64,000 nt of DNA, from contig DFOU01000011.1 in assembly GCA_002376865.1 (NCBI GenBank), forward strand, positions 16,969 to 80,968. The letters run 5' to 3'. Below are positions 1-64,000 of this stretch, one piece after another (the first letter of the stretch is position 1; each line of letters starts with the position of its first letter). Source of the stretch: Patescibacteria group bacterium UBA3533. GTDB lineage: Bacteria > Patescibacteriota > Minisyncoccia > Phycocordibacterales > Phycocordibacteraceae. The notes under the pieces were generated by a model. The model did no database searches. It had not been told where the DNA came from and saw only the letters and a list, made by a program, of their open reading frames with translations. Both the position numbers and the translations under genes were made by a program.

Positions 1-712
1 CTAGAGTTGAGATGTAGTTTGTGAGAGCATCAAACCATACGTACATAACTTGAGAGTCATCTCCAGGAACTGGCACACCCCATGAAAGTCGTTCCTTCTC
101 TCGAGAAATACTAAAGTCTTCAAGTCCATTTTTTACAAACTCAATTGCTTCCTTTCGCCTCCAATCAGGAATGATAGAGTCTTCCCTCTCTAGATACTTT
201 GGAAGTGCATCTTGGTAGTTACTAAACCTAAAGAAGTAATTCTCCTCTTCAATTTCAACTGGGTCCATTGTTGGATGGTTTGGACACTTCCCATCTACAA
301 GCTCACTCTCCTTTAGAAAAGCTTCATCCCCTACACAGTACAATCCCTTGTACTTCTTTTTATAAATATCTCCCTTTGCCTCGCACCTTTTCCAAATTTC
401 CTGTGCTGCTTTTATATGATTTTCATCTGTTGTTCTGATGAATGCATCGTTTGAAAGATTGAGAGCTTCCTTCAGTTTTTTAAACTGCTCAGCAAAATGA
501 TCTACATACTCTTGTACATCTTTTCCTTCTTCTTCTGCTTTCTGAAGAATCTTTTGTCCGTGCTCGTCTGTTCCTGTACTAAAAAAGACGTCATTTCCTT
601 GTAGTCGCCAGTGACGGGCCAAAAGATCTGCTTGGAGAATTTCAAGTGCAAAACCAACATGCGGATCCGCATTTACGTATGGAAGCGTAGTTGTTATGTA
701 CTTATTTGTCAT
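1..712 (-). CDS. metG: methionine--tRNA ligase, N-terminal part (C-terminus lies beyond the window start)
   Basis: Minus-strand translation from ATG at 710-712: MTNKYITTTLPYVNADPHVGFALE...FFSTGTDEHGQKI, the MetRS-type TGTDEHGQKI motif. Edge ORF not in the ORF track. Confidence 0.8.
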   Translation of the reverse strand, partial: MTNKYITTTLPYVNADPHVGFALEILQADLLARHWRLQGNDVFFSTGTDEHGQKILQKAEEEGKDVQEYVDHFAEQFKKLKEALNLSNDAFIRTTDENHIKAAQEIWKRCEAKGDIYKKKYKGLYCVGDEAFLKESELVDGKCPNHPTMDPVEIEEENYFFRFSNYQDALPKYLEREDSIIPDWRRKEAIEFVKNGLEDFSISREKERLSWGVPVPGDDSQVMYVWFDALTNYISTL

Positions 713-795
713 TCCCTTGAGGGTATCACAGGTTCTCGTCTTGCTCTACAAATAAAAATGGGGTACTTTCATGGAGGAAATTAGGGAGGTTCCTT

Positions 796-1071
796 ATGGG
801 GCAGGAGTGCAATCATACACCCGGTGTGGTGGATGAAGCTTATTGTAAACAGATTTCAAGTGTGCCAGCACGTGCTGAGAGATGTGCTGAATGCACATGC
901 AAGTGGCGCGTGACCGGAACAAAGCCGGCAGATCCAGAAGACGGACTTCCTGTTACAAGCAGGCGGTTTGAGAAAATGGGGACTCTCGCGCTCCAAGGTC
1001 ATTCTTCAAGCAACAGCTCCTTTGGTGCTGGAGGAGGCACACAACAGTCAGCGCGTATTGGAAGCCGTTGA
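796..1071 (+). CDS. hypothetical small Cys-rich protein (91 aa)
   Basis: ORF-track ORF. AGGGAGG at 784-790, 5 nt before the ATG. Hairpin terminator directly after the stop (1078-1102). Locally GC-rich. Confidence 0.4.
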   Translation: MGQECNHTPGVVDEAYCKQISSVPARAERCAECTCKWRVTGTKPADPEDGLPVTSRRFEKMGTLALQGHSSSNSSFGAGGGTQQSARIGSR

Positions 1072-1077
1072 CAAAAA

Positions 1078-1108
1078 GGCCGTCGAGCATTCTCGACGGC
1101 CTTTCTCT
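1078..1108 (-). terminator. bidirectional intrinsic terminator (ggccgtcgag / ctcgacggcc stem)
   Basis: Inverted repeat at 1078-1102 with an A-run on one side and a T-rich stretch on the other. Lies between the convergent 3' ends of the 796 ORF and the AI-2E gene. Confidence 0.6.
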
Positions 1109-2154
1109 TATGCTGCTTCTCGCTTTTGCTGGAAATCGTGCACAAGCTCCTGGATACCAGCTGCTATAGGCACAGCAAGAATTACACCAATAACTCCAGC
1201 TAACTGTCCTCCTGCAATAATGGCAAGGATCACAAGAAGTGGTGGCACTCCAATCACCTTCTTAACTACAAGTGGGTAGATAAGATTTCCCTGGAATTGA
1301 TTTACTACCAAGAAGAGTCCCGCAACAATAAAGGCAAGTGTTGCTCCTCCATCTACAAGCGCAACCATAACTCCTGGAATTGCAGCGATAATAGATCCAA
1401 ATACCGGGATAAGCTCCAAGACTGCAGCAAAAACTGCGAGCAAGAGAGCGTACGGCACACCAAGGATCATAAGTCCAAGGTATACAAGGATTCCAATAAT
1501 GAAAGAGAGCATGAGCTGTCCTTGCATCCATAGTCCAATCTTTCGCTGAGACCTTCTCCATAGATCGATTACATAATCCTGATGCTTTGTTGGCGTAACA
1601 ATCCGTAGGAAATCATCAATTCCTTGCTCTCGTACTGCAAAGTAGAATGAGAGAACAATAGTAAGGAATAGTGAGAAGATACCTCCAAAGATTGTTGCCA
1701 GAAGCCGTACGATTCCCTCCCCAGTATCTGAGAATGACTCCTGCAGAGAAAGCAGTGAATCGAGAATAGTTGTTTTAGCTGATGTTGTTTCAGCTCCAAG
1801 GATTCCTGCATTTCCAATTGAAGTTGGAAGCTCCACCGTCTCAAGGTATTGAGGAAGAAGCGCTAGGAATGATTGTGCCTCGTCGAGTACTGGTGGGATA
1901 AAGTAATAGATACCTACAAAAATACTTCCAAATACCAGCAGGTACATGATGATTACAGAGAGTACGCGGTGCAATCGCAAATGCTTTTTGAAAAACTCTA
2001 CTCCTGGCTCAATGGCAGACGCCAAAACAATGGCTGTAAGTACCAAAAGAAGCAGTTCTCGTAGTACAAAAATCGCATATGCTCCAATAAGCACTAGTAG
2101 AATTTTGATAACGCTCCCTGCTGTTATTGAGATATTGATTGGTCCCTTTGTCAT
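1108..2154 (-). CDS. AI-2E family (PerM/UPF0118-like) membrane transporter
   Basis: 348-aa polytopic membrane protein; overall pattern typical of the AI-2E transporter family. Confidence 0.55.
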   Translation of the reverse strand: MTKGPINISITAGSVIKILLVLIGAYAIFVLRELLLLVLTAIVLASAIEPGVEFFKKHLRLHRVLSVIIMYLLVFGSIFVGIYYFIPPVLDEAQSFLALLPQYLETVELPTSIGNAGILGAETTSAKTTILDSLLSLQESFSDTGEGIVRLLATIFGGIFSLFLTIVLSFYFAVREQGIDDFLRIVTPTKHQDYVIDLWRRSQRKIGLWMQGQLMLSFIIGILVYLGLMILGVPYALLLAVFAAVLELIPVFGSIIAAIPGVMVALVDGGATLAFIVAGLFLVVNQFQGNLIYPLVVKKVIGVPPLLVILAIIAGGQLAGVIGVILAVPIAAGIQELVHDFQQKREAA

Positions 2155-2166
2155 AGGGCTATCTTA

Positions 2167-3537
2167 TCACGATAGTTTTGAAATCAGATCCTCGATCTTC
2201 ACACGTTCCTGTTCTGCAGTGTCTCGGTTACGTACTGTAACGTCATTTCCTTCAAGAGAGTCAAAATCAACGGTCACACAATATGGCGTTCCAATCTCAT
2301 CTTGCCTTCTGTATCGCTTTCCAATGTTTCCATTGTCATCAAACATTACATTTCCAAACTCTTTCTTTAAAGCTGTAAATACTTCCCTTGCCTTCTCTAC
2401 AAGCTCAGGCTTGTTCTTAAGAAGTGGAAATACAGCAACAGTAACTGGAGCAAGATGCCTTGGTAGAGCTAGAACAGTTCTAATATTCCCATCAACCTCA
2501 TCTTCTACGTAGTTATCAAGCAATGTAAACAACATTGCACGACCAAGACCACCTGATGTTTCAATAATATGAGGAGTTATTTTATTTCCTTCCCCATCTA
2601 TATATTGCATTGATGTACCAGAATACTCTTGATGCCGACGAAGATCCCAATCTCCTCGATGGTGTATCCCCCAAGCTTCTTTCCACCCAAATGGAGTTTT
2701 ATATTCAATATCCCAAGCTTCTTTTGCATAATGTGCCATTTCATCTTTCTCATGCTGCCTGAAGCGAAGATTTTCTTCTTTTATTCCCAGACCTTTATAC
2801 CATTCCATACTAAAGGCTTTCCAAAATTCATACCAACGCTCACCCTCTTCTTTAGTTGGCGCGATGTAATACTGAAGCTCCATTTGCTCAAACTCTCGCA
2901 CACGAAATAAAAACTGACCTGGAACAATTTCATTTCGAAAAGCTTTTCCTATTTGACCTATACCAAAGGGAAGCTTTGGACGCATTGAGTCTAAAACATT
3001 CTTAAAATTAACTTGTACTCCCTGCGTAATCTCTCCACGAAGGTATGCCTTATCTTTTGAACCATCTACAGCACCAAGGTACGTCTCCATAAGGAGGTTA
3101 AATACTTTTGGCTTTCCTAGTGCGTTCCCATCAGGACTTTTGAGTTCAAGCTCGTCAATTTTCTCCCCCATTTCTTCAATACTCATATTGAACGTTTCAA
3201 CTCCTGCATCCTCAAGAACATGGTCTGCACGATATCGTTTCTTTGTTTCTACATCCTCTACAAGTGGATCAGTAAAAGATTCTGTATGACCAGAGGCTTC
3301 CCACACCTTCTCTGGCATAAGAATTGAAGCTGAAATTTTGTACATTTCCTCTCGATCTTCTACAAACTTTTTTGTCCAATACTTTTTTATATTCTCATTT
3401 AAAATAGACCCAAGTGGACCAAGATCCCATACACCAGAGAGACCTCCATAGATTTCAGAACCTTGAAAAACAAACCCTCGACGCTTTGCGAGAGAAATAA
3501 GCTTTTCCATTTTGTTTTCTACTTCGTGATTTGCCAT
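2167..3537 (-). CDS. glyQS: glycine--tRNA ligase (class II, GlyQS type)
   Basis: N-terminus LAKRRGFVFQGSEIYGGLSGVWDLGPLG is the characteristic GlyRS start; 456 aa. Confidence 0.85.
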   Translation of the reverse strand: MANHEVENKMEKLISLAKRRGFVFQGSEIYGGLSGVWDLGPLGSILNENIKKYWTKKFVEDREEMYKISASILMPEKVWEASGHTESFTDPLVEDVETKKRYRADHVLEDAGVETFNMSIEEMGEKIDELELKSPDGNALGKPKVFNLLMETYLGAVDGSKDKAYLRGEITQGVQVNFKNVLDSMRPKLPFGIGQIGKAFRNEIVPGQFLFRVREFEQMELQYYIAPTKEEGERWYEFWKAFSMEWYKGLGIKEENLRFRQHEKDEMAHYAKEAWDIEYKTPFGWKEAWGIHHRGDWDLRRHQEYSGTSMQYIDGEGNKITPHIIETSGGLGRAMLFTLLDNYVEDEVDGNIRTVLALPRHLAPVTVAVFPLLKNKPELVEKAREVFTALKKEFGNVMFDDNGNIGKRYRRQDEIGTPYCVTVDFDSLEGNDVTVRNRDTAEQERVKIEDLISKLS

Positions 3538-3538
3538 A

Positions 3539-5416
3539 TTAGTTACTTACTACTCCTTGTGCTCCAGTATATGACGGATCGTCTGTAATTGCAGTAGTTT
3601 TGGCTCCTCCTATGGTTTGTACGGTTGTTTGTGTGAAGCGGTCAAATCCTTCAAAGATTTGCTGCCCAACAACTTGGATTACATCTCCTGCTTGAGAAGA
3701 TTGCGGTGTAATACCAACCTGGAGTGCAACAGTCTTTGAAGAGTGCGCTGGAATCTCTCCAATATTCCACGATACTTCCCCTGTTCTCTCATCGTGAGTG
3801 ATAGCAGCTGAAAGTGGTGTCTGTGCTCCAGTAAATGTCGCATACGATGGCAATACAAATCGCACAGCAGAGTTTGCAATAGTATTTGTTGTATTTCCTG
3901 CAATCAATGTGAGCGTGTACGTGCTTAACTCCCCTGCCTTTGGTGGCCATGGTCCAATATTTGTAAATGGTCCTGTTGTTCTTGTGAGAGACGTAGCGAG
4001 AGATAGTGCTGACGCAACAGAGATATCACGCTCTACTTTATTCGTTACAGTAGAAGGAGCTCCGCTTCCAACTTCACGCCCTGAGACAGTTCCTACTATG
4101 TCGAGTGCTGGATTTCGAGCAGATCCAAGCTCGGCTGTTGTTTTTATAGGGAGCGTGAATGTTACGGTTCCACGCTCTTCTGGATCAAGTGTCGCAAGCT
4201 CTGAGTTTGTTTCCTTATTAAAGGTAATTGTTTTTGTTCCTGCATTATAGAATCCTCTTCCCGCTGAGATACGCGTTTCATCAAATGCATTTCCTGAGAA
4301 AGTAATAGTGATTTCTGCATCAAAGATCTGACTATCGAGATTATTTTTCCACGTAAGGCGCCCTGTTAGATCATCACCTGCATCCACGGTAAGAGATTCG
4401 CTTGCGTCCCCATCGAGAGACATTGAGACTGCAAGCTGACTATCTACGAGTGCAACTTTTACATCTTGCTCCATATAGATGAGTCCTAGGCTGTTTCCTC
4501 CAGGAGATAGATCAGTTCCAATATATGCATTAATAAATCTCTCATCTCCAGAGTTTCCTACAATGTCTCCTGTTATCGTTACTGTCTCTTTCTCTCCTGG
4601 CTTAAGGGTTCCAAGGTCCCACACATTATTTCCAATGTCTGCTGTTGGATTAGCATCGCGCACCGAATATCCAAATGGATACTCCAGAAGGAGCACTGCA
4701 TTGGGTACTGACTCTTCGGAATTTGTCTGCACCGTTATTGTTGTACTAAAACTCTCACCAGGAGCTACCTCCTCTGGTGCTGAGAGTGTTACGGCAAGCG
4801 GCGCACTCGTTATGATCACAGGATAGACCTCCTCCTTTACTACAATAGCGTTTGAGCTCTCTGGTCTAAATTCAATACGAAGTTTAATTTCCTTTTCCTC
4901 TCCCTCAGTTCCAAACAAGACTCCCTCAAAAGCTAACTCTTTCTTTTCTCCTGGCTTTAGAGGACCAAGTGAGAGAGTTTTGTATTGTAATTCGCGACTT
5001 ACATCGAGTGCATCACGTGTTCCTGTTGGGAATGTAACGGTAAGTTCCGCAAATGGAAGATTCACTGGGTTGGTGTTCTTTACCGTTGCTTGAATCAACA
5101 CACTCTCCCCCGATGCAATTGCTGGAGGGATCTCTACATTAAATTCAATGTTTTTAGGAGATACGGTTCGTCCTCCCTGCAGTACGAAAAATGCAGCAAT
5201 GATTATTGCGAGAGCAAAAAATCCTGCAGATCCCAGAAGGAACCATGTGGCATAGGGCTTGTGTGGTTTTTCTTCTTTTTGAACAGGAGGAGTCCATGCT
5301 TCTTGCTCAGTTGCTTCAGGTACTGTTGTTTTAACTTTTGGAGAAAATCCCCGCCTTGAGGCGGTTTTCTTATATAAATCAGTTCGTAGAGAGTCTAATT
5401 TACCCTTCTCACTCAT
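3539..5416 (-). CDS. membrane-anchored surface protein with repeated Ig-like (CARDB/DUF11-like) modules
   Basis: Internal start MSEKGKLD followed by a TM helix (FLLGSAGFFALAIIIAAFFVL). Repeated modules such as LGPLKPGEKKELAFEGVLFG and LGTLKPGEKETVTITGDIVG. Confidence 0.55.
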   Translation of the reverse strand: MSEKGKLDSLRTDLYKKTASRRGFSPKVKTTVPEATEQEAWTPPVQKEEKPHKPYATWFLLGSAGFFALAIIIAAFFVLQGGRTVSPKNIEFNVEIPPAIASGESVLIQATVKNTNPVNLPFAELTVTFPTGTRDALDVSRELQYKTLSLGPLKPGEKKELAFEGVLFGTEGEEKEIKLRIEFRPESSNAIVVKEEVYPVIITSAPLAVTLSAPEEVAPGESFSTTITVQTNSEESVPNAVLLLEYPFGYSVRDANPTADIGNNVWDLGTLKPGEKETVTITGDIVGNSGDERFINAYIGTDLSPGGNSLGLIYMEQDVKVALVDSQLAVSMSLDGDASESLTVDAGDDLTGRLTWKNNLDSQIFDAEITITFSGNAFDETRISAGRGFYNAGTKTITFNKETNSELATLDPEERGTVTFTLPIKTTAELGSARNPALDIVGTVSGREVGSGAPSTVTNKVERDISVASALSLATSLTRTTGPFTNIGPWPPKAGELSTYTLTLIAGNTTNTIANSAVRFVLPSYATFTGAQTPLSAAITHDERTGEVSWNIGEIPAHSSKTVALQVGITPQSSQAGDVIQVVGQQIFEGFDRFTQTTVQTIGGAKTTAITDDPSYTGAQGVVSN

Positions 5417-5615
5417 GTAGGAAACTATACCATTACTTAAGTATTTGTTGACAATAATTTTTAAATACAGCACCATCATTTTAGATCTGTGTACCTTGGC
5501 AGTGAAAGAGACTTGCAGTGTATGTATTTGGTCGAAAACCAAATATTATACGAGGCACGAACGGCCTCCATGCTCTCTGGCCACGAACGGCCGCACACAA
5601 GGTGGAGTACAACAA

Positions 5616-6242
5616 ATGTCCGAACTCTATATTCCTGACATGTTACGTGAGGATATCATTCCCGACTCTCTTTTCAGACAATGGGAAAAGAAGCATCACG
5701 ATGGCATCACAAGAGACCTTATTCGTGAGCATTTGGACCAAAAAAACTGGGCCGCCCTCCTTCAGATGGGGACAGTCTTCTTCCTTCTTATCATTTTTCC
5801 TGCAATGTGTTTTCTAGTAGTAGTCGCCTGGGCAGAAGAACCAGAAGGGTTCATCTTGAAATGGAGCATGACTAGCGCTACTGTCACCACCCTTTTCTTT
5901 GGCATTCTTTGCTTACGTTATGGGGGCAGACACTCGAGAAAAGCAGGCGAATGCCTTGAGCGCTTTGCATCATTTTATGATGCGCTAAATAATACAGCTG
6001 ATGCGTTTGCAATGCCTTATTCAGAGCTGCATTTACTCATTCCAAATGGGAGAAGTCTTCTTGTGGAAGACGCAGGAAAAATCTTGAGATTGCAGAAAAA
6101 AGAAGAACGTTTCAAAGTAAAACTCTCTTCAAAAGAACGAGTTGATCTTGAAAATAGTTTCCGCGGTAAGTTTGATGCATTAAAAGCATTCGGGGTTGTG
6201 TCAGGTGGATATGGCCCAATCTTTGCTGATGCTCAGAAATAA
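5616..6242 (+). CDS. hypothetical membrane protein
   Basis: AAGGTGGAG RBS upstream of ATG 5616 (MSELYIPDML...). Two TM segments. Hairpin terminator at 6247-6283. Confidence 0.5.
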   Translation: MSELYIPDMLREDIIPDSLFRQWEKKHHDGITRDLIREHLDQKNWAALLQMGTVFFLLIIFPAMCFLVVVAWAEEPEGFILKWSMTSATVTTLFFGILCLRYGGRHSRKAGECLERFASFYDALNNTADAFAMPYSELHLLIPNGRSLLVEDAGKILRLQKKEERFKVKLSSKERVDLENSFRGKFDALKAFGVVSGGYGPIFADAQK

Positions 6243-6246
6243 CTAC

Positions 6247-6283
6247 AGCCCGACCACATTTGTGGTCGGGCTTTTCTTATTTC
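6247..6283 (+). terminator. intrinsic terminator
   Basis: agcccgaccacatttgtggtcgggct hairpin followed by tttcttatttc. Confidence 0.65.
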
Positions 6284-6561
6284 TCTAATTCTTCCTCAAG
6301 TATAAAGAGAGTAAGTTTTTTATGGCTTCCAATCTCGTATTACAAAACTCTTTCCTTTACGCTCTACTATTACCTTCTGGCCATCTCTCCAGCGAAGCGC
6401 ACGGACATCATCTATGGGGAGTGTTATAGAAATACTCCCTCCTCCGTTTTTGTTTAATTTACGTACGTTATAGTCTTCTTGTTTTTTACGTCCCATATTT
6501 TTAGTGTAGCAGAGAAATTCGGGAGTTATTCGGGAGTGTTTACAATATTTTAATTCTTCTA

Positions 6562-6596
6562 AAGAAAAGAGTCCTTGGTGTTATCAAGGACTCTAT
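6562..6596 (-). terminator. intrinsic terminator for the 6601-6849 gene
   Basis: agagtccttg / caaggactct stem; T-rich tract on the minus strand after the stem. Confidence 0.5.
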
Positions 6597-6600
6597 AAAG

Positions 6601-6849
6601 TCAGTTGTTATTGAGAACGGTTCGCATAACCCAGAAGAGTACGCCCGCAATAATTACAATCAAATGCGCATTATGCGCAGCGAAATCCATGATTGCATCC
6701 CAATCACCATCAAAAAGAAAGTAACCGATGATTATGAACCCCGGCAGTGAGACGACATGCACTATCCTCTGGGCAATCAAGTACGGGTCAATCTTTGCTT
6801 TCCTTTTTTTGGCAGGAGGCGACGCTCTTGAACGAATCAATAAAAGCAT
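6601..6849 (-). CDS. small membrane protein (82 aa)
   Basis: Two predicted TM helices. Sits immediately downstream of the YbjQ-like gene in a GC-elevated segment. Confidence 0.45.
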   Translation of the reverse strand: MLLLIRSRASPPAKKRKAKIDPYLIAQRIVHVVSLPGFIIIGYFLFDGDWDAIMDFAAHNAHLIVIIAGVLFWVMRTVLNNN

Positions 6850-6858
6850 TTTCGCCCC

Positions 6859-7257
6859 CTAGCTCGTCGCTGTAGCGATCGGCATTTGCCGGAAATCTCC
6901 GGTTCTCTTGAGTGCATTTGCAACACACGTCACTTCAACAACTTGTGTTGCGTCCTTGAGAATCCATTCTTGCACAAGAACAAGATCAGCCCCAAGGGCC
7001 TTTGCCTCTGCCTCAACTTCGGCAAGAGCTTCCTTCCGGGCTAGGCGTGCAGTTTCAGAAACTGAGCGCACATGACCTTTCTCGAACAGGTTTCGAATAG
7101 AGCGGCCTAAACCACTCGTTCCCATACTGATTGCGGCTACGCCGACAACCACCTGAAGGGGTTCGTACCCTGCAGCAAGCAGAGCATAAAGTTCTGGACC
7201 GGTAAGCTCAGCGCTTTTTGTAGCACCGAGCTTGGACTCATGTTCTTCCTCTGACAA
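6859..7257 (-). CDS. YbjQ/UPF0145 (DUF74) family protein
   Basis: GYEPLQVVVGVAAISMG...EAEAKALGADLVLVQEW follows the YbjQ family pattern. TTG start preceded by AAGGAG. About 52% GC. Confidence 0.65.
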   Translation of the reverse strand: MSEEEHESKLGATKSAELTGPELYALLAAGYEPLQVVVGVAAISMGTSGLGRSIRNLFEKGHVRSVSETARLARKEALAEVEAEAKALGADLVLVQEWILKDATQVVEVTCVANALKRTGDFRQMPIATATS

Positions 7258-7396
7258 AACACCTATCTCCTTTAGTTGCGTCTGACAAGAAAGTACAATA
7301 AATAACTAGACTGGTCAATCTTTCGTCTTAATTGACAAAACATAATCTTTATTGCACCTTACCTTTTAGAATCCAGATACAGAAAGGAAGCTTGAG

Positions 7397-8059
7397 ATGT
7401 CCGGTTCTCAAACACCAGAGATACTTGAGACGCTATCAGCACTTGTTGATCTAGGAGACCATCTCCTAATCAACTTTAGTACCGGGGAAATATGTGGTGC
7501 CGAGCTGAATGTAAAACACAGACCTTCAGTTGAACAATTCATACCTACCATCGTCAAAGACCTGCTTGATCAGGTGTTAAAAGCAGGTATCGAATTTGAC
7601 GCTGTGGTTGGAATTCCGACCGGAGGATGTGCATGGGCGAATGAATTTGCCAGGCAGGTGCTTGCTGAGAAGGCGGGAGTTTACCAACACCAGCTTTGCA
7701 AAGGAGACAACAGTTGGGAATTTTTAATTCTTAATCCGGCAAATATTCAAGAGGGGACAAGATTTATAGTTGTTGATGATGTCATCTACAATGGCCAGGC
7801 ATCAAGACTTGTCACCAACCTACTTGAAGCTGCTGGGTGTGAGGTTGTCTGTTTTGCCTTCCCTGTCGCCGTCAGCAATACCGGAGTTGAATTTTGGGAA
7901 CATTTTGACATTCCAGCATTTGTGACTTATGACGGCGCTTTCATAAAAAACTACCTCAAGAAGTACTGCAACGAGGAAGGGGTTCCTGAAGAATCGGTAC
8001 GAGGTGGTTGGCGCAAGAAATCCCAGCAGCGGCTCGCGCACGTAGCTGGAAGCGGCTAA
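7397..8059 (+). CDS. type I phosphoribosyltransferase-domain protein (orotate-PRTase-like)
   Basis: GIEFDAVVGIPTGG and the PRPP-binding loop RFIVVDDVIYNGQASR. AAAGGAAG RBS. Confidence 0.65.
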   Translation: MSGSQTPEILETLSALVDLGDHLLINFSTGEICGAELNVKHRPSVEQFIPTIVKDLLDQVLKAGIEFDAVVGIPTGGCAWANEFARQVLAEKAGVYQHQLCKGDNSWEFLILNPANIQEGTRFIVVDDVIYNGQASRLVTNLLEAAGCEVVCFAFPVAVSNTGVEFWEHFDIPAFVTYDGAFIKNYLKKYCNEEGVPEESVRGGWRKKSQQRLAHVAGSG

Positions 8060-8085
8060 ATAAATTAGGGAAAGTTCCCTTACCT

Positions 8086-8116
8086 GCCGGCGGATTAGTT
8101 TCCGCCGGCTTTTTTT
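8086..8116 (+). terminator. intrinsic terminator (gccggcgg / ccgccggc stem plus T7)
   Basis: Perfect 8-bp GC stem followed by ttttttt. The stop codon of the convergent thermonuclease gene lies in its loop. Confidence 0.7.
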
Positions 8117-8874
8117 ATTCCTTTGTCTGCTGTCTGCCAAATGTTATTACACGCTGCACTTCTCTCGTATCCTGCTTCTAGCGCCTCTTCTTCAGTACAG
8201 AAATACTGCTCTCCTTTTCTTGGGTCTATCTTTACCCGCTTATAGTTAGGGCATCCTGGGAGGAAATAGTCTTTGGTATAACTCTTAGTTATATTTCCTT
8301 TAATTACACACTCCTTGGAGAAAGGATCGGCATCTTGCTCCCCCACCCTTGTTTCTTCTTGTATAGGGCAGCTATTCCAGAGTCCTACGTTATCTTCTTT
8401 TGCTTCTCGCTCATCTGCTTGCAGTTGACTTAAGTATGTTCTATTTGGTTGTACGTATACTTCTTTTGCATACCCCTTCTCTACCAGCATGCTGTTTACA
8501 AATAGATTGTCCTTCTCTGGGTCTTCTTCGTGTATGAAAACGTAGCGCAATAGCCTATCAAAGCTATCTTGTGCGGTTTGGTCCTTCTGCAAGAGTATTT
8601 CCTTTCCAAGGAGTGTCTTGGTTAGGTATTCCTTTGCTTCTTTCCCGTAGCAGGAGTTTAGCTCTGGTGCATCAATGTTTAAGAGTCTGATGCGGATGTT
8701 GTTTTCGATGATTATAGTGTCACCATCTACTACCTCTTCTACAAGGTGTGGTCTTTGTTCAAAGTTTGCACCATATACCTCATATGTTTTGTATACCTCG
8801 TACCCTCCGTATCCTCCTGCGGCTGCTACAAAGGCAAGTACTGCCATGATTACCTTGTGCGGGAGGGGTTTCAT
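8095..8874 (-). CDS. secreted thermonuclease (SNase-like) with Cys-rich C-terminal extension
   Basis: N-terminal signal/TM segment. DGDTIIIENNIRIRLLNIDAPE...YGKEAKEYL...RLLRYVF...NSMLVEKGYAKE matches the staphylococcal-nuclease fold motifs. Confidence 0.8.
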   Translation of the reverse strand: MKPLPHKVIMAVLAFVAAAGGYGGYEVYKTYEVYGANFEQRPHLVEEVVDGDTIIIENNIRIRLLNIDAPELNSCYGKEAKEYLTKTLLGKEILLQKDQTAQDSFDRLLRYVFIHEEDPEKDNLFVNSMLVEKGYAKEVYVQPNRTYLSQLQADEREAKEDNVGLWNSCPIQEETRVGEQDADPFSKECVIKGNITKSYTKDYFLPGCPNYKRVKIDPRKGEQYFCTEEEALEAGYERSAACNNIWQTADKGIKKAGGN

Positions 8875-8898
8875 TAGATTTAGTGTAGCAGGGTTTTG

Positions 8899-9444
8899 CT
8901 ATTTAAAAGATACTGGAGTGAGTTTTGTTTTTTTAAAATCTTTATCTGCAGTAATAATTTTTTTTAATCCATCGTTTTCCATAACTGAAAGATGGAATGC
9001 ATCTCCTGGAGCAAGTCCATAATTTTTTATTCCTTCCAAGGCCCTTGGAAGATGCAGATGATCTAATTTAGAAAAACTAATATAGCCACCGCTTTGTAGT
9101 GAGTTTACTGTGACATCAATATTTCCACTGATTGCTTTATAAGAAAAGTTTATTTTGTTAAAAACTAACTTGAGAGTAATTCCAGAAAAACTTAATTTTT
9201 CTAAAATGGTATTTATTTTCCTAATTCCTGGCCTATTCCCCCTAATTCTATTTTGAACTTTTCTGACAACACCCAGAAGTTCATAGATACAAAGCATTGA
9301 GGTTTTCATATTGCACTCGTTGACCAAAAGCCATACAAGCATTTTCTGAGCCTTTACATGATCAGGGTGTTCTGGTATAGAAATTCCGGCAAGAAAATTT
9401 GCATCTAGAAAAACACTCTCTTTTTGTGCAATTTTTACTGCCAT
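8899..9444 (-). CDS. PIN-domain protein (VapC-like nuclease, enlarged 181 aa)
   Basis: N-terminal VFLDANFL (first acidic motif), internal IYELLG Glu, and C-terminal GDAFHLSVMENDGLKKIITADKDF (third and fourth PIN motifs). AT-rich. Confidence 0.6.
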   Translation of the reverse strand: MAVKIAQKESVFLDANFLAGISIPEHPDHVKAQKMLVWLLVNECNMKTSMLCIYELLGVVRKVQNRIRGNRPGIRKINTILEKLSFSGITLKLVFNKINFSYKAISGNIDVTVNSLQSGGYISFSKLDHLHLPRALEGIKNYGLAPGDAFHLSVMENDGLKKIITADKDFKKTKLTPVSFK

Positions 9445-9725
9445 TAAATTTTCCCATCAAAATGATGTGGTTTTGCGCCAGCCAAGCTTACTGTGCCAAC
9501 AACATTACTTAAAAAATGTTTCTGTTTTTCATTAAGCTGCTTAAACAACTGATCTCCAACATTTTTCTTAATTAAATTAAGCCTTCTTTCACTTTCTTGG
9601 TCAAAGATTTCAAAAAATAAAGGGGTTGCACCTGAGCTTGTGGAGTAACGTGACGATGAGATAAAAAGCTCACTTGGAACTGAAGCGTAAATATTTGCGT
9701 CATCTAAAGGGAAGTATGGAATCAT
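9444..9725 (-). CDS. hypothetical protein (93 aa); possible partner of the PIN protein
   Basis: Stop overlaps the downstream PIN gene start (ATGA at 9444). No recognisable motif. Confidence 0.4.
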   Translation of the reverse strand: MIPYFPLDDANIYASVPSELFISSSRYSTSSGATPLFFEIFDQESERRLNLIKKNVGDQLFKQLNEKQKHFLSNVVGTVSLAGAKPHHFDGKI

Positions 9726-9728
9726 AAA

Positions 9729-10337
9729 TTAAATTTTATCAATTAAATCCTTAAACTTTAGAAATTCTTTAACGAAGTCTTTTTTTATAGATTCTATATC
9801 TGAAAGTCCGGAAGGGTAATGCACATTCAAATGCGCGAGATATTTTTTGTCAGCACTCACCGGCTTTATTTCAAACATATATTTTTTTTCTTCCTCTATG
9901 AAATTAATGCTGACACCCGCTTGAGACACATGAACTAAATTAGCAATTTTTTTACTAATTAAATCTTTAACCTCAAAAGAGTCTTCTGAATTCACCAGGG
10001 CATCAAAATTAAATCCGTAAGATGTTACTTTTTTTTGAGAGATGATACCTTTTTCGAAAAAAAGATTTAGATCTTCCATTATTGATGTTTCGGTTGGATC
10101 TTGAGAGCCCTTATCATTTATTAAAACCCTAACATTTTCAAAAACAAAATCTTTTTTTAAATCTGGAACAATAATAACTTTAATCCCCGGCCCCTCTATT
10201 GTTGAAGAGTTTAAATCTTTTTGCTTATTACTTTCTTTTAGAAGATCAACCACGGTTGATCCTGAGATAACCTTTTGTTCAAGCGGCTCAGAAAACAAAG
10301 TTGTAATATTTAGCCCTTTGATACTTTCTATTCTCAT
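9729..10337 (-). CDS. hypothetical protein (202 aa), first gene of the AT-rich PIN operon
   Basis: 3-nt gap to the next gene; very AT-rich (about 33-35% GC); no recognisable motif. Confidence 0.45.
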   Translation of the reverse strand: MRIESIKGLNITTLFSEPLEQKVISGSTVVDLLKESNKQKDLNSSTIEGPGIKVIIVPDLKKDFVFENVRVLINDKGSQDPTETSIMEDLNLFFEKGIISQKKVTSYGFNFDALVNSEDSFEVKDLISKKIANLVHVSQAGVSINFIEEEKKYMFEIKPVSADKKYLAHLNVHYPSGLSDIESIKKDFVKEFLKFKDLIDKI

Positions 10338-10370
10338 TACCTAGATAATATACTAAATAGTCACCTTTAC

Positions 10371-10886
10371 CTACAACCCCGCAGCCAAAATTCCCTTATT
10401 CACCTCAAGTATCAAATCTTCTGTTTTGTCTACGTTAGCCTCCTTGTCCGCATACCCAAGTGCAACAAGTATTTCAAAAGCAATCTCTGCCTCTTCCCTT
10501 TCAAAATCTATATCTTCCTCTCCTTTTACAAGCGCCTCTAACCTTTCATACACTTTTTGCTGCACCTCGTGCTCGGGTAACAATCTCCCCAGAAGACCAA
10601 GTATGTTTGCATATACTTTTTTACGCTCTCCTGTAAGGGTAAAGGAGTATTGCCGTACTTGATCCATTCCTTTAAGGCGCCAATTATATCTTCCACGAAT
10701 AAGAGAATAGATACTGTGTGTCCCAGGCTGCGTGCATGCAGCAAACGTAGCGCCCGCCCGCTTTGCAGCTTGTGCAATTACACGAATCTTTCCCAAGTCT
10801 TGGGTAAAGATAATTGCCTCTACAGAGTCTTCCTTATTGGGACGAGCTTTTAGTACGAATCCTGGAGTTGTGTACGTCTCATGCAT
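10371..10886 (-). CDS. recO: DNA repair protein RecO-like
   Basis: N-terminal OB-fold-like segment (GFVLKARPNKEDSVEAIIFTQDLGKIRVIAQAAKR); 171 aa, reduced form. Confidence 0.5.
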   Translation of the reverse strand: MHETYTTPGFVLKARPNKEDSVEAIIFTQDLGKIRVIAQAAKRAGATFAACTQPGTHSIYSLIRGRYNWRLKGMDQVRQYSFTLTGERKKVYANILGLLGRLLPEHEVQQKVYERLEALVKGEEDIDFEREEAEIAFEILVALGYADKEANVDKTEDLILEVNKGILAAGL

Positions 10887-13800
10887 GAACGACGTTTATC
10901 GTAAGTTGCTTCTCGCCAAGATCTACTTCTATTCCTCCAGGAAGCTCTTGTACGCGCTGGATAGTTTTAACTCCAGCAACACTCATAATTTCACTCTTGT
11001 ATGCATCTAGGAATGCTGCATTTCCTGCAATAGTTAGGATTGCAAAATCGTGTGGAGAGAAGTCCGCCTTCTTTCGTGCATCTTGTACCGCTCGTATAAA
11101 TTCTCGAACCATTCCCTTCTCCTTTAGCTCTGGAGTTAGTTCTGTATCAAGTTTAAGCTCTTCTCCATCGAGAATAATGTTCTCTACGTTTACTTCTTCC
11201 TTGATAAGAGCTTGGTATTCCTCTGTTAGAGAGATTCCTTTCTTTAGAGTGAGCGCATTGAGTGGCTGCCGTACTTTGTGCCCTGCAGTTTGTCGCATCA
11301 TAAGTGCATCACTTACGATAGTTCGTACTTCTTTCATAGTATCGAGTACTTCTTGGTCTATCTTCCCTGCTTCTGGCCAATCACATAGGTGTACACTCTC
11401 AGCATCACTCTCTTCTTTTAGTTCTCTATATAGATACTCTGCATAAAATGGCGTAGCAGGTGCCATTACCTTTGCAGTCTCCATAAGTACAAAGCGAAGT
11501 GTATGCATTGCATGCTCTGCATCTTCTCCTCCCTCTTTAATACGATCTCGAGAGCGCCTGACATACCATGTTGAAAGATCATCAAGGAAATCGAGAAGTG
11601 GGCGTGTGGCTTTATCAAATTCATATCCTTCATATCCTTTTGTTGTCTGATCTACAAGCTCATTTAGTCTTGAGATAATCCATGTATCAAGTACGTGCTT
11701 TGTTCCCTCTTTTCTCTGTACAGTGTCCTTATATAGATTGTAGAAAGAAAGTACGTTGTGCAGTCTTCCTACCACTTTTGAAGATGTTTCTTTTACACCT
11801 GCTTCTGAGAAAGAGAAGTCTTCTGCTCGTGATACAGGAGATGCGAGCATGTAGTACCGCACAGCATCTGCTCCATATTTATTGATTATCTCCATAGGAT
11901 CAGGATAGTTCTTGAGTTTCTTACTCATCTTCTGCCCATCCTCTGCAAGTACCGTTCCATTTACCACTACGTTTTCAAATGGTGCTTTTCCGAAGAGCCC
12001 TACGCCAAGAACGAGTAGTGAGTAGAACCACCCTCGTGTCTGATCGAGTCCCTCTGCAATATATTGTGCAGGATATCCCTTTGATTTACTAAAGAGTCCT
12101 CCCTTTGGATTAAATACATCTAAGTTGCTGTATGGATAGTTTTGCTGCGCATATGGCATTGATCCAGACTCAAACCAACAATCAAACACATCGAGGATCC
12201 GTGTGTACTCTTCTCCATCCTTCTCAAGCTTTATCTCATCAATATATGGACGATGGAAATCTAGCTCATAGTTTGCATTGTGTGGCAGCGCCACAAATGG
12301 AAGGTCCACTCGTGCTCCAGGCTCTGCGTGTGTCTTATCATGAATTTCCATTGAACGAGCACTGTTTGCTCCCTCAACAACTGCAGGAAGAATCTCCATT
12401 CCAATTCCATGCGTAACGATAAGAATCTTCTCATCTTGAAGCTGCGCTTCCTTCTCGTACATAAATTCTCCAAAGCGCTTCTTCACATCAAGGAAGCTCT
12501 CCCCTCCTGGGATAGTTGTCTCGTACGTGAAATCTTTCTCAATGAAATCAAAGTAATCTTTGATTGGCTTTCCTTGGAAATCTCCAAATCCAAGCTCGGC
12601 AAGTCGCTCATCAAAGACAACTTCGTCCTTTGAAAGGCCAATTTCTTCTGCAATTATTTCTGCTGTCTGCTTTGTTCGAAGGAATGGAGAAGCAAAGATT
12701 TTTGTAACTCCTTCTACTTTTAGCTTTGCGCCAGTCTCTTTTGCTAGCTTTACCCCTCTCTCAGTTAGCTTATACGGATCATCTTTATGTGCACTTACTA
12801 CATTTTTTACATTGTGCTCTCCCTCAGCGTGGCGCATTGCCATGTACGTGTTTCCTGACTTCTTTACGTGCGCCCGAAGATCCTCAACTCCACCCAATAC
12901 AATCTGATCTCCTTCTTCGTTCTCCCAGACAGGAAGAGGCGCTCCCCAGAAACGACTTCTTGAGATTGACCAGTCCTTTCCTCCCTTAAGCCAGTTACCG
13001 AATCGCTTAGATCCAACCTCTTTTGGCACCCAATGCACTTTGTCATTCTCCTTTACGAGTTGGTTCGTTATCTTTGGAGCGTTCACAAACCATGAGTCCA
13101 TCGCATAGTTTAGAAGCGGCTCATCTGTTCGCCATGAGTGTGGGTAGCTATGCTCAATCTTCTCTTTTTTGAAGAGTTTTCCAGCGTGTGCGAGCGCTTT
13201 GATGATTTCAATGTCAGTTGCTTGATGATTATCCTTTGGCTTTGCATCCATTCCGGCAAAGTCCCCTACTTCTTTTACAAACTTTCCACTCTTATTTACG
13301 TGGTGCACGATTGGCACACCTTCCTTTTGTGCAAGCTCAAGATCTTCTGCACCAAATGCTGGCGCTAGGTGTACTGCTCCTGTTCCAGAGTCTTCAGTTA
13401 CATAGTCTGCTGCATAGATTTTCCATGCATTCTCCTTCCCTTCTATCTCTTCGTTGAGGTAGTAGTTAAATGGAGGTTCGTATTCTTTCCCAACAAGATC
13501 CTTTCCTTTCATCTCTTCAAGGACTTCGTACTCCATTCCTTCAAAGAGTGAGAGTTTTTCTTTTGAAACAATGTACGTACCGTCTAGCTTTTCATCCCCT
13601 GTTACCTTTACCTTTGTATATACAAAATCAGGATTTACAGCAGCTGCCATGTTTCCAGGGAGTGTCCATGGTGTTGTGGTCCAGACAAGGAGTGAGGCGT
13701 TCATTCCTTTAATAGGTAGCGGTACTGTTACCGCAAAGTCTGTAATATCTTTATACCCTTGTGCTACTTCAATATTTGAAAGCTCTGTTCCCAGAAGTGG

Positions 13801-14337
13801 ACTTAGGTGGAGTGATTTAAATCCTTTATAGATAAGACCTTTATCATAGAGTGTTTTAAATGCCCACCACACACTCTCGGTATATGTTGGATCCATGGTT
13901 CGATAGTCATTGTCCATATCTACGAATCGTCCGATTCGCGGAATGAACTTCATCCAGTCATCTCTATACTGAAGCACTACCTTCTTTGCCTTCTCTACAA
14001 AGTTCTCAATTCCTACCTCTTCGATTATTTCCTGCTTAGTTGAAACACCAAACTCCTTCTCAACTTGTGCTTCAAGAGGAAGTCCATGACAGTCCCATCC
14101 CCAGCGACGCGGTACCGTATACCCCTTCATTGTCTTATACCGAGGAACAACATCCTTTAGAGTGCTCGCTAGTACGTGCCCATAGTGCGGGAGTCCTGTG
14201 GCAAATGGAGGTCCATCATAAAAAGTGAACGTCCCTTTGGGAGATTTTTTCTCTACAGATTTTTCAAAAATGCGCTCATTCTTCCAAAATTCCAGCATTT
14301 CTTCCTCTCGCTTCGAGAAGTCACTTTTGTCGCTCAT
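10879..14337 (-). CDS. ileS: isoleucine--tRNA ligase (type 2) with an inserted histidine-phosphatase (PGAM-like) domain
   Basis: PHYGHVL (HIGH), WTTTPWTLPGN (editing domain), KMSKKLKNYP (KMSKS), FGNWLKGGKDWSISRSRFWGAPLPVW. Unexpected segment of about 200 aa at nt 12259-12879 containing MRHAEGEHN, SPFLRTKQTAEII, GGESFLD..KRF and VTHGIGMEIL. Start taken at MSDKSDFSKREEEMLEFW. Confidence 0.9.
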   Translation of the reverse strand: MSDKSDFSKREEEMLEFWKNERIFEKSVEKKSPKGTFTFYDGPPFATGLPHYGHVLASTLKDVVPRYKTMKGYTVPRRWGWDCHGLPLEAQVEKEFGVSTKQEIIEEVGIENFVEKAKKVVLQYRDDWMKFIPRIGRFVDMDNDYRTMDPTYTESVWWAFKTLYDKGLIYKGFKSLHLSPLLGTELSNIEVAQGYKDITDFAVTVPLPIKGMNASLLVWTTTPWTLPGNMAAAVNPDFVYTKVKVTGDEKLDGTYIVSKEKLSLFEGMEYEVLEEMKGKDLVGKEYEPPFNYYLNEEIEGKENAWKIYAADYVTEDSGTGAVHLAPAFGAEDLELAQKEGVPIVHHVNKSGKFVKEVGDFAGMDAKPKDNHQATDIEIIKALAHAGKLFKKEKIEHSYPHSWRTDEPLLNYAMDSWFVNAPKITNQLVKENDKVHWVPKEVGSKRFGNWLKGGKDWSISRSRFWGAPLPVWENEEGDQIVLGGVEDLRAHVKKSGNTYMAMRHAEGEHNVKNVVSAHKDDPYKLTERGVKLAKETGAKLKVEGVTKIFASPFLRTKQTAEIIAEEIGLSKDEVVFDERLAELGFGDFQGKPIKDYFDFIEKDFTYETTIPGGESFLDVKKRFGEFMYEKEAQLQDEKILIVTHGIGMEILPAVVEGANSARSMEIHDKTHAEPGARVDLPFVALPHNANYELDFHRPYIDEIKLEKDGEEYTRILDVFDCWFESGSMPYAQQNYPYSNLDVFNPKGGLFSKSKGYPAQYIAEGLDQTRGWFYSLLVLGVGLFGKAPFENVVVNGTVLAEDGQKMSKKLKNYPDPMEIINKYGADAVRYYMLASPVSRAEDFSFSEAGVKETSSKVVGRLHNVLSFYNLYKDTVQRKEGTKHVLDTWIISRLNELVDQTTKGYEGYEFDKATRPLLDFLDDLSTWYVRRSRDRIKEGGEDAEHAMHTLRFVLMETAKVMAPATPFYAEYLYRELKEESDAESVHLCDWPEAGKIDQEVLDTMKEVRTIVSDALMMRQTAGHKVRQPLNALTLKKGISLTEEYQALIKEEVNVENIILDGEELKLDTELTPELKEKGMVREFIRAVQDARKKADFSPHDFAILTIAGNAAFLDAYKSEIMSVAGVKTIQRVQELPGGIEVDLGEKQLTINVVHA

Positions 14338-14363
14338 ATAAAGGATATAGTAGCAGGATGTAT

Positions 14364-14394
14364 AAAAAGTGAAAGACCGCACAATTGTGCGGTC
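14364..14394 (-). terminator. intrinsic terminator after the 14409-14660 gene
   Basis: gaccgcaca / tgtgcggtc stem followed by tttcacttttta on the minus strand. Confidence 0.6.
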
Positions 14395-14408
14395 CTCCCC
14401 AAAGATCA

Positions 14409-14660
14409 TCAAGCGGCTTGCGAAAGCCAGACATGGCCGGTGCCATTTTGCTGACGCCTCAGTCCACGTGCATTTAAAAATGCATCTTGAATGGAGACAT
14501 CGACCTGGCCTGGATCGGTGATGGTAATAACCGAACCTTCCATGGGGATCAATCCCTCCTTTTCACAGTGAATTTCAACAGGTCCCTTTTTCAAGAGCTT
14601 GTTGATGTCGCGCGCGAGCGTGCGCTGCGCACTTGGCCCATATGGACGACATTTCGACAA
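14409..14660 (-). CDS. small hypothetical protein (83 aa), GC-rich
   Basis: TTG start preceded by AAGGGAGGAGTG, its own terminator, about 50% GC. No recognised domain. Confidence 0.45.
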   Translation of the reverse strand: MSKCRPYGPSAQRTLARDINKLLKKGPVEIHCEKEGLIPMEGSVITITDPGQVDVSIQDAFLNARGLRRQQNGTGHVWLSQAA

Positions 14661-14710
14661 TTTTCACTCCTCCCTTAAATGAACAGAAAGAAGAATATAG
14701 CATGATTTTA

Positions 14711-14743
14711 CAAAAGGAAAAGGTCGAGTATTAACACTCGACC
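14711..14743 (-). terminator. intrinsic terminator overlapping the 3' end of the 14731-14940 gene
   Basis: ggtcgagt / actcgacc stem with the stop codon in the loop, then ttttccttttg on the minus strand. Confidence 0.6.
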
Positions 14744-14940
14744 CCTCCCCGACGAATGAAGTGTGCGCGAAGCTGTTGGATTTCTACATCACGGGCAGAA
14801 TCCCCTGGCGGCGGAATAAATATCCCTGGAGCTTTAGTGCCTGTCTTTCTAACACGCACGTTGCCTACGTTGCCATTTAAATACTCAACACACTCTTCGA
14901 TTGTCGGGAAGTCCAGTTCAGGAATTTCTTTACTGGACAT
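14731..14940 (-). CDS. small hypothetical protein (69 aa), GC-rich, monocistronic
   Basis: AAAGGAGGAGAGA then ATG; extended -10 (TGcTATAAT) about 33 nt upstream; own terminator. Confidence 0.45.
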   Translation of the reverse strand: MSSKEIPELDFPTIEECVEYLNGNVGNVRVRKTGTKAPGIFIPPPGDSARDVEIQQLRAHFIRRGGVEC

Positions 14941-14969
14941 TCTCTCCTCCTTTGTAGAACCTCTAAAAT

Positions 14970-14985
14970 TAAATTATAGCACCCT
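14970..14985 (-). promoter_or_regulatory. extended -10 promoter element (TGcTATAAT) for the 69-aa gene
   Basis: Minus-strand gtgctataat immediately downstream of the argS stop. Confidence 0.45.
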
Positions 14986-16615
14986 ACATCTTCTCTGGAG
15001 CCTCTATTCCCAGAAGCCATAGTCCGTTTGTCATCGTTAGGACAAATGCCTCAATAAGCAGAAGTTTGTATCCCTCATACTCTCCTCCAAGGATCTTCTC
15101 TTTTGCATAGAAACTATTAAATTCAGAAGCAAGTTCTGTTAGGAATCCTGTTACGTGGTGTGGCTCATACTTTTCTTGTGCACGAGCAACAACCTCTGGG
15201 AATCTATACAGAATCTTCTCAAGATCATATGGCTGCTCTGGAGCAACTGCATCTGCATCATCTTTTGAAGAGTCAGCAAGGATTTTCTTTGCTCGTACGA
15301 GAGCGTACTGCAGATACGGCCCTGAATCTCCCTCGGTAGAAAGTGAGTTGTTTACATCAAAGACAATGTCTCCTCCTGGCTGCTGCCGCAGAATACTGTA
15401 CTTAATTGCAGCTACTGCTACTTTCCGTGCAGTTTCTTCATCAGAATTCTGCTCTTTTACTTTCTCTACAAGATTATCGATAAGAGACTTCGCCGTTACG
15501 ATATCTCCTGTTCTTGAGCTCATCTTTCCTTCAGAGAGCTTCATCAAACCATTTGAAAGGTGCGTGATCTTTTCTGCCTGCTCTGGATGAATCTCAGAGA
15601 GAGCTTCCTTGATTACCTTGAAGTACTCTGCCTGCTCTTTTCCAGTTAGGATGATCGATTGATTGTGCTCCCACCACTCGTCCTTGATAGTTTCAAGCCC
15701 AAGCTCCTTTGCTTCATACGTTGGTGTTCCCTGCTTTGTTTTAAATACTCGAGTATGTAGCCCCTTCTTTTCTCCCTCATATACGATAGCTCCATCACTC
15801 TCTACGAAAACTCCTTTTTTAATTCCTTCCTCTACCACCTTCATTCCAACAGGCGCTGACTCACTTTCGAAAATAAATCGATCTAATTTTATATCTAAAG
15901 TATCAAGAACTTCTTGCACTCCTTCTATTGAAATCTTCCTTCCTTCCTCATGCTCTTTCATGAGATCTTTGTCTTCTCCTGCATAGATAGCTTTATTGAG
16001 TGTATCTATCTCTTCTTTTGCAGATTCATTCTCTTCGTATTCTTTTGCACCAAGAGCATATGCTTCTCCAATTACAGCAGGAGAGAGCTCTTTCCCAAGT
16101 TTTCGCAGTCCATAGATGGCCTTTGCAGCATGTGGCCCCACATCTCCTCCATATGATTCCTTTTTAACTTCTGCTCCAGAGAATTGGAGAAGCCGTGCAA
16201 TAGATTCTCCAATAGTTGCCCCCATAAGGTGCCCAATGTGAAGCTGCTTAAATGCATTAGCATTTACATACTCCATGATCACTTTGTGATCTACATTATT
16301 AGTATTGCTTCCCCACAGCCTACCGAGTGATCCAATTACCTTAAGAGATCCCGTGAAGAACTCACGAGAGAGTTTGAAGTTAATAAACCCAGGACCTGCA
16401 ATAGATACTTCCTCCACAAATGGAAGGTCAATCTTTTTTACAATCTCTTCTGCAAGTTCCTTTGGATTTACTCCCCGCTCTTTAGCAAGAGTCATGGCTA
16501 TGTTTGTTGCATAGTCTCCATGACTTAGATCTTGAGGGTGCTCAAGATGTACTGAAGAAGCCTCCACATCTGCTGCGGCAGCTACTGCTTTTTGTAGTTC
16601 TTTTACGAGATCCAT
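14984..16615 (-). CDS. argS: arginine--tRNA ligase
   Basis: 543 aa, class I HIGH region (ANAFKQLHIGHLMGATIGESIARLL); ArgRS-like N- and C-terminal architecture. Confidence 0.8.
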   Translation of the reverse strand: MDLVKELQKAVAAAADVEASSVHLEHPQDLSHGDYATNIAMTLAKERGVNPKELAEEIVKKIDLPFVEEVSIAGPGFINFKLSREFFTGSLKVIGSLGRLWGSNTNNVDHKVIMEYVNANAFKQLHIGHLMGATIGESIARLLQFSGAEVKKESYGGDVGPHAAKAIYGLRKLGKELSPAVIGEAYALGAKEYEENESAKEEIDTLNKAIYAGEDKDLMKEHEEGRKISIEGVQEVLDTLDIKLDRFIFESESAPVGMKVVEEGIKKGVFVESDGAIVYEGEKKGLHTRVFKTKQGTPTYEAKELGLETIKDEWWEHNQSIILTGKEQAEYFKVIKEALSEIHPEQAEKITHLSNGLMKLSEGKMSSRTGDIVTAKSLIDNLVEKVKEQNSDEETARKVAVAAIKYSILRQQPGGDIVFDVNNSLSTEGDSGPYLQYALVRAKKILADSSKDDADAVAPEQPYDLEKILYRFPEVVARAQEKYEPHHVTGFLTELASEFNSFYAKEKILGGEYEGYKLLLIEAFVLTMTNGLWLLGIEAPEKM

Positions 16616-16624
16616 GTATGCACT

Positions 16625-17875
16625 CTATACAAAAATCTGCGGAATGGGAAACTTTTCACAAAGCTCTTCCACCTTTTTCCGCACCTCCCCTGCTTTGCTT
16701 GTGTCTTTTAGTACTTCAACCATCCACTGCGCTACCAACTTACTTTCAGCTTCTTTAAACTTTCTTGTTGTTATAGCTGGTGTTCCAAACCTGATTCCAG
16801 ATGGATCAAGTGGTGGACGAGTATCGTCCGCAATAGCATTTTTATTAAGCGTAATACCTGCCTCATCAAGCGCATGCTCAGCCTCTGCTCCTGTAATGCC
16901 AAATGAAGTATGTACATCAAGGAGTATGAGGTGATTGCTTGTCCCTCCTGTTAGCATTCTTGCTCCAGCTTCCTTAAACACTTCCTCCATTGCCTTTGCA
17001 TTTTTAATTACCTGCTCTGCATATTCTTTAAACTGTGGGGTTAGTGCTTCTCCAAAGCACACTGCTTTTGCTGCAATCTGATGCATATGAGGACCACCCT
17101 GGAATCCTGGGAACATTGCCTTATCTACTTTCTTTGCAATTTCTCCCTTCTCTCTTATGAGGATCATTCCACCTCGAGGTCCTCGAAGAGTCTTATGTGT
17201 CGTTGTAGTCATTACATCAAATCCATAATCAAATGGATTCTCGTGTGCTCCTCCTGCGATAAGCCCTGCAATATGCGCCACGTCTGCTACCGTGTACGCA
17301 CCAACTTCATCTGCAATCTCTTTAAACTTTTTCCAATCAAGTTCTCGTGGATATGCTGAGAATCCTGCAAGGATAATTTTTGGCTTCTCTTTTAGAGCTA
17401 CTTCTCGAAGCTCGTCATAATCAATCTCCCCTGTCTCTACATCCTTCATCTTGTACCGTACAAAATTAAAGATCTTTGCAATTGCTGTAACAGGGTGCCC
17501 ATGTGTTAGATGCCCTCCATGACTTAGGTCCATTCCGAGCACCGTGTCTCCTGGCTCAAGCAAAGCAAAGTAGAGTCCAATGTTTGCATTTGCTCCTCCC
17601 AAGGGCTGTACGTTTGCGTGCTCACACTTGAAGAGCTTCTTTGCTCGCTCAATAGCAAGCAATTCTACTTTGTCCGTAAATTCTTGTCCGCCATAGTATC
17701 GCTTTCCTGGATACCCTTCTGAGTATTTATTGGTTAGTACTGAAGACATCGTCTCTCGCACTGCAGCAGATACATAGTTCTCAGACGGAATGAGTTCAAG
17801 ACCTTTATCCTGTCGCTCCTCTTCCCCTTCGAGAATCTCTAGCACTTCTTTGTCCTGTTTTTTTAGATATTCCAT
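16625..17875 (-). CDS. glyA: serine hydroxymethyltransferase
   Basis: LELIPSENYVSAAVRETMSSVLTNKYSEGYPGKRYYGG and the PLP-lysine region TTTTHKTLRGPRGG. Confidence 0.95.
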   Translation of the reverse strand: MEYLKKQDKEVLEILEGEEERQDKGLELIPSENYVSAAVRETMSSVLTNKYSEGYPGKRYYGGQEFTDKVELLAIERAKKLFKCEHANVQPLGGANANIGLYFALLEPGDTVLGMDLSHGGHLTHGHPVTAIAKIFNFVRYKMKDVETGEIDYDELREVALKEKPKIILAGFSAYPRELDWKKFKEIADEVGAYTVADVAHIAGLIAGGAHENPFDYGFDVMTTTTHKTLRGPRGGMILIREKGEIAKKVDKAMFPGFQGGPHMHQIAAKAVCFGEALTPQFKEYAEQVIKNAKAMEEVFKEAGARMLTGGTSNHLILLDVHTSFGITGAEAEHALDEAGITLNKNAIADDTRPPLDPSGIRFGTPAITTRKFKEAESKLVAQWMVEVLKDTSKAGEVRKKVEELCEKFPIPQIFV

Positions 17876-17876
17876 A

Positions 17877-18278
17877 TTATTTTTTACATTTACATCCCTT
17901 TAAATTTGCTTGGTATAAAATTGCGTTTGGATCTTTTACGAACTTCCCATCAACCAACTCTCCTGTACGTGAATTAATTTCTTTGCATACCTCTTCCATT
18001 ATTGCCGCAGGCTCATATCCCTGCTTCTTGAGTGCCCCGATGGCAAAAACAATAATGTCAGCCCACGCATCTGCAATTTCTTCTTCTGGTGCCTCTGTGT
18101 CGCCAACAATTTCTTCTGCATAGTGAGCGGCGCGCTCTCGTGCAGTTACACTGTCATACTTCCCAGTGCTTTCTAGAAGCTCTTCAAGAATAAATGAGGT
18201 TTCTTTTTTGTGATTGAATCCTTTCTCGAGAAGCCCTCGCTCTTTATTCCAATCAATTATGTTTTCAAATACATTCAT
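17877..18278 (-). CDS. MazG-like nucleoside triphosphate pyrophosphohydrolase (all-alpha NTP-PPase)
   Basis: ELLESTGKYD...YAEEIVGDTEAPEEEIADAWADIIVFAIG with spaced acidic residues typical of the MazG/dimeric dUTPase fold. Adjacent to dut. Confidence 0.5.
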   Translation of the reverse strand: MNVFENIIDWNKERGLLEKGFNHKKETSFILEELLESTGKYDSVTARERAAHYAEEIVGDTEAPEEEIADAWADIIVFAIGALKKQGYEPAAIMEEVCKEINSRTGELVDGKFVKDPNAILYQANLKGCKCKK

Positions 18279-18281
18279 AAG

Positions 18282-18713
18282 TTATTTTCCAGTACTTCCA
18301 AAGCCCCCTTCTCCTCTCTCTGTCTCATCCAAAGATTCAACTTCCTCAAAATCAGCGTGCGCAACTTCTTGCAAAAGCATTTGCGCCACCTTATCTCCCA
18401 CATCAAAGGTGTGCGCCTCTGTTCCGTGATTGATGATACCCACTTTTATCTCTCCCCTATACCCAGCATCAATAACTCCCCCGAGCACTTTAAGTCCTCG
18501 CTTTATTGCATTTCCGCTCTTATCCCAGATAAGGCCCACATACCCTTCAGGAATCGCCATAGCAAGTCCTGTTGGCACAGCCTTATATTCTCCTGGACTG
18601 ATAGTTACACCTTCTGTGCTACAAAGATCCATTCCAGCATCATCACTGTGAGCAAACTCTGGCACTTTGGCTGCCTCATGGAGTTTCTGTACTTGTATCT
18701 TGAGCTTCTTCAT
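18282..18713 (-). CDS. dut: dUTP diphosphatase
   Basis: AGMDLCS...SGNAIKRGLKVLGGVIDAGYRGEIKVGIIN...GDKVAQMLL, the classic trimeric dUTPase motifs. Confidence 0.9.
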   Translation of the reverse strand: MKKLKIQVQKLHEAAKVPEFAHSDDAGMDLCSTEGVTISPGEYKAVPTGLAMAIPEGYVGLIWDKSGNAIKRGLKVLGGVIDAGYRGEIKVGIINHGTEAHTFDVGDKVAQMLLQEVAHADFEEVESLDETERGEGGFGSTGK

Positions 18714-18748
18714 ATCTGGATGTTCTGCTGTTTAGTTTCTCTATTCTA

Positions 18749-19441
18749 TCACGCTCTATTTTTTAGGATATTTTGCACCAGAGCCCATAATTCCTCATGA
18801 ATATCTTCCCGTGTTCGAGGCTTTCCACGCTGCGCACACGCAATTCTGTACCAAGCATTTAATTTCTTAACTATTGAAAGTGCTCTCTTTCGAGAATTTT
18901 CTTGGTATTCAAGACTCTCTTCCGTTGCGTCTTTCTTTCCTTTTGTATATTCCTTTCCTTTCTTTGCTTCTTTTAGGAGTTCTGCGGCAACTTTAACTGG
19001 CATGTCTAAATAGATAATGGCATCGGGGCGCGGAATTTTAAAAACACCATGTTCCATCTCATCAAGCCATGTAAGGAATGTTTTTAGTTTCTTTGCGTCT
19101 TGGATTTTCCCTCCTTGATGTATTTGGTTTGCACTTACATACCGATCAAGAATCACGGTATATCCTTTTTTCATCCAGTCTTCTATTTTCTTTTTTGATT
19201 CAAACCTATCTGCAGCATACAAAACCGATGCAATGTGCGGATCAGTCTTTAGGAAATCTCCATGGTCTCCAACAAGACACTCTCCTATTAGCTTCCCAAA
19301 GAAATTATTTTCGTAGTGAGGGAAATCCAGAGTACGTACAGGAATCTTTTCTTTTTTTAGACGTTTTAGAAGAAGTTCCGTTTGCGTTGCCTTTCCACTT
19401 CCATCTCCGCCATCCAGTACTATCAGTTTTCCGCGCTTCAT
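18749..19441 (-). CDS. tmk: thymidylate kinase
   Basis: P-loop GKLIVLDGGDGSGKATQ; about 230 aa. Confidence 0.85.
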   Translation of the reverse strand: MKRGKLIVLDGGDGSGKATQTELLLKRLKKEKIPVRTLDFPHYENNFFGKLIGECLVGDHGDFLKTDPHIASVLYAADRFESKKKIEDWMKKGYTVILDRYVSANQIHQGGKIQDAKKLKTFLTWLDEMEHGVFKIPRPDAIIYLDMPVKVAAELLKEAKKGKEYTKGKKDATEESLEYQENSRKRALSIVKKLNAWYRIACAQRGKPRTREDIHEELWALVQNILKNRA

Positions 19442-19498
19442 ATTGGAGCAATTGTACCTTATTTTGTTAATTTTTGAGCGTGGTAAAATTCTCTCTAT

Positions 19499-20344
19499 AT
19501 GAAGAAATATCTGAACCTGTTAGACGACGTATTAGAAAATGGAGTAGACCGAGAAGGACGAAATGGAACAACCCGTGCAGTCTTTGCACGCCAAGCCCGC
19601 TTCAATCTAGAAGATGGCTTCCCTGCAGTTACTACAAAGAAACTTGCCTGGAAGGCAGTAGTGTCTGAGCTCCTTTGGTTTATCGAAGGTTCAGGAGACG
19701 ATAATCGTCTAAAAGAAATTCTAGGGAAAGATAAAACCATCTGGAGCGCTAATGCGAATGCTGACTACTGGAAACCAAAGGCAAAATTCGATGGAGACCT
19801 TGGACGAGTGTACGGCGTGCAATGGAGATCTTGGCAAAAGCCCGATGGAAGTACAGTAGATCAATTGGCTGAGGTTATCGAGCGCATTAAAAATGATCCC
19901 TATGATCGAAGATTAATCGTAAGCGCTTGGAATCCAGGAGAGCTAGACCTTATGGCACTTCCTCCTTGTCATATGTTCTTCCAGTTTTTTGTAACTCCAG
20001 ATGAGTCTGGGAAGCCTGCAAAACTGTCACTGCATATGGTGCAACGAAGTTGTGATCTGTTCCTTGGAGTTCCATTTAACATTGCATCGTATGCCCTCCT
20101 TCTTTCTATGGTGGCGCAAGTAACGGGACTTAAACCATTTGAGCTTGTTATGAGCTTTAATGACCTACATATATATGGGGATCATATGGATGCAGTAAAG
20201 GAGCAGTTGAAGCGAGAGCCTATGGACCTCCCTACTCTTAAGCTTAATCCTGATGTTAAAAATATTGATGATTTCACAATGGATGATATTGAACTAGAAG
20301 GCTACAAATCGCACGACACCATAAAGGCAAAGATGGCGGTGTAG
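19499..20344 (+). CDS. thyA: thymidylate synthase (ThyA type)
   Basis: LLWFIEGSGD, RVYGVQWRSW, IVSAWNPGELDLMALPPCHMFFQFFV (catalytic Cys). Confidence 0.95.
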   Translation: MKKYLNLLDDVLENGVDREGRNGTTRAVFARQARFNLEDGFPAVTTKKLAWKAVVSELLWFIEGSGDDNRLKEILGKDKTIWSANANADYWKPKAKFDGDLGRVYGVQWRSWQKPDGSTVDQLAEVIERIKNDPYDRRLIVSAWNPGELDLMALPPCHMFFQFFVTPDESGKPAKLSLHMVQRSCDLFLGVPFNIASYALLLSMVAQVTGLKPFELVMSFNDLHIYGDHMDAVKEQLKREPMDLPTLKLNPDVKNIDDFTMDDIELEGYKSHDTIKAKMAV

Positions 20345-20368
20345 AATATAAAAGGAAAGGAGACGATT

Positions 20369-20899
20369 ATGGCTATCAAAATCATTGCAGCAATTGGAGA
20401 TAAGCGTCTCCTGGGAGTTGTTAAAGACGGAAAGCATGGTCTTCCGTGGCGAATTCCTGAAGACTCAAAACATTTTAGCCACAGCACAAATGGTGCGGTA
20501 GTTATTATGGGAAGATCTACATGGGAATCTTTGCCAGATAGGTTTAGGCCTCTTCCGGATCGAACAAACTTTGTTCTTACAAGAAATCCTGATTATAGAG
20601 CAGAGGGCGCTAGAGTTTTCCCTGGTCTACATGAAGCACTTGAGGTTGCAGAAACTTTAAGTGACAAGACCATTTGGATTATGGGAGGCGCTAGCATCTA
20701 CGAGCAGGCACTCCCTATCGTCGATGAACTCTCTCTTACAATTGTAGAGGAAGAGCTCCTTCCTCCACCAATGGGAGGAGAGGAGCGCATTCTCTTCCCA
20801 GAGTACGAGCATCTTTTTGAATGCATAGACTCAACTCCTCGCATGCGCTCAGACAATAAAAATATTCCATACCGCTTTCAAACTTGGAAGCGAAAATAA
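20369..20899 (+). CDS. folA: dihydrofolate reductase
   Basis: IKIIAAIGDKRLLG...GLPWRIPEDSKHFSHSTNGAVVIMGRSTWESLP; AAGGAAAGGAG RBS. Confidence 0.9.
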   Translation: MAIKIIAAIGDKRLLGVVKDGKHGLPWRIPEDSKHFSHSTNGAVVIMGRSTWESLPDRFRPLPDRTNFVLTRNPDYRAEGARVFPGLHEALEVAETLSDKTIWIMGGASIYEQALPIVDELSLTIVEEELLPPPMGGEERILFPEYEHLFECIDSTPRMRSDNKNIPYRFQTWKRK

Positions 20900-20902
20900 G
20901 GA

Positions 20903-20940
20903 AAGGGCTTGGAGTTATCTCCAAGCCCTTTATTCTTTTG
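20903..20940 (+). terminator. bidirectional terminator between folA and the convergent HAD-like gene
   Basis: aagggcttggag / ctccaagccctt stem followed by tattctttt. Confidence 0.6.
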
Positions 20941-21631
20941 CATTAATCCGCCTAAGCAATCCTGCCCAGTCTGCAATGTAGCCACAGTTCTTCGGACGAA
21001 TGAAGTCTGCGCTGTCTTTTGCATTGTAGTGATGCATGAAGAGCATTCGCAGAGTCGCAAGTGAATCATCTCCTGGTGCAAGCTGACGCTTCTTGTCATC
21101 TACGAATAGATCATATTCGTGAAGGACTTGCGTCTTATCTTTTGCACCAAACACCATTGGCACGTGAAGACCGTGCGCTTTACACCAATTCTCTACAACC
21201 TCGGCCGAAAAACCAGGTCCGCGAGAAGTAACGATGCTCACGTCATGTCCTGCTTCTACAAGTTCCTTGATCGCAGCAATTGCTCCAGGAATCTCAGGAA
21301 TATTCTCCGCATACTCAGGGCGCTCATAGAGCACTTGCTTCATAGCTTCATATTCCTCAGAAGTCACACTCAGGAGTGTTCCATCCTGCTGATGTGACTT
21401 ATCTTCAAGCACCCATTCTTTGGTGAAGGTATACAATGGCGTACGGCCACTGTATACAGCCACAATCATCTTGCGATATTCTTCAGAAAACGGAACCACA
21501 TTATCGTTCCCCAGATAGGGACCCTTCATGCTGTCACCATCTTCGAATTTGCCGTACATTTCCATGAGCACAAGACGACGAGCCTCATGCACATTGGCAA
21601 TGACGCCGGACCAATCAAGTCCTATTTTCAT
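20930..21631 (-). CDS. HAD-like hydrolase, possibly a 5'(3')-deoxyribonucleotidase-like enzyme
   Basis: N-terminal MKIGLDWSGVI (degenerate HAD motif I), IVTSRG (motif II), YDLFVDDKK (motif IV-like). Sits in the dNMP metabolism cluster. Confidence 0.35.
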   Translation of the reverse strand: MKIGLDWSGVIANVHEARRLVLMEMYGKFEDGDSMKGPYLGNDNVVPFSEEYRKMIVAVYSGRTPLYTFTKEWVLEDKSHQQDGTLLSVTSEEYEAMKQVLYERPEYAENIPEIPGAIAAIKELVEAGHDVSIVTSRGPGFSAEVVENWCKAHGLHVPMVFGAKDKTQVLHEYDLFVDDKKRQLAPGDDSLATLRMLFMHHYNAKDSADFIRPKNCGYIADWAGLLRRINAKE

Positions 21632-21671
21632 CTTGATACTCCTTTTTCTTCTGTGGAGAAGGTACCGTATC

Positions 21672-21702
21672 TAAATGAAAAAACAACCCGTGTGGGTTGT
21701 TT
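21672..21702 (-). terminator. terminator downstream of rplK
   Basis: aaaaaacaaccc gtgt gggttgttttttc, a hairpin with flanking A/T runs. Confidence 0.6.
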
Positions 21703-21708
21703 TTTCTC

Positions 21709-22128
21709 TTACTCTGTATCGACTCCCATGGAACGAGCTGTTCCTGCGATAACCTTCTTTGCTTGCTCTAGATCTTTTGCATTGAGGTCATCCATCTTTT
21801 CAGTTGCAATTGCTGCGAGCTGATCTTGAGATAGCTTTCCTACCTTAGAAACGTTTGGCTTTCCTGACCCCTTTGGCTTTCCAATTGCCTTAAGGATAAG
21901 CCTAGAAGCTGGAGGTTTCTTAAGTGTGAATGTAAATGATCGATCATCATATACAAATAAGTCTACAGGAATGATGTCTCCCATCATTTCCCGTGTCTGG
22001 TCGTTGAACTGGTTTACGAAATCACCGATGTTGATTCCAGCCGGTCCAAGAACAGTTCCAACAGGAGGGGCTGGTGTTGCCTTCCCTGCGGGAATCTGGA
22101 GTTTAATTTTCTTTACTATTTCTGCCAT
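21709..22128 (-). CDS. rplK: 50S ribosomal protein L11
   Basis: KIKLQIPAGKATPAPPVGTVLGPAGINIGDFVNQFN. Confidence 0.9.
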   Translation of the reverse strand: MAEIVKKIKLQIPAGKATPAPPVGTVLGPAGINIGDFVNQFNDQTREMMGDIIPVDLFVYDDRSFTFTLKKPPASRLILKAIGKPKGSGKPNVSKVGKLSQDQLAAIATEKMDDLNAKDLEQAKKVIAGTARSMGVDTE

Positions 22129-22145
22129 ATGCCTCCGTATACTAC

Positions 22146-22691
22146 TTATATTTTCTTAACCTGCAAGAAGTCGAGCTCAACCGGTGTCTCACGCCCAAAC
22201 ATAGACACAAGAACCTTTACCTTTCCTCGCTCCTCATCTACCTCTCCAATCTTTCCTTCAAGCTCCTTAAATGGTCCGTCTGTGATGGTAACTGCATCAT
22301 CAACCTGTAGGTCAATCTTATGCTTAACCACCTCAGTGTTCATTCGATTCATAAGCTGATCTACTTCAGCCTGACTCATAGGTACCGGATGGATTCCTGA
22401 TCCTACGAACCCTGTTACTCGTGGAGTGTTTCGAACCACATACCATGAGTCATCATCCACGATCATTTTTACAAGGATGTATCCAGGATATACACGCTCC
22501 TCTTCTGTTACGCGCTTCCCTGCCTTTACCTTGATCTTCTTCTCAGTTGGAACAACAACCTCATAGATCTTGTCTTCCATTCCAAGAGACTCGATTCGCT
22601 GCCTTAGATTTCGTGCAACGGCATTCTCATACCCTGAGTATGTGTGAATCGCATACCAATGCGCATCTGCTGTAATTTCTTGTTTTGCCAT
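22146..22691 (-). CDS. nusG: transcription termination/antitermination factor NusG
   Basis: [14 protein letters not shown]...KOW-like C-terminus [30 protein letters not shown]. Conserved secE-nusG-rplK order. Confidence 0.9.
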
Positions 22692-22693
22692 AT

Positions 22694-22876
22694 TTAGAAG
22701 ATGAACTGCTCAGCAATACTAGTAAGTACAAAGTCGAACGCTCCTAGAAGTGCTGCAACAAAAAGTGAAATACCAATAACAAGTAGCGAGTATGCAATGG
22801 CTTGCCTGCGTGTTGGCCATGAGACATGCTGCATCTCTCCACGTACGTCCCGTAAATAATTGAAGAATGATTTCAT
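22694..22876 (-). CDS. secE: preprotein translocase subunit SecE
   Basis: 60 aa, single TM segment, directly upstream of nusG. Confidence 0.7.
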
Positions 22877-22914
22877 GATTTTAAAAAAGCCCTTCCGGGC
22901 CCTTACTTACTTGG

Positions 22915-22942
22915 AGTATAGCACTTATCTGCCTTAGGTCAA
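22915..22942 (-). promoter_or_regulatory. sigma70-like promoter for secE (TTGACC, 16 bp spacer, TATACT) followed by a short GC hairpin plus T6 in the leader
   Basis: Minus-strand ttgacc taaggcagataagtgc tatact, then gcccggaagggc tttttt, 12 nt before the secE ATG. Confidence 0.4.
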
Positions 22943-22959
22943 TAGAAAAGGACGGCCTG

Positions 22960-23325
22960 TTAGGGCCGTCCCACTTTCTTGCGATTGTAGATTTCCAGAG
23001 GACTTGTAGGGCCAGTAGGGCCAGACTTAGCTGGAACAACTGGCTTTTTCTGCGCAGCTGTAGCAAGCTCCTCCACCTTAGCGGCAATTTCCTCTGAGGT
23101 ACTCCCAGTGGCGTACGTTGAGAGAAAATAACCCCAGGAGTGCGAACCTTGCTTTACCCTTCCCCTTACACGCTTAACAAGATTATTATATGAAATAACA
23201 TCTCCAAAGATTTTGGGGAATTCTTCGTACAGAAGTCCTGCAACTTCTTCAAAGGACTTTCCTTCCATTATCTTTTTTGCAATGAATTGCAAAATTTCAT
23301 TGGTCCAAGAGATTCGAAATCCCAT
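22960..23325 (-). CDS. hypothetical protein (121 aa)
   Basis: AAGGAGG RBS, 6 nt spacer. Stop codon embedded in the ggacggccc / gggccgtcc terminator hairpin. No recognised domain. Confidence 0.45.
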   Translation of the reverse strand: MGFRISWTNEILQFIAKKIMEGKSFEEVAGLLYEEFPKIFGDVISYNNLVKRVRGRVKQGSHSWGYFLSTYATGSTSEEIAAKVEELATAAQKKPVVPAKSGPTGPTSPLEIYNRKKVGRP

Positions 23326-23369
23326 GAGAACCTCCTTCTTTTGCCTGCGCTTGGTATAGCACAGCCTAT

Positions 23370-23407
23370 TTACAAAGAAAAGGGGCGCCTCAAAAAGAGA
23401 CGCCCCT
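23370..23407 (-). terminator. intrinsic terminator after the GC-rich 306-aa gene
   Basis: aggggcg / cgcccct stem, then ttttctttg on the minus strand. Confidence 0.6.
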
Positions 23408-23426
23408 GTTTGCCGACTGGTGAAAG

Positions 23427-24347
23427 CTAGGCTTTCACTTTCGGCTTCTTGAAAGTATTCGGAGGTTGCGGCGACTTGCCTTTGGTGGCAATCGTACGCT
23501 GCCGATCGAGCTCAGCACGCGCAGCCTTCTTGGCAGCAGCTTCAGCCCGTGAACCCTTCTTCTTGGGTCCGGCTTTGTGGAGCGAAACGACATTGTCGTT
23601 CCTGCCACCGAAGCGACCGTCATAGAAGCGCTTGTAGAGCCCTTCGAGACGGCGATTCACGCCTTCATTCGCCTGGTCACGATACTTCGTGACGAGAGAG
23701 CGAAAGCGCTGGCGCGACTCCGGCGAGAAGGATTCCGGATGCTCACTCGCATGGCCGATCAGCCAATGCATCGTCTTGTCCACATCCCTTTCAATCGTCT
23801 GCTCGATGATATCCAGAGTGCGAACGGTAACGAGCTCCTTGAGTTCGTCCATCTCGACGGAAGAATCGTAGGCTTTGCCGCCCTGGTTCGTAAGGCGAAC
23901 CTTGCGACCGGTTGCCGTCAGCACGATGATGCTGGCGTCTTCAGGCAGGAGCCAAAGCTCCTCTCGAGAAGTCACCTTCCCGCTGCGCTTGACGGTGCCG
24001 GCGTCGATCTGCTCGGCGCTCGAATTGTTCGGAGCATACACTCCGTGCTGAGCGACCTGTGTGTCCTTCACGCCGTAGCCGGTATGCACGAGCACGATGA
24101 TGTCGTTCCCCGCACCTTTCTCCGAAAGATGCGGTTCATCCCCGTGCAGGAAAAGCTGCTCGAACGGCGTATGCTGGAGCTTGCCGTAAAAACGAATGAA
24201 TCGCTCCCAGCCGCCAGACTCTCGATTGCCCAAATACAGAGCACTCGTGCTGTTGGGCGTAAGACCAGAGATTCTGATCCCAGCCGTAGGCGTAGCGTCA
24301 GAGAGAATGGTGATGGCGTTCGCGGTATTCGAAACGGGAACTTGCAT
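23427..24347 (-). CDS. hypothetical protein (306 aa), strongly GC-rich (about 58%), Lys-rich basic C-terminal tail
   Basis: ACAGGAGGGTTCC then ATG. Flanked by terminators on both sides. GC-rich third codon positions. No confident domain assignment. Confidence 0.55.
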   Translation of the reverse strand: MQVPVSNTANAITILSDATPTAGIRISGLTPNSTSALYLGNRESGGWERFIRFYGKLQHTPFEQLFLHGDEPHLSEKGAGNDIIVLVHTGYGVKDTQVAQHGVYAPNNSSAEQIDAGTVKRSGKVTSREELWLLPEDASIIVLTATGRKVRLTNQGGKAYDSSVEMDELKELVTVRTLDIIEQTIERDVDKTMHWLIGHASEHPESFSPESRQRFRSLVTKYRDQANEGVNRRLEGLYKRFYDGRFGGRNDNVVSLHKAGPKKKGSRAEAAAKKAARAELDRQRTIATKGKSPQPPNTFKKPKVKA

Positions 24348-24377
24348 GGAACCCTCCTGTGAAAAAAGTTTCGAAGA

Positions 24378-24407
24378 TCAAATAGAAAAGAGGACCTCAT
24401 GTCCTCT
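24378..24407 (-). terminator. intrinsic terminator after the SIMPL-domain gene
   Basis: agaggac ctcat gtcctct hairpin, then ttttctatttg on the minus strand. Confidence 0.55.
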
Positions 24408-24445
24408 ATCTAATACTATTATACCACCTGTGTAGTATTTGTCAA

Positions 24446-25249
24446 CTATCTGATTTCGTACGTAATATTTACGCGAGCGGTAATCTCACTCTCTCCTACT
24501 GGGATTTCAGGTGTTGCACTTCCTCCCTTTGCATACGCTCCATCAAATGAAGCCTCGTACATAGGGTATCCGTATCGATCACTGCTCTCCCAGAAGCCAA
24601 CAACTCGCACAAGACTTACCCCAAGATCCTTTGCAAGGGTTCGAGCCTTGTCTTTTGCTTCTTTAATAGCCTCTTCTCGAGCTTCAGCTTGAATCTTGTC
24701 TAGATCATCGATCTCGAAGTTTGGTCCGTGAATGTTTTGTACATTCATCTCTCCAAGACCTCCAAGAACCACCCCTACTTGGTCTAGGTCCCGAATTTTC
24801 ACCGATACACTCTGACTTACCTCATACCCACTAAGTACCTGCTCTCCTCCCCTACACGATACACCCGGCAGACATGTTGTCTGAAGGTAGTCATACTGAG
24901 GATATACATTGTATGAATTTGTCTTGATATCCTTGTCTGCAATATCCTGATCATCAAGGTGTGCAAGCACTGAGCTTATAAGCTCTGTTGTCTGCGACTG
25001 TGCTGACGCAACAGTGTCTTCCTCAAAAGAAACCGTGAATGAGATTGTTGCAATATCTGGCACTGCAACCGCCTCCCCCACTCCCTCAACTGAGATAGTG
25101 TTTGTGGCAGGAACACCACTTCCGATAAATCGAAGCTCCATTAATCCTGCTAATGTTTGCACTGCCAAAAATGCAGCAAGGAGAAGAAATACTGCAGTTA
25201 CTGCATTGTTTTTCTTATACTCCACAATTTTTTCAAATATTTCTTTCAT
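24446..25249 (-). CDS. SIMPL-domain (DUF541, YggE-like) periplasmic protein
   Basis: Signal/TM anchor, then SVEGVGEAVAVPDIATISFTV...QSVSVKIRDLDQVGVVLG...EAREEAIKEAKDKARTLAKDLG. Confidence 0.7.
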   Translation of the reverse strand: MKEIFEKIVEYKKNNAVTAVFLLLAAFLAVQTLAGLMELRFIGSGVPATNTISVEGVGEAVAVPDIATISFTVSFEEDTVASAQSQTTELISSVLAHLDDQDIADKDIKTNSYNVYPQYDYLQTTCLPGVSCRGGEQVLSGYEVSQSVSVKIRDLDQVGVVLGGLGEMNVQNIHGPNFEIDDLDKIQAEAREEAIKEAKDKARTLAKDLGVSLVRVVGFWESSDRYGYPMYEASFDGAYAKGGSATPEIPVGESEITARVNITYEIR

Positions 25250-25326
25250 ATGCGGGCAGTATATCAGTTTGGTTTACTTTTGTATTTAGTGCAGGTATGG
25301 TGGCACTAGAAAGAAAGGAGGTTCTC

Positions 25327-25761
25327 ATGGAACTTACAGAGACCATTATCGACCTGCCACCTGAAGAAGACTCTGATGAGTTCCTTCGGGTGAGAAAATG
25401 TGAGTTTGACCCAAACTCAGGTATTGAAACTGAGTATTGGATTCAACGAGTTGCACCGATTGAGGGAGGTCTTATCACTGTCCTTGGTAGTGCAAGATAC
25501 ACAGAGCGTGGGTTCTTGCTTCTTGTTGAGAAGATCATGCCCCACATAAAGCCGAAACTTCTTGCAGGGAATCCAGATGGCACCTTTCAGGTGACATATG
25601 AATTCCATGGAGGGAGAGACAATTACAGACTTCGCAGAACTACAGGAAGCGGAGCTCTGTCGGATCAAATGGTTCTTTCAAAAGAAGAGCTCAAAACAAC
25701 AGTGGAGGCATTGTCGTGGCTAGAACTACTCAGAGCATTGGTGCGAAAACTTGCCCGATAA
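25327..25761 (+). CDS. hypothetical protein (144 aa)
   Basis: GAAAGGAGGTTCTC then ATG (MELTETIIDLPPEE...). The start context is near-identical to that of the 22960-23325 gene. Confidence 0.45.
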   Translation: MELTETIIDLPPEEDSDEFLRVRKCEFDPNSGIETEYWIQRVAPIEGGLITVLGSARYTERGFLLLVEKIMPHIKPKLLAGNPDGTFQVTYEFHGGRDNYRLRRTTGSGALSDQMVLSKEELKTTVEALSWLELLRALVRKLAR

Positions 25762-25967
25762 CAGGCAATACGTATGAACTTTTTCTTGTCTCTGATCCGG
25801 GTGAAAGGTGTGCGATGACAGAAGTTGTTGGCACCACAAGATCTGGGACGAAGTTTAAAGTAACAAGCCTTCCTCTGGAAATTGATAAATGGAGGTCAGG
25901 ACTTGTTCTTGGACTTAAGTCCTCAGCACCTCCTAGGGGGCTGTAATAGAAATATTACGGCCTCTTT

Positions 25968-26477
25968 TTATTTATAGAGCTCTACTGTCTTTGCCACCTC
26001 CTCACAAATACCATCAATACACTCTAGTTTTTGAACTTCTTCTGCATTTACCCATGTATGGTCATCAAAACACCCCTCCTCAAGAACCACATCTCCACTT
26101 TTATATGAGACAGCAAGTTTAATAAGCACTACAGGAATACCGTCTGGCCGAATAAAGGTGTTGGAGTTAATAAATTTAAAGTCGTCATTTAATTCAACAC
26201 CTGCCTCTTCCATTGTTTCTCTTTTAAGGAGAGCTTCTACAGAATCGAGATAATCGAGCACTTCTCCATTTAGACGAGTTGGATGCTCTAGATCAAAATC
26301 TTGCCACTCCATCTTTCCTCCTGGTGTTGCCCACCTTCCAGGGTGCACCTTTTCAGTTTCTGAGCGCTTTAACAAAAGACATCGTCCATCTTCTTTTCGG
26401 TATACGAGTGCATTTGCAACAAAATAAAAGAGCTTATCTTTTTTTGCCTTTTCTGTGCTGATTTCTTTTGCTGGCAT
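25968..26477 (-). CDS. NUDIX hydrolase
   Basis: Nudix box GGKMEW...LKRETMEEAGV. Confidence 0.8.
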   Translation of the reverse strand: MPAKEISTEKAKKDKLFYFVANALVYRKEDGRCLLLKRSETEKVHPGRWATPGGKMEWQDFDLEHPTRLNGEVLDYLDSVEALLKRETMEEAGVELNDDFKFINSNTFIRPDGIPVVLIKLAVSYKSGDVVLEEGCFDDHTWVNAEEVQKLECIDGICEEVAKTVELYK

Positions 26478-27103
26478 TATAGTGAGACGCTACTTACAAC
26501 TTCTTCTACTGTTTGTAGATCTTCAAGATCTTCTATATCAAAGTCTTCCATCCAATTTTCTACTGCAATGTCTCGTAGCGCTACAAGAACCAAGAAATCC
26601 TCAAGGAAAATTCCATACGTTACCTCTACTGTTGCTTCAAATCGCTCATTTACAATTCGATACGCTTCCCTCTCTCCTATAGTTACTACTTCAAAATCTT
26701 CAAGAGATTCTGGGTGCAAGTCAGATGGTGTAAGCGTTACCTTTTCTAAGAGAGCTTGCTCTTTGTCTCCTGTTTTAAATGCGTGAACACTAATGCTGTT
26801 TGAAATTACACTTGGTTCTTTTGAGTAGAATCCTAGACGCCCTTCAACTATTGAAGAGAGTAGCGGGAGCGTGTCTATAAATCCATTGGGTGCGGTAAAT
26901 GAGATTGGATCTGTACTACATGCTTCAAACTCACACTGGGGGCCTGTGCGTCCTACTGCAGAACCATCTGGGCAGATGCGGGCTTCAAGCGTACAAGCAA
27001 TGGGTCCTTCAGGAGCGCTTCTGTCCCGAAGTGCATTTTGATAAAGAAAACTACCGAGCCCTAATAGAATAATGAGTACAACACCAAGGAATAATTCTTT
27101 CAT
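26477..27103 (-). CDS. membrane-anchored/secreted hypothetical protein with a Cys cluster
   Basis: Start at MKELFLGVVLIILLGLGSF (TM); CTLEARICPDGSAVGRTGPQCEFEAC. Confidence 0.45.
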   Translation of the reverse strand: MKELFLGVVLIILLGLGSFLYQNALRDRSAPEGPIACTLEARICPDGSAVGRTGPQCEFEACSTDPISFTAPNGFIDTLPLLSSIVEGRLGFYSKEPSVISNSISVHAFKTGDKEQALLEKVTLTPSDLHPESLEDFEVVTIGEREAYRIVNERFEATVEVTYGIFLEDFLVLVALRDIAVENWMEDFDIEDLEDLQTVEEVVSSVSL

Positions 27104-27138
27104 TCTGTAAGTATACTTGCTCACGGCAAATATAAAAT

Positions 27139-27167
27139 TTGACACTTATATTGTATATATGCATAAT
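27139..27167 (+). promoter_or_regulatory. sigma70-like promoter (TTGACA, 17 bp spacer, CATAAT) for the 27207 gene
   Basis: tttgacacttatattgtatatatgcataat; correct spacing; about 40 nt before the ATG. Confidence 0.5.
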
Positions 27168-27206
27168 CTAGATTAGAAACATCAGAAGCAATCAGGAGAT
27201 GCCAAG

Positions 27207-27584
27207 ATGGCAGAGTTTCAACTTATAGACCTTGGTGAAGGAAACGGTGGGGACGGCGAGGTGCGGGACAACTTCAGAGACGCACTGCGTGATCTTTATG
27301 CTCGCATCCAACATGTTCATGAACACAGAATTCTGACACAGCAGTGGCTGGAAACAGCTATATGGATTCGCATAACACACACTGTCACCGAACTGACTGG
27401 GCCAATCTATTTCTATGATGCACGTGATATCGCGCACCATTATGGTCTTGTTGATGATGGCGGGAAAACCATCAAAGACGATGTGCAAGAGCCTGATGAG
27501 GATATATTACTCGAAGCGGCCTTGTTGTGTGCTGCCCAAGGCACCGCCAAAGAATACATCGAGAATCTCAAGGCCGTAGCTTGA
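27207..27584 (+). CDS. hypothetical protein (125 aa), GC-elevated
   Basis: CAGGAG RBS, own promoter and terminator (27599-27640); about 50% GC. Confidence 0.5.
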   Translation: MAEFQLIDLGEGNGGDGEVRDNFRDALRDLYARIQHVHEHRILTQQWLETAIWIRITHTVTELTGPIYFYDARDIAHHYGLVDDGGKTIKDDVQEPDEDILLEAALLCAAQGTAKEYIENLKAVA

Positions 27585-27598
27585 GCAATGCTATTGGC

Positions 27599-27640
27599 CA
27601 AAAGGCCGCCCTCTTTTTGTGGCGGCCTTTCATAATAATT
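27599..27640 (+). terminator. intrinsic terminator
   Basis: aaaggccgcc ctctttttgt ggcggccttt. Confidence 0.65.
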
Positions 27641-27690
27641 TTGTAATATCTGTGTCGTATCACAAAGTAGAAAATGCTACAGTACTGGCA

Positions 27691-29727
27691 ATGAAGCGTG
27701 TTGCCATAATACTTGTTGCAATTACTGTCGCTTTTCCCTTTGTAGCCTCTGCTGATATCGTTCTTGATCCAGATGTAAAAAATCCAATTCTCTTTTTACC
27801 TGGAATTCAAGCAAGTCGTTTGTATTCATTTTCTGACAATGGAAATTTTGAGCGTGTATGGGAGCCGTTAGGCAATAGTGATCTTAGAGAGCTTGAGATG
27901 ACAGAGAATGGTGAGAGCGTAAATGATATTCGTGTTGGACAGGTTATAGATAGAATTTTTGGCATAGGAGAAATCATCTATGGAAAAAATGATTTTGATA
28001 CTACAAATCAAGTTTTTTCTAATCCAAAATTACTTGAGCCACTAAGACTAGAAGACAGTCTTACTCCTGAGACACAAAAATATTTTTCAGCATACCAACT
28101 GTGGGTCGCATACCCCTACGACTGGAGGTATGACGTCTTCGATATTATTAGAGATGGAACTCTTCGCATGGATGGAGAACGACAGTATCTTGTTGAGGTT
28201 GTAGAAGCACTTGCAGAAAAAAGTGGAAAGATAAATATTGTTGCTCACTCAAATGGAGGTCTTTTAGCAAAAGCTTTAATGGTTCACCTTGAGGAAATTG
28301 GAAAAGAAGAGCTTGTGGAGAAAATTTTTCTTGTTGGAACACCTCAACTTGGAACACCAGAGGCAATAGGAGGACTTTTACACGGATACAAACAAAGCAG
28401 AGTACTTGGACTTGTTACAAACTCTGCAACATCAAGAGAGATTTCAAAAAATATGCCTGGCGCATACGCTCTTCTTCCCTCTCCTGCGTACTTTGAGAGA
28501 ATAGAAACACCCGTTGTGACTCACAGTATTTCTGGAAACCCTGTTGGTAATATTCCTTCTGGACCACTTTCTTCATATCAAAATCTTTTTGATTTCCTTA
28601 CTGGAAAAACATTTACTAGAAATGATCCATTCTTTGTAGATGCGCCTATAACACTGAGAGAGAATCTACTGGAAAAAGCGAAGGCAACTCATGCACGAAT
28701 TGATGCCTGGACACCTGGGCCAGAAACTACAGTTACTGAATTTGCTGGAGTTGGAAATGAAACCGCTATTAGTTTTTCATATAGAGAAACCCAGGCTTCA
28801 TACTGCCCTATTGGTCGTTTGGTTTGTATAAAAAGAAATGCAATTACCTACAGTCCCATCTTTTCATTTGATGGTGACAGTACAGTTGTTTCTCCTTCTG
28901 GTATTTTAGGTGACGGATATTATTTAGACTTAAATAAACTTAGCCTAGAAACTGATCGTGCACGAGAACATAAAAACTTGCTTGCAGAAGAAGAGCTGCT
29001 TTTGGGACTTGCCCCTGCCTTAACTGGAGAAGTTGTAACGTCTGACTTCCTCACAACAGAAAAACCAATAATCCCCACTGACAGAAACCACATTGCTATC
29101 AGTGTGCATTCCCCTGTGATTATTTCCGCAGAAGATAATTTGGGAAACATAACGTCTGTTGAATACGACACTGACCCTTCACAGACTCTTTTGAACATTA
29201 GAGAAGAAATTCCAGAAAGTTTTGTTGAAATAATTGGTGAAGGAAAATACATCTTTCTTCCAGAAGGAAATTATGAGATTTCTATAACAGGTACTGATGT
29301 TGGGTCTTTTGATCTTCTTCTTTCAGAGCTTAATGACAATGGCGAACTTCAAGAAACAGAAAAGTATTCAAACATTCCTGTCACAGCAAGCAGTACGGCT
29401 GCAACAACAATAGAAACAAACACTCTTTCTTCACTAACCCTTGATATTGAAGGTGACGGAACAAATGATTTTACCTTCTCAGAGGATGGTGCAAATGCAG
29501 AATCAATTAAAACTCTTATGATAAGTAATTTTGCTGCGCTAGATCTTAGGCCAACACTTCATTCTGCAATTGATCAATACTTTGCACTTTTGGAAACAGA
29601 GACTGATGAGGAAGTGCGAGCAACAATTATTGCGCAACTTGATCGCATTACTCAATTTCTTGATGGAAGATACATTACACAGGAGACAGCTAACGCTTGG
29701 AGAGCTTTTGTGCGAAACTTAGAGTAA
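27691..29727 (+). CDS. secreted alpha/beta-hydrolase, LCAT/PGAP1-like lipase or acyltransferase
   Basis: Signal peptide MKRVAIILVAITVAFPFVASA; YPYDWRYD motif; nucleophile elbow NIVAHSNGGLLAKA. Confidence 0.6.
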   Translation: MKRVAIILVAITVAFPFVASADIVLDPDVKNPILFLPGIQASRLYSFSDNGNFERVWEPLGNSDLRELEMTENGESVNDIRVGQVIDRIFGIGEIIYGKNDFDTTNQVFSNPKLLEPLRLEDSLTPETQKYFSAYQLWVAYPYDWRYDVFDIIRDGTLRMDGERQYLVEVVEALAEKSGKINIVAHSNGGLLAKALMVHLEEIGKEELVEKIFLVGTPQLGTPEAIGGLLHGYKQSRVLGLVTNSATSREISKNMPGAYALLPSPAYFERIETPVVTHSISGNPVGNIPSGPLSSYQNLFDFLTGKTFTRNDPFFVDAPITLRENLLEKAKATHARIDAWTPGPETTVTEFAGVGNETAISFSYRETQASYCPIGRLVCIKRNAITYSPIFSFDGDSTVVSPSGILGDGYYLDLNKLSLETDRAREHKNLLAEEELLLGLAPALTGEVVTSDFLTTEKPIIPTDRNHIAISVHSPVIISAEDNLGNITSVEYDTDPSQTLLNIREEIPESFVEIIGEGKYIFLPEGNYEISITGTDVGSFDLLLSELNDNGELQETEKYSNIPVTASSTAATTIETNTLSSLTLDIEGDGTNDFTFSEDGANAESIKTLMISNFAALDLRPTLHSAIDQYFALLETETDEEVRATIIAQLDRITQFLDGRYITQETANAWRAFVRNLE

Positions 29728-30128
29728 TGATCCGAAGATACATTCCTTTTATTTTTATAGGTTTTTTACTTGCAGGCTTTTTCTTTACACAACCACCTCA
29801 TCTCGGGCTTTGTTTTAACAGCAACAATTCTTTCCTAGTTCCATTTTGCTTCATTAACTTCACAACTTTCTGGGGTTTTGTGTACGCAAGCACATACTTC
29901 CTTATTCCGGCATCTCTCTTGACCTACTTATTTACAAAAAGAGGTTTTGAAATTTGGCTTTGGTACACTGGAGCATCTTTGCTGCTTGGCGCTTTTGTTT
30001 ATTTCTTAAACTTAAATCTTTGGACACCCGGCCTTGGATTTTTTCCAGAAGTGCTATTGTTCAACATAATTGGAGCAATCTACTTGACCGGAACAGTTGT
30101 TATTACTTTATTCAATCTTAGAAAATAA
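29727..30128 (+). CDS. hypothetical polytopic membrane protein
   Basis: TAATG overlap with the upstream gene; 4 predicted TM helices; terminator at 30130-30162. Confidence 0.45.
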   Translation: MIRRYIPFIFIGFLLAGFFFTQPPHLGLCFNSNNSFLVPFCFINFTTFWGFVYASTYFLIPASLLTYLFTKRGFEIWLWYTGASLLLGAFVYFLNLNLWTPGLGFFPEVLLFNIIGAIYLTGTVVITLFNLRK

Positions 30129-30129
30129 C

Positions 30130-30162
30130 AAAAAGCTCACACATGTGAGCTTTTTGTTATTT
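30130..30162 (+). terminator. bidirectional terminator (aaaaagctcaca / tgtgagcttttt)
   Basis: Perfect 12-bp stem flanked by A- and T-runs; abuts the 3' end of tRNA-His. Confidence 0.65.
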
Positions 30163-30237
30163 TGGGGCGGCCAGAGAGAATCGAACTCTCGATGTCGGTA
30201 CCACAAACCGAAGTTTTGCCACTAAACTATGGTCGCC
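30163..30237 (-). tRNA. tRNA-His (anticodon GTG) with genomically encoded G-1 and CCA
   Basis: Hand-folded: 5' G(-1)GCGACCA..., D arm GTTT/AAAC, anticodon loop TTGTGGT, T-loop TTCGATT, 3' ...TGGCCGC C CCA. Confidence 0.8.
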
Positions 30238-30265
30238 ATGTGCTGCATTTATACCAGCTGTATTA

Positions 30266-30295
30266 AAAATAGTCGAGCTTCCTCGACTATTTTTA
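30266..30295 (-). terminator. symmetric terminator downstream of rplS
   Basis: aaaaatagtcgag cttc ctcgactattttt. Confidence 0.65.
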
Positions 30296-30315
30296 ATTGA
30301 TAGAAAAAGTTGAAA

Positions 30316-30912
30316 TTAATCTTCTTTCTTCTCTTCAGGTTCTTCCTCAGCTGGAGTCTCCTCTTCTGGAGCCTCTTCTGCTGCAGGAGCTTCCTCTTCT
30401 GGCTCTTCAGCTGGAGTCTCCTCGGGAGTCTCAGCAGGAGCTTCTTCAGCAGCCTTTGCTTCCTCTGCTGCCTTAGCCTCTTCCTCTGCCCTTGCAGCTT
30501 CATCAGCCTCAGCTTTATTTCGAGCGTCCTCCTGCTCCTTCTCAGAAACAGTAGTTCGATCCATAAGACGCATACGTCGTAGCTGTCGTCGCATCTCTCG
30601 AGCAACCTTCTCTCGAATGAAGTACAACTTAGATCGTCGAACCTTAGATCGCTTAACGATCTCAATTTTATCAATATTTGGAGAATATAGAGGGAAAATC
30701 TTTTCTACCCCAATTCCTGACAGAGTAGTTCGTACTGTAAAAGTAGATCCTGCCTCTGCTCCGTGCTTTACCGCAATAACAAGACCTTCAAAAAGCTGGA
30801 TACGAGTCTTTCCTCGCTCCTGGATTTTCTGGTGTACGCGAACAGTATCTCCTGACTTTACGCCAAGCTCTTTTCGCTCCTCAATATTTACGGGTGAAAT
30901 TACCGTGTTCAT
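30316..30912 (-). CDS. rplS: 50S ribosomal protein L19 with a long acidic low-complexity C-terminal extension
   Basis: [31 protein letters not shown]...[22 protein letters not shown]...[11 protein letters not shown], then about 80 aa of [12 protein letters not shown] repeats. Confidence 0.85.
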
Positions 30913-30977
30913 GGCGCAGAGAATAGCAATTGTACCTATAAAAAGCAAGCGCGATTCCTAAAAATCGCGCTTTTACT

Positions 30978-31316
30978 CTACTTTGGGTATTTCCAATTCA
31001 TATACTCAACAAAACCTTCCGGTGGCACGCCAACAACTTCAGCGAGCTTTACAGCATTCACAAGCTGCTTCATCGCTGCAAGTTGCAAATCTTGCTCACC
31101 TTGCTGAGAGATACCCCCTGTAGGTCCTCCGGCGTGGTCTGCTGGCTCTGTAATACCGGCAATAGCACCAGCAGACTTTATGACATGATCCTGTATATGT
31201 CGTATCGCAAAGAGCCTTTGCTGGGCAGGATCTTCAGGAAAATTTGGATATGTCTCCTTGTTAAAAACAAAGAGTCTCCCAACTCTTTCAAAGAGATCTT
31301 TTACAGATAGAGACAT
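30978..31316 (-). CDS. hypothetical protein (112 aa), possibly an all-alpha MazG-like fold
   Basis: No strong motif; the call is weak. Confidence 0.35.
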   Translation of the reverse strand: MSLSVKDLFERVGRLFVFNKETYPNFPEDPAQQRLFAIRHIQDHVIKSAGAIAGITEPADHAGGPTGGISQQGEQDLQLAAMKQLVNAVKLAEVVGVPPEGFVEYMNWKYPK

Positions 31317-31351
31317 TACTCTCTCCTTTCAATCTGACTTTTTAGAAAGTA

Positions 31352-32071
31352 TCACCCAGCCTTGAAGAAGTCCAGTGCATTCCCGAAGTCCTCAGGAAGT
31401 GGCGCTTCGAAGGTTTTGGTCTCTCCAGAGGGAAGATTTACCTCAAGGGTTTGTGCGTGGAGTGCCATTCGCTCAAATCCTAGTGCGCATTCTCTTTTGG
31501 GAGCATAGAGCTTGTCGCAGACAATTGGATAGTTTAAATACTTCATATGTACACGAAGTTGGTGTGTCCTTCCTGTCTTTGGATACAGCTTTACGGCTGC
31601 AAACTCGCCATTATCCTCCCCTACCTCATACTCTGTTATTGCTTCACGCAAATTTCCTCGAGCACCACGTTGCGCTGACCACATTTTAAAATTCTGAGCA
31701 CTTCGCCCTATTGGCGCATCGATAACTCCTTTTTTATTCTTTGGCACTCCATATACAAAAGCCAGGTATCCTTTCTTTACCTCTCTATTTTGAAACTGCT
31801 CTTTTAGATGCGCATGTGCTGCTGCTGTCTTTGCCAAAATTAAAACTCCAGACGTGTCTCTATCAAGACGGTGCACAACACCAGGTCGAGTTATCTCCTC
31901 TCCATTTTTAAGTGTCATTGCCTCCCCTACATCTTTGCTCTCAGGATAGCTCTCTAGCATCCAGTCACTTACCGTCTCATCTTTTGAAATGCCATCTGCA
32001 TGTACCAAAATACCAGCAGGTTTATTTATAACCACCACATCATTGTCTTCGTAAATAATTTCTATTTTCAT
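31352..32071 (-). CDS. RluA-family pseudouridine synthase
   Basis: Catalytic motif VHRLDRDTSGVLILAKT. Confidence 0.85.
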   Translation of the reverse strand: MKIEIIYEDNDVVVINKPAGILVHADGISKDETVSDWMLESYPESKDVGEAMTLKNGEEITRPGVVHRLDRDTSGVLILAKTAAAHAHLKEQFQNREVKKGYLAFVYGVPKNKKGVIDAPIGRSAQNFKMWSAQRGARGNLREAITEYEVGEDNGEFAAVKLYPKTGRTHQLRVHMKYLNYPIVCDKLYAPKRECALGFERMALHAQTLEVNLPSGETKTFEAPLPEDFGNALDFFKAG

Positions 32072-32745
32072 ACTCCGTGTCGCCTCTCTCTTTCATTGTA
32101 CTCTTTAATACACTCTATAAGGGTGTCTTTGCTAAAATCTGGCCAAAAGATATCAAGAAAGAAAAGCTCACTATATGCTGCTTGCCACATAAGGAAGTTT
32201 GAAAGTCTCTTCTCTCCTCCAGTGCGGATGATAATGTCAGGATCCTTCATATCAGCAGTATCAAGTGCATTACTTATTCCTTCCCCTGAAAGTTCTGCTC
32301 CAGCTTTCATTGCTCGCACAATCTCATCACGCCCTCCATATGAGAGCGCAAGTGCTACTGTCCCCTCTCCATTTTTTGTTCGCTCTTGAATTTCTTTCAT
32401 CTCTTCCTGAATTTCTTTTTCAAAACGAGAAAGGTCTCCGATAAATTTAATACGTGGTGCATTTGGAAGCTTCTTTAGCTCATCTTCAATTTTTGAAAGG
32501 CCCTGCTTTAGGAGTTCCATGAGTGCTTTTACCTCTTCTTCACTTCGATTCCAGTTCTCTGTTGAAAATGCATAAAAAATATATTCTGCTGCTCCATACT
32601 CATTTTTGAGAGATTCATATTCCTGAAGAAGATTAAGAAGTGCCTTAAATCCTTCGTTGTGTCCTTCAGCAGTAGACATGCCCTTTGCTCTCGCCCACCG
32701 GCGATTTCCGTCCATAATTATTCCTACTGAAAGCTCTTTACTCAT
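32068..32745 (-). CDS. uppS: undecaprenyl-diphosphate synthase (isoprenyl transferase)
   Basis: IIMDGNRRWARAKGM...ALSYGGRDEIV. Confidence 0.9.
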   Translation of the reverse strand: MSKELSVGIIMDGNRRWARAKGMSTAEGHNEGFKALLNLLQEYESLKNEYGAAEYIFYAFSTENWNRSEEEVKALMELLKQGLSKIEDELKKLPNAPRIKFIGDLSRFEKEIQEEMKEIQERTKNGEGTVALALSYGGRDEIVRAMKAGAELSGEGISNALDTADMKDPDIIIRTGGEKRLSNFLMWQAAYSELFFLDIFWPDFSKDTLIECIKEYNERERRHGV

Positions 32746-33019
32746 GCACTATTTCAAAACTCTTAAACTCCCCATTTGCACCATCCCACCATTTCACATC
32801 TATATTTTCAACCTCTGCCAATATTGGCCCTTCTTCCAAGAGATCTATGTAGTCCTTCAAATCTTGCTCTTCTCCCTCTGCTACAAGCTCAACCGTATTA
32901 TCCGGAAGGTTCTTAACCCACCCAGTTAAGCCGTATTTTCGAGATTTTCTCTTGGCAAAGTCCCGGTACATAACAAGCTGTACTCTTCCGGATATAATAA
33001 GGCGCACTCGTTTTTTCAT
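32738..33019 (-). CDS. acyP: acylphosphatase
   Basis: ISGRVQLVMYRDFA...GLTGWVKNLPDNTVELVAEGEE. Confidence 0.8.
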   Translation of the reverse strand: MKKRVRLIISGRVQLVMYRDFAKRKSRKYGLTGWVKNLPDNTVELVAEGEEQDLKDYIDLLEEGPILAEVENIDVKWWDGANGEFKSFEIVHE

Positions 33020-33076
33020 ACATGCGAGTGTATCACTCTTGCAGAAAAAGCAGTAATTGCGTATGCTCCTTTGTAC

Positions 33077-33152
33077 GGGCGATTAGCTCAGTTGGTAGAG
33101 CAGTTCGTTTACACCGAAAAGGTCGGGGGTTCAAGTCCCTCATCGCCCACCA
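33077..33152 (+). tRNA. tRNA-Val (anticodon TAC), CCA encoded
   Basis: GGGCGAT TA GCTC AGTTGGTA GAGC ... loop TTTACAC ... GGGGG TTCAAGT CCCTC ATCGCCC A CCA. Confidence 0.8.
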
Positions 33153-33157
33153 AAGAG

Positions 33158-33192
33158 AAACCGCACATCATAACGATGTGCGGTTTTCTTAT
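33158..33192 (+). terminator. bidirectional terminator (aaccgcacatc / gatgtgcggtt)
   Basis: 11-bp stem followed by ttctta. Confidence 0.65.
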
Positions 33193-33439
33193 GAGACATA
33201 ATCAAAATAGTCCTCACTAAGTCCAACACCAAACCCTGGAATTATATCTTCTTCAAAAGAAATCATGTGCCCGGGCTCACAGTCATCTTCTTTTCCATCA
33301 TCAAACCAAACTTTTTCTACAGTTAATGGCGTTCGCGGAATTGATGCTCCAGACTGTTCCAAGTACGTCAGAAAAAGTCTGGTTTCTTCATCGTCACGTA
33401 AGACAACTTTGTCGCCGACTTTAAACTTTGAAGATTCCA
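33189..33439 (-). CDS. small hypothetical protein (83 aa)
   Basis: Internal ATG of the 33189-33938 ORF preceded by GTAAGGAGAG. The upstream part of that long ORF overlaps the cupin gene in another frame, so the short form is preferred. Confidence 0.4.
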
Positions 33440-33513
33440 TCGATGCTCTCCTTACTATATCTAAAACTAAGGTATCAAAAGAAGAAACCCGGAGCAACTG
33501 CTCCGGGTTTTTC

Positions 33514-34029
33514 TTATTGATCTGCGTACCATACGATATCGTTTCCGATAATTGGTGCGGATGCAGAAAATAAGTATACATAGTCTCCTTCTCCGACGCG
33601 CTTAATGCTGTGCCAGATTCCAGGACGGATCTGGTATGCGCGGCTTCTCTGTAAAAATGTTGAGCCTTTAGGCTCCCCATGATCTGAGAAAAACTCAAAC
33701 TCCAGCAAGGTACATTTTTGTGTATCTTGGCCGGGAATAAGAATTGAACTTGCAGCAGCTTTGTGCCGATGTAAATCAATGTGATCCTCCGGAGCAAAGC
33801 GAAGTATTTCAACAGTAATTTTCTGTGGGAAGCCATACTCGACGAGCTTATCCTCAAAAAATTCTTCTGGAACATCTGCAGCAAATAGTGCCGCACGAGA
33901 TTCCGGATGCTCTTCACGCACCCAAGACAATCCCTCAAACTTACATGGAGGCATCGTCTTATTTATATGAGAGAGAAGTCCTCCAAGCGCTTTGAGCGTT
34001 TTAGGAACACCAGTCCTTCGAATGTTCAT
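33514..34029 (-). CDS. cupin-fold protein (hypothetical)
   Basis: AAAGGAGAG RBS; His-containing beta-barrel-like motifs (HIDLHRH...GIWHSI). Confidence 0.45.
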   Translation of the reverse strand: MNIRRTGVPKTLKALGGLLSHINKTMPPCKFEGLSWVREEHPESRAALFAADVPEEFFEDKLVEYGFPQKITVEILRFAPEDHIDLHRHKAAASSILIPGQDTQKCTLLEFEFFSDHGEPKGSTFLQRSRAYQIRPGIWHSIKRVGEGDYVYLFSASAPIIGNDIVWYADQ

Positions 34030-34071
34030 GACACTCTCCTTTCCTTCTATATATGAACCTACCTTAAAATA

Positions 34072-34102
34072 GAAAAAGACGCGAGCATTCGCGTCTTTTT
34101 CT
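34072..34102 (-). terminator. bidirectional terminator downstream of tRNA-Arg(TCT)
   Basis: aaaaagacgcga gcat tcgcgtcttttt. Confidence 0.65.
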
Positions 34103-34109
34103 TATCTAG

Positions 34110-34181
34110 TACTCCCACCAGGAATCGAACCCAGATCGAGAGGATAGAAGCCTCTTGTTTTATCCATTAAACTATGGGAGC
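34110..34181 (-). tRNA. tRNA-Arg (anticodon TCT)
   Basis: GCTCCCA TA GTTT AATGGATA AAAC A AGAGG CTTCTAT CCTCT CGAT CTGGG TTCGATT CCTGG TGGGAGT A; no encoded CCA. Confidence 0.75.
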
Positions 34182-34198
34182 TCCCCCATACCCTACGA

Positions 34199-34537
34199 CT
34201 AGTTACGTGCTGGGTCAACAAATGGATAGCTCGTATCTACAAATGCATCTTTCTCATTCTCTCGAACTTCAAAGATTGTTTCTATTTCTTTAAGACGATC
34301 TGAAATCTCTTGTGTCTCCTTTGGCTCTGGATTTGTGTTTGTGCTTTGTGAGAGTGGCTCTCCTTCGTACACACGAGTAAAGAAAATTGCATTTGTTACC
34401 GCAGATAGAAGCAGTGCAATTGCAGCAATAATAAGGAGCACCGTCCAATCTCGCTCTGCATTTATATGTCCTGCATACCCACGCTTAATCGTATTTACAA
34501 AGTTGAGAGCTTTTTTGCTGAGAGTTTTAAAATTCAT
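34199..34537 (-). CDS. bitopic membrane protein in the pil operon (PilO/PilP-like, putative)
   Basis: Single TM (WTVLLIIAAIALLLSAVTNAIFF); location downstream of pilMNO. Confidence 0.4.
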   Translation of the reverse strand: MNFKTLSKKALNFVNTIKRGYAGHINAERDWTVLLIIAAIALLLSAVTNAIFFTRVYEGEPLSQSTNTNPEPKETQEISDRLKEIETIFEVRENEKDAFVDTSYPFVDPARN

Positions 34538-34538
34538 A

Positions 34539-35051
34539 TTATTGTTGCTTCACGCTATACGATGCTGACGCAGTCCACGTTGCATCTCCCCCATCTCGTA
34601 CGATGGTCTCAATCGTACCGCTTTCAATTGTGATAAACACTGGAAGTTTTTCAATAGCACCAAGTGTCTGCATTACCCTCTTGAATGATCCTTCGGCAGT
34701 TAGATTGATATCAAACATTTCTGTCTCTTTATTTGCTGCAACTGAAACAATTTCAATCTCCACCCCTGTCTCCTCTTCAACTCCTTCAAGAATTTCCAAG
34801 AAATCTACAACAGTCTCTTCTGAGACAAGATATTCATACACCGTACTCTCTTGAGAGTTAATGAGCGTGAGGGTTCTTTGTGCTCTGTTGATTCGCTCTT
34901 CTTTATCAAAAGCTGCATTAATCTCTTGAGCTAAGAAGAAGCTACTCTCTTGAAGCTTTGAGACTGCATCAAAGGTAATAAAGTACGCGGTACCAGATAG
35001 TACAAGAATAAGTACTGAGATAATAAGTGGAATGAGAGTTCGCCGATTCAT
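34539..35051 (-). CDS. pilO: type IV pilus assembly protein PilO-like
   Basis: Bitopic topology; coiled-coil plus periplasmic domain; operon context with pilM and pilN. Confidence 0.5.
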   Translation of the reverse strand: MNRRTLIPLIISVLILVLSGTAYFITFDAVSKLQESSFFLAQEINAAFDKEERINRAQRTLTLINSQESTVYEYLVSEETVVDFLEILEGVEEETGVEIEIVSVAANKETEMFDINLTAEGSFKRVMQTLGAIEKLPVFITIESGTIETIVRDGGDATWTASASYSVKQQ

Positions 35052-35584
35052 GATTCTAATGTAATTGAAATATTAAATGGCAAATCTTTTTCCTTTGAAA
35101 GGTTCCCTATTGGGAAATCTACGCCGGCAACCTCTTCGCGCTCTTCAAGGGTCTTTGCAAAAGAGCGTAGCGCATCTCTATCATCTGCAATCCCGCGAAC
35201 ACCAATCTGCACTGCAGGATCTTTTGGATTATATGAGATCTGCGTAATGGCAATTCCAGAGCGAGACACTTCAAGCACCTCTTCTATTGCAGATACAAAT
35301 AGCGGCTGCTCGGGAAGTGTCTGGAGCAATGCAATCTGCTCATTGAGCGCCTTAAGGCGAGCCTCTACCTCATCACTTCCTGATGCCTCAAGAGTTTTTC
35401 CGATAAATTCCTTTTCTACCTCCTGATTTAGTACTCGTGCCTGCAAGAATACATATGAAGGAACGAGCAATATGCTGTGAATGATGGTAAGCACTGAAAC
35501 AACAAGAAGCACCACTGCAAGAAAGCGCAGCAAGTACATTCGCTTAAAGGCTTGTTTGCTTATCTCTGGAAGTAAATTAATCAT
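35048..35584 (-). CDS. pilN: type IV pilus assembly protein PilN
   Basis: Canonical N-terminal INLLPE motif followed by a TM helix. Confidence 0.65.
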   Translation of the reverse strand: MINLLPEISKQAFKRMYLLRFLAVVLLVVSVLTIIHSILLVPSYVFLQARVLNQEVEKEFIGKTLEASGSDEVEARLKALNEQIALLQTLPEQPLFVSAIEEVLEVSRSGIAITQISYNPKDPAVQIGVRGIADDRDALRSFAKTLEEREEVAGVDFPIGNLSKEKDLPFNISITLES

Positions 35585-36671
35585 CGTTAAATTCTCGAAG
35601 CGCAAGACCAATTGCTACGCTATAGCTTAGTGACTGCTCAAATTCAATTGGTGGCACTACCTCATTAAATGGCGCAAGATTCACAAAGGGATCCCCTGTC
35701 CTCACCGGCACACCAACAGATGCCATAAGGTACTCAGGAAGCCCGCGCAGACTTCCATTTCCTCCTGCAAGCACAATCATTTCAATTGGCTTTACTGACT
35801 TTTCATTTCTTGCCCTGTCTTGCCAGTATTCAAATCGCTTTGATACTTCATCGCGAAGTCCTGAAAGCGTTGTGAGTACTGATGAGAGGTACCCTACATT
35901 CCCCTCCTCTGGAATAATCCCTTTCTCTCGTTTAATAACTTTCGCCTCGTCCTCTGTTACGCCATAGAATTTCTGCACCGCTTGGGTTAGTGCATGCCCT
36001 CCAATATCAAGTGTGGTTGCAAAGAGTGGATGCTTTCCATCTTGAATGATCATGATCTTGGTTGTTGTCCTTCCAAAATCAACAATCATGCATGTTCCTG
36101 TATCTCCCTGTGAGAGCAGTGCTCGAGGGACTGCATTCATCTCGCTTTCCATTGCCTTTACCGTAATACCGCTTGCAGAGACTGCGTCACTGTACTCAGA
36201 AACTACACGCCGAGCGTACGCCACCCCTGTCACGTGCTGAATGTCTTTTTCTCGAGAGAGCCTGTCTGCACCAAAGCGCGCTTCAGATGCAGGAAGTGGC
36301 ACCTGCTCTGAAATGTTTTGAGCAACAGATGCGCGAAGCACCGCATCATCTGCTGTATAGGGAACTTTTGCTTGAAAGAGATATGACTTTTGCTCAGGGA
36401 GCGCAATGTTTGCAAAATGCACGCCGTGCTCTTTTTGAATTCTCTTTAAAACAGTCTGGAGTGTGCTTCGCTCTACAAGGTCTCCGTCGGTAATAACTCC
36501 TTTATTAAATCGGTACTTTCCAAATGCCTCAATAACCACTCCTTTTACTGAGCGGTTAAGTACAACAAACTTCACCCCACTTGCCGACATGTCGATACCA
36601 GCAGTTGGCATCTTCAAAAATCGTGGAGGCGGAAAAAGCGCGCGAAATGTTCGCGAAAGTCCTTGTGCCAT
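35577..36671 (-). CDS. pilM: type IV pilus assembly protein PilM (actin-like ATPase fold)
   Basis: 364 aa; FtsA/PilM-like pattern (AGIDMSASGVKFVVL...; MIVDFGRTTTKIMII). Confidence 0.75.
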   Translation of the reverse strand: MAQGLSRTFRALFPPPRFLKMPTAGIDMSASGVKFVVLNRSVKGVVIEAFGKYRFNKGVITDGDLVERSTLQTVLKRIQKEHGVHFANIALPEQKSYLFQAKVPYTADDAVLRASVAQNISEQVPLPASEARFGADRLSREKDIQHVTGVAYARRVVSEYSDAVSASGITVKAMESEMNAVPRALLSQGDTGTCMIVDFGRTTTKIMIIQDGKHPLFATTLDIGGHALTQAVQKFYGVTEDEAKVIKREKGIIPEEGNVGYLSSVLTTLSGLRDEVSKRFEYWQDRARNEKSVKPIEMIVLAGGNGSLRGLPEYLMASVGVPVRTGDPFVNLAPFNEVVPPIEFEQSLSYSVAIGLALREFNDD

Positions 36672-36710
36672 ACACGTAGTATACCGTCTCTTATCTACTT
36701 TCTTTCTTCT

Positions 36711-37340
36711 TTAGAGGACGAAGTGTACAAAAACACCTCCAAGGATTACCGCGGCAATAACTGCAACTAGTATCCCGATAGCTCCAAACATCTTAAGGCC
36801 TTTAAGCACCAGCCGTACACCATGGGGCCCTAGGTGCGCTACAAGGAATGCAATAATTCCGAATCGAATAATTCTCGCAAACACTACACCAAACAAAAAT
36901 GCACCGAAGTTAACTTTAAATACTCCTGCAGCAAGTAAAAATGGCACCCATGGAATTGGTGTTACTCCTACAAAAAGAATTCCCCATACTAGATTAAGAT
37001 CAAAGAGCTGCTGCACATTTGTAAATGCCTGCTCCCCCCCAACGAGAGCTAGCAAAATATTTCCAAACGTATCGAAAAAGAATGCACCAAGTATGTAGGT
37101 TATAACTGCACCAACTGCAGCAAAGAATGTCGCAAAGAGCGTATAGAAAATCCACTTACGAGGTTTTGCCAAGACAAGTGCTGCGATAACGATCTCTGGC
37201 GGGAAGAAAAGAATGATTGAATCAAGGACAGCAAATACCGCAAGCGCCGCTTTCGCAAGAAAACTATTCTCGCACCGCTCAAACCACTTCCACCACGCAG
37301 GAAGATCTTCTAATTGCTCGTCTTTGATTTCTGGTGTCAT
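36711..37340 (-). CDS. DedA/YqaA (SNARE-associated) family membrane protein
   Basis: LFFPPEIVIAALV motif and polytopic topology. Confidence 0.55.
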   Translation of the reverse strand: MTPEIKDEQLEDLPAWWKWFERCENSFLAKAALAVFAVLDSIILFFPPEIVIAALVLAKPRKWIFYTLFATFFAAVGAVITYILGAFFFDTFGNILLALVGGEQAFTNVQQLFDLNLVWGILFVGVTPIPWVPFLLAAGVFKVNFGAFLFGVVFARIIRFGIIAFLVAHLGPHGVRLVLKGLKMFGAIGILVAVIAAVILGGVFVHFVL

Positions 37341-37654
37341 CCTATTTTTGTACCAGGTGTTACGTCTGTTGTTGGAGAAATAAATGTTCCCTCATTTGGA
37401 ACCAAAATCATTCCATTACTTTCAAATCCTCGAATTGTTCGTGGCTCAAGATTTGTTACAAATGGAAACTGCTTCCCCACAAGCTCTTCTGGCTCTTCAA
37501 TTCTATCGCGAATACCTGAAATTATTTGTCTGTCCTCCTCTTCACCAAAATCTACTGTTAGCCGGACAAGCTTATCTGTATCTGGAACAAGCTCTGCACT
37601 TGTAACCGTACCAATGCTCATCTCTAACTTTCCAAAATCATCAATTGTTGCCAT
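37337..37654 (-). CDS. standalone tRNA-binding domain protein (CsaA/YgjH/EMAP-like)
   Basis: DFGKLEMSIGTVTSAELVPDTDKLVRLTVDFGEEEDRQIISG matches the Myf/EMAP OB-fold tRNA-binding domain. Confidence 0.75.
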   Translation of the reverse strand: MATIDDFGKLEMSIGTVTSAELVPDTDKLVRLTVDFGEEEDRQIISGIRDRIEEPEELVGKQFPFVTNLEPRTIRGFESNGMILVPNEGTFISPTTDVTPGTKIG

Positions 37655-38039
37655 GTCGCTCTAAATAACTCGTTAAAATAATTGCTGCTGCTATTGCGTC
37701 TGCTCTCTCGCTCTCCTTCCCCGCAAGTTTTTGTGCATCTTTTGCCTGCTTAGTTGTGTAGTACTCAGGTTCAAAATCAATTGTCACCCCAGCATTTACC
37801 CCAAGCTTCTCTGCAAAGTCTTTGAGCTCTTGTTGAATTGCATTCTCTTCTCCATCTAAATTCTTTGAATCTCCAAACACTACCGTTTGCACTCCTTCTT
37901 CTTCGATAAGTTTTGTAACCTCTTCAAGAAGAGCTGGCGTATTTGTTAATACTGTATGAGGGAACCCCATCTTTCCATCGTCATCTGAGAGAGCAAGCCC
38001 CACACACTTACTTCCATAATCAATTCCAAGATATCGCAT
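37641..38039 (-). CDS. ruvX: putative pre-16S rRNA nuclease / Holliday-junction resolvase-like YqgF
   Basis: MRYLGIDYGSKCVGLALSD N-terminal motif. Confidence 0.85.
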   Translation of the reverse strand: MRYLGIDYGSKCVGLALSDDDGKMGFPHTVLTNTPALLEEVTKLIEEEGVQTVVFGDSKNLDGEENAIQQELKDFAEKLGVNAGVTIDFEPEYYTTKQAKDAQKLAGKESERADAIAAAIILTSYLERHGNN

Positions 38040-38086
38040 ACATAGAGCATACCAGAGAGAATTTTCTATGCTATAGTCTCTGCCAT

Positions 38087-38392
38087 ATGGATTACACAGC
38101 AGTTATTGGATCAATCATCAGCGGAAATGCTGCTGAACTTGGTCTTATTGGAGGATTAGTAATTTTAGCACTAGTAGTTTGGACAATTGTTTGGAAAGGA
38201 CTTGCCCTATGGCACGCCGCAAAGAACGGACACAAAATTTGGTTCATTGCACTTCTTATTCTAAATACTGTTGGAATACTAGAAATCATTTACTACTTCT
38301 TCTTCCGAAAGAAAGGACAAAAAGGTCAGCAAATTGTTGAGGAAAATTTCCCGGCAAAAGAAGCTGAGGAAGAGCCAAAAGAAGCTCTATAA
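38087..38392 (+). CDS. small membrane protein (PLD_nuc_N-like, about 100 aa)
   Basis: Two TM helices with LWHAAKNGHKIWFIALLILNTVG; internal ATG chosen to avoid overlap with ruvX. Confidence 0.4.
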   Translation: MDYTAVIGSIISGNAAELGLIGGLVILALVVWTIVWKGLALWHAAKNGHKIWFIALLILNTVGILEIIYYFFFRKKGQKGQQIVEENFPAKEAEEEPKEAL

Positions 38393-38422
38393 CAAAAAGC
38401 GCCCATCTGGGCGCTTTTTGTT
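38393..38422 (+). terminator. bidirectional terminator (aaaaagcgccca / gggcgcttttt)
   Basis: Hairpin with flanking A/T runs between the 38087 gene and tRNA-Ser. Confidence 0.65.
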
Positions 38423-38427
38423 ATCTG

Positions 38428-38515
38428 CGGAGAGGGTGGGATTCGAACCCACGGACCCCGTAAAGGATCTCTTGTTTTCAAGACAAGTGCCTTAGACCAA
38501 CTCAGCCACCTCTCC
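38428..38515 (-). tRNA. tRNA-Ser (anticodon TGA), long variable arm
   Basis: GGAGAGG TG GCTGAGTTGGTCTAAGGC A CTTGT CTTGAAA ACAAG + variable arm + GTGGG TTCGAAT CCCAC CCTCTCC G. Confidence 0.8.
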
Positions 38516-38552
38516 CTGTCTATCCCCCTTAGGGCGACACTTTAGCACCTTT

Positions 38553-39005
38553 TTATACAGGAAACAAACCTTTTCCGAAGTGATGTGTAGCGTGACAATT
38601 TGGGCACAATAGTTCTAAATTAGATAATACATCTGTTCCGCCGCGATGCCGTTCCTTTTTGTGATGAACCTGGAGTATTGCGTAATTAGACATGTTACAG
38701 CGCTCACACACTCCACCTCTTTTTTGTGCCAATCTCTCTTTTAACAATGACCCTTGATACGCTTTGTTAAATTTACCTTCTTTAGTATACGAAATGCCAG
38801 TGCGTGACTTATTTGCACAGGTGCGCGAACAGGTCTTTTTTTGACCGACATAAACTCCTTTGCAGATTTTGCACTCTTTCTTTTTCTGCTGTCCAAGACC
38901 CATGCATTTTTGAGAGCAATATACGTTACCGTTTTTAATTTGTGTTGGCCTGCGATACATTCTCTCCTCGCACATAACACATTTGCAATTTGGTCTTCTT
39001 TTCAT
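38553..39005 (-). CDS. HNH endonuclease with Cys-rich zinc-ribbon repeats
   Basis: LQVHHKKERHRGGTDVLSNLELLCPNCHATHH, preceded by three CxxC...C repeats. Start at MKRRPNCKC; the upstream part of the ORF overlaps a plus-strand gene. Confidence 0.7.
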   Translation of the reverse strand: MKRRPNCKCVMCEERMYRRPTQIKNGNVYCSQKCMGLGQQKKKECKICKGVYVGQKKTCSRTCANKSRTGISYTKEGKFNKAYQGSLLKERLAQKRGGVCERCNMSNYAILQVHHKKERHRGGTDVLSNLELLCPNCHATHHFGKGLFPV

Positions 39006-39096
39006 ATTAAGTCTCTCTACCACTATACCACTTACTAAATGTTTTATTTGAACACTTCTGGGCAAATGTTCAAATGAAGATGCTATACTTTTTGCA

Positions 39097-39564
39097 ATGG
39101 ACAACAGCCCTCTATCTTGGAGAACAACAGAGAGGAATATCAAAGCCAGAAAACCTGACTGGTACTGGATCCTTGGAATTATTGCAGCAGCACTTGCTAT
39201 TGCTTCTATTCTTTTTGGAAACGTTCTCTTTGCAATTGTAATTGTCACAGGAGCAGTAGCGCTTGGCTTTGCTTCAGTTGGGGCTGCCAACGAATACACC
39301 ATTACGCTAACGAATCGAGGAGTGTTGATTGATTCAACACTCTTCCCATACGAAAATATTATCTCCTTCTGTATTCTTGAGTTTGAAAATGAAGATCCAG
39401 TACTTTCTCTTCGTACAAAAAGTATCTTTGCTCCACAGCTTTCTATTCCCCTTCCCGAAGGAATAGATCCTTATGAAGTATTTGATGTACTTGAGTACTA
39501 CGTACAAGAGGAAGAGCATCTAGATGGACTCTTCGAACGTTTTGTGGATTTTCTAGGATTTTAG
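39097..39564 (+). CDS. hypothetical membrane protein
   Basis: Two TM helices near the N-terminus; no recognised domain. Confidence 0.4.
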   Translation: MDNSPLSWRTTERNIKARKPDWYWILGIIAAALAIASILFGNVLFAIVIVTGAVALGFASVGAANEYTITLTNRGVLIDSTLFPYENIISFCILEFENEDPVLSLRTKSIFAPQLSIPLPEGIDPYEVFDVLEYYVQEEEHLDGLFERFVDFLGF

Positions 39565-39582
39565 TGTAATTTATTTGCTACT

Positions 39583-39654
39583 GCTCCCGTAGTTTAACGG
39601 ATAAAACATTGGCTTGCGGAGCCGACGCTCCAGGTTCGATTCCTGGCGGGAGCA
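39583..39654 (+). tRNA. tRNA-Arg (anticodon read as GCG)
   Basis: GCTCCCG TA GTTT AACGGATA AAAC A TTGGC TTGCGGA GCCGA CGCT CCAGG TTCGATT CCTGG CGGGAGC A. Backbone nearly identical to the tRNA-Arg(TCT) at 34110-34181. Confidence 0.7.
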
Positions 39655-39720
39655 CAAAGTATTTACATACAACCTTTTTCCTGTACCCTCTCTTTTAGAG
39701 AGAACATTGGAGTGAAGCTC

Positions 39721-40194
39721 ATGACAATTCAACATGTACATCTTCCTCTTGGAACTTTCAAGAGCCTTGAAGTACTAATCAATGCACTTAAAAAAGCCCA
39801 TGTGCCTATTGAGGCTGGTGCACACATGCTTCTAACAAATTTTGATTTCAAACTTGAGACAGAGGAACGTGCCGCAACCATTGCTATCGGACCCCTCTCA
39901 GACTTTGGAGTACAAGAAGACGTAACTCTTTTTGAATGCTTTAGGAAACTTGGGGAGAAAAATTACAAACCCTGTCCTCCTGAAGTTGGTCCGTTGCTTG
40001 CTTTGAAACGAGACCTTCCTCTCGACGTAAACAGTTTTGCTGTGGGCATGGAGCCTTTTTTGGCTCCCACAGACACGGAAGATATTTTCTATGTGAAATA
40101 CAATGGTGTATATAGGACACTTTCTTCTATGCAGGTAGGTGGAGAAACTTTCTTTACCCCGGCAGAAACAATAGCCATGATTGCCCCATCATGA
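39721..40194 (+). CDS. hypothetical protein
   Basis: GGAG then 9 nt then ATG; no recognised domain. Confidence 0.4.
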   Translation: MTIQHVHLPLGTFKSLEVLINALKKAHVPIEAGAHMLLTNFDFKLETEERAATIAIGPLSDFGVQEDVTLFECFRKLGEKNYKPCPPEVGPLLALKRDLPLDVNSFAVGMEPFLAPTDTEDIFYVKYNGVYRTLSSMQVGGETFFTPAETIAMIAPS

Positions 40195-40226
40195 TCTTAT
40201 GCGAAAAGCGCTTTCCAGCGCTTTTC

Positions 40227-40496
40227 TTATTTCCCCTCTTTCTTTGCGATAGCTCGAGCGAGCTGAGATTTCTTTCGTGAGGCAGTGTTTGGCTTAATGA
40301 TCCCTCGCTTTGCGGCTTTATCAATTGCCTTGTATGCAGTTGGAAGCTTTTCTTGTGCTCCTTTTACATCACCTGCTGTAATAAGCTCCTGTGTTTCCTT
40401 TACTTCATCCTTTAGAGTTCGGCTTCGGCGTACGTTAAACACTCGCTTTCTAAGCGATGCTCGGTGTGCCTTTTTTGCTCCTTCTGTAATTGCCAT
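40227..40496 (-). CDS. rpsT: 30S ribosomal protein S20
   Basis: Internal start MAITEGAKKAHRASLRKRVFNVRRSRTLK...; basic, 89 aa. Confidence 0.85.
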   Translation of the reverse strand: MAITEGAKKAHRASLRKRVFNVRRSRTLKDEVKETQELITAGDVKGAQEKLPTAYKAIDKAAKRGIIKPNTASRKKSQLARAIAKKEGK

Positions 40497-40556
40497 ATGT
40501 GAGCGCGATAATATAGGAGAAAGGCAACAAATGCAAGCGCGTGATACGATATATCC

Positions 40557-41114
40557 ATGATTAGAACGATTTCTGGGACGGTTCAGACAGTTAGTGACGA
40601 GCACGCAGTTATTGGCGTATTTGGCCTAGGCATTATGGTTCGCATGCCCAAAACCGACCTTCTCGCGCTCTCTAAAGGAGGTGAAGTTGCTCTCCACACC
40701 TACTTGGCCCTCCGAGAAAATGCAGCAGATTTATATGGCTTTGTTGCAGAAGATACGCTCCACTTCTTTGAGCTTCTCCTTACGGTCTCTGGTGTAGGTC
40801 CCCGCTCAGCTCTCGCTATTGCAGATCTTGCTCCTGTTGGAGTATTGGGAGATGCAATCCGTGCAAAAGATATCTCATACCTTACTCGCGTTGCGGGAGT
40901 TGGAAAGAAAATGGCAGAGAAAATTATCGTAGAGCTTAAAGACAAGGTTGAAGGAGATGGAGATGCAGAAGTAAGGGATGACGATACTGAAATATTAGAT
41001 ACACTAATAGCTCTTGGCTATAAGGAGCGTGAAGCAAAGAAAGCGCTCCACGCAATTCCAAATACTATCGTTGGGAAAGATGCCAGGCTTAAGGCAGCAT
41101 TAAAGCAATCATGA
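40557..41114 (+). CDS. ruvA: Holliday junction branch-migration protein RuvA
   Basis: MIRTISGTV...GGEVALHTYLALRENAADLYGF...LLLTVSGVGPRSALAI. Confidence 0.9.
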   Translation: MIRTISGTVQTVSDEHAVIGVFGLGIMVRMPKTDLLALSKGGEVALHTYLALRENAADLYGFVAEDTLHFFELLLTVSGVGPRSALAIADLAPVGVLGDAIRAKDISYLTRVAGVGKKMAEKIIVELKDKVEGDGDAEVRDDDTEILDTLIALGYKEREAKKALHAIPNTIVGKDARLKAALKQS

Positions 41115-42349
41115 TTTCAAAAATAAAATCACTCATCAGGAGCATTACTCCATCTTTTGTACTTTCGCTCTATCACCTTTCTCTTTCATTTATAAGTGCA
41201 GTATTAACCGGCTTCCCTGCAAAGAGCATGCAGGTGGTGCTTGTAACAGGAACAAAAGGAAAATCTACGGTTTCTGAATTGCTCTACACAATTTTAAAAG
41301 AGACTGATCACAAGACTGCTCTTATCAGCACCATCAAGTTTGCACTGCCTGAGGAAACTATTCCAAATAAACTAAAGATGACCATGCCGGGGCGCGGGCA
41401 AATTCACAGACTCTTGAAGCGTGCAAAAGATCAGGGAGCAACACATGCTGTTATTGAAGCTACGAGCGAGGGAGCAAAACTATTTAGACACACCTTCCTC
41501 TTCCCTTCTGTACTTGTCTTCACAAACCTACAGAAAGAGCATATTGAATCTCATGGTTCTTTTGAAAACTATAAAAATGCAAAGCTTCGATATGCAAAAG
41601 AAATCCGAAAAAATTCGGGAGCTATTGTTGCAAATGCAGATGATCCTCATGCGCAAGACTTCCTCTCATATGCAAAGGCACAAATTCCTTTCACTCAAGG
41701 AGAGCTAAAAGACTTGAGGACAGATGCAAAAGGAATTTCATTTACTTATGCAGGAGAAAACATTTCTCTTCCCTTGCCTGGAGTCTTTAATGGCCTTAAT
41801 GCACTTGCTGCACTTAAGGTTTCCGAGCTTCTAGGAATTAATACATCTGATGCAGCTGGGGCTATCCAGAAGATTGAAAAGGTGCGAGGGCGCGTAGAGT
41901 TTGTAGATGGAGGACAGGATTTTGCAGCAGTTGTAGATTATGCGCACACTCCAGATTCACTCGTTGCGCTCTATGGAGCTTTTAAAGACCAAAAAAAGAT
42001 CTGTATCTTAGGAAACACAGGAGGAGGAAGGGATACCTGGAAGCGCCCTCTTATGGGAGAGATTGCTGCAAAGCATTGCGATCATGTGATTCTTACCAAT
42101 GAAGATCCTTATGATGAGGATCCAGAGAAAATCATCTCTGAGATGTCAGAGAATATGACTCCTGCACCTACAGTTATTATGGATAGACGTGAGGCTATCG
42201 CATCGGCACTGAAGAAAGCTTCGAGGGGAGATGTTGTTCTGATCTCTGGAAAAGGAACAGATCCTTATATTATGGAAGCAAATGGCAAGAGAACAGAATG
42301 GGATGATGCGACTGTTGTGCGTGAAGAGCTTGCAAAGCTTACCGGTTAA
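41111..42349 (+). CDS. Mur ligase family protein (MurE-like, short)
   Basis: VVLVTGTKGKSTVSEL P-loop; DYAHTPDSL motif; 412 aa. Confidence 0.65.
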   Translation: MISKIKSLIRSITPSFVLSLYHLSLSFISAVLTGFPAKSMQVVLVTGTKGKSTVSELLYTILKETDHKTALISTIKFALPEETIPNKLKMTMPGRGQIHRLLKRAKDQGATHAVIEATSEGAKLFRHTFLFPSVLVFTNLQKEHIESHGSFENYKNAKLRYAKEIRKNSGAIVANADDPHAQDFLSYAKAQIPFTQGELKDLRTDAKGISFTYAGENISLPLPGVFNGLNALAALKVSELLGINTSDAAGAIQKIEKVRGRVEFVDGGQDFAAVVDYAHTPDSLVALYGAFKDQKKICILGNTGGGRDTWKRPLMGEIAAKHCDHVILTNEDPYDEDPEKIISEMSENMTPAPTVIMDRREAIASALKKASRGDVVLISGKGTDPYIMEANGKRTEWDDATVVREELAKLTG

Positions 42350-42367
42350 AACCTATAGTACATATAT

Positions 42368-43354
42368 ATGGCAGATGAAAGCGGAGGTGGAGGAGGAATT
42401 GGCGACGCCCTTTTCATAATTGGAATTTTTATTCTTCTCTTCTTCGTATGGGTTGCAACTGGCGGACCCAATAAGCCAATAGCATCTGGTGGATTTACTA
42501 TCACTTCTCCAAAACCTATTAGCACTGGTGAGGCTCGTGGAACTGGAGCGCTCCTAGGGTATAGAGCACCGAGCACTCCTCGAGTGAATACTCGCTCTTC
42601 TTCGGGGGGAGATGATTCAGAAACTGAAGAGCGTAAAAAACAAACAGAGGCAGAGAATGAACTTACTTCACTGGAGCGATCTATATATAGAGGAGACGTG
42701 ACACTTGTACGAAGTACTAGTGGTGCAAAGAAAACTGATCCACGAGAAGAGTATCTGAAGCTTAAGGTCTCATCTCGAGCAGAGAACCCTATTAGTATTT
42801 CAAATTGGAAACTAGTATCTGAGGTTACTGGAAAGAGTGAGGTGATTCCATTTGGAACAGAGCTTCCACTCTCTGGAATCATTACCGAGCGAGAAGCGCT
42901 CTACCTTGATCCGGGAGATGATGCATACATTATCTCTGGCCGCTCTCCTATTGGTGCATCCTTCCGTATAAATATGTGCATGGGATACTTTGCACAGTAC
43001 CAATCATTTACGCCAACTCTTAGAAAATCCTGCCCACTTCCTGAAGATGAGCTTAAAGCATTCTCGAGCATTGATCTAAATCGTGAAATAGCGTGTGAAG
43101 AATTTGTAGAGGACATTCCGCGATGCTCTATCGCAACAAGTATCCCCCCTACTGTTTCTGGATCTTGTAAAGGATTTGTTGAAACAAATATTAGTTACAA
43201 CGGATGTGTAAGAAATCACAAAAATGACGAGAAGTTCTTTGATGATGAGTGGCGCATCTATCTAGGAAGGTCTGGAGAACTGTGGAAGAAAGAGCGAGAA
43301 ACTATTCGACTGTATGATAGTGCTGGAAAGTTAGTAGATCAGATCTCATACTAG
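42368..43354 (+). CDS. membrane-anchored hypothetical protein with a possible lamin-tail-like (LTD) domain
   Basis: N-terminal TM; EYLKLKVSSRAENPISISNWKLVS resembles the LTD beta-sandwich core; Cys-rich C-terminus. Confidence 0.45.
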   Translation: MADESGGGGGIGDALFIIGIFILLFFVWVATGGPNKPIASGGFTITSPKPISTGEARGTGALLGYRAPSTPRVNTRSSSGGDDSETEERKKQTEAENELTSLERSIYRGDVTLVRSTSGAKKTDPREEYLKLKVSSRAENPISISNWKLVSEVTGKSEVIPFGTELPLSGIITEREALYLDPGDDAYIISGRSPIGASFRINMCMGYFAQYQSFTPTLRKSCPLPEDELKAFSSIDLNREIACEEFVEDIPRCSIATSIPPTVSGSCKGFVETNISYNGCVRNHKNDEKFFDDEWRIYLGRSGELWKKERETIRLYDSAGKLVDQISY

Positions 43355-43392
43355 TTGATATTCTCCTTACTTTGCGGTTATATAGGGGAATT

Positions 43393-43465
43393 CCGCCCAT
43401 AGCTCAGTTGGTAGAGCAGCTCCCTTTTAAGGAGAAGGTCCTAGGTTCGAGCCCTAGTGGGCGGA
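43393..43465 (+). tRNA. tRNA-Lys (anticodon TTT)
   Basis: CCGCCCA TA GCTC AGTTGGTA GAGC A GCTCC CTTTTAA GGAGA AGGTC CTAGG TTCGAGC CCTAG TGGGCGG A. Confidence 0.8.
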
Positions 43466-43477
43466 CAAGATATAAAA

Positions 43478-43502
43478 AAGAGGACATTAATCGTGTCCTC
43501 TT
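43478..43502 (+). terminator. terminator after tRNA-Lys (aagaggaca / tgtcctctt)
   Basis: Hairpin preceded by aaaaaa; the stop of the convergent 43487 gene lies within it. Confidence 0.5.
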
Positions 43503-43744
43503 ATAAGTTTTAGTGCTTCTTCTTCACTTATTTCTTCGTAGTCAAAACAATAGTCTGTCTCTTCAAACTTACAACAACGACATTTCCAATCTCTTTTCCA
43601 GGAAAAATATTGCCCTTTTGAATTCTTGAAGACATGAAGTCCATCATAATGACCACTACGTCGGAGACACGCAGAATCCTCATACTCTTCTAATTCAAAA
43701 TCGTGTTCCATCCGTGGAACTAGAAAGCCACAGCTCTCAACCAT
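43487..43744 (-). CDS. small Cys-rich hypothetical protein (85 aa)
   Basis: ORF-track ORF; CRCCK and CFDY motifs; no homology recognised. Confidence 0.35.
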   Translation of the reverse strand: MVESCGFLVPRMEHDFELEEYEDSACLRRSGHYDGLHVFKNSKGQYFSWKRDWKCRCCKFEETDYCFDYEEISEEEALKLIRGHD

Positions 43745-43777
43745 AACTGTCTCCTTTCTAGGAGAGAAGGTATCATA

Positions 43778-44398
43778 TTAAATTTTTAAAAGAAATAATT
43801 CCAACCCCTCTTCAAAATCCACCTCTCCTCTTCTAGCCTCATGATAGAAATCAATAAATCTTTTTGATTGCCGTGCTGCATTTTTATCCTTTGGAATATT
43901 CCTTCGAAGTTTTGAGTGGATAAATCCTGCAAGCATTTCAGGCTCTGCTCCTGCCTTTCGTTCTTTTTGATATTCTTTCCATAAAGAGAGTCCATCTCCT
44001 CTATCTATTGCATTCCAGATAGCAAAGTTTGGCTTGCTATCTTTTGCAGGAAGGTCGTATGAGAAAACTTTTGTGGCATTGGCTTCAATTGCTTTCTTTG
44101 CTTTAGCCAAAAGCTTCCCTTCTATAATTGCAAAAACATTGTCTGACTCTGCGAGACTTTTAATATGTTCGAGAATAAAATCTTCTTTGCTCTTACAAAG
44201 TCCATCAAGAGATATGAGCATTCGCTTTGCAAAGAGTGATTGTCCTCCAAGATTCTCCAATACTACTCCCTCATCAAATGTATCTTCAGTTAGTCGCAGG
44301 TATGTGAGAGAGGGATCTTTTGCACGCCCTGCCTCAATCCAAGCAGAAGCCTTTGCGCGAACTTTGTCCTGGTCTGTTCCTATAAATGCGTAGATCAT
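43778..44398 (-). CDS. holA: DNA polymerase III delta subunit-like (HolA-like, reduced)
   Basis: N-terminal MIYAFIGTDQDKV resembles the HolA start; ATGA overlap with the polA stop. Confidence 0.4.
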   Translation of the reverse strand: MIYAFIGTDQDKVRAKASAWIEAGRAKDPSLTYLRLTEDTFDEGVVLENLGGQSLFAKRMLISLDGLCKSKEDFILEHIKSLAESDNVFAIIEGKLLAKAKKAIEANATKVFSYDLPAKDSKPNFAIWNAIDRGDGLSLWKEYQKERKAGAEPEMLAGFIHSKLRRNIPKDKNAARQSKRFIDFYHEARRGEVDFEEGLELFLLKI

Positions 44399-46731
44399 AT
44401 ATCTATTGTCTCTCCCCAATTATCTCCTATTGCTCCGTCTACTTTAAGCGGTACATCATTTGTGTCTGTTAGCGGCACAGCATTCTCCATTATTTCTTTG
44501 ATCTTTGGAGCAATACTTGGATCCTTCATTTCATATACCAATTCATCATGCACCTGAAGCACAAGATGAGCATCGTGCCCTTCCTTCTTTAGGAACTCGT
44601 CTACCTTTACCATGGCAATTTTAATGATGTCAGATTGTGTTCCTTGGATTGGAGCATTAAGTGCCATTCGCTCAGCTTGAGCTCTCACAAATGGAAGTGA
44701 TGAGTTAATTCCTTCGAAGTGCCGGCGTCTTCCGAACATGGTTTCTGTATATCCAAACTTCCGAGCATTCCCTTTTGTGTGCTCAAGGTACTCTGAGAGT
44801 TTGTGGTACTTAGAGAAATACTCATTTAGGTACTCTTGTGCTTCAGCCTGCGTTGAATCAATTGCCTTCTTTAGGGCATTGACTCCCATTCCATAGAGAA
44901 TTCCAAAGTTAATGGCCTTTGCCCTTCGACGCATTTCTTTATCTACCTGCTCTGCTGGGACACCAAATACCTCTGCTGCTACCGCCTGGTGTACGTCCTG
45001 ACCTGTTTTAAATACCTCCATAAGTTTCTCATCGCCAGATAAGAAGGCTGCAATGCGTAATTCAATCTGAGAGTAATCAAATACTCCAAGTTTGTATCCT
45101 TTAGCTGGAATAAATGCATTTCGAATTACCTTTCCTCTATCACTCTTTATAGGAATGTTTTGAAGGTTTGGATTTATTGATGCCATTCGACCTGTTGTAG
45201 TTCCAGCTTGTACAAAGTCAGCATGCAGACGATTCTCTTTGTCGAGTGTTGTGTGCAATGTATCGATATATGTTGAGAGAAGTTTCTGAAGTTCTCGATA
45301 TTCAAGAATAAGAGGAATGATTTCATGATCCTCAATCATTTTTACAAGCTCGCTCTCTCGTGTTGATCGTTGTCCTGTTGCAGTCTTCTTTTGGTTCTTT
45401 GGTTTGAGCTCTAATTTCTCATACAGAATAACTCCAAGCTGTCTTGGAGAGTTAATGTTGAACTCTTCTCCTGCAAGTTTGTAGATCTTTGCTCTGAGTG
45501 CCTCAAGTTCTTTATGATATTCCTTTGAAAGTTTCTCTAGATGCTTCACATTAAGCATTACTCCCCTTTCTTCCATTTGGTGTACTACAGGCAGCAATGG
45601 CAACTCAATCTCATCATAGAGTTTTTGAAGTTTTGGTTCTTTTTTTAATTCTGCTTTTAGAATTTTTTCTGACTCTTTAAAATCTCGCACCTTTGTATAT
45701 GCACAAATATCTTCAAGACTTGGGTTGCTCGTATCAGAGTGCAAAAGCCAGAGCATAATTGCTACTCGCTCCACTTCCCTTATATCAATCTCCTCTTCTT
45801 TTTCTTCCTCCTTCTCTTCTTCTACAATTCCAGCAAGATTTTTTACCCGGTCGCGAAGTGTTCGAAAGCCAAGCTCACCAAAAAGCTCCATTAACTTCTC
45901 TACATGATTCTCTAGGTGCCAATCTTCAAACTTTTCAATTGTAATTGGAGCGTCAGTATGAATAATCGCAAGACTTTTTGAAAATTCTGCCTGCTCTTGA
46001 TGCTCTTTTAAGAGATTTATGATGCGAGGCTTAAATCCTTTCTCTAAAAATTGCTCTTCATCTTTTTTAAGCGCCTTATATACATCCTCGAGAGAGCCAA
46101 AAGCTTTGATGAGGCTTGTTGCAGTCTTGTCCCCCACTCCTGGGATACCCGGAATGTTGTCTGACGGATCTCCTCTGAAACCTTTGTAATCTGGAATGAG
46201 GTCTGAGTGGAATTCAAATCGATCCTGCACTGCTTCTTCATCGTACAAAACAGTGTCGGTTATTCCTTTTCGCATTGTAAATACTTTTACGCGACCCTCT
46301 TCTACAAGCTGTAGCGTATCCATATCGCCAGATACGATAATTACCTCAAGATCTTTCTTTCTTTTTGTCTTCTTTACGATTGTTCCAATCACATCATCAG
46401 CCTCGTACCCTTCTGCTGAATACAAAGGAATACCAAAAGCTTTGAAAATATCTGGCATTCGCCCTAATTGGTGCCCCAGTTCATCATCCATCTTCTTTCG
46501 TGTTCCTTTGTACTCTTCAAAAGCCAGATGCCTATGTGTTGGCTTTGGAAGGTCGTTTGTGGCAACGATATAGTCAGGATTGAGATCTTTAATTGTCTTT
46601 AGGAGAATAGTTGAAAGACCATAGAGCGCTCCTGTTGGCTCTCCTTTATCTGATACAAAGTCAGGTAATGCATGATACGCACGATGAATCAGTGCGTGTG
46701 AATCAAGTACGATTAGTCGTTTATCTGCCAT
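44395..46731 (-). CDS. polA: DNA polymerase I (5'-3' exonuclease plus polymerase; short, 778 aa)
   Basis: N-terminal FEN domain (LIVLDSHALIHRAYHAL); polymerase motifs DYSQIELRIAAFLSGD, KAINFGILYGMG, LQVHDELV. Confidence 0.9.
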   Translation of the reverse strand: MADKRLIVLDSHALIHRAYHALPDFVSDKGEPTGALYGLSTILLKTIKDLNPDYIVATNDLPKPTHRHLAFEEYKGTRKKMDDELGHQLGRMPDIFKAFGIPLYSAEGYEADDVIGTIVKKTKRKKDLEVIIVSGDMDTLQLVEEGRVKVFTMRKGITDTVLYDEEAVQDRFEFHSDLIPDYKGFRGDPSDNIPGIPGVGDKTATSLIKAFGSLEDVYKALKKDEEQFLEKGFKPRIINLLKEHQEQAEFSKSLAIIHTDAPITIEKFEDWHLENHVEKLMELFGELGFRTLRDRVKNLAGIVEEEKEEEKEEEIDIREVERVAIMLWLLHSDTSNPSLEDICAYTKVRDFKESEKILKAELKKEPKLQKLYDEIELPLLPVVHQMEERGVMLNVKHLEKLSKEYHKELEALRAKIYKLAGEEFNINSPRQLGVILYEKLELKPKNQKKTATGQRSTRESELVKMIEDHEIIPLILEYRELQKLLSTYIDTLHTTLDKENRLHADFVQAGTTTGRMASINPNLQNIPIKSDRGKVIRNAFIPAKGYKLGVFDYSQIELRIAAFLSGDEKLMEVFKTGQDVHQAVAAEVFGVPAEQVDKEMRRRAKAINFGILYGMGVNALKKAIDSTQAEAQEYLNEYFSKYHKLSEYLEHTKGNARKFGYTETMFGRRRHFEGINSSLPFVRAQAERMALNAPIQGTQSDIIKIAMVKVDEFLKKEGHDAHLVLQVHDELVYEMKDPSIAPKIKEIMENAVPLTDTNDVPLKVDGAIGDNWGETIDI

Positions 46732-47155
46732 AGGTAATATTTCTAGTCTCTCCCTTAAGCTCTATTTCTATTTCTTTCCGGAAATCAGGAAGCTCCTCCT
46801 CTACCCTCTCTGGCCACTCAAGTACGATGAGGTTTTTACTGTCTTGTAGTAACTCTTTAAAACTAATTGGTTCAAGACCCTCTTCTCCTTCTAGTCTATA
46901 TGCGTCTATATGAATAAGTTTTTCAAATTTTTGATCTACAAGATCGTACTCTTTCGCCAATACAAAAGTTGGAGATGTTATGTGCTCTTCAACACCTAAA
47001 ACTTTTGCCAATTCTTTTGTGAAGGCAGTTTTTCCAGCCCCCAAGTCACCCTTTAGAGTTAGCAAGGCTGCATGCTCGTTATCCTGCTCGAGTGTCTCGT
47101 ATATTTCTTTTGCTACATTTTGTAGCTCCTCTAGTGTAGAGATATTCCATTCCAT
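46721..47155 (-). CDS. tsaE: tRNA threonylcarbamoyladenosine biosynthesis protein TsaE
   Basis: LTLKGDLGAGKTAFTKEL P-loop and HITSPTFVLAKEY motif; start at MEWNISTLEEL; 11-nt overlap with polA. Confidence 0.8.
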   Translation of the reverse strand: MEWNISTLEELQNVAKEIYETLEQDNEHAALLTLKGDLGAGKTAFTKELAKVLGVEEHITSPTFVLAKEYDLVDQKFEKLIHIDAYRLEGEEGLEPISFKELLQDSKNLIVLEWPERVEEELPDFRKEIEIELKGETRNITYGR

Positions 47156-47175
47156 TAAGGCTATTGTACCAAATA

Positions 47176-47212
47176 TGAAAAACCGCGCCTTTCCCGAAGG
47201 AAAGACGCGGTT
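47176..47212 (-). terminator. intrinsic terminator after the GC-rich lipoprotein gene
   Basis: aaccgcgcctttcc cgaa ggaaagacgcggtt, then ttttcatat on the minus strand. Confidence 0.55.
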
Positions 47213-47231
47213 GCTTGCCGTCCACTTGAAG

Positions 47232-47684
47232 TTAGCGATAGCGGCCACTGCCGTAGTAGCTGGTGCGGCACGCAGGATGGCGATCCCAGCGAGTCACACA
47301 TTCGAAGCGATCCTCATGGAGCATCACGTCGAACTCTTCGGCCACACACGGGCCACGACGACGCTGGTTACAGCGAGGAATCGTGACAGAACGCCACTGT
47401 TCTTCGCCCTCCAGGCGCACCCAGACGATGTGGGCCGCATCACTCATGTGACGAAGCCGGTCCGAATGCATCGCTCCAGGTCGCCCCAAGATGGTGCAGT
47501 GGCCGCGGACATACCCTTCAGCTTGCGTGGTGCAAACCTCGAAAGGTAGTCCGGAGCGAAACTGGATGTTCCCAGTGTCGCCGAAGTTGAAGAAGTTACG
47601 GGCATCGCCCGAACCAACTTCGGCTGTGGTTGCGCACCCTCCGAGGAGGGTGAGCGCGGCAAGTAAAGGTACAAGATGACGCAT
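47232..47684 (-). CDS. putative lipoprotein (150 aa), about 60% GC, Cys-rich
   Basis: GGAGGG then ATG; signal peptide with lipobox LLGGC; composition sharply different from its neighbours. Confidence 0.55.
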   Translation of the reverse strand: MRHLVPLLAALTLLGGCATTAEVGSGDARNFFNFGDTGNIQFRSGLPFEVCTTQAEGYVRGHCTILGRPGAMHSDRLRHMSDAAHIVWVRLEGEEQWRSVTIPRCNQRRRGPCVAEEFDVMLHEDRFECVTRWDRHPACRTSYYGSGRYR

Positions 47685-47760
47685 GTCACCCTCCATTCAT
47701 TAGTGAATACTGTGTATATTATATAACTTTACTATGTTTTTGTCAATATAGATACTTCGT

Positions 47761-47792
47761 CTACGTAATTAACTACGTAGTTAATTACGTAG
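47761..47792. promoter_or_regulatory. perfect 32-bp palindrome (three TACGTA units) in the divergent pilB / lipoprotein intergenic region
   Basis: c TACGTA ATTAAC TACGTA GTTAAT TACGTA g equals its own reverse complement; about 20 bp upstream of the pilB start. Confidence 0.6.
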
Positions 47793-47813
47793 CTAGCACA
47801 TCCCTGGTATTAT

Positions 47814-49472
47814 GTGCCTATGCCAGAGTTTAAGGATGGAGATAAAACCCTAGACGCCGCACGGCGCGCTGAAGCTGAAGATGTTTCAGAGATTTTAGCG
47901 AATCGATACAACCTTGGGTACATAAACCTAAGCACCTACCCCATAAACCCTGAGGCACTTCGTTTGAGTACTGAGGATGAAGCAAGAGCAATGCGTATTG
48001 TTCCCTTTCAAAAAGAAGGAAAGGTTGTGAGCATTGCTTTTGATAGGCCGACAAATCAAAATATTGATACATTTGCTCAGGAACTTTCTTCAAAAGGATT
48101 TTCTGTGGAGAAATTCCTTGTATCTTCATACAGTATTGAAAAAGCTCTTACTCGATATGCTGATCTTGATGCAGCATCTACAAGCACTCCTGGAGCATTT
48201 ACTATTTCAGAAAATAGATTGGCAGAAGAGCTCTCTCAATTAACTTCCCCAGCTGACATTACGAAAAAAGTAGACTCTTTGAGCAAGTTAGATAAGGCAC
48301 GACGTGCCACACGACTACTTGAGGTTCTTTTTGCAGGAGCTGCCTCAGTTGGCGCATCTGATATTCACCTTGAGCCTGGAGAGGAGGCAGCTCGCATTCG
48401 AATGCGAGTTACCGGAATGCTCCAAGACATTGCTCGTATTGATCTTCCAGCATACAGCCTGCTCCTTTCACGTATTAAATTGCTCTCTGCAATGAAGTTA
48501 AATGTGCACACACGTCCACAAGACGGACGATTTAGTATTGCTATCGGAGAGAATGACGTAGAAGTGCGAGCATCTGCCATTCCTGGAGCTTTTGGAGAAT
48601 CTATGGTGCTGCGTGTTCTTAACTCAGAGCAAAGTAAGGTATCAATAGACTCGCTTGGTATCCCAGAAAATATTCTCTCTCGTATTGAAAAGGAAATTAG
48701 AAAGCCAAATGGAATGCTTCTCACAACAGGACCTACAGGATCTGGAAAAACAACAGCACTGTATGCATTCCTTCAAAAGATTTACTCTCCCGACATTAAG
48801 ATTATTACCATCGAAGATCCTGTTGAGTATAAATTGCCAGGAATTGTACAGACACAAGTTGAAAAAGATAAGTACACCTTTGCCTCAGGACTTAAGTCAT
48901 CTCTTCGACAAGACCCTGATGTAATTATGGTTGGAGAGATTCGAGATGCAGACGTTGCGGAGACCGCAATTAGAGCATCTCTAACAGGACACTTTGTACT
49001 TTCAACGCTCCACACCAATTCTGCGGCAGGAACCTTCCCTCGCCTTGTAAATCTTGGTGTTGATCCAAAGAGTTTTGGTTCTGCAATTAATGTAGCGATG
49101 GGACAGCGTCTTGTGAGGGTATTAGATCCTGCCAAAACAAAGGATGCACCTCTTGAAGGAGCAGAGAAAGAGTTTGTAGAGAAGCACCTCTCTACCCTTC
49201 CTGAGAACGTAGAAAAGCCAGAGGTTCCTGAAATGCAGAAAGTGCCTGCGACAGATACTCCAGCTGATGCTTTTGTAAGTCGAGTTGGAATTTACGAGGC
49301 AATCTTTATGGACGATGAGCTTGCTGAGTTCCTAAAAAGTAGCCCTAGCGAGAGTGCTATACAAAAAGAAGCGCACCGACAAGGTACGCTTACAATGGCC
49401 CAAGATGGAGTGCTTAAGGCACTTAAGGGCACAACTACAATCGCAGAAGTGATGCGAGTTGTAGGTGAATAG
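47814..49472 (+). CDS. pilB: type IV pilus assembly ATPase PilB (GspE family)
   Basis: Walker A LLTTGPTGSGKTT, Walker B/Asp box VGEIRD, His box LSTLHTNSAAG. The ORF starts with GTG at 47814; first ATG is at 47820. Confidence 0.9.
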   Translation: MPMPEFKDGDKTLDAARRAEAEDVSEILANRYNLGYINLSTYPINPEALRLSTEDEARAMRIVPFQKEGKVVSIAFDRPTNQNIDTFAQELSSKGFSVEKFLVSSYSIEKALTRYADLDAASTSTPGAFTISENRLAEELSQLTSPADITKKVDSLSKLDKARRATRLLEVLFAGAASVGASDIHLEPGEEAARIRMRVTGMLQDIARIDLPAYSLLLSRIKLLSAMKLNVHTRPQDGRFSIAIGENDVEVRASAIPGAFGESMVLRVLNSEQSKVSIDSLGIPENILSRIEKEIRKPNGMLLTTGPTGSGKTTALYAFLQKIYSPDIKIITIEDPVEYKLPGIVQTQVEKDKYTFASGLKSSLRQDPDVIMVGEIRDADVAETAIRASLTGHFVLSTLHTNSAAGTFPRLVNLGVDPKSFGSAINVAMGQRLVRVLDPAKTKDAPLEGAEKEFVEKHLSTLPENVEKPEVPEMQKVPATDTPADAFVSRVGIYEAIFMDDELAEFLKSSPSESAIQKEAHRQGTLTMAQDGVLKALKGTTTIAEVMRVVGE

Positions 49473-49672
49473 AAAAAACGCATAGTCCCTAAGGCAATTA
49501 AGATCCCTGAACCTGGGGAGTCAATCAGCAACAAAACCGAAGTAATGCACCAATTGGTCCCTGGGACGGGCCCAAGCCGTCAAGCTTTGCCTTAGAGACT
49601 ATACGTTCTTGTCTAAAGAAAAAGGCGAGTAAAGTACTCGCACTGGAAAGGATTCTATCATATAATACAGAC

Positions 49673-50653
49673 ATGTCAAGTACCCCGGAAGAAAAGAAAG
49701 ATATACGAGTAGACCTCGACGCAACACTTCGCCCTGATAATTGGAAGGAGTATGTAGGTCAGGAGCATGCAAAAGAGAACCTCAAGATCTCTATTGAGGC
49801 TGCTAAAAACCGTGGAGAGCTTCCGGAGCACCTACTTTTCTATGGACCTCCTGGTGTTGGAAAGACAACACTAGCGCACGTTATCGCAAATGAGCTAGAC
49901 GCTCCTGTGCGAGTAACATCAGGTGTTGCAGTTGAGCGTGCAGCAGATTTAGCTGCCATCCTTACAAACTTAGAGCCAGGAGACGTGCTCTTTATTGATG
50001 AGATTCATCAACTTTCAAAGAAAGTGGAGGAGCTTCTCTACCCTGCCCTTGAAGCAGGGAGGCTCGATATTATTTTAGGGAAAGGACCATCAGCTCGTAC
50101 TGTGCAACTAGACCTTCCTCCATTTGCACTCGTTGGTGCAACGACACGAATTGCCCAGGTATCGTCCCCTCTTCGCTCTCGCTTTGGAGGAGGAGTTCAT
50201 CAACTTGATTTATATACTGACGAAGAGATTCAAACGATCATCTCTCGATCTGCAAAGCTTCTAAAGTTTGATGTGCCTGAAGATGTTCTAAAACTTATTG
50301 CACACCGTTCACGATCTACTCCAAGAACTGCAAACTTCCTCTTAAAGAGGTTTAGAGATTATGTCTCTGTACAAGACAAGAAGCCTGATCCAAAGTTGTT
50401 TGCAGATGCATGTACATTGTTTGGAATAGACGAGATGGGACTTACTAAAGACGATAGACGATATCTTAAAGTTCTAATCGAGACATTCCGAGGGGGACCT
50501 GTTGGAAGCAAGACACTCGCTACAGCTCTTGGAGAAGAAGTTACAACACTTGAAGACCTTTACGAGCCATACCTTATCCGTCTTGGGTTTGTTGAAAGAA
50601 CAACAAGAGGACGTACTGCAACAAAGAAAGCATATGAGCATTTGGATTTATAG
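49673..50653 (+). CDS. ruvB: Holliday junction DNA helicase RuvB
   Basis: LLFYGPPGVGKTTLAHVIANEL, DVLFIDEIHQLS, GATTRIAQVSSPLRSRFG. Confidence 0.95.
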   Translation: MSSTPEEKKDIRVDLDATLRPDNWKEYVGQEHAKENLKISIEAAKNRGELPEHLLFYGPPGVGKTTLAHVIANELDAPVRVTSGVAVERAADLAAILTNLEPGDVLFIDEIHQLSKKVEELLYPALEAGRLDIILGKGPSARTVQLDLPPFALVGATTRIAQVSSPLRSRFGGGVHQLDLYTDEEIQTIISRSAKLLKFDVPEDVLKLIAHRSRSTPRTANFLLKRFRDYVSVQDKKPDPKLFADACTLFGIDEMGLTKDDRRYLKVLIETFRGGPVGSKTLATALGEEVTTLEDLYEPYLIRLGFVERTTRGRTATKKAYEHLDL

Positions 50654-50654
50654 T

Positions 50655-50810
50655 ATGGATAAAAAAGAAAAAAATCTGGGAATTGCCATAGGAGTAGGAT
50701 TGAGCCTTGGAGTTGTGTTTGGTGCAGTTCTTGAAAATGTTGGACTTGGAATATCCTTAGGGCTGGCACTTGGTGCTGGAGTTGGTGTTGCTTTTAATGA
50801 AAAGGAGTGA
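50655..50810 (+). CDS. small glycine-zipper membrane peptide (51 aa)
   Basis: MDKKEKNLGIAIGVGLSLGVVFGAVLENVGLGISLGLALGAGVGVAF; start overlaps the ruvB stop. Confidence 0.3.
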   Translation: MDKKEKNLGIAIGVGLSLGVVFGAVLENVGLGISLGLALGAGVGVAFNEKE

Positions 50811-50849
50811 CTTTTCTTTTAAGTTTTAAGTACGTATAGTAGAAGCAAT

Positions 50850-51380
50850 ATGGCAGGACATAATAAGTGGTCAAAAATTAAGCACAAGAAAGCAATTACC
50901 GATGGAAAGAAAAGTAAGGTCTTTTCAAGGCATGCAAAGTTAATTGCAGTTGCAAGTAAGGCAGCAGGTGGAGATGTAAGTGATCCAGGTCTTCGTGCTG
51001 CAATTGATAATGCAAAGGCAGATTCAATGCCAAAAGATAATATTGAGCGTGCTGTCGCAAAAGGAACAGATAAAAATGCTGCAGATCTAGAGCCAATTAC
51101 CTATGAGTTCTATGGGCCCGGAGGACTCGCCTTTATTGTCGAAACACTAACTGACAATAGAAATAGAACAGCTCAAGAAATTAAGCACATTCTTTCAAGG
51201 AGAGGCTTTACTCTCGGTGAGCCAGGATCTGCCGCATGGGCATTTACAAAATCTGGAATGGAATGGACTCCAAATTCAACAATGGATCTTCCGGATTCTG
51301 AACTTGAATCATTTGAGGCACTTATAGAAGATCTGGAGGAGCAAGACGATGTACAAGATGTCTTCAGCAACAAATCATAA
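50850..51380 (+). CDS. YebC/PmpR-family DNA-binding regulator (short form, 176 aa)
   Basis: MAGHNKWSKIKHKKAITDGKKSKVFSR N-terminus. Confidence 0.8.
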   Translation: MAGHNKWSKIKHKKAITDGKKSKVFSRHAKLIAVASKAAGGDVSDPGLRAAIDNAKADSMPKDNIERAVAKGTDKNAADLEPITYEFYGPGGLAFIVETLTDNRNRTAQEIKHILSRRGFTLGEPGSAAWAFTKSGMEWTPNSTMDLPDSELESFEALIEDLEEQDDVQDVFSNKS

Positions 51381-51852
51381 AACAATACTAGCGTGTGACC
51401 CCGGATATGACCGGCTTGGTATTGCTGTGCTTGAAGGAACAGTGCACGAGTCTTCCCTCCTCTTCTCTACCTGTCTTCAAACAGATAAAAAAGATGATCT
51501 CTCAAAAAGACTTGGGGAGCTACACCAAGAGCTTCTTTCAATAATTAAAAAATATAAACCTGATGCGATTGCAGTTGAAAAACTTTTCTTCTCAACAAAT
51601 AATAAAAAGAGTGCGCTTGCTGTAGCAGAGTCTCGAGGCATGATTTTAGCACTCGCTGGAGTTCACGAAATCCCTGTAATTGAACACTCTCCCCAAGAAG
51701 TAAAGATTGCAGTAACTGGATATGGAAGTGCCAGTAAAAAAGATGTAATGGACATGACAAAGCGTCTTATCAAAGGAATTGACCCTAAAGCACTTGATGA
51801 TGAATATGATGCGGTAGCGCTTAGTATCTGTGCGCTTGCATCTCATAGGTAG
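51349..51852 (+). CDS. ruvC: crossover junction endodeoxyribonuclease RuvC
   Basis: ILACDPGYDRLGIAVLEG; conserved yebC-ruvC linkage. Confidence 0.8.
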   Translation: MYKMSSATNHKTILACDPGYDRLGIAVLEGTVHESSLLFSTCLQTDKKDDLSKRLGELHQELLSIIKKYKPDAIAVEKLFFSTNNKKSALAVAESRGMILALAGVHEIPVIEHSPQEVKIAVTGYGSASKKDVMDMTKRLIKGIDPKALDDEYDAVALSICALASHR

Positions 51853-51891
51853 GTGCGATACCTTCGATATTGGATTAAAAGGGAGAGAACA

Positions 51892-52320
51892 ATGAGTTTT
51901 CAATATGTTGCTGCCGCAAGTGCTTTTCTTTCGGCAATTGCAAAAATTGAGCGGGAAGAAGACTTTCTTCCGCTTTGTTTTTTTGTTGAAAAAACTTCTG
52001 AAGCTTCTCACATGTCTGAGGAGGATATCTCTGAAGTACTGGAAGCACTTGATCTTGAGATTGAGTCTTTCCGTGCTGAGATAGACCCGGATGAGAAGAT
52101 GCTGGGAAAAGCTTTGAACCTTCGTGAAAAAATCGCAAACAAAGACGGCGGTATCTATCCCGCCTGCGAAATTCTGGAGGAAGCAGTAAAGAAATTTGCT
52201 GCCCCGGGACAAAGGCGTGTTTTGCTTGAGCTGTGCAAGATTCATGGTCCTCAACAAAACATTCCTCATCGAGAAAGACTCACTGAGGGACTCTCTGTCT
52301 CTCTTCGGGAAGCAGCGTAG
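51892..52320 (+). CDS. hypothetical protein (142 aa)
   Basis: AAAAGGGAGAGAACA then ATG; strong hairpin terminator at 52328-52356. Confidence 0.4.
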   Translation: MSFQYVAAASAFLSAIAKIEREEDFLPLCFFVEKTSEASHMSEEDISEVLEALDLEIESFRAEIDPDEKMLGKALNLREKIANKDGGIYPACEILEEAVKKFAAPGQRRVLLELCKIHGPQQNIPHRERLTEGLSVSLREAA

Positions 52321-52443
52321 TTTTTTAATGGCCTGCCAAGATTCTTGGCAGGCCATATTTATATCCACAAACACGCAAAAAACATCTTGCGTGTATAAAT
52401 TTTTTTGATAAAAATACAGAGCGCAAACGCGCCATTAGATCTA

Positions 52444-52599
52444 ATGAACATTTTTATGAGCGATCATGAAGATATGAGTCCAGCAATGGATGACGAAATG
52501 ATGGACGATGCTATGGAAATGGATGCAGATGATGCTGAAATGGAAATGGACGGTGAGGATCACGAAGAGGATGGTGATTCTGACGAAGACGAGGAGTAA
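52444..52599 (+). CDS. small extremely acidic Met/Asp/Glu-rich protein (51 aa)
   Basis: MNIFMSDHEDMSPAMDDEMMDDAMEMDADDAEMEMDGEDHEEDGDSDEDEE; extended -10 TGTATAAAT upstream; strong terminator at 52606-52646. Confidence 0.35.
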   Translation: MNIFMSDHEDMSPAMDDEMMDDAMEMDADDAEMEMDGEDHEEDGDSDEDEE

Positions 52600-52605
52600 A
52601 TATAT

Positions 52606-52646
52606 AAAACACAACGGCCCTACACTTGGGGCCGTTGTGTTTTACG
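52606..52646 (+). terminator. intrinsic terminator (aaacacaacggccc / gggccgttgtgttt)
   Basis: 14-bp stem followed by tacgttgg. Confidence 0.65.
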
Positions 52647-52669
52647 TTGGTACTCGCTAGTATTGATGC

Positions 52670-54751
52670 ATGAAAAAGAAAGGTCTGCTTAGATCACACC
52701 ACAAGAGAGTATTGGCTCTGTTTTTCGGAACAGGATTCCTTATGACAGGGATTCTTATTCTTTGGGTTGCCCTACTCCCTACTCCAGACCTCAATGCTTT
52801 TGAGGAGCGAAAGGTTGTACAATCTACAAAAATCTATGACCGTACAGGAGAAGTTCTTCTCTATGATTTAAGTCAGGATGTGAAGCGGAGCTTGGTTCCT
52901 CTATCTGACATTTCTCCATATATTCAAAATGCGACTATAGCACTTGAGGACGATCGTTTTTATGACCACTTTGGTGTTCGTCCAATTGCTTTTGTACGAG
53001 CAATTCTTGTAAATATTACAAAAGGATCATTCGCTCAAGGAGGATCAACAATCACACAGCAGGTTGTAAAAAACTCTATCCTTACTATCGATAAGAGTAT
53101 TTCTCGAAAGCTAAAAGAGTGGATTATCGCTATTAAGCTTGAGCAGGTGTACTCAAAGGATCAAATTCTTTCTGTCTATCTCAATGAATCTCCATATGGA
53201 GGAAACTTGTATGGAGCAGAGGAAGCCTCTCGTGCTTTCTTTGGAAAAAGTTCAAATGACGTAACGCTTGCAGAGGCTGCATACCTTGCAGCACTTCCTA
53301 AAGCACCTACTTTTTACTCTCCATATGGAAATAACAGAGACAAACTAGAAGAGCGAAAGAATTTTGCACTACTAAGAATGTCTCAGCTTGGATTTATTAC
53401 AGAAGAAGAGCACGAGTCAGCAAAAACAGAAGACGTTACCTTCCTCCTTCGAGGAGACCAAGGAATCAAAGCTCCTCATTTTGTATTTTATGTGCAAGAA
53501 AAACTAGAGGAGCTTTATGGTCCACGTGTAATTGAAGAAGGAGGACTTACTGTTATTACAACTCTTGATTTTGATCTTCAAGTTAAGGGTGAGGAGATTG
53601 TAAATCGATATGCACTAGCAAATGCTGAGCGACATGATGCAGAAAATGCTGCAATTATTGCTATTGATCCAACAAATGGAGAAATCCTCACCATGGTTGG
53701 TTCAAGAGACTACTTTGATACTGAAATTGATGGGAACTTTAATATTGCTCTAGCCGAGAGGCAGCCTGGATCTACCTTTAAACCATTTGTATATGTACAA
53801 GCTCTACGAGAAGGATACACACGAGACACAATTCTCTTTGACCTCCCTACTCAGTTCTCTGCTTCTTGTGATTCAGACAAGTTTGAAAGTGATGATGAGT
53901 GTTATTCACCTGGAAACTATGATGACCTCTTCCGTGGGCCAATGAAATTGATTGATGCTCTTGCACAATCAGTTAACGTACCTGCCGTTAAGGCTCTGTA
54001 TCTTGTTGGAATTCAGGATGTAATTAATCTTGCCTCAAGAATGGGACTCACTACCCTAACTGATCCTGATCGATACGGACTTTCTCTTGTGCTTGGAGGT
54101 GGAGAAGTTCAACTTATCGACATAACAAGTGCTTATGGAGTATTTGCAACCAATGGAGTGAGAAACGATGAGTTTGCCATTAAAGAAATTCGGGATAAAA
54201 ACGGTGATATAGTCTATGAATCATCTCTTTCTCCTAAAGTTGTTCTAGAAGAGGCTGCTGCAAAAGAATTGAACTTCATGCTTTCAAATAATGAAGCTCG
54301 AACTCCAGCATTTGGAGCAAACTCTCCTCTACACTTTGCAGGATATGACGTTGCTGCAAAAACAGGAACAACAAATGATTATCGAGATGCGTGGATTATT
54401 GGATATACACCAAACATTGCAGTTGGAGCGTGGGCTGGAAACAATGACAACAGACCAATGGATAAGCAGGTAGCTGGATTTATTATTGCTCCACTATGGA
54501 ATGAGTTTATGCGAGAAGCTCTCCTTACTCGCCCAAGAGCATTCTTCTCTGAGACTCCTCCTGTACCGCAAGACATCAAACCCATCCTTCGAGGTGTGTG
54601 GAATGTGGAGAATAATATTGGACACTCAATCCTTCATTATGTAGACAAGAACAATCCCAGAGGGCCTCAACCTCTATTGCCTGGAAATGATTCTCAATAC
54701 GCACACTGGGAGTACTCTGTGCAGAATTGGTTGTTTGGAGGTGTTAATTAA
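52670..54751 (+). CDS. class A penicillin-binding protein (transglycosylase plus transpeptidase)
   Basis: GT51 motifs ALEDDRFYDHFGV and GGSTITQQ; transpeptidase STFKPF, SVN and KTGT motifs. Confidence 0.9.
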   Translation: MKKKGLLRSHHKRVLALFFGTGFLMTGILILWVALLPTPDLNAFEERKVVQSTKIYDRTGEVLLYDLSQDVKRSLVPLSDISPYIQNATIALEDDRFYDHFGVRPIAFVRAILVNITKGSFAQGGSTITQQVVKNSILTIDKSISRKLKEWIIAIKLEQVYSKDQILSVYLNESPYGGNLYGAEEASRAFFGKSSNDVTLAEAAYLAALPKAPTFYSPYGNNRDKLEERKNFALLRMSQLGFITEEEHESAKTEDVTFLLRGDQGIKAPHFVFYVQEKLEELYGPRVIEEGGLTVITTLDFDLQVKGEEIVNRYALANAERHDAENAAIIAIDPTNGEILTMVGSRDYFDTEIDGNFNIALAERQPGSTFKPFVYVQALREGYTRDTILFDLPTQFSASCDSDKFESDDECYSPGNYDDLFRGPMKLIDALAQSVNVPAVKALYLVGIQDVINLASRMGLTTLTDPDRYGLSLVLGGGEVQLIDITSAYGVFATNGVRNDEFAIKEIRDKNGDIVYESSLSPKVVLEEAAAKELNFMLSNNEARTPAFGANSPLHFAGYDVAAKTGTTNDYRDAWIIGYTPNIAVGAWAGNNDNRPMDKQVAGFIIAPLWNEFMREALLTRPRAFFSETPPVPQDIKPILRGVWNVENNIGHSILHYVDKNNPRGPQPLLPGNDSQYAHWEYSVQNWLFGGVN

Positions 54752-55107
54752 ATAAGAACTTCCTTCTCATTTATAAGATGAGTATGAAAATGTGCCGGAA
54801 TTGATTTATTTCTCATCATCGGTTCAAACATATATCCATAATTAGAATGGATATATTCTTTTTTAATTAGAAGCATCTCTTCAAACTCTTCTTGCGTTAA
54901 TTCTTCTTCTCCTACATGTCTTTTTGAAACCAACATGTCATGATCTTTTGCAATAAGGTCATACGGAAATTTATTTTTAATTATTTTCCAATGATTCCAT
55001 TCTTTTATTGATGGTTCATTACAAAGAGGACACTCTTTAAGTCCTCCATTATTTTTTTCTTTTGTATATAAAGCTTCAGTTTCTTTTGTTCTAAAGATCT
55101 TTCCCAT
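54748..55107 (-). CDS. HIT-like (histidine triad) family protein
   Basis: C-terminal HFHTHLI histidine triad; AT-rich. Confidence 0.5.
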   Translation of the reverse strand: MGKIFRTKETEALYTKEKNNGGLKECPLCNEPSIKEWNHWKIIKNKFPYDLIAKDHDMLVSKRHVGEEELTQEEFEEMLLIKKEYIHSNYGYMFEPMMRNKSIPAHFHTHLINEKEVLI

Positions 55108-55108
55108 A

Positions 55109-56203
55109 TTATCGATTCATCGGCATTACAATATACGTAAATGTAGTGTCTCCCACCCCCTGAATAAGAAGTGGCTTCCCAGGACCTGCAAATGAGAATT
55201 GCGTACTATCTGAATTAATAACTCCATATACTTCAGATACATACCTGTGGTTAAAGTTCATAGAAATATCATCTCCTTCAAGAGCAGCTTGTACTGTCTC
55301 TACTGTCTCTCCCGTATCCATGTTCTGAGCGAGCAAAATAAACTTCTTTCCTTCAGGAGATACATCCACCGTTACCTTTGAGAAACTGTCGCTAAAGATA
55401 GCAACGGTCTTTAGAGCATCTAAAAGATCTTGCGTAAGGATAGTTGCGTGCGTTGTAAAGCTCTTTGGAAGGATTTGTGTGTAGTCGGGGAAGTTTCCAG
55501 TTGTAAGTCGTGAAGTAACAAATCCTTTTCCAGTATCAAATGTCACATGATGCTCATCAAGTGATACAGAAACAGTATCTGCTCCATCTAAAATAGAAAT
55601 AATATCGGGTACATTTCGTGCTGGCACCAAAATAGGATCAAATTCAGTACTTTTATCTACAGGAACCTTCTTTTCAGCAAGGCGGAATGAATCAGTTGCA
55701 ACAGAAACAAGTCCTTCATCTGTTCCTTTCAAATAAATAGAAGCGAGCTCAGGTCGAATCATCGATAGAGAGGCGCAAAATGCCACGCTATCAAAACTTT
55801 GAGCTAGTTTAGGACCAGGTATCGTAAAGGTAGTTCCTGATGCTTTAGGAAGGTCTGGGAAGTCTTCTGCAGAGATAGTTTTAATCTTAGTTGAACCAAC
55901 CTTTGTCTTTGCAGTTACGATATCTCCTGATGCTTTTAGAGAAAGAGTCTCATCTCCTTTTAGTGTTCCAACAAAGCTTGTAAGGATAGGTGCTGGGATT
56001 GCTACCTCACCCTCTTCAGTTACCTTTCCAGGCAATACAAACTCAATACCAACTTCTAGGTTTGTTGCTCTCACCATCACCTTATTGTCTTTTGCAATTA
56101 GAACAACACAACCTAGTACAGGCAGTTGAGGATTTTTTTGTACAACGCGTGCAGCTCCTTTCACTGCATGTTGTATATCCCTGTGCTTAATTTCTATATA
56201 CAT
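55109..56203 (-). CDS. dnaN: DNA polymerase III beta sliding clamp
   Basis: 364 aa, three-domain clamp pattern; directly downstream of dnaA. Confidence 0.85.
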   Translation of the reverse strand: MYIEIKHRDIQHAVKGAARVVQKNPQLPVLGCVVLIAKDNKVMVRATNLEVGIEFVLPGKVTEEGEVAIPAPILTSFVGTLKGDETLSLKASGDIVTAKTKVGSTKIKTISAEDFPDLPKASGTTFTIPGPKLAQSFDSVAFCASLSMIRPELASIYLKGTDEGLVSVATDSFRLAEKKVPVDKSTEFDPILVPARNVPDIISILDGADTVSVSLDEHHVTFDTGKGFVTSRLTTGNFPDYTQILPKSFTTHATILTQDLLDALKTVAIFSDSFSKVTVDVSPEGKKFILLAQNMDTGETVETVQAALEGDDISMNFNHRYVSEVYGVINSDSTQFSFAGPGKPLLIQGVGDTTFTYIVMPMNR

Positions 56204-56434
56204 AAGTTATTGTTGTTATTAGTACTGTGGAGAGGTGGAAAAGTCTTTTATATCCCTCTATTCTCCCCTCCTTCTCTCCTGCTCCCTGTTGATAGTGTTG
56301 TGTTCCCAGAAAATATTTTTGTGTATAATTTTTCTTTTTTTAAAGTCGGTGTGGAAAAGGTCATTTTTGTTAGATTGTTATCCCAGTCTTTTTTATTTCT
56401 TTTCCACAGTACTTTACCCACAGTATCCCCAGGG
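56204..56434. other. putative oriC (dnaA-dnaN intergenic): DnaA-box-like 9-mers plus an AT-rich unwinding element
   Basis: tgtggaaaa (56348-56356), ttttccaca (56398-56406), ttacccaca (56412-56420), ttatcccag, and the AT tract gaaaatatttttgtgtataatttttctttttttaaag. Confidence 0.5.
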
Positions 56435-57790
56435 TTATACGAGTAATCCTCGTACCTGATCGACTTCCTCACTGAGGGCAGTATCAGTGAGAAGCTCTCT
56501 CTTAATCTTCTCACATGAGTGGATTACGGTTGTATGGTCCCTTCCGCCAAGCTTACTTCCAATAGTTGGGTACGACACACTGAAATCTTCTCGGAGGATA
56601 TACATAATTACCTGCCGAGGGCGTACCACCTCCCTCCTTCTTGTCTTCTCATAGATTGATTCCTCATCAATTCCGTAGAATTCAGCAATCTTAGAGACGA
56701 TGTTCTTAACAGAGATCGATCGCTGAGGCTTACTAATGGTTTTAAGGATGTGTTTTACGTCATTTAGACTTGGTGTCTCCCCTTTTAGCTGTGCTTGGCA
56801 CACAATACTGTTTAATATTCCCTCAAGTTCTCGAATACTCCCCTTTGCAGAGGTTGCAATGAACTCAATTGTCTCCTCAGGCAATACAATTCCATGTTGT
56901 GTTGCCTTCTTTCGAAGGATTGAGATACGAGAATCAGTATCTGGCTCTCCAATATCTACAATCATTCCCATTGAGAAGCGAGTTTGCAGCCTATCTGCAA
57001 TCTCAGGGATGTGATTAGGGTTTCGATCTGATGAGAAAACAATTTGTTTGTTGTTATCGTGTAGATAATTAAACAAATGGAACAATTCTTCCTGTGTTTT
57101 CTCCATTTTGGCGATAAATTGAATATCGTCCATGATAAGAAGGTCATATTGACGGTACTTCTCCTTAAATCTATTTGCCGTTCCGTTTGCAACGGCACTT
57201 TGGAACTCATGAGCGAACTTCTCAGATGCTAGGTAGAAGACTTTTCGGTTTGGATACAGTCTTTTGTATTCATTTCCAATAGATTGGATAAGGTGAGTCT
57301 TCCCTCTTCCTGTGTCTCCATAGATAAATAGAGGGTTGTACGTTATTCCAGGTCTTTTAACTGAAGCATTTGCTGCAGCATATGCCAATTCATTAAAAGA
57401 ACCCACAACAAACGAATCAAACGTATATCGTGGGTTTAGATTGTCACTCTTGTTGATGTAGTACTGCTCAAGAGGAAGCTCTCCTGTAGCATTCTTGGTC
57501 TTATATGAGCGGTCTGCGTGCCTTCTCTTCTCGTCTCGTACAATAATGTACTCAATATTTCGTATATCCTCACTAATTCCAAGCACAATTTGTAAAAGAA
57601 GCTTATGGAATTTCTTTATGTACCAGTCTTTAAAGAATTGAGATGGCACTCCAATGTAGACAACGCTGTCATCTATCCGTACAATACCGCTGTCCTTAAA
57701 CCATGTGTTGAAGTTGGCAGATGAAATAGAGAGTTCAACCTGAGCTAATATTTTTTCCCACAATTCACGCGTATCAATCTGAGTGTTCAT
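56435..57790 (-). CDS. dnaA: chromosomal replication initiator DnaA
   Basis: Walker A GDTGRGKTHL; C-terminal DNA-binding signature GGRDHTTVIHSCEKIK. Confidence 0.95.
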   Translation of the reverse strand: MNTQIDTRELWEKILAQVELSISSANFNTWFKDSGIVRIDDSVVYIGVPSQFFKDWYIKKFHKLLLQIVLGISEDIRNIEYIIVRDEKRRHADRSYKTKNATGELPLEQYYINKSDNLNPRYTFDSFVVGSFNELAYAAANASVKRPGITYNPLFIYGDTGRGKTHLIQSIGNEYKRLYPNRKVFYLASEKFAHEFQSAVANGTANRFKEKYRQYDLLIMDDIQFIAKMEKTQEELFHLFNYLHDNNKQIVFSSDRNPNHIPEIADRLQTRFSMGMIVDIGEPDTDSRISILRKKATQHGIVLPEETIEFIATSAKGSIRELEGILNSIVCQAQLKGETPSLNDVKHILKTISKPQRSISVKNIVSKIAEFYGIDEESIYEKTRRREVVRPRQVIMYILREDFSVSYPTIGSKLGGRDHTTVIHSCEKIKRELLTDTALSEEVDQVRGLLV

Positions 57791-57889
57791 AACAATGTAT
57801 TATAAAGATCTGAGCGGAAGTTTAAAGGCCTAGAAAAAACCCTGATTCATTGCCAAATTTTTAACAACCTGTTAGTATCCTGTGGATAT

Positions 57890-58036
57890 ATGCCAAAGCG
57901 AACATACCAACCAAATAAGAGGAAGCGAGCCAAGACACATGGTTTCCTTTCACGAACCGCTTCCCCAACTGGGAAAAACGTACTAAAAGCGCGACGACGT
58001 AAGGGTCGAGCAAGTCTTTCAGTATCTTCTAAATAA
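57890..58036 (+). CDS. rpmH: 50S ribosomal protein L34
   Basis: Hand-translated [48 protein letters not shown] (below the ORF-track size cutoff). TAATG overlap with rnpA. A DnaA-box-like tgtggatat lies immediately upstream. Confidence 0.85.
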
Positions 58037-58347
58037 TGCTTAAGAAGGAACAACGTCTTAGTCGAGATAAGTTCAATAGCATCTTTGCAAGTGGAAAACG
58101 CATCCATAGTGATGCGTTTTCGCTTATATACTCCCCTACTACGGATGTGCCGTGTGCTTCTGTTGTTGTTTCTAAAAAGGTTGCAGGAGGAGTTATTGCT
58201 CGCAACTTACTAAAGCGAAAACTCTATAATGTTATTAAAACAAACTTAGTGCACGACACCATTTTGCTTACAAAGAAAGGAATTAAAGGCAAAAGTTTTG
58301 AGGAACTTGTAGAAATTTATAACGACCTGCTTACAAAAGCGAAATAA
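58036..58347 (+). CDS. rnpA: ribonuclease P protein component
   Basis: Basic 103-aa protein (VVVSKKVAGGVIARNLLKRKL); conserved rpmH-rnpA-yidC order. Confidence 0.8.
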   Translation: MLKKEQRLSRDKFNSIFASGKRIHSDAFSLIYSPTTDVPCASVVVSKKVAGGVIARNLLKRKLYNVIKTNLVHDTILLTKKGIKGKSFEELVEIYNDLLTKAK

Positions 58348-58365
58348 GGTAGAATACATCTCACT

Positions 58366-59133
58366 ATGATCGGAAACATTTTTCACGCAGTAGCGTACGA
58401 CCCTATTTATAACCTTTTAGTATTTCTTGTAGACGTTATCCCTGGAGGTGATGTAGGTCTTGCGGTAGTTTTAGCTACTGTTGTGGTGAAGATTGTTCTC
58501 TTCCCTCTTTCGCTCTCTGCCGTACGTACGCAGATGGTGATGAAGATTGCGCAGCCTAAAATTAAAGAGATTCAGGAGCGTCTAAAGGATAAGCGAGAAG
58601 AAATGGCAAAAGAGCTTATGGCTCTCTATAAGGAGTATAAGATTAATCCTTTCTCATCTCTCCTACTCTTCCTTATCCAGATCCCTATTATTATCGCCCT
58701 GTACCTCGTGTTCCTTCGAGAAGCCTTTCCAGAGGTAAATGTAGATCTTCTCTATTCATTTGTTGCTATTCCAGAGGTCATAAGTCTTCAGTTCCTAGGA
58801 TTTATTGATGTAACAGGACGAAGTATCATCCTCGCACTTCTTGCAGGTATTACAGCTTATTTCCAGGTTCGTTTTGCGATGCCAGCTCCAGGACCACGGA
58901 AAGAAAATGCGTCTATGAAAGACGACATGATTCGAAACCTACAGATTCAGATGCGATTTATGATGCCTGTGCTTATTACAATCTTTGCATATGTAATTTC
59001 AGCTGCGGTGGCTCTCTATTTTGTTGCAAGCAACCTCTTTGCAATTGGACAAGAGCTTTATATGCGTCAGACAGTAAAGAAGGAAAAGAAAGAAGAGGAA
59101 GGAATTGTGGATGCTGAGGTGAAGGAAGTTTAA
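58366..59133 (+). CDS. yidC: membrane protein insertase YidC (short form)
   Basis: TVVVKIVLFPLS...KIAQPKIKEIQERLKDKREEMAKELMALYKEYKINPFSS. Confidence 0.9.
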   Translation: MIGNIFHAVAYDPIYNLLVFLVDVIPGGDVGLAVVLATVVVKIVLFPLSLSAVRTQMVMKIAQPKIKEIQERLKDKREEMAKELMALYKEYKINPFSSLLLFLIQIPIIIALYLVFLREAFPEVNVDLLYSFVAIPEVISLQFLGFIDVTGRSIILALLAGITAYFQVRFAMPAPGPRKENASMKDDMIRNLQIQMRFMMPVLITIFAYVISAAVALYFVASNLFAIGQELYMRQTVKKEKKEEEGIVDAEVKEV

Positions 59134-59201
59134 GTTCTTTACAAAAAAATTATTCTATGTGACATTGCACCTAGCAAAGGCTCTTTAGAAGGAAGAGAAC
59201 A

Positions 59202-59510
59202 ATGGAAAAATATAGAATCTTTTTTCCACTTGGTATTTCGCGGGTAAAAAAAGAAGAAGATATAAAAGGACTGCGAGATATTCTTGGTAAATTTGAGTTT
59301 CTTGGTGTGAATGTTTCTCGAACCTCAGAGACAGCTTTCTCGATTAGCCTCAATCGTACGAAAGTTCCAACAGCTCGTAGTGGACTAAAGGACATTAGTG
59401 AGACTGTTGGAGGTCTTGTTGGAGACAGCCTACGTTTGATGTTTGGCCAGAAAATCAAAATCTTATCTCCGAGGGAAAATGGTGTAGAAGTCGTTTTTTA
59501 CAAAGAGTGA
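59202..59510 (+). CDS. hypothetical protein (102 aa), possibly a small Jag/KhpB-like RNA-binding protein by position
   Basis: AGGAAGAGAACA then ATG; position after yidC; no confident motif. Confidence 0.35.
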   Translation: MEKYRIFFPLGISRVKKEEDIKGLRDILGKFEFLGVNVSRTSETAFSISLNRTKVPTARSGLKDISETVGGLVGDSLRLMFGQKIKILSPRENGVEVVFYKE

Positions 59511-59519
59511 CAATCAGAC

Positions 59520-59560
59520 AAAAACGCCTCATGTTACTTAACATGAGGCGTTTTTCTTTT
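59520..59560 (+). terminator. strong bidirectional terminator (aaaacgcctcatgtta / taacatgaggcgtttt)
   Basis: 16-bp perfect stem followed by tctttt. Confidence 0.7.
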
Positions 59561-60746
59561 AGAGATCAAATCCCCAAAGAGTGCCGTCTCTCCTGTTGAT
59601 GAAGGTTAGATAATCTTCATCCTCATCTACCGAAAGGTTAATTCCATCAAATGGCCCGCTCTCATCAAAGAATGCAATTGCTCGTGCTGTTCCAAGAGCA
59701 GCATTAATGCGCCACAGAGAGTCAGTAAATGAAATATATCCTTGGTACCAGTGCTCTGGATAGTTTGCAGGAGGTATGATCTCAGGAACCATACAATAGA
59801 GTGTTGTCTCATCTCCCCACACACACTTCTCAGGAAGTACTGCAAGCGGCAGTGCTTTTATTTCATCATCTCCCCTATCGTAGAGAGCTGATGTGTATGA
59901 CCTGTCTGAAGACTCGCTAAATACTACAAACTCTCCCGCTTCATTTGGAAGTGCGGTAAGTCCATTGATTCCTCCAAGGATTCGCTTCTGCGATCCATTT
60001 TCATAAAAATAAAGTGCGCCAGCGAGCGTGCTTACTGGCTTGGTAAGAACAGCAGCAAAAGACTCAGCAAACGAAGGAACAAGAATGCTTAGAAGATTGC
60101 TTTCAAATGAAAGACTCTCCCCTCTTCCTTCATTGTCTGAGATAAACCCTTCGCTTCCCCTCTCTGTTGTATGAACAGAAAGAAGTGAGTCATTAAATGT
60201 TTGCACTGCAGGTAAATCAACATCAAGGTATGAGCCATTGAGTGATCCTCCAGCAAGATCTCCAAGGTATGTTTCTATCTCTCCATCTCCATTCACGTAT
60301 CTAAAGACAACTTTGCTTGGATCGTTAAACCAGTGGACGTCCTGGATACCTGGGAAGGTTGTATTTGAAGTTCTTTCAGCTGTATTTTCTTCTGGATCGT
60401 ATGAGAAGACGTGCCCTGTTTGTTTGTCTACATACTGCACAACTGGTGTGCGTACAGACTCTGTTGTGCTCCCTACCGTTACTTCTATCTCATTTGTTCG
60501 AACAATAACTCCAGCTACAGGAGCTTCATGAATTTGTGTGAGAATAGTTTTTTCCTGTATTGGAGTGTCGTCAACAACAAAATCGATGTTGTCATCCTCT
60601 GGAATAGTTATAGGAGATCCTCCAGAACCAAATGATGGATTATTGTTTGGTGTTCCTGAAGTATCTCGAAGGACAAAGAAGTACACTCCCCCTGCAAGAA
60701 GGACGAAGAGAAGAATTATTCCTAAAAAGATTGCGATTCGGTTCAT
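59559..60746 (-). CDS. membrane-anchored hypothetical protein (395 aa), large extracytoplasmic domain
   Basis: N-terminal TM (IAIFLGIILLFVLLAGGVYFFVL); no recognised domain. Confidence 0.45.
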   Translation of the reverse strand: MNRIAIFLGIILLFVLLAGGVYFFVLRDTSGTPNNNPSFGSGGSPITIPEDDNIDFVVDDTPIQEKTILTQIHEAPVAGVIVRTNEIEVTVGSTTESVRTPVVQYVDKQTGHVFSYDPEENTAERTSNTTFPGIQDVHWFNDPSKVVFRYVNGDGEIETYLGDLAGGSLNGSYLDVDLPAVQTFNDSLLSVHTTERGSEGFISDNEGRGESLSFESNLLSILVPSFAESFAAVLTKPVSTLAGALYFYENGSQKRILGGINGLTALPNEAGEFVVFSESSDRSYTSALYDRGDDEIKALPLAVLPEKCVWGDETTLYCMVPEIIPPANYPEHWYQGYISFTDSLWRINAALGTARAIAFFDESGPFDGINLSVDEDEDYLTFINRRDGTLWGFDL

Positions 60747-60749
60747 GTT

Positions 60750-61679
60750 TTAAAATAGTCCACACCTAACACCTCCACTTCCTCCAACAATTTCTAATCT
60801 TTCAACAATACTGTCTCCAACTCGTGTTCGTGTTGTCGGCATGAGCTCAAGAATTCCTGCATGGAGAAGTTCCGTAACTTTATTGTCTGCCCAAGTACTA
60901 TTAGCATTTTCATCAATTTGATTACACAGCCCAGCTTTTACACGACCAGTAATATTAATGGCTGCACCCTGTATAACTGTCCCAAGTTCGTTATCTAAAT
61001 AAATATCAGCTTTAACAGCAATATTTATTGTTCTCTGGTCACAAAAGACTTCATTGTGTGTTCCTCCATCAGCTCTTACTCTTCTGCTGTCCAGCAAACC
61101 TTCTGTACTAGAGCAACATCTCGCAAGTTCAGTATGAGACATGTCTTCTACGGTCGGTAGGTGACCATCTCTTTCTGGCCCAATAACATTCTGTTTGTTG
61201 CCCCTCCAAGCGACATCAGTACATGCAGCAGAAATGGTTCCTTCAACTCCTCCAGGACCTCCTACTCCATTATCAATAGGGTTTCTTCCGTATTTGTCAG
61301 GATCAAGATTATCTAAATTGAAATTAAGATTCAAAATATCTTGATTGATAACTCCAAATACAATAACTGGAGAAAGCAGAAGCAGAAGTCCAAGGATTGC
61401 TCTTTGGATATCTTCTCTTCCTGCACTCTTTTCCCCCACCGCCTCACTTGTCATGTATCTAAATCCTCCATACATAATGATAAGTACTGCAAGAATAGCT
61501 CCAAGACCAACTCCATACTGATAGAGTTGATTTACAAATGAACCGATGTTCTCTTGGTTTCCTGTTTCTACACCAATGTCAGTTAAAGGTTCTACAGTAA
61601 TAGCGCCTTGTGCGAGAGCTTCTGCGCCAAAAAGAAGTGCAAGTGCAAGAAGTCCGAATGTATAAAGTGTTGCTTTCAT
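60750..61679 (-). CDS. hypothetical secreted/membrane protein; N-terminal part has VirB2/TrbC-pilin-like topology
   Basis: Signal peptide, two closely spaced TM helices (LGAILAVLIIMYGGF / ILGLLLLLSPVIVFGVI), then a Cys-containing extension of about 190 aa. Confidence 0.4.
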   Translation of the reverse strand: MKATLYTFGLLALALLFGAEALAQGAITVEPLTDIGVETGNQENIGSFVNQLYQYGVGLGAILAVLIIMYGGFRYMTSEAVGEKSAGREDIQRAILGLLLLLSPVIVFGVINQDILNLNFNLDNLDPDKYGRNPIDNGVGGPGGVEGTISAACTDVAWRGNKQNVIGPERDGHLPTVEDMSHTELARCCSSTEGLLDSRRVRADGGTHNEVFCDQRTINIAVKADIYLDNELGTVIQGAAINITGRVKAGLCNQIDENANSTWADNKVTELLHAGILELMPTTRTRVGDSIVERLEIVGGSGGVRCGLF

Positions 61680-61680
61680 A

Positions 61681-62679
61681 TTAGAAATTAAATAATCCTG
61701 AATTTTCAATACCAAAAGTAAATGCTGCTGAATCACTTCCTTGGATAACCACTTCCTTAGGGTGTTCGATTGAAACACTTACCTGTGCTTTCCCTCTTCC
61801 ATTCCCTGCTTGGCGAAGGGTGATGGTTCCAAGGTCATCATTGGTGCTTTCTACTGTCTTTCCATTTAACTTCCACTTATATGTAATAGGAAGAGAGCTT
61901 CTGTATGTCCCCGGTACATAAAATGGCTCTGCATTAATTGTAACCTCTTCTTCTGCAAGCTCTGATTCGTTTGCCAAGATACTCGCAGTACTTAGTCCAA
62001 GAAGTGGGTTAATGGCATAGAGTAGCACCTGAGGAGTTTCAGTTTTTAGAGAAACAACCTCTCTTCCTTGTACTTTTCCATCAGCACTTTCTACGTCTAC
62101 ACGAACTTCAAGCCTTCTGCTGTATGGAGCCGCGGTTGTCTTTAGAATGTTTCGTCCAGCGCCAGATAGTGATCCTTGCACGGTTCCATTTACACGCCAT
62201 GTGTAGATAAAATCTTCAGCATCGTATCCATTTCCAAAAAACGGGGTTGCAACAACACGAATAGGTGCCTCATGTGTAGGAAGAGCCCTTCCTTTATATA
62301 GTGGTGGTGTGTAGGTGTTGGGTTCAACAATAAGATCAATTGCAGATGTGGTTATGGCAGTGCTGTGAGAGATAGTTTCCCCTCCCCTTGTTGCGGTAAA
62401 GGCAACAGTTTTTCTTTCTCCAACATCTCCTGCAATTACCTCAATACTTTTTATTCCCTTCCCCTCCTTTACAATCTCCCCATCAACTCTCCAGGTTGTA
62501 TATGCTCGAGAAATATCAAAAGAGTATGTCTCTGCAAAGACAGTAACCACTTCTCCTGTGTCAGGGAATTGAGGATTTATTTCAAAATCAAAGGCACGCT
62601 CCACCTGCGCTGCAGCAGGTAATGCGCTCAAAAGAGAAAGTACTAAAAGTGCACTAAAAATCCGTACAAGTGCTTGCAT
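61681..62679 (-). CDS. secreted protein with three Ig/PKD-like repeats
   Basis: Signal peptide; repeats WRVDGEIV, WRVNGTVQ and WKLNGKTV. Confidence 0.5.
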   Translation of the reverse strand: MQALVRIFSALLVLSLLSALPAAAQVERAFDFEINPQFPDTGEVVTVFAETYSFDISRAYTTWRVDGEIVKEGKGIKSIEVIAGDVGERKTVAFTATRGGETISHSTAITTSAIDLIVEPNTYTPPLYKGRALPTHEAPIRVVATPFFGNGYDAEDFIYTWRVNGTVQGSLSGAGRNILKTTAAPYSRRLEVRVDVESADGKVQGREVVSLKTETPQVLLYAINPLLGLSTASILANESELAEEEVTINAEPFYVPGTYRSSLPITYKWKLNGKTVESTNDDLGTITLRQAGNGRGKAQVSVSIEHPKEVVIQGSDSAAFTFGIENSGLFNF

Positions 62680-62727
62680 ATAGTGCTATGGTAGCACGCA
62701 CTACAGAAGAAAAAGTGTGGTTTTCAA

Positions 62728-63201
62728 CTATGCTGCTCGCTTCTGCTCCTCCTCTTTTTGATTATCATTTGCGGCCTTGGCAACTTTGCTTACAACTTTT
62801 CCCGCTGGAGTTGCTTTAAGTAAGAAATCAGGCACAAGTGATGCAGGAAATCCTTTTGATCCATTTGCTTCAATTAGTGTAAAGAGAACTGATCCTGAAA
62901 GAATTGGCATTGCTGTCAAAAAAGGTAGTGCTTCAAGCAATAGCCCCCCAGTTCGTGAAAGGAATGACATTGGTTTCTTAATATTGAAAAATTGTACGTT
63001 AAGGAAGGCAAACCAGATTATAAATACCATATACGCAAAGATAGTAACTGGTGTTGTGATTACAAAAACAAGAACTTGGGTTACTACAGTTGGAAGAAAG
63101 CCAAGCATTGTCTCTACAAGCTGGAAAAGATCAAAGAAACCAGCGACAAGTAGCATTGCGCTAGCAGGAAGCATTCCTATTTTTGGTTTATTAGGCTCCA
63201 T
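62728..63201 (-). CDS. polytopic membrane protein immediately downstream of the VirB4-like gene
   Basis: 3-4 TM helices; 11-nt overlap with the VirB4-like gene. Confidence 0.4.
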   Translation of the reverse strand: MEPNKPKIGMLPASAMLLVAGFFDLFQLVETMLGFLPTVVTQVLVFVITTPVTIFAYMVFIIWFAFLNVQFFNIKKPMSFLSRTGGLLLEALPFLTAMPILSGSVLFTLIEANGSKGFPASLVPDFLLKATPAGKVVSKVAKAANDNQKEEEQKRAA

Positions 63202-64000
63202 TTTGTGGATTTGTTGCAGCTAAGCGCTCCTTTTCGCGCTTTATGGCAAGTAATTGTGATGGATCTGAGGTAATAATCTGATCCTCTGTGTATGAGGCAA
63301 CAATCTTAATAGCTACATGTTTAAGTCCTGCAAAGAATATTCCCTCTCCTACCCCACTTTCAAGAAGCAAGAACTTCTCTTCTTCAGTTAAATTAAAGAT
63401 TTCTTGCAATTGATCAATAACAGTTGGCGACTGCTTCATCAAAAGTTGCATTGAAGAGTTTGAAAGCATTGGTCTTCCGTATGGAGAGTTTAGGAAGTCA
63501 TCTACATCTTGCGTAAGAGCTGCAACTCCAAGGAAGTACTTTCGTCCTCGCTTTGCCATTGAGTAGAGGAAGGATGCGGTGTCCTCATGCTTCATCATCC
63601 ACCATGCCTCATCAATAACAAGAAGTCGTTTCTTGAGATTTCTTCGTACCGCATTCCAAATGTGGTGCGTGATGATGTACATCGCAACAGGCTTAAGGTC
63701 ATCCTCCATGTCTCGCACTGAGAAGACAATAAATTGCTTATTGATGTCGACATTGGTTGGGCGATTTAAGAATCCAGACCATGTTCCTCGTGTGTACTTG
63801 CTTAGTTTTTGCACCAAAGAGTCAGATCCTTCCATCCCAGAGAGCACCATTTCAAAATCTGAGAGAAGTGGCACCTCCATGTTTGAGAAATCAGTCTCAC
63901 CGGTAATGTCTTTAAGTGCATACGTCTCAGATAGCGCCCGATCTACCATCGCATCCTCCTCAGGAGTGAGTCCCCCGAGCATAAGCCGGAATAATCCCAC
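63191..64000 (-). CDS. VirB4/TrbE/CagE-family type IV secretion ATPase, C-terminal 269 aa (N-terminus beyond window end)
   Basis: Walker B LLVIDEAWWMM, then AKRGRKYFLGVAALTQDVDDF, the conserved VirB4 C-terminal motifs. Confidence 0.65.
   Translation of the reverse strand: MGLFRLMLGGLTPEEDAMVDRALSETYALKDITGETDFSNMEVPLLSDFEMVLSGMEGSDSLVQKLSKYTRGTWSGFLNRPTNVDINKQFIVFSVRDMEDDLKPVAMYIITHHIWNAVRRNLKKRLLVIDEAWWMMKHEDTASFLYSMAKRGRKYFLGVAALTQDVDDFLNSPYGRPMLSNSSMQLLMKQSPTVIDQLQEIFNLTEEEKFLLLESGVGEGIFFAGLKHVAIKIVASYTEDQIITSDPSQLLAIKREKERLAATNPQNGA

Follow-up and report, generated by a model that had tools for sequence, protein, structure and literature searches.

Omega-epsilon-zeta and PaaR2-PaaA2-ParE2 are three-gene toxin-antitoxin (TA) systems that carry a separate regulator, and in these systems the regulators are small RHH or HTH proteins. 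Tripartite TA systems are few, and the best understood of them, TAC, has become a model for an accessory protein that makes a TA pair a sensor of stress or phage. In TAC, a SecB-like chaperone combines with HigBA, MqsRA or HicAB (PMC5105189, PMC6377645). PanA (Panacea), in turn, is a hyperpromiscuous antitoxin domain that is found with many unrelated toxin families by cassette exchange (PMC8832971).

Patescibacteria are episymbionts with tiny genomes, and the catalogue of their defence and addiction systems is poor; if our reading is right, the locus described here would offer a handle on their conflict systems. It lies in a 64-kb stretch of DNA, analysed as a whole and referred to as the window, the sequence of which comes from a marine mesopelagic metagenome (Tara station 078 scaffold, 114-kb ENA contig). 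An earlier note, made from the sequence alone, had drawn attention to three tightly packed genes, referred to here as the trio (Table 1). A full-text literature search returned no paper describing this three-gene arrangement, and the passages on three-component systems in a 2009 TA survey (PMC2701414) do not describe it. The novelty lies in the first gene, which represents an unannotated family with a predicted TBP-like fold, stands before interchangeable pairs of a small protein and an RNase, and has named close relatives that are all Patescibacteria.

Results

Gene arrangement and transcriptional context

Re-reading of the window returned exactly the coordinates, lengths and minus-strand orientation that had been reported for the three ORFs, as well as the reported 3-nt gap between ORF202 and ORF93. 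The second junction, however, had been described as an ATGA overlap and is instead a 1-nt overlap of the ORF93 stop codon with the PIN181 start codon (TAATG). The neighbours proposed earlier were also recovered, with a short RecO_N protein upstream and SNase and PRTase downstream. The trio is part of a co-directional string that runs from ileS, which has an inserted His_Phos_1 domain, through the short RecO_N protein and the trio to SNase; the trio is separated from recO by 33 nt and from SNase by 24 nt.

Table 1. Features of the trio in the window, and alternative gene pairs found downstream of ORF202 relatives.
Feature	Position or loci	Strand	Description
ORF202 (gene 1, 202 aa)	9729..10337	-	Founding member of an unannotated ~200-aa family; putative controller/accessory protein
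ORF93 (gene 2, 93 aa)	9444..9725	-	Small protein without known domain; putative antitoxin
PIN181 (gene 3, 181 aa)	8899..9444	-	PIN-domain ribonuclease with ~40-aa insertion; putative toxin
Spacer (33 nt), recO-like stop codon to ORF202 start	10338..10370	-	Read from the sequence; little space for a promoter of its own
Type B pair	L005-L007		Acidic ~170-aa protein and basic ~96-aa protein
Type C pair	L017/L018 (Desulfitobacteriaceae MAG, transposase adjoining)		Acidic 170-aa protein and near-neutral 120-aa protein (pI 6.5)
Type D pair	L028-L031		Acidic 202-aa protein and basic 96-aa protein; 22-29% identity to type-B third proteins

A promoter scan found no site in the recO-ORF202 spacer and none inside the trio or the string; a weak match seen by eye at 10376-10347 (TTGTAG-18-TATATT) was not reported by the scan. 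Terminator prediction likewise gave nothing from recO through the trio to SNase, and a strong terminator-like hairpin first occurs at 8086-8109. Because no terminator is predicted at either boundary of the trio, it is possible that the three genes are co-transcribed with the ileS-recO...SNase string. No direct or inverted repeats of note flank the trio, no operator repeat is predicted upstream of it, and no Rfam RNA or tRNA lies near the three genes. There is hardly any room for a separate promoter in front of the trio, which may simply depend on read-through from ileS-recO; this counts against the explanation that we favour overall.

The PIN-domain protein and its small upstream partner

The last protein had been read as an enlarged PIN-domain nuclease. 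PF01850 matches PIN181 at 36.8 bits, above the curated cut-off of 23.6, which bears out the PIN assignment, and it matches the L003 and L002 homologues at 34-41 bits. Nine aligned homologues all have D14, E55 and D148, and all have D or E at position 169, before the invariant F170, so that an acidic quartet is conserved throughout. To judge from this alignment, the catalytic quartet of PIN181 is intact. The extra length is also real, although at about 40 residues it is somewhat less than the 50 or so first estimated. This insertion separates motif 2 (E55) from motif 3 (D148); the L003 homologue, for example, spreads about 158 residues over 117 profile positions, and the insertion is shorter in a PIN subtype of 156-167 aa. 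PIN181 is basic (pI 9.7), as are the third proteins in all but one variant (pI 9-10.3). A sequence-profile search of the PDB with the PIN family of the trio returned nothing meaningful.

Homologues of ORF93 with 83-95 aa occupy the same middle position in nine other loci. They share a core (L.x.DIG(D/E).LF..L....F....G) and, in most cases, an acidic-aromatic C-terminus, while their N-terminal segments are variable and predicted to be disordered. The single-sequence AF2 model of ORF93 is weak (pLDDT 61), with about 35 disordered N-terminal residues and a helix at 36-82. The earlier note had found no recognisable domains in the two upstream proteins, and searches of Pfam, NCBIfam, PADLOC and PHROG indeed gave no match to either; the L003 and L016 homologues of ORF93 are also without a Pfam match. 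By profile search, ORF93 has none of the recognised VapB DNA-binding folds (AbrB, RHH, PHD/YefM, HTH), and the scans of trio proteins turned up no DNA-binding domain. The middle proteins have pI values of 4.1-5.4, and those homologous to ORF93 of 4.1-4.9, whereas ORF93 of the window is not acidic (pI 6.8). Two features would suit ORF93 as the candidate antitoxin: its gene overlaps that of a basic PIN protein, and most of its copies are acidic. The lack of a recognisable antitoxin fold in ORF93 and the pI of the window copy stand against our best explanation.

Recurrence and base composition

Relatives of the trio were sought by a word-indexed search followed by pattern scans of metagenome and genome collections. 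The word-indexed search returned a single relative of ORF202, on a contig that has all three genes and, after them, one for an N6/N4 DNA methyltransferase. The earlier note had made its reading depend on the three genes occurring together elsewhere, and altogether at least nine further loci carry the trio; in eight of these the PIN gene is intact, and in one it is decayed. L002, L003 and L020-L025 keep the full order, in which an ORF of about 203 codons is followed by a gene for 83-95 aa and a PIN gene for 156-192 aa, with junctions that are mostly 4-nt overlaps. The MAGs that contain L020-L025 bear Patescibacteria names (Liptonbacteria, Saccharibacteria, Nealsonbacteria), and the named type-A loci are all from Patescibacteria. 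The family is rare: the representative genomes of 185,579 species yielded seven loci.

The genes that flank the trio differ between loci. They include metG, directly upstream of the trio in L024 and L026; a Clp-like SDH serine protease in L021, L022 and L025; DNA methyltransferases in L002, L025 and L023; a SocA-like and RelE-like pair in L023; a TIGR04255 protein in L020; and uvrB. A relationship to the TIGR04255 neighbour was considered and rejected (hhalign probability 0.4%). In the case of L016, the first two genes are intact and the PIN gene is a fragmented remnant without the first 50 residues; such loss is the usual route by which a toxin-antitoxin module decays. Together, the PIN profile match, the co-localisation of the three genes, the charge pattern and the decay of PIN in L016 support the earlier suggestion that the genes form either a small defence module or a toxin-antitoxin system with one additional component.

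The trio has a GC content of 0.322, compared with a window mean of 0.425 and with 0.43-0.47 in neighbouring genes; it is thus markedly more AT-rich than its flanks, as had been claimed, although the value of about 34% given previously is slightly high. Its GC3 is 0.23-0.28, and it is the lowest in GC of all 1.4-kb intervals in the 64 kb (z = -3.8). The trio region also has a lower GC content than the locus average in seven out of seven genome loci measured, L020-L026 (e.g., 0.369 vs 0.487 in L021 and 0.332 vs 0.443 in L024). Low GC in all seven, along with flanks that vary from locus to locus, supports the earlier idea of an acquired accessory element. The suggested link to a thermonuclease and PRTase islet found no support; the islet has an ordinary GC content and nothing ties it to the trio. 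Exact look-ups of RecO and PIN, meant to locate an empty site for comparison, led only to the same contig family, and no homologues were found in plasmids, phages or viral contigs. We regard the trio as a horizontally mobile module, as one part of an overall explanation to which we give a little under an even chance.

Exchange of the downstream gene pair

The first gene is the best conserved of the three, since ORF202 copies share 36-81% identity in pairwise comparison, whereas middle proteins share 18-57% and PIN proteins 26-63%. The L002 and L003 loci are the clearest case: their ORF202 copies are 81% identical, while the two proteins encoded downstream are only 26% and 28% identical and the PIN proteins are of different subtypes. 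Judged by these identities, the downstream antitoxin/PIN pair has been exchanged. Despite the near identity of the first gene, the N-termini of the L002 and L003 middle proteins look unrelated, an observation against our best explanation in that it argues against recognition of a specific motif by ORF202. A common N-terminal motif in the middle proteins across types was looked for and rejected; the sequences are too degenerate, and the comparison of L002 with L003 speaks against it.

Neighbourhoods were inspected for only about 20 of the 117 family representatives, and among these the ORF202 subfamilies lie upstream of three PIN subtypes and of two or more pairs without PIN, each made up of an acidic protein and a small third protein (Table 1). 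A HicA/HicB identity of the type-B pair is no more than a lead: one type-B third protein has a HicA_toxin match below threshold (E 0.0037, 17.8 bits vs a cut-off of 27), and PDB profile searches with the second and third proteins of the alternative pairs gave no meaningful match and do not support it. Both this and the number of neighbourhoods inspected count against our best explanation. A more distant ORF202 subfamily (about 16-20% identity, with the same conserved positions) occurs in a conserved Patescibacteria operon. There the gene has on each side one for an S/T/G-rich protein of about 500 aa that is transmembrane or secreted, and a glycosyltransferase-like gene follows, together with Beta-lactamase2 or methyltransferase genes. 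Such a position in a surface-protein operon is typical of a dedicated chaperone or assembly factor.

The presence of ORF202 relatives in surface-protein operons without a nuclease, and the exchangeability of the downstream pair, could mean that ORF202 and the ORF93-PIN genes are independent neighbours, i.e., an ordinary VapBC-like pair beside an unrelated gene. This we find hardly credible, since the same order with mostly 4-nt overlaps is kept in eight independent intact loci across 36-81% ORF202 identity, and every member of the middle-protein family in the loci inspected comes after an ORF202 homologue.

The location of the trio could also be taken to indicate a lineage-specific housekeeping complex for RNA processing in Patescibacteria, composed of the PIN RNase and two cofactors. 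The trio is co-directional within ileS, recO and SNase and is without its own promoter or terminator, it directly follows metG in two loci, and its named type-A loci are confined to Patescibacteria. The rarity of the family speaks against such a complex, as do the varied flanks, a GC content far below that of the host, the pseudogenised PIN gene of L016 and the swapping of the downstream pair behind near-identical first genes. Nor are there paralogues or conserved partner genes elsewhere in the 64-kb window, and we consider a housekeeping function very unlikely.

The ORF202 family and its predicted fold

Among 1.84 billion cluster representatives scanned in full with HMMER, 117 are related to ORF202 at E<=1e-3, and 21 of these at E<=1e-30; nearly all have 195-220 aa. 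Comparison of ORF202 and 105 family members with Pfam, NCBIfam and PADLOC gave nothing consistent, PADLOC-DB v2 held no significant match for these 105 members or for the three window proteins, and a sequence-profile search of the PDB with the family returned nothing meaningful. As far as these sequence comparisons go, the ORF202 family is previously unannotated and is the new part of the module.

The predicted fold of ORF202 is a TBP-like pseudo-dimer and is confident (pLDDT 91). It consists of two beta-alpha-beta4-alpha repeats whose strands make up a single curved antiparallel sheet and whose helices all lie on the same side of it. TM-scores to TBP are about 0.4 with identities of 7-12%, and on the predicted model the likeness is one of fold only. 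Unlike TBP, ORF202 lacks a basic saddle, and its halves have no detectable sequence similarity; hhalign of the N-terminal against the C-terminal half gave no signal of internal duplication. McsB and the GS fold are also among its structural matches.

Conserved positions in the family are P58, E67, R70, G108, N110, D112, G141, H169, N171 and H173. Along the strands, G108/N110/D112 alternate with F109/F111 and H169/N171/H173 with L170/V172, a pattern to which E67/R70 also conform. From this strand periodicity we infer that the conserved polar residues all lie on one open face of the predicted sheet, where they would form a polar patch. ORF202 has a pI of 5.5 in the window, and the family mostly has values of 4.8-6.5, with one subfamily at 9.0.

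The fold and the gene order raise the question of whether ORF202 is a transcriptional autoregulator, with the genes ordered regulator-antitoxin-toxin and an operator bound by the TBP-like saddle. Such a role would account for the gene order and for the lack of a DNA-binding domain in the antitoxins. DNA-binding saddles, however, are basic, whereas ORF202 proteins are mostly near neutral or acidic, and the TM-scores to TBP are low. The window provides only 33 nt upstream with no predicted promoter or operator repeat, and the distant relatives lie inside surface-protein operons and not at their heads. An autoregulator is therefore unlikely.

The conserved patch of His, Asn, Asp, Glu and Arg, together with the structural matches to McsB and the GS fold, would be expected of an enzyme or of a sensor for a small molecule or phage signal acting through E67/R70/N110/D112/H169/N171/H173. 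It would modify the antitoxin or the toxin, or detect a trigger, and the trio would then be a sensor-adaptor-effector system for abortive infection and not a passive addiction module. It is an observation against our best explanation that these residues, shared even by very divergent subfamilies, fit a catalytic or ligand site better than a chaperone surface. An enzyme or sensor is still rather unlikely, though less so than an autoregulator.

A role of ORF202 directed at the antitoxin is favoured over either of these, but only slightly, because the gene is translationally coupled to that of the antitoxin, occurs with different toxins, encodes a protein that is not basic, and has relatives in surface-protein operons. 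Taken by itself, even this role is doubtful.

Discussion

The architecture of the three genes, their charge pattern, the catalytic residues of the PIN protein, the varied contexts, the base composition, the toxin-first decay and the exchange of cassettes all lead us to interpret the trio as a TA-type module with an obligatory third component. That it is a TA-type module with a PIN toxin is probable. The fuller explanation, a mobile three-gene TA module with a PIN toxin, an acidic antitoxin and an ORF202 protein that acts on the antitoxin, is put forward tentatively, as its likelihood falls somewhat below one half.

Toxicity, neutralisation and the part played by ORF202 in the trio are envisaged as follows. 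PIN181 would be a Mg-dependent ribonuclease and would act as a toxin that arrests growth. ORF93, which is predicted to be partly disordered and is acidic in most homologues, would bind the PIN protein and block it. ORF202 would be a generic third component, made in step with the antitoxin and acting on it, either by stabilising the antitoxin and presenting it to the toxin or by releasing it on a signal. For this ORF202 may use the conserved polar patch on its open beta-sheet face.

At the level of the family, ORF202 proteins might represent a hitherto unrecognised, SecB-independent class of generic controllers with a TBP fold and the conserved His/Asn/Asp/Glu/Arg patch, which work with exchangeable pairs of antitoxin and ribonuclease (PIN subtypes, HicA-like and others). 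They would define a new tripartite TA or abortive-infection family that is centred on Patescibacteria (CPR) and has relatives recruited from surface-protein assembly operons. This is a conceivable outcome, about which we have more doubt than confidence. The analysis supplies a context, a confident predicted fold and testable conserved residues for about 117 clusters of 'hypothetical' proteins.

Among the described systems, VapBC resembles the trio in several respects. The PIN protein of the trio matches PF01850, keeps the acidic quartet and is a basic toxin candidate, as in VapBC. A small upstream gene has a stop codon that overlaps the toxin start (by 1 nt, TAATG, in the window, with overlaps also in homologous loci), the distribution is sporadic and the composition is atypical for the host. 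In contrast to VapBC, the putative antitoxin contains no AbrB, RHH, PHD/YefM or HTH domain and so lacks the DNA-binding domain by which VapBC is recognised. The PIN protein also has its insertion of about 40 aa, and a conserved third gene is always upstream of the pair.

The order accessory-antitoxin-toxin and an antitoxin without a DNA-binding domain are features shared with omega-epsilon-zeta and PaaR2-PaaA2-ParE2. ORF202, however, is a TBP-like protein of 202 aa that has no DNA-binding (RHH/HTH) signature and is not basic. As with PanA, one conserved domain partners unrelated toxin families through cassette exchange. The difference is that PanA is itself the antitoxin of two-gene systems, whereas ORF202 is encoded by an extra gene upstream of that for a separate small protein, which is acidic in most copies.

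TAC also has three genes, with one conserved accessory protein and several unrelated TA families. The accessory protein of the trio has relatives in surface-protein contexts, which recall the protein-export contexts of the TAC accessory relatives, and the antitoxin has a predicted disordered segment. Unlike the TAC chaperone, ORF202 is not SecB (neither it nor 105 family members have a Pfam match, and the predicted fold is TBP-like) and is encoded first rather than last. No C-terminal ChAD element was identified in the antitoxin of the trio, and a chaperone role for ORF202 is only proposed. The trio is thus not a member of TAC, as its accessory protein is not SecB, but by analogy it may work in the way that TAC does. 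If this is true, ORF202 would be a second, unrelated accessory family that serves several toxin families, and the design would have evolved more than once.

Genes bordering the trio in the window and at related loci

Upstream of the trio (ORF202, the proposed antitoxin gene ORF93 and the PIN-domain gene PIN181) in the window, ileS, encoding isoleucyl-tRNA synthetase, carries a His_Phos_1 domain (PF00300, phosphoglycerate-mutase-like) inserted between its tRNA-synt_1 segments. Its 3' end is overlapped by 8 nt by the RecO-like gene, whose product is just 171 aa long and has RecO_N as its sole domain match. On the other side, SNase and PRTase converge, and the region separating them holds the first terminator-like site 3' of the trio, a strong hairpin with a T-run and a GC-rich stem of 9 pairs, of which 8 are G-C. 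This hairpin could act as a terminator for converging SNase/PRTase transcription.

At other loci with ORF202 relatives, the trio was accompanied by different genes. Three of the six loci from named Patescibacteria MAGs have, on the upstream side of the trio, a gene whose product (about 341-360 aa) gives partial matches to Clp-like SDH serine protease and to the FFLEE motif; in L021 and L022 this gene directly adjoins the trio. It may be linked to the trio, or the site may be a common insertion hotspot. In L023, two overlapping genes located about 700 nt 5' of the trio gave weak SocA/PanA-like and RelE-like matches, which suggests a small toxin-antitoxin or defence islet. L020 has a gene for a TIGR04255 family protein some 280 nt 3' of the trio; hhalign detected no kinship between its product and the ORF202 family. 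The PIN gene itself is decayed at one further locus, L016, where a fragmented remnant lacking the N-terminal 50 residues follows intact first and second genes.

Coordinates of features in the window and at loci with ORF202 relatives
Feature	Position	Basis
ileS with His_Phos_1 insertion	window 10879-14412 (-)	precomputed Pfam list of source contig
RecO-like gene	window 10371-10886 (-)	RecO_N match
GC-rich hairpin with T-run	window 8086-8109	
Clp-like SDH/FFLEE protein	L021:2948-3973; L022:2892-3974; L025:2407-3432	
SocA/PanA-like and RelE-like pair	L023:401-1289	both matches below curated cut-offs
TIGR04255 family protein	L020:5714-6451	142 bits
Degraded PIN remnant	L016:1715-2009	
Operon with distant ORF202-family member	L010:2385-8373 (example)	

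Distant ORF202-family members and a viral protein of similar predicted fold

Distant members of the ORF202 family (about 16-20% identity) occur in a conserved Patescibacteria operon (L010-L014, L019 and L032), where the gene is flanked by those for two S/T/G-rich transmembrane or secreted proteins of about 500 aa. Further along the same operon are genes for a glycosyltransferase-like 240-aa protein and for Beta-lactamase2 or methyltransferase proteins. Searching the phage collection by tblastn with ORF202 family members returned no match. Among BFVD entries, an unnamed viral protein of 202 aa, A0A515MGR4, is predicted to adopt the same fold as ORF202, the Foldseek comparison of the two giving an E-value of 1.6e-10 and a TM-score of 0.71 at 15% identity.

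Follow-up and report, generated by a model that had tools for sequence, protein, structure and literature searches.

What is a second enzyme doing inside the catalytic core of an isoleucyl-tRNA synthetase (IleRS)? Few known enzymes are as conserved as the aminoacyl-tRNA synthetases, and in bacteria nearly all of their accessory domains serve either editing or the binding of tRNA. In the stretch of patescibacterial DNA analysed here (64,000 nucleotides, referred to as the window), an earlier note had read the ileS gene as an IleRS that is interrupted in frame by a PGAM-like histidine phosphatase domain. We show here that profile searches, a predicted structure and alignments with IleRS of known structure all concur with this reading, so that a second, unrelated and, by prediction, active enzyme appears to lie within the synthetase core. 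The arrangement is apparently undescribed and unexplained; indeed, we found no published description of a phosphatase nested in IleRS in the literature.

The host synthetase itself is complete. As the earlier note held, ileS is a single continuous frame (10879-14412, minus strand), which would encode 1177 residues if read from a TTG. The methionine encoded by the ATG at 14337 (M1) is invariant in an alignment of 121 homologous sequences that are 51-97% identical, and we therefore take the protein to be 1152 residues long (CDS 10879-14337, minus strand, stop codon included). All of the IleRS and phosphatase motifs that had been quoted are present in the order given, among them PHYGH (residues 50-54, 14176-14190), the CP1 editing motif WTTTPWTLPGN (residues 219-229, 13651-13683), HRPYIDE of CP3 (residues 695-701) and KMSKKL (residues 803-808, 11914-11931). 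The protein scores 863 bits against the TIGR00392 ileS profile (cut-off 621), and Pfam places Anticodon_1 at residues 884-1026 and DUF5915 at 1032-1150. With subdomain borders set after PMC7955072 and PMC7191050, residues 1-487 (12877-14337, minus strand) hold the first half of the Rossmann fold, the CP core, the CP1 editing domain, CP2, the CP2-CP3 linker and the first strands of CP3, and match residues 9-488 of yeast IleRS; residues 693-1152 (10882-12261, minus strand) hold the remainder of CP3, the second half of the Rossmann fold, the KMSKK loop, the stem-contact fold and the anticodon-binding and C-terminal domains, and match yeast residues 498-896. The AF2 model of the full-length protein is confident (pLDDT 92.9, pTM 0.87), and its best solved relatives in Foldseek are IleRS2 and eukaryotic enzymes, with target-normalised TM-scores of 0.84-0.91 to 8c8v, 1ile and 8wnd_B. 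The gene thus encodes a complete type-2 (eukaryote/archaea-like) IleRS of a Paceibacteria-type Patescibacterium whose closest genome is 'UBA2103'. Within the 64-kb window, the conservation of motifs and fold and the host dN/dS of 0.03-0.11 lead us to infer that it is a working IleRS. It is neither of the mupirocin-resistance enzymes MupA and MupB (638 and 693 bits against a cut-off of 1900), nor does it belong to the IleRS with a GNAT domain (NF040702, 306 bits against 1999), and a Pfam search found no GNAT domain in it.

The insertion lies between the GAPLPVW and HRPYIDE motifs of type-2 IleRS, within CP3 of the catalytic core. Against yeast IleRS (8wnd) the alignment splits in two, with residues 6-487 aligned to chain residues 9-488 and residues 692-1069 to chain residues 498-896, which leaves about 204-205 residues in place of a CP3 loop of about nine. 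The nested domain accordingly spans residues 488-692 (12262-12876, minus strand), and the earlier placement at 12259-12879 was off by no more than one codon at either end. It starts 16 residues past the CP2-CP3 linker motif WSISRSRFWGAPLPVW (residues 456-471, 12925-12972, minus strand); in yeast IleRS the CP2-CP3 linker, 453-ARDWNVSRNRYWG-465, helps to line the pocket that takes up the tRNA CCA end and binds reveromycin (PMC7955072). The GC content of the insert (0.42-0.45) is the same as that of the rest of ileS, with no compositional break. The Thermus-type zinc knuckle of CP3 is missing from the window protein, and at least three cysteines in CP3 are found in only 1 of the 121 insert-bearing sequences; IleRS without the insert that have a free-standing phosphatase partner retain a CxxC...CxC motif there.

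The profile, the motifs and the predicted fold all assign the insert to branch 1 of the histidine phosphatase superfamily, among the compact PhoE/CobC/PspA-like members. The objection that the segment might lack a match to His_Phos_1 falls away, since PF00300 is found at residues 501-660 of the whole protein (E = 2.3e-28) and matches the excised 205 residues with E = 9e-30 (104.2 bits, gathering cut-off 21.7). The model of the domain alone is confident too (pLDDT 95.5, pTM 0.92), and its top Foldseek matches are CobC (6e4b/6nru), PspA (4ij6), PhoE (1h2e/1ebb), TIGAR and Rv2419c at E values of about 1e-13 to 1e-11 and 21-29% identity; against CobC, PspA, PhoE, TIGAR and PGM the probability is 1.00 and the TM-scores are 0.65-0.75. 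No NCBIfam equivalog cut-off is reached (dPGM_arch 86 against 225, CobC 74 against 163, GpmB 66 against 261, PspA 58 against 350, SixA 29 against 74.5 bits), and hence a substrate cannot be transferred to the domain by homology.

The catalytic set is complete. MRHAEGEHN (residues 501-509) supplies the RHG loop (12811-12834, minus strand), which matches the RHGE..N loop of PhoE and S. pombe PGM; in it, R502 and the nucleophile H503 (12829-12834) are found in 121/121 sequences and N509 (12811-12813) in 117, while the third position of the RHG triplet, A504 in the window, is glycine in 104 sequences and alanine in 17. The second arginine of the phosphate pocket, R554 (12676-12678, minus strand), belongs to the SPxxR motif within SPFLRTKQTAEII (residues 550-562), and the second catalytic histidine, H643 (12409-12411, minus strand), to the THG motif of VTHGIGMEIL (residues 641-650); both are present in every sequence. 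The full signature claimed in the earlier note is borne out, with one correction that concerns the general acid. The predicted acid is E581 (12595-12597, minus strand; 118/121 sequences), which lies in 'DERLAELGFG', a DxRLxE...G motif, and aligns with the glutamate of PhoE 'RLREIHLG' and PGM 'NERYYG'; the glutamate of 'GGES' (E613, 12499-12501, minus strand; 120/121 sequences), in GGESFLDVKKRF (residues 611-622), is part of a separate conserved motif. When all contexts of the domain are pooled, the R-H-R-E-H set is kept in 140 of 154 copies, or in 152 if aspartate is accepted at the acid position.

Away from the active site, it is the junctions with the host that are conserved, while the cap and the distal helices vary. 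The N-terminal linker, ...KKSGN, which leads from the CP3 hairpin to the first phosphatase strand (residues 488-496, 12850-12876, minus strand), has a mean entropy of 1.48 bits, with N496 invariant, S494 in 111 and G495 in 107 of the 121 sequences, and is modelled with a pLDDT of 95-96 in the full-length protein. The C-terminal linker, F.P.PHN..YELD, leads back to HRPYIDE of CP3 (residues 681-694, 12256-12297, minus strand) and is the best-conserved non-catalytic part of the insert: its entropy of 1.01 bits compares with 0.90-1.12 in the flanking host, and F681, P685, H686, N687 and D693 are each conserved in at least 97% of sequences. The entropy rises to 2.65 bits in the cap and 2.87 bits in the distal helices. 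The length of the segment stays within 221-230 residues across the alignment.

The nested domain is present in 120/120 of the closest homologue clusters and at 33 independently assembled Patescibacteria loci (GTDB genomes), including the complete chromosome CP174360; since the architecture is the same throughout, an assembly error is excluded, and the design, as judged from these sequences, is conserved across a major part of Patescibacteria. The insert has dN/dS values of 0.105 and 0.218 (0.029 and 0.106 for the IleRS part) and a dN 2.5-5 times that of the host. Given its invariant catalytic residues and a dN/dS of 0.1-0.2, the suggestion in the earlier note that the domain might be degenerate and co-opted structurally is rejected; the nested domain is apparently intact and predicted to work, rather than being an artefact or a relic.

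Where did the domain come from, and why is it inside? In the window, ileS lies between argS upstream (14984-16615, minus strand; Pfam Arg_tRNA_synt_N, tRNA-synt_1d and DALR_1) and, downstream, a gene for a 171-residue protein with a RecO N-terminal domain (10371-10886, minus strand; RecO_N, E = 1.6e-11), the start of which overlaps the ileS stop by 8 nt. This argS-ileS-recO order recurs, with argS upstream in about 21 and a recO homologue downstream in about 22 of the 33 related loci. Other Patescibacteria have free-standing relatives of the phosphatase, of about 190 residues, which match the insert profile at E values near 1e-46, and in 5/5 informative loci such a gene directly adjoins an ileS without the insert; at one of these, L039, it begins 3 nt after argS and ends 1 nt before ileS. 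The nested and free forms were never seen together at one locus among the 33 compared. The nested domain is thus a small phosphatase gene in fused form, the free version of which neighbours an insert-less ileS in other Patescibacteria, and this makes the phosphatase a partner dedicated to the synthetase. Together, the fusion and the shared neighbourhood tie the phosphatase to tRNA charging in function, and as genomic evidence they are strong. Moreover, none of the 150 best profile matches is a simple N-terminal phosphatase-IleRS fusion, even though a free gene can lie 1 nt upstream of ileS, which suggests that the internal position is under selection.

The window protein is one of a family of class Ia synthetases with nested hydrolases. 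At least three positions around the IleRS catalytic core carry this same phosphatase domain, two of them, in other lineages, beyond the site seen in the window; sites A, B and C bracket the KMSKS loop in sequence, and site C follows the stem-contact fold. ValRS also hosts the domain at the homologous CP3 site, in 2-4 catalytically intact copies. In a lineage that uses genetic code 25 (loci L001 and L003), IleRS harbours, in addition to the CP3 phosphatase, a nested NUDIX domain immediately ahead of WTTTPW, its Nudix box being perfect, and genes for NTPase_I-T, MazG and YfbR-like HD proteins lie near ileS. The NUDIX domain was seen only in these two relatives, most lineages having the phosphatase without it, and a Pfam search of the window protein gave no NUDIX match.

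Taken together, these data make it very probable that the insert is an active phosphatase functionally coupled to IleRS, as far as sequence and predicted structure can tell. By analogy with its family, H503 of the RHG loop would attack a phosphomonoester to form a phospho-histidine intermediate, with the phosphate held by R502, N509, R554 and H643 and the leaving group protonated by E581. Because the cap is poorly conserved and the linkers are conserved like the host, specificity would be supplied by the host IleRS, and the phosphatase may act on something that is bound at, or passes through, the active-site region of the synthetase. The substrate that we prefer is a tRNA acceptor end that bears a 2'- or 3'-phosphate, or a pyrophosphate. 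End-healing would then be coupled to charging, a blocked tRNA(Ile) being de-blocked on the very enzyme that goes on to charge it. In the code-25 lineage, the NUDIX domain at the base of the editing domain could carry out a first step, from pyrophosphate to phosphate, and the histidine phosphatase a second. Stated more broadly, our tentative working idea, which we hold to be plausible though somewhat short of even, is that Patescibacteria class Ia synthetases carry built-in 'de-blocking' enzymes, a phosphatase together with NUDIX in code 25, that would strip toxin- or damage-derived phosphate or pyrophosphate from the CCA end or from their own KMSKS loop.

As a specific role, de-blocking of the tRNA end is possible but doubtful. 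In its favour, the CP2-CP3 linker at the CCA pocket leads directly into CP3, the linkers of the insert are conserved and confidently modelled where the cap and distal helices vary, and NUDIX co-occurs with the CP3 phosphatase in the same IleRS proteins, which fits the two-step logic. On the other hand, we know of no branch-1 histidine phosphatase that acts on RNA ends, the nearest folds in Foldseek are all small-molecule enzymes, and the domain is slightly acidic on average (net charge about -5.5). Repair in cis with a precise geometry would not lead one to expect tandem arrays of 2-4 intact copies or several insertion sites, the window protein and most lineages dispense with NUDIX, and a contact between CP3 and tRNA is not described in the published IleRS-tRNA structures that we consulted.

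A rival reading is a phosphatase for a diffusible phosphomonoester, such as AMP, nucleotides from aminoacylation, its side-products (e.g. diadenosine polyphosphates) or non-canonical nucleotides, acting with NUDIX where that is present and tethered to IleRS or ValRS for constitutive, stoichiometric expression or local removal of products. CobC, PspA, PhoE, TIGAR, Rv2419c and PGM, its nearest relatives in structure and sequence, all act on small molecules, dosage or tethering would account for multiple intact copies and several insertion sites more readily than a precise geometry would, a free-standing form exists, and the genes near code-25 ileS (NTPase_I-T, MazG, YfbR-like HD) point the same way. 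A natural NUDIX and RHG protein, MutT1, acts on 8-oxo-(d)GTP and diadenosine polyphosphates, although its RHG domain itself has no assigned activity (PMC11784022). However, a substrate-pocket cap that is among the least conserved parts implies that no specific pocket is preserved, the domain falls below every equivalog cut-off, and this explanation leaves without a reason the exclusive association with IleRS and ValRS, the consistently internal placement, with no simple fusion at a terminus, and linkers conserved to the level of the host; we consider it unlikely, if worth keeping in view. The same variable cap and conserved linkers would suit a tethered macromolecular substrate, and the phosphatase might remove a phosphate that a Hip-type kinase toxin sets on the KMSKS-loop serine (S805 of KMSKK, at least 90% conserved) or on another active-site residue. 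The histidine phosphatase superfamily does include the protein phosphatases SixA, PGAM5 and Sts-1, and the three sites bracket the loop in question; to our knowledge, though, no kinase targets IleRS or ValRS. HipA phosphorylates S239 of KLSKR in GltX and HipT S197 of KMSKS in TrpS, which inactivates these class I synthetases (PMC6581861), and MutT1 also dephosphorylates proteins, but its activity on NDK maps to the NUDIX and not to the RHG domain (PMC11784022). An entire domain devoted to one residue of its own chain would be uneconomical, several copies would be pointless, and site C is probably far from the KMSKS loop, all of which makes a built-in protein phosphatase improbable.

Still less probable is a metabolite sensor, in which the domain would bind and slowly turn over a phosphorylated metabolite and tune aminoacylation allosterically, linking translation to the energy or nutrient state in cells with few regulators. 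Such coupling would be possible with linkers that are rigid and conserved and with a protein modelled confidently as one body, the phosphate-binding residues are invariant, and the CP3 insertion adjoins the linker of the CCA pocket; but the nucleophile and the general acid are as strictly conserved as the binding residues, which speaks for catalysis, the cap that would specify the ligand varies, the free-standing operon form could not be allosteric unless it docked on IleRS, and we know of no precedent in the histidine phosphatase family. That the domain is purely structural, standing in for the lost zinc knuckle of CP3 with its catalytic machinery irrelevant, would agree with the distribution of CP3 cysteines between insert-bearing and insert-less enzymes and with its raised dN. 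Yeast and Candida IleRS, however, lack the CP3 zinc motif and need no insert, the six catalytic residues are invariant or nearly so in the 121 sequences and recur at the other sites and in ValRS, and neither the low dN/dS nor the existence of a free-standing form would be expected, so that we regard this as very improbable. That the gene is misjoined, or a chimera from sequencing or assembly, has nothing in its favour beyond the unusual architecture and is effectively refuted, not only by the recurrence of the in-frame architecture in homologue clusters and in a complete chromosome, but also by the even composition, the conserved junction linkers and the confident single-chain model.

How does the window protein compare with known systems? 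The window protein shares its full domain set and motifs with the IleRS2 of Priestia megaterium (8C8V), the IleRS of Thermus thermophilus (1ILE) and yeast cytoplasmic IleRS (7D5C, 8WND), with E values of about 1e-195 to 1e-210, and differs from them in the roughly 204 extra residues that form an independent enzyme domain in CP3, and from the Thermus type also in lacking the zinc knuckle. PhoE/YhfR (1H2E, 1EBB), the alpha-ribazole phosphatase CobC (6E4B, 6NRU) and the phosphoserine phosphatase PspA (4IJ5/6) have the same fold, a similar size of about 200 residues and the same R-H-N-R-E-H set, yet they are free-standing and have defined small-molecule substrates, whereas the nested domain has a cap that lacks conservation and termini that have turned into conserved linkers to the host IleRS. 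Mycobacterial MutT1, with an N-terminal NUDIX and a C-terminal RHG phosphatase domain, resembles the L001 and L003 IleRS in pairing both hydrolases in one polypeptide, but it is a two-domain protein without a synthetase, whereas the code-25 hydrolases are nested separately at two IleRS sites and their NUDIX domain matches the MutT1 model only weakly (21.5 bits, cut-off 475). The RNase H/acid phosphatase of the Rv2228c type (NF005567) likewise joins a CobC-like phosphatase to a nucleic-acid enzyme, and the insert matches its phosphatase half (E = 5.5e-17); that protein, however, is a terminal fusion with another partner, and the score is 62 against a cut-off of 326. The curated NF040702 'ileS_w_GNAT' proteins are IleRS with an additional enzymatic domain too, in their case an N-acetyltransferase. 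In logic alone, an analogy is offered by the CP1 editing domain that IleRS shares with ValRS and LeuRS, a hydrolytic module that corrects a defective end, ahead of the main reaction or following it, within an enzyme of the tRNA 3'-end. The E. coli CCA-adding enzyme, with its HD-domain phosphatase, follows a similar logic of placing a phosphatase within a 3'-end enzyme. In both cases the chemistry differs from the phosphomonoester cleavage through a phospho-histidine that is predicted here.

What the nested phosphatase would mean depends on its substrate. If it acts on a phosphorylated tRNA end or synthetase, it would add a new layer of repair or immunity to translation, and de-blocking would be a third kind of synthetase quality control beside amino-acid selection and editing; should it instead act on a nucleotide, it would illustrate the way in which metabolism is packed into essential proteins when genomes are ultra-small. 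In current annotation these proteins go by no other names than 'class I tRNA ligase family protein' or 'isoleucine--tRNA ligase', which leaves the nested phosphatase invisible there.

The ileS gene is an unbroken open reading frame on the minus strand (10879..14412) that encodes 1177 residues counted from a TTG codon. The most likely start is the methionine codon at 14337, because all 121 aligned homologues have a methionine there; this gives an IleRS of 1152 residues. In Pfam, the protein matches tRNA-synt_1 in two pieces, Anticodon_1, DUF5915 and, at residues 501-660, His_Phos_1 (E = 2.3e-28), and it scores 863 bits against TIGR00392, the NCBIfam family for ileS (cut-off 621). Alignment to yeast IleRS (8wnd) pairs residues 6-487 with 9-488 and residues 692-1069 with 498-896, indicating that approximately 204 residues substitute for a loop of about 9 residues. 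The nested phosphatase thus delimited spans residues 488-692 (window 12262-12876, minus strand); the excised 205 residues match PF00300 with 104 bits (E = 9e-30; gathering threshold 21.7), and base composition is continuous across the insert, with no break. The earlier note had claimed from sequence alone that a PGAM-like histidine phosphatase is inserted in-frame in IleRS at 12259-12879. The profile match and the 8wnd alignment confirm this claim, and every motif that the note quoted is present where it was placed. Of the checks proposed there, the His_Phos_1 search, the structure prediction, the alignment to place the insertion point and the survey of relatives all bear the insertion out.

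In S. cerevisiae IleRS, CP3 comprises residues 459-526, and the CP2-CP3 linker (453-ARDWNVSRNRYWG-465) lines the reveromycin A pocket, which is shared with the CCA end of the tRNA (PMC7955072). The layout is shared by Candida IleRS, and Thermus IleRS carries a zinc motif in CP3 (PMC7191050). Because the insert takes the place of yeast residues ~489-497, it is nested inside CP3, starting 16 residues past the equivalent WSISRSRFWGAPLPVW motif of the window protein. The Cys4 zinc knuckle of CP3 (CxxC...CxC) is retained in insert-less IleRS relatives encoded beside free-standing phosphatase genes, and at least three cysteines are found in CP3 in only 1 of 121 insert-bearing proteins. The full-length model is of high confidence (pLDDT 92.9, pTM 0.87), as are both linkers (pLDDT 95-96), and against IleRS2 structures its host part reaches target-normalised TM-scores of 0.84-0.91.

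This architecture is widespread in Patescibacteria. PF00300 is present in 120/120 of the best full-length matches (51-97% identity), whose sources include Wolfebacteria, Kaiserbacteria, Pacebacteria, Parcubacteria and "Patescibacteria group bacterium UBA2103". The last is the closest genome; its host part is 98-99% identical, and its insert 92% identical, to those of the window. When one genome per GTDB species was scanned with two insert peptides as queries, the N-terminal part of IleRS, the phosphatase and the C-terminal part of IleRS were collinear at 33 Patescibacteria loci, including the complete chromosome CP174360. A profile of the insert searched against 1.84 billion representative proteins retrieved 323 clusters at E <= 1e-30. 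The insert is therefore neither an artefact nor a one-off.

The catalytic residues are strongly maintained. In the 121-sequence alignment, R502, H503, R554 and H643 are invariant (121/121), while N509 is kept in 117/121, E581 in 118/121 and E613 in 120/121, and in all 121 sequences W471 and H695 lie 221-230 residues apart. E613, in the GGES sequence, was considered as the general acid and rejected, as the acid of PhoE (1H2E) and of S. pombe PGM (1FZT) aligns with E581, and E613 falls in a separate GES motif. The isolated domain is modelled with a pLDDT of 95.5, and the solved structures closest to it are those of CobC, PspA, PhoE/YhfR, TIGAR, Rv2419c and PGMs, with sequence identities of 21-29%. 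Given that the domain falls under the curated cut-off of each specific NCBIfam family, its membership of the histidine phosphatase family is secure, but its substrate is not inferable by homology. Neither net charge nor pI, in nested and free forms, revealed a systematic basic character of the RNA-binding kind. Mean pairwise identity across the 121-sequence alignment is 41% for the insert versus 61% for the host, and dN/dS is 0.105 versus 0.029 when the window is paired with the related locus L035, and 0.218 versus 0.106 when it is paired with L037. Judged from these rates, the insert changes faster than its host, yet is clearly under purifying selection. A foreign replacement was suspected at another locus (L010), where identity is 85% and 73% in the two halves of the host and only 46% in the insert; however, the insert/host dN ratio of 3.7 falls within the 2.5-4.9 of other pairs, so faster evolution suffices to explain the divergence. 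By these measures the domain looks like a working enzyme under selection.

Complete proteins of ~190 residues (E ~1e-46) form a coherent group of their own among the profile matches; they are ~40-46% identical to the nested copies, and we examined the genomic context of five of their genes. All five adjoin an insert-less ileS (L039:5001-5570, L042:4001-4588, L043:1158-1739, L038:5001-5573 and L041:2107-2679). At L038, L039/L040, L042 and L043/L044 the phosphatase gene lies directly upstream of ileS on the same strand, and the ileS products are 931-955 residues long. The order argS - phosphatase - ileS - recO is found at L039, L042 and L043, with spacers at L039 of only 3 nt (argS to phosphatase) and 1 nt (phosphatase to ileS). 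The fifth gene, at L041, comes after argS and borders on an ileS that is convergent to it. The window has matching synteny, argS-ileS-recO, with the phosphatase being inside ileS. Nested and free forms were found together at none of the loci examined, and neither a relic nor a second phosphatase gene is present in the 570-bp argS-ileS gap or in the whole window. Gene neighbourhood combined with gene fusion is a classical sign of functional partnership. A simple N-terminal fusion of phosphatase to IleRS was seen in 0 of the 150 best profile matches despite a free gene lying as little as 1 nt upstream of ileS, which suggests that the internal position is favoured by selection. Two irregularities of gene structure were observed. 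For the ileS of L041 (2685-5609, minus strand), gene calling gives two adjacent ORFs, 412 and 554 residues long, that part at ~410-420 of the ileS model; the IleRS could be genuinely split, or the break could come from a frameshift or a sequencing error. Among the profile matches, many of 655-712 residues start exactly at the phosphatase domain and run through the C-terminal half of IleRS; these could be split genes or partial calls.

CP3 is not the only site used. The phosphatase domain also occurs in IleRS between CWFESG and KMSKS and after KMSKS, and at one or other of these sites in the two-copy proteins P0192, P0216, P0230, P0275 and P0178, the first of which recurs on contigs up to 1.06 Mb. 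ValRS is likewise a host: P0273 is a full-length ValRS with two phosphatase domains, the second at the CP3 site homologous to the insertion site in the window, and P0134 is a ValRS fragment with four copies. Every copy in these ValRS and two-copy IleRS proteins retains the catalytic residues. Across all contexts, R-H-R-E-H is intact in 140/154 ungapped domain copies, or 152/154 if Asp is allowed as the acid. The stretch between the two domains of P0273 (residues ~627-870; ~240-295 residues) matches no family above threshold; the LPD13 domain, which belongs to the "polyvalent proteins" of phages and plasmids, scores 22.2 bits against a cut-off of 27. At L003 (4782-8904, plus strand) and L001 (4300-8449, plus strand), ileS breaks into 4-5 ORFs under standard-code gene calling and is a single ORF of ~1370 residues with genetic code 25, which we assign because the in-frame TGA codons align with invariant glycines; this code points to Gracilibacteria or Absconditabacteria as the probable source. 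Both of these IleRS proteins combine the CP3 phosphatase with a NUDIX domain that has a perfect Nudix box and whose insertion point, at the base of the editing domain, directly precedes WTTTPW. The pairing of tRNA-synt_1 with NUDIX recurs in ~15 further clusters.

The chemistry can be taken with confidence from the histidine phosphatase family: H503 would attack a phosphomonoester to form a phospho-enzyme, with the phosphate bound by R502, N509, R554 and H643, and E581 would serve as acid/base. Conservation within the domain is found in the catalytic core and in the two linkers (C-linker entropy 1.01 bits, about equal to the host), and variability is greatest in the distal helices (2.87 bits) and the cap (2.65 bits). 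In small-molecule relatives it is the cap that shapes the substrate pocket. Taken together with the always-internal position and the anchoring beside the linker of the CCA pocket, this pattern of conservation suggests a domain that owes its specificity to the host and acts on a substrate bound at the synthetase. Our favoured candidate, put forward tentatively, is a tRNA whose acceptor end carries a blocking 2'- or 3'-phosphate or pyrophosphate. The tRNA-specific toxSAS toxins add exactly such a block (PMC11559606), and a pyrophosphate might be removed in two steps, by NUDIX and then by the histidine phosphatase.

Other readings have to be weighed against a blocked acceptor end. That the domain acts on a small molecule or nucleotide is to our mind only a little less likely; it would agree with the known substrates of the family, the multi-copy arrays, the nucleotide house-cleaning genes that neighbour ileS in the code-25 loci and the precedent of MutT1, the mycobacterial protein combining NUDIX with an RHG phosphatase (PMC11784022). 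The domain may instead take phosphate off the KMSKS serine, which is the target of Hip kinases in GltX and TrpS (PMC6581861), and this we consider unlikely. A metabolite sensor is a still more improbable role, and a purely structural one is very hard to credit.

Host and guest are each of an ordinary kind, a type-2 IleRS and a branch-1 histidine phosphatase, and it is their pairing that is unusual. The curated precedents for an extra catalytic domain (IleRS with GNAT, RNase H/acid phosphatase, and MutT1) do not include the window protein. Proteins with the nested phosphatase can already be found in public databases, where they carry generic names, and our literature search found no published description of the architecture. 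A 2026 survey of IleRS domain evolution mentions neither a phosphatase nor Patescibacteria, and in a preprint on host defence against Patescibacteria a tRNA synthetase appears only as the pheS counter-selection marker. Specialist interest should be high, given that the catalytic core houses, as its accessory domain, an enzyme that is unrelated and apparently active, and that the genomic evidence for functional coupling of phosphatase and synthetase is strong.

Around ileS, an Rfam scan of the window detected no leader or riboswitch near the gene and no element in the argS-ileS spacer. This 570-bp spacer holds two small ORFs on the minus strand, 14409-14660 (83 aa, TTG start) and 14731-14940 (69 aa, ATG start), both preceded by a GGAGG-like ribosome-binding sequence. 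The start of an ORF with a RecO_N domain overlaps the ileS stop region by 8 nt (10879-10886), which suggests translational coupling; its 171-residue product matches the N-terminal domain of RecO only. A 202-residue ORF (9732-10337) matches no Pfam family, and downstream of the ileS-recO unit lie genes for a PIN-domain protein (8902-9444, minus strand) and a staphylococcal-nuclease-like protein (8098-8874, minus strand). Upstream of argS is a one-carbon and thymidylate cluster (16628-20896) encoding serine hydroxymethyltransferase (16628-17875) and thymidylate kinase (18752-19441) on the minus strand, and thymidylate synthase (19499-20341) and dihydrofolate reductase (20369-20896) on the plus strand. 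Six tRNA genes found with Rfam are scattered over ~13 kb (30166-43465), at 30166-30236, 34110-34181 and 38428-38515 on the minus strand and at 33077-33149, 39583-39654 and 43393-43465 on the plus strand.

Follow-up and report, generated by a model that had tools for sequence, protein, structure and literature searches.

Two small genes, ORF1 (14940..14731, 69 aa, ATG start) and ORF2 (14660..14409, 83 aa, TTG start), lie between the argS gene (16615..14984, stop codon TAG at 14986..14984) and the ileS gene (14337..10879, 1152 aa) in the window, i.e., the whole stretch of 64,000 nucleotides analysed here. All four genes are on the minus strand, in the order argS-ORF1-ORF2-ileS. The ArgRS and IleRS identities were assigned using Pfam, and ORF1 and ORF2 each encode a soluble protein of a new family. 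The coordinates and strand assigned to both small genes in a preliminary description of this DNA, made from the sequence alone, are correct. The ileS gene reaches further upstream in the list of open reading frames, to a TTG at 14412; the start kept in the relatives is the ATG at 14337, which gives 1152 aa and matches the gene calls of L001. The relatives' loci compared here (L001-L022) come from marine metagenome contigs.

The surroundings of the locus also have features of their own. Upstream of argS, a cluster at 16625-20899 encodes SHMT, a MazG/PRA-PH-like pyrophosphohydrolase, dUTPase and thymidylate kinase (all four assigned by Pfam), and beyond it lie ThyA and DHFR, assigned by homology to L001 only. 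Such a nucleotide-metabolism cluster can appear phage-like; here it is found in a Patescibacteria chromosome. The thymidylate synthase system differs among relatives in the same neighbourhood, being ThyA with DHFR in L001 (1-1178) and ThyX (Pfam Thy1) in L017 (813-2183). Residues 501-660 of IleRS (12358-12837, minus strand) form a complete histidine-phosphatase domain inside the catalytic domain (Pfam His_Phos_1, E-value 2e-28). This insert is present in the four relatives examined (L001, L011, L015 and L017), and our literature search found no description of it. A second variable spot lies nearby, downstream of recO (8095-10337 in the window, 10651-12204 in L001 and 6455-8120 in L011). It holds a 202-aa orphan, a PIN-domain protein (8899-9444) and an SNase homologue (8095-8874) in the window, and a 270-aa protein together with a Polbeta nucleotidyltransferase in L001, the two genomes being otherwise near-identical.

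Coding status, protein families and distribution

The pattern of conservation indicates that ORF1 and ORF2 are real protein genes under purifying selection. Three close homologues of ORF1 share 74-88% identity with it, and six distant ones of 64-71 aa, with E-values of 7e-20 to 8e-4, were retrieved when 1.8 billion representative proteins were searched exhaustively with a profile; one further profile match, a repeat protein, was judged spurious. Members of the ORF1 family are 64-71 aa long and those of the ORF2 family 77-102 aa. The dN/dS of the small ORFs is about 0.07-0.26; within allele classes, where the substitutions are mainly synonymous, ORF1 has values of 0.11-0.23 and ORF2 values of 0.11-0.26. 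Of the six frames, none but the sense frame is open in all loci, and thus the antisense ORFs, whose conservation had been proposed as a guide to the coding strand, are not conserved. They were rejected as real genes because they are closed in the relatives, and the strand originally chosen is the right one. The TTG following GGAGG, a weak start codon, is kept in 10 of 10 ORF2 lineages, and protein-level conservation extends to the residues between this TTG and the first ATG, from which it follows that the TTG is the real start of ORF2. The preliminary description had allowed for the possibility that neither ORF would prove conserved; what we find are homologues of both and purifying selection on both.

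Neither protein has a match in Pfam, NCBIfam, PHROGs or PADLOC, none of the members of either family matches Pfam, and searches with PDB sequence profiles returned chance matches only, in agreement with the earlier remark that no family is recognisable. Rfam likewise gave no RNA family at the gathering threshold, the best matches at E-values up to 10 being noise of 12-20 bits. Both proteins are hydrophilic and lack a signal peptide, a membrane segment or any hydrophobic segment, and the effector or regulatory role suggested for them earlier is unsupported. Net charge is conserved in neither family and the pI varies widely within both, for which reason the idea that the charges of ORF1 and ORF2 are complementary was rejected. 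ORF1 has a predicted beta-alpha-beta-beta-alpha topology with an invariant Cys17 and an arginine-rich C-terminal helix, and a fold search against BFVD found no match for it at E <= 0.001. Though the topologies of ORF1 and ORF2 look alike, the possibility that they are paralogues was rejected on a hhalign probability of 0.6%. Neither small ORF has a paralogue elsewhere in the window.

Homologues of ORF1 and ORF2 were found only in contigs of marine Patescibacteria (UBA2103 and its relatives), where they always follow argS. UBA2103 (Patescibacteria group bacterium) is the one species-representative genome with the locus, and a DNA-pattern scan of metagenomes for the locus yielded three loci. The order argS-ORF1-(ORF2)-ileS is seen in all loci (L001-L022) that extend far enough. 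The comparison of related genomes between argS and ileS, proposed at the outset, shows ORF1 to be present in all sampled lineages of the clade and ORF2 to be variable. No relatives of either were detected in phage genomes using megablast or in viral contigs using a scan. Public catalogues already list the two proteins as unnamed predictions made from Tara mesopelagic samples, and literature searches found no paper describing either family.

ORF1 has a GC content of 48.6% and ORF2 one of 51.6%, compared with 42.5% over the whole window, and 3-7% of same-size windows are as GC-rich as these ORFs. The GC content of the ORFs is raised in every lineage, by 2-14 points above the locus, including lineages in which the ArgRS C-terminus is only 72-82% identical. 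Thus, the raised GC on which the idea of inserted cassettes had been based is real but modest, and, being common to all lineages, it is a property of the families and gives no sign of recent foreign insertion.

Expression signals and variation at the locus

All signals described here are on the minus strand. An extended -10-like element, P1 (TGCTATAAT, 14981..14973), can be read from the sequence 2 nt after the argS stop codon, where it had been described earlier for the first ORF, and its TATAAT is kept in all lineages. The 5'-UTR of ORF1 carries the motif TTTAGAGGTTC (14967..14957), which occurs once in the window and is identical in every lineage, though the ORF1 protein drops to 31-36% identity; it may represent a site at which the argS-ORF1 transcript is regulated or processed. 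The Shine-Dalgarno site of ORF1, AGGAGG (14951..14946), is located 5 nt before the ATG. A second extended -10-like element, P2 (TGCTATATT, 14702..14694), which is missing from the preliminary description, precedes ORF2; in the form TG(C/G)TATnTT it is kept in every ORF2-bearing lineage and missing wherever ORF2 is missing. ORF2 has the Shine-Dalgarno site GGGAGG (14674..14669) 8 nt before its TTG, so that both small genes do possess the ribosome-binding sites earlier attributed to them. In front of ileS is a promoter-like element, P3 (TGCTACTAT, 14355..14347), with 9 nt between its end and the ATG at 14337. A 29-nt block before ileS, CTTTCACTTTTTATACATCCTGCTACTAT, is identical or shows few differences across lineages, is unique in the window, and is almost invariant among lineages that are 20% apart in IleRS protein sequence. 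No Shine-Dalgarno site is present in the ileS start region (14335-14375), which together with the short distance from P3 to the ATG suggests that the ileS mRNA probably has no leader or almost none. The three predicted elements before ORF1, ORF2 and ileS have the form of sigma-70 extended -10 promoters and are conserved across lineages.

Both small genes end in predicted intrinsic terminators, identified by folding and covariation. T1, the terminator of ORF1, spans 14750..14707, comprising a hairpin (14750..14715) and a T-tract. The hairpin has a dG of -24 kcal/mol and a z of -4.4, with none of 200 shuffles as stable, and compensatory double changes are seen in 7 of the 10 pairs of its stem (11 lineages). 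The ORF1 stop codon always falls inside the T1 loop, both in the window and at the same site in L001-L020. Consequently, at this site (14731-14750) the last four or five residues of ORF1 come from codons in the 5' arm of the hairpin, and they covary with the 3' arm. T2, the terminator of ORF2, spans 14400..14360 (hairpin 14400..14368 plus T-tract), has a dG of -21 kcal/mol and a z of -6.0, and shows compensatory double changes in 4 of 12 stem pairs across lineages. T1 and T2 are alike, with GGCCGC...GCGGCC followed by TTTC, and both have the GC-rich hairpin, T-tract and evolutionarily maintained stem of a rho-independent terminator, so that the earlier assignment of a terminator to each ORF is upheld by the compensatory changes. 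No terminator was found between argS and ORF1, T1 being the first one downstream of argS; ORF1 is therefore probably also transcribed by read-through from argS, and T1 would end argS transcripts too. Hence, the two autonomous units envisaged in the preliminary description are so in having their own signals, but ORF1 is not fully autonomous. Strong hairpin and T-tract terminators are frequent across the window, at about twice the shuffle expectation, and the layout of promoter, ribosome-binding site, ORF and terminator, which had been thought unusual, is thus normal for this genome.

A comparison of the window with L001 indicates a separate history for ORF2. The two genomes are near-identical, with SHMT, ArgRS, IleRS and RecO having 97-100% protein identity and a pS of 0.25-0.31. 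Over ORF1 they are 85-87% identical with a pS of 0.33 and a dN about five-fold higher than in the neighbours, and over ORF2 they are about 37-38% identical with a pS of 0.76, which is saturated. A drop in nucleotide identity, from 0.84-0.96 to 0.32-0.50, is seen only across 14680..14428, i.e., from the Shine-Dalgarno site to the stop codon of ORF2, while P2 and T2 lie outside this segment and are conserved. Since the drop in identity is confined to the coding segment, its history is distinct from that of its surroundings, and the alignment argues that the ORF2 coding segment has been replaced wholesale between near-identical genomes. The ORF1 slot, as judged from a more distant pair, behaves likewise at greater depth: the ArgRS C-terminus of L014 is 93% identical to that of the window and its ORF1 only 36%. 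The ORF2 of L014 is 63% identical to that of L001, and the allele classes of ORF1 and ORF2 occur in different combinations, i.e., they assort independently.

ORF2 also varies in its presence. L015 and L020 lack it, and in both of them T1 is followed directly by the conserved ileS block CTTTCACTTTTTA(A/T)ACATCCTGCTACTAT. L017 (6484-6765), L018 (1331-1612) and L022 contain an extra 93-aa ORF that overlaps ORF2 at its end; in one lineage the overlap is 17 nt. This ORF, for which no Pfam, PADLOC or PDB match was found in the case of L017, is a third orphan gene of the islet. ORF2 is thus present, absent or duplicated-with-addition among lineages, and this distribution indicates that the ORF2 module, consisting of promoter, Shine-Dalgarno site, ORF and terminator, is gained, lost and exchanged as a unit within the clade. 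The likeness of T1 and T2 further suggests that the module is removed or added through recombination between the two. Of the inserted cassettes proposed earlier, ORF2 does behave as a cassette; ORF1, found in all sampled lineages, is not inserted.

Resemblance of the predicted ORF2 fold to the ATP-grasp lid domain

Structure prediction, one of the checks proposed for both peptides, gave a fold resemblance for ORF2 and none for ORF1. The AlphaFold2 model of ORF2, built from a 5-sequence alignment only, resembles the central B (lid) domain of ATP-grasp enzymes such as D-alanine-D-alanine ligase, biotin carboxylase, PurT and propionyl-CoA carboxylase (its isolated B domain, PDB identifier 2cqy), with lower-Z structural matches to PurT, carbamoyl-phosphate synthetase, PurD, PurK, glutathione synthetase, RimK and LysX/ArgX. 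Searches with the Pfam ATP-grasp models (ATP-grasp, Dala_Dala_lig_C, CPSase_L_D2 and similar) did not find a match to ORF2 or to any of nine members of its family at E-values up to 10, ORF2 had no PDB sequence match to an ATP-grasp enzyme, and hhalign of ORF2 against E. coli DdlB gave a probability of 0.25%, i.e., no relation. Smith-Waterman comparison with the DdlB central domain, using shuffled controls, resulted in p-values of 0.004-0.015 for two members, was non-significant for seven and amounted to about 0.10 when summed. By eye, His31 of ORF2 can be placed at the position of the ATP-binding Lys and its (D/E)GSV resembles EGSSVG.

Unlike the ATP-grasp enzymes, ORF2 is free-standing: it is a single domain of 83 aa lacking the N and C domains needed for a complete active site, and its neighbours ORF1 and ileS are not the missing halves. 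It also differs from them in having a His in place of the conserved Lys and in being encoded by a dispensable and hypervariable gene. Based on the missing domains and the His, the modelled ORF2 is most likely a non-catalytic binding module and not an enzyme. For ORF1, we infer a small binding protein with an unmatched fold.

Interpretation and comparison with known systems

We propose that the region is a flexible argS-ileS islet encoding two unrelated, clade-restricted soluble small proteins, which are probably non-enzymatic and may be conflict-related, and we assign this reading a probability of about one half; our confidence is high for the anatomy and evolution of the islet and low for its function. 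Exchange would occur by homologous recombination, with the conserved promoter and the two similar terminators acting as arms. The products would be small soluble binding proteins rather than enzymes, perhaps acting in an antagonistic or strain-specific interaction with phage, host or competing strains and not in housekeeping tied to the tRNA synthetases. Such a role fits better than housekeeping with the strong expression signals, the fast change, the allele replacement and the variation in presence. Amino-acid change in the small ORFs is several-fold faster than in the neighbouring genes, and ArgRS and IleRS are almost invariant between genomes with different ORF2 alleles, with which a role in aminoacylation agrees less well. 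The fast evolution could also stem from weak constraint and not from conflict. The databases searched contain no homologue with a known role, and the phage genomes, the viral contigs and the BFVD fold search of ORF1 yielded nothing that links the proteins to phages.

Among the alternatives, a possible but unlikely one takes the structural resemblance of ORF2 as its point of departure: ORF2 could be the free-standing lid of a D-Ala-D-Ala-ligase-type enzyme working in trans, supplying or blocking the lid or acting as a decoy, and it may have kept the binding of nucleotide phosphate via the conserved His31, Glu33 and (D/E)GSV. The sequence comparisons by hhalign and Smith-Waterman and the lack of a Pfam ATP-grasp match in any family member argue against this, as do the His at the putative ATP-binding Lys, the dispensability of ORF2 in two lineages and the lack of a partner enzyme, no Ddl gene being present in the window or in the fetched loci. 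An extended form of this idea, to which we give comparably little credence, would make ORF2 the first free-standing ATP-grasp lid, of Ddl-like origin, modulating or decoying in trans an enzyme of the cell itself, its host or a phage, with alleles swapped in an arms race. ORF1 would then be a new-fold protein co-transcribed with argS, and the whole a minimal hypervariable conflict locus whose own promoter and terminators serve as recombination arms. That the two genes form a toxin-antitoxin or toxin-immunity-like pair is less likely still, given the covarying terminator and separate promoter between them, the persistence of ORF1 without ORF2 in L015 and L020, and allele classes that do not co-vary. 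Moreover, no match to a toxin, antitoxin or defence family was found in Pfam, NCBIfam, PHROGs or PADLOC, and no toxin-like catalytic motif is apparent.

The preliminary view that the ORFs are recently inserted foreign cassettes, resting on their GC content, appears just as improbable as the toxin-antitoxin pair. The GC of the ORFs is indeed 6-9 points above the window mean, and the ORF2 allele of the window is unlike that of a near-identical genome. Both families are nonetheless restricted to the clade, and their site is the same in every lineage, deeply diverged ones included, with the raised GC shared by all. The genes are not flanked by an integrase, repeat or mobile element, and the phage and viral collections contain no match. 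These observations point to exchange among members of the clade and not to import from outside. Least probable of all, to the point that it can practically be dismissed, is that the region is a non-coding ileS leader (T-box or attenuator) or another structured RNA in which the ORFs are accidental. A terminator does lie directly upstream of ileS, as in T-box leaders, and the GC is raised, but the reading is contradicted by the coding signal: the substitutions within allele classes are mainly synonymous, only the sense frame stays open and a protein profile finds relatives whose nucleotide sequence is heavily diverged. In addition, Rfam gave no match even at E-values up to 10, and the two lineages without the whole ORF2 segment keep the same ileS promoter block.

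Patescibacteria have small genomes, and unannotated small proteins are thought to account for much of their biology, such as how they attach to host cells and depend on them. The argS-ileS locus offers two clean clade-restricted families of this kind, with purifying selection, strong expression signals and a turnover far above that of the neighbouring essential genes. The ORF2 slot represents a minimal form of gene-cassette exchange, in which only the coding segment is swapped between a conserved promoter and terminator. If the resemblance to the lid reflects descent, ORF2 would be a subdomain of an enzyme that has become a protein in its own right; should none of these readings hold, the locus encodes two hypothetical proteins that are now better described.

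Known systems resemble the locus in part. Type II toxin-antitoxin and orphan immunity genes are similarly adjacent, small, rapidly diverging and present as strain-specific alleles, but differ in that ORF1 and ORF2 are separate units with independent alleles and ORF1 can stand alone. T-box leaders are known upstream of ileS in Firmicutes and Actinobacteria, and the hairpin just upstream of ileS is reminiscent of their terminator; here, however, no T-box was matched, the segment encodes a conserved protein, and the hairpin belongs to the terminator of ORF2 or, in lineages lacking ORF2, to that of ORF1. Flexible islets or hypervariable regions between conserved core genes are known in streamlined marine bacteria, and the argS-ileS locus shares with them the conserved housekeeping flanks, the variable gene presence and the replacement of alleles by recombination in the flanks. 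It differs from them in its very small size of 0.3-0.9 kb with one to three small genes, in that the recombination arms would be the promoter and terminators themselves, and in that the same two or three orphan families always recur in place of a changing assortment. Thus, a flexible islet between core genes has precedents, and what is new here is a sub-kilobase islet with two orphan families, one of them ATP-grasp-lid-like in its predicted fold, and an exchange that appears to involve the coding segment only.
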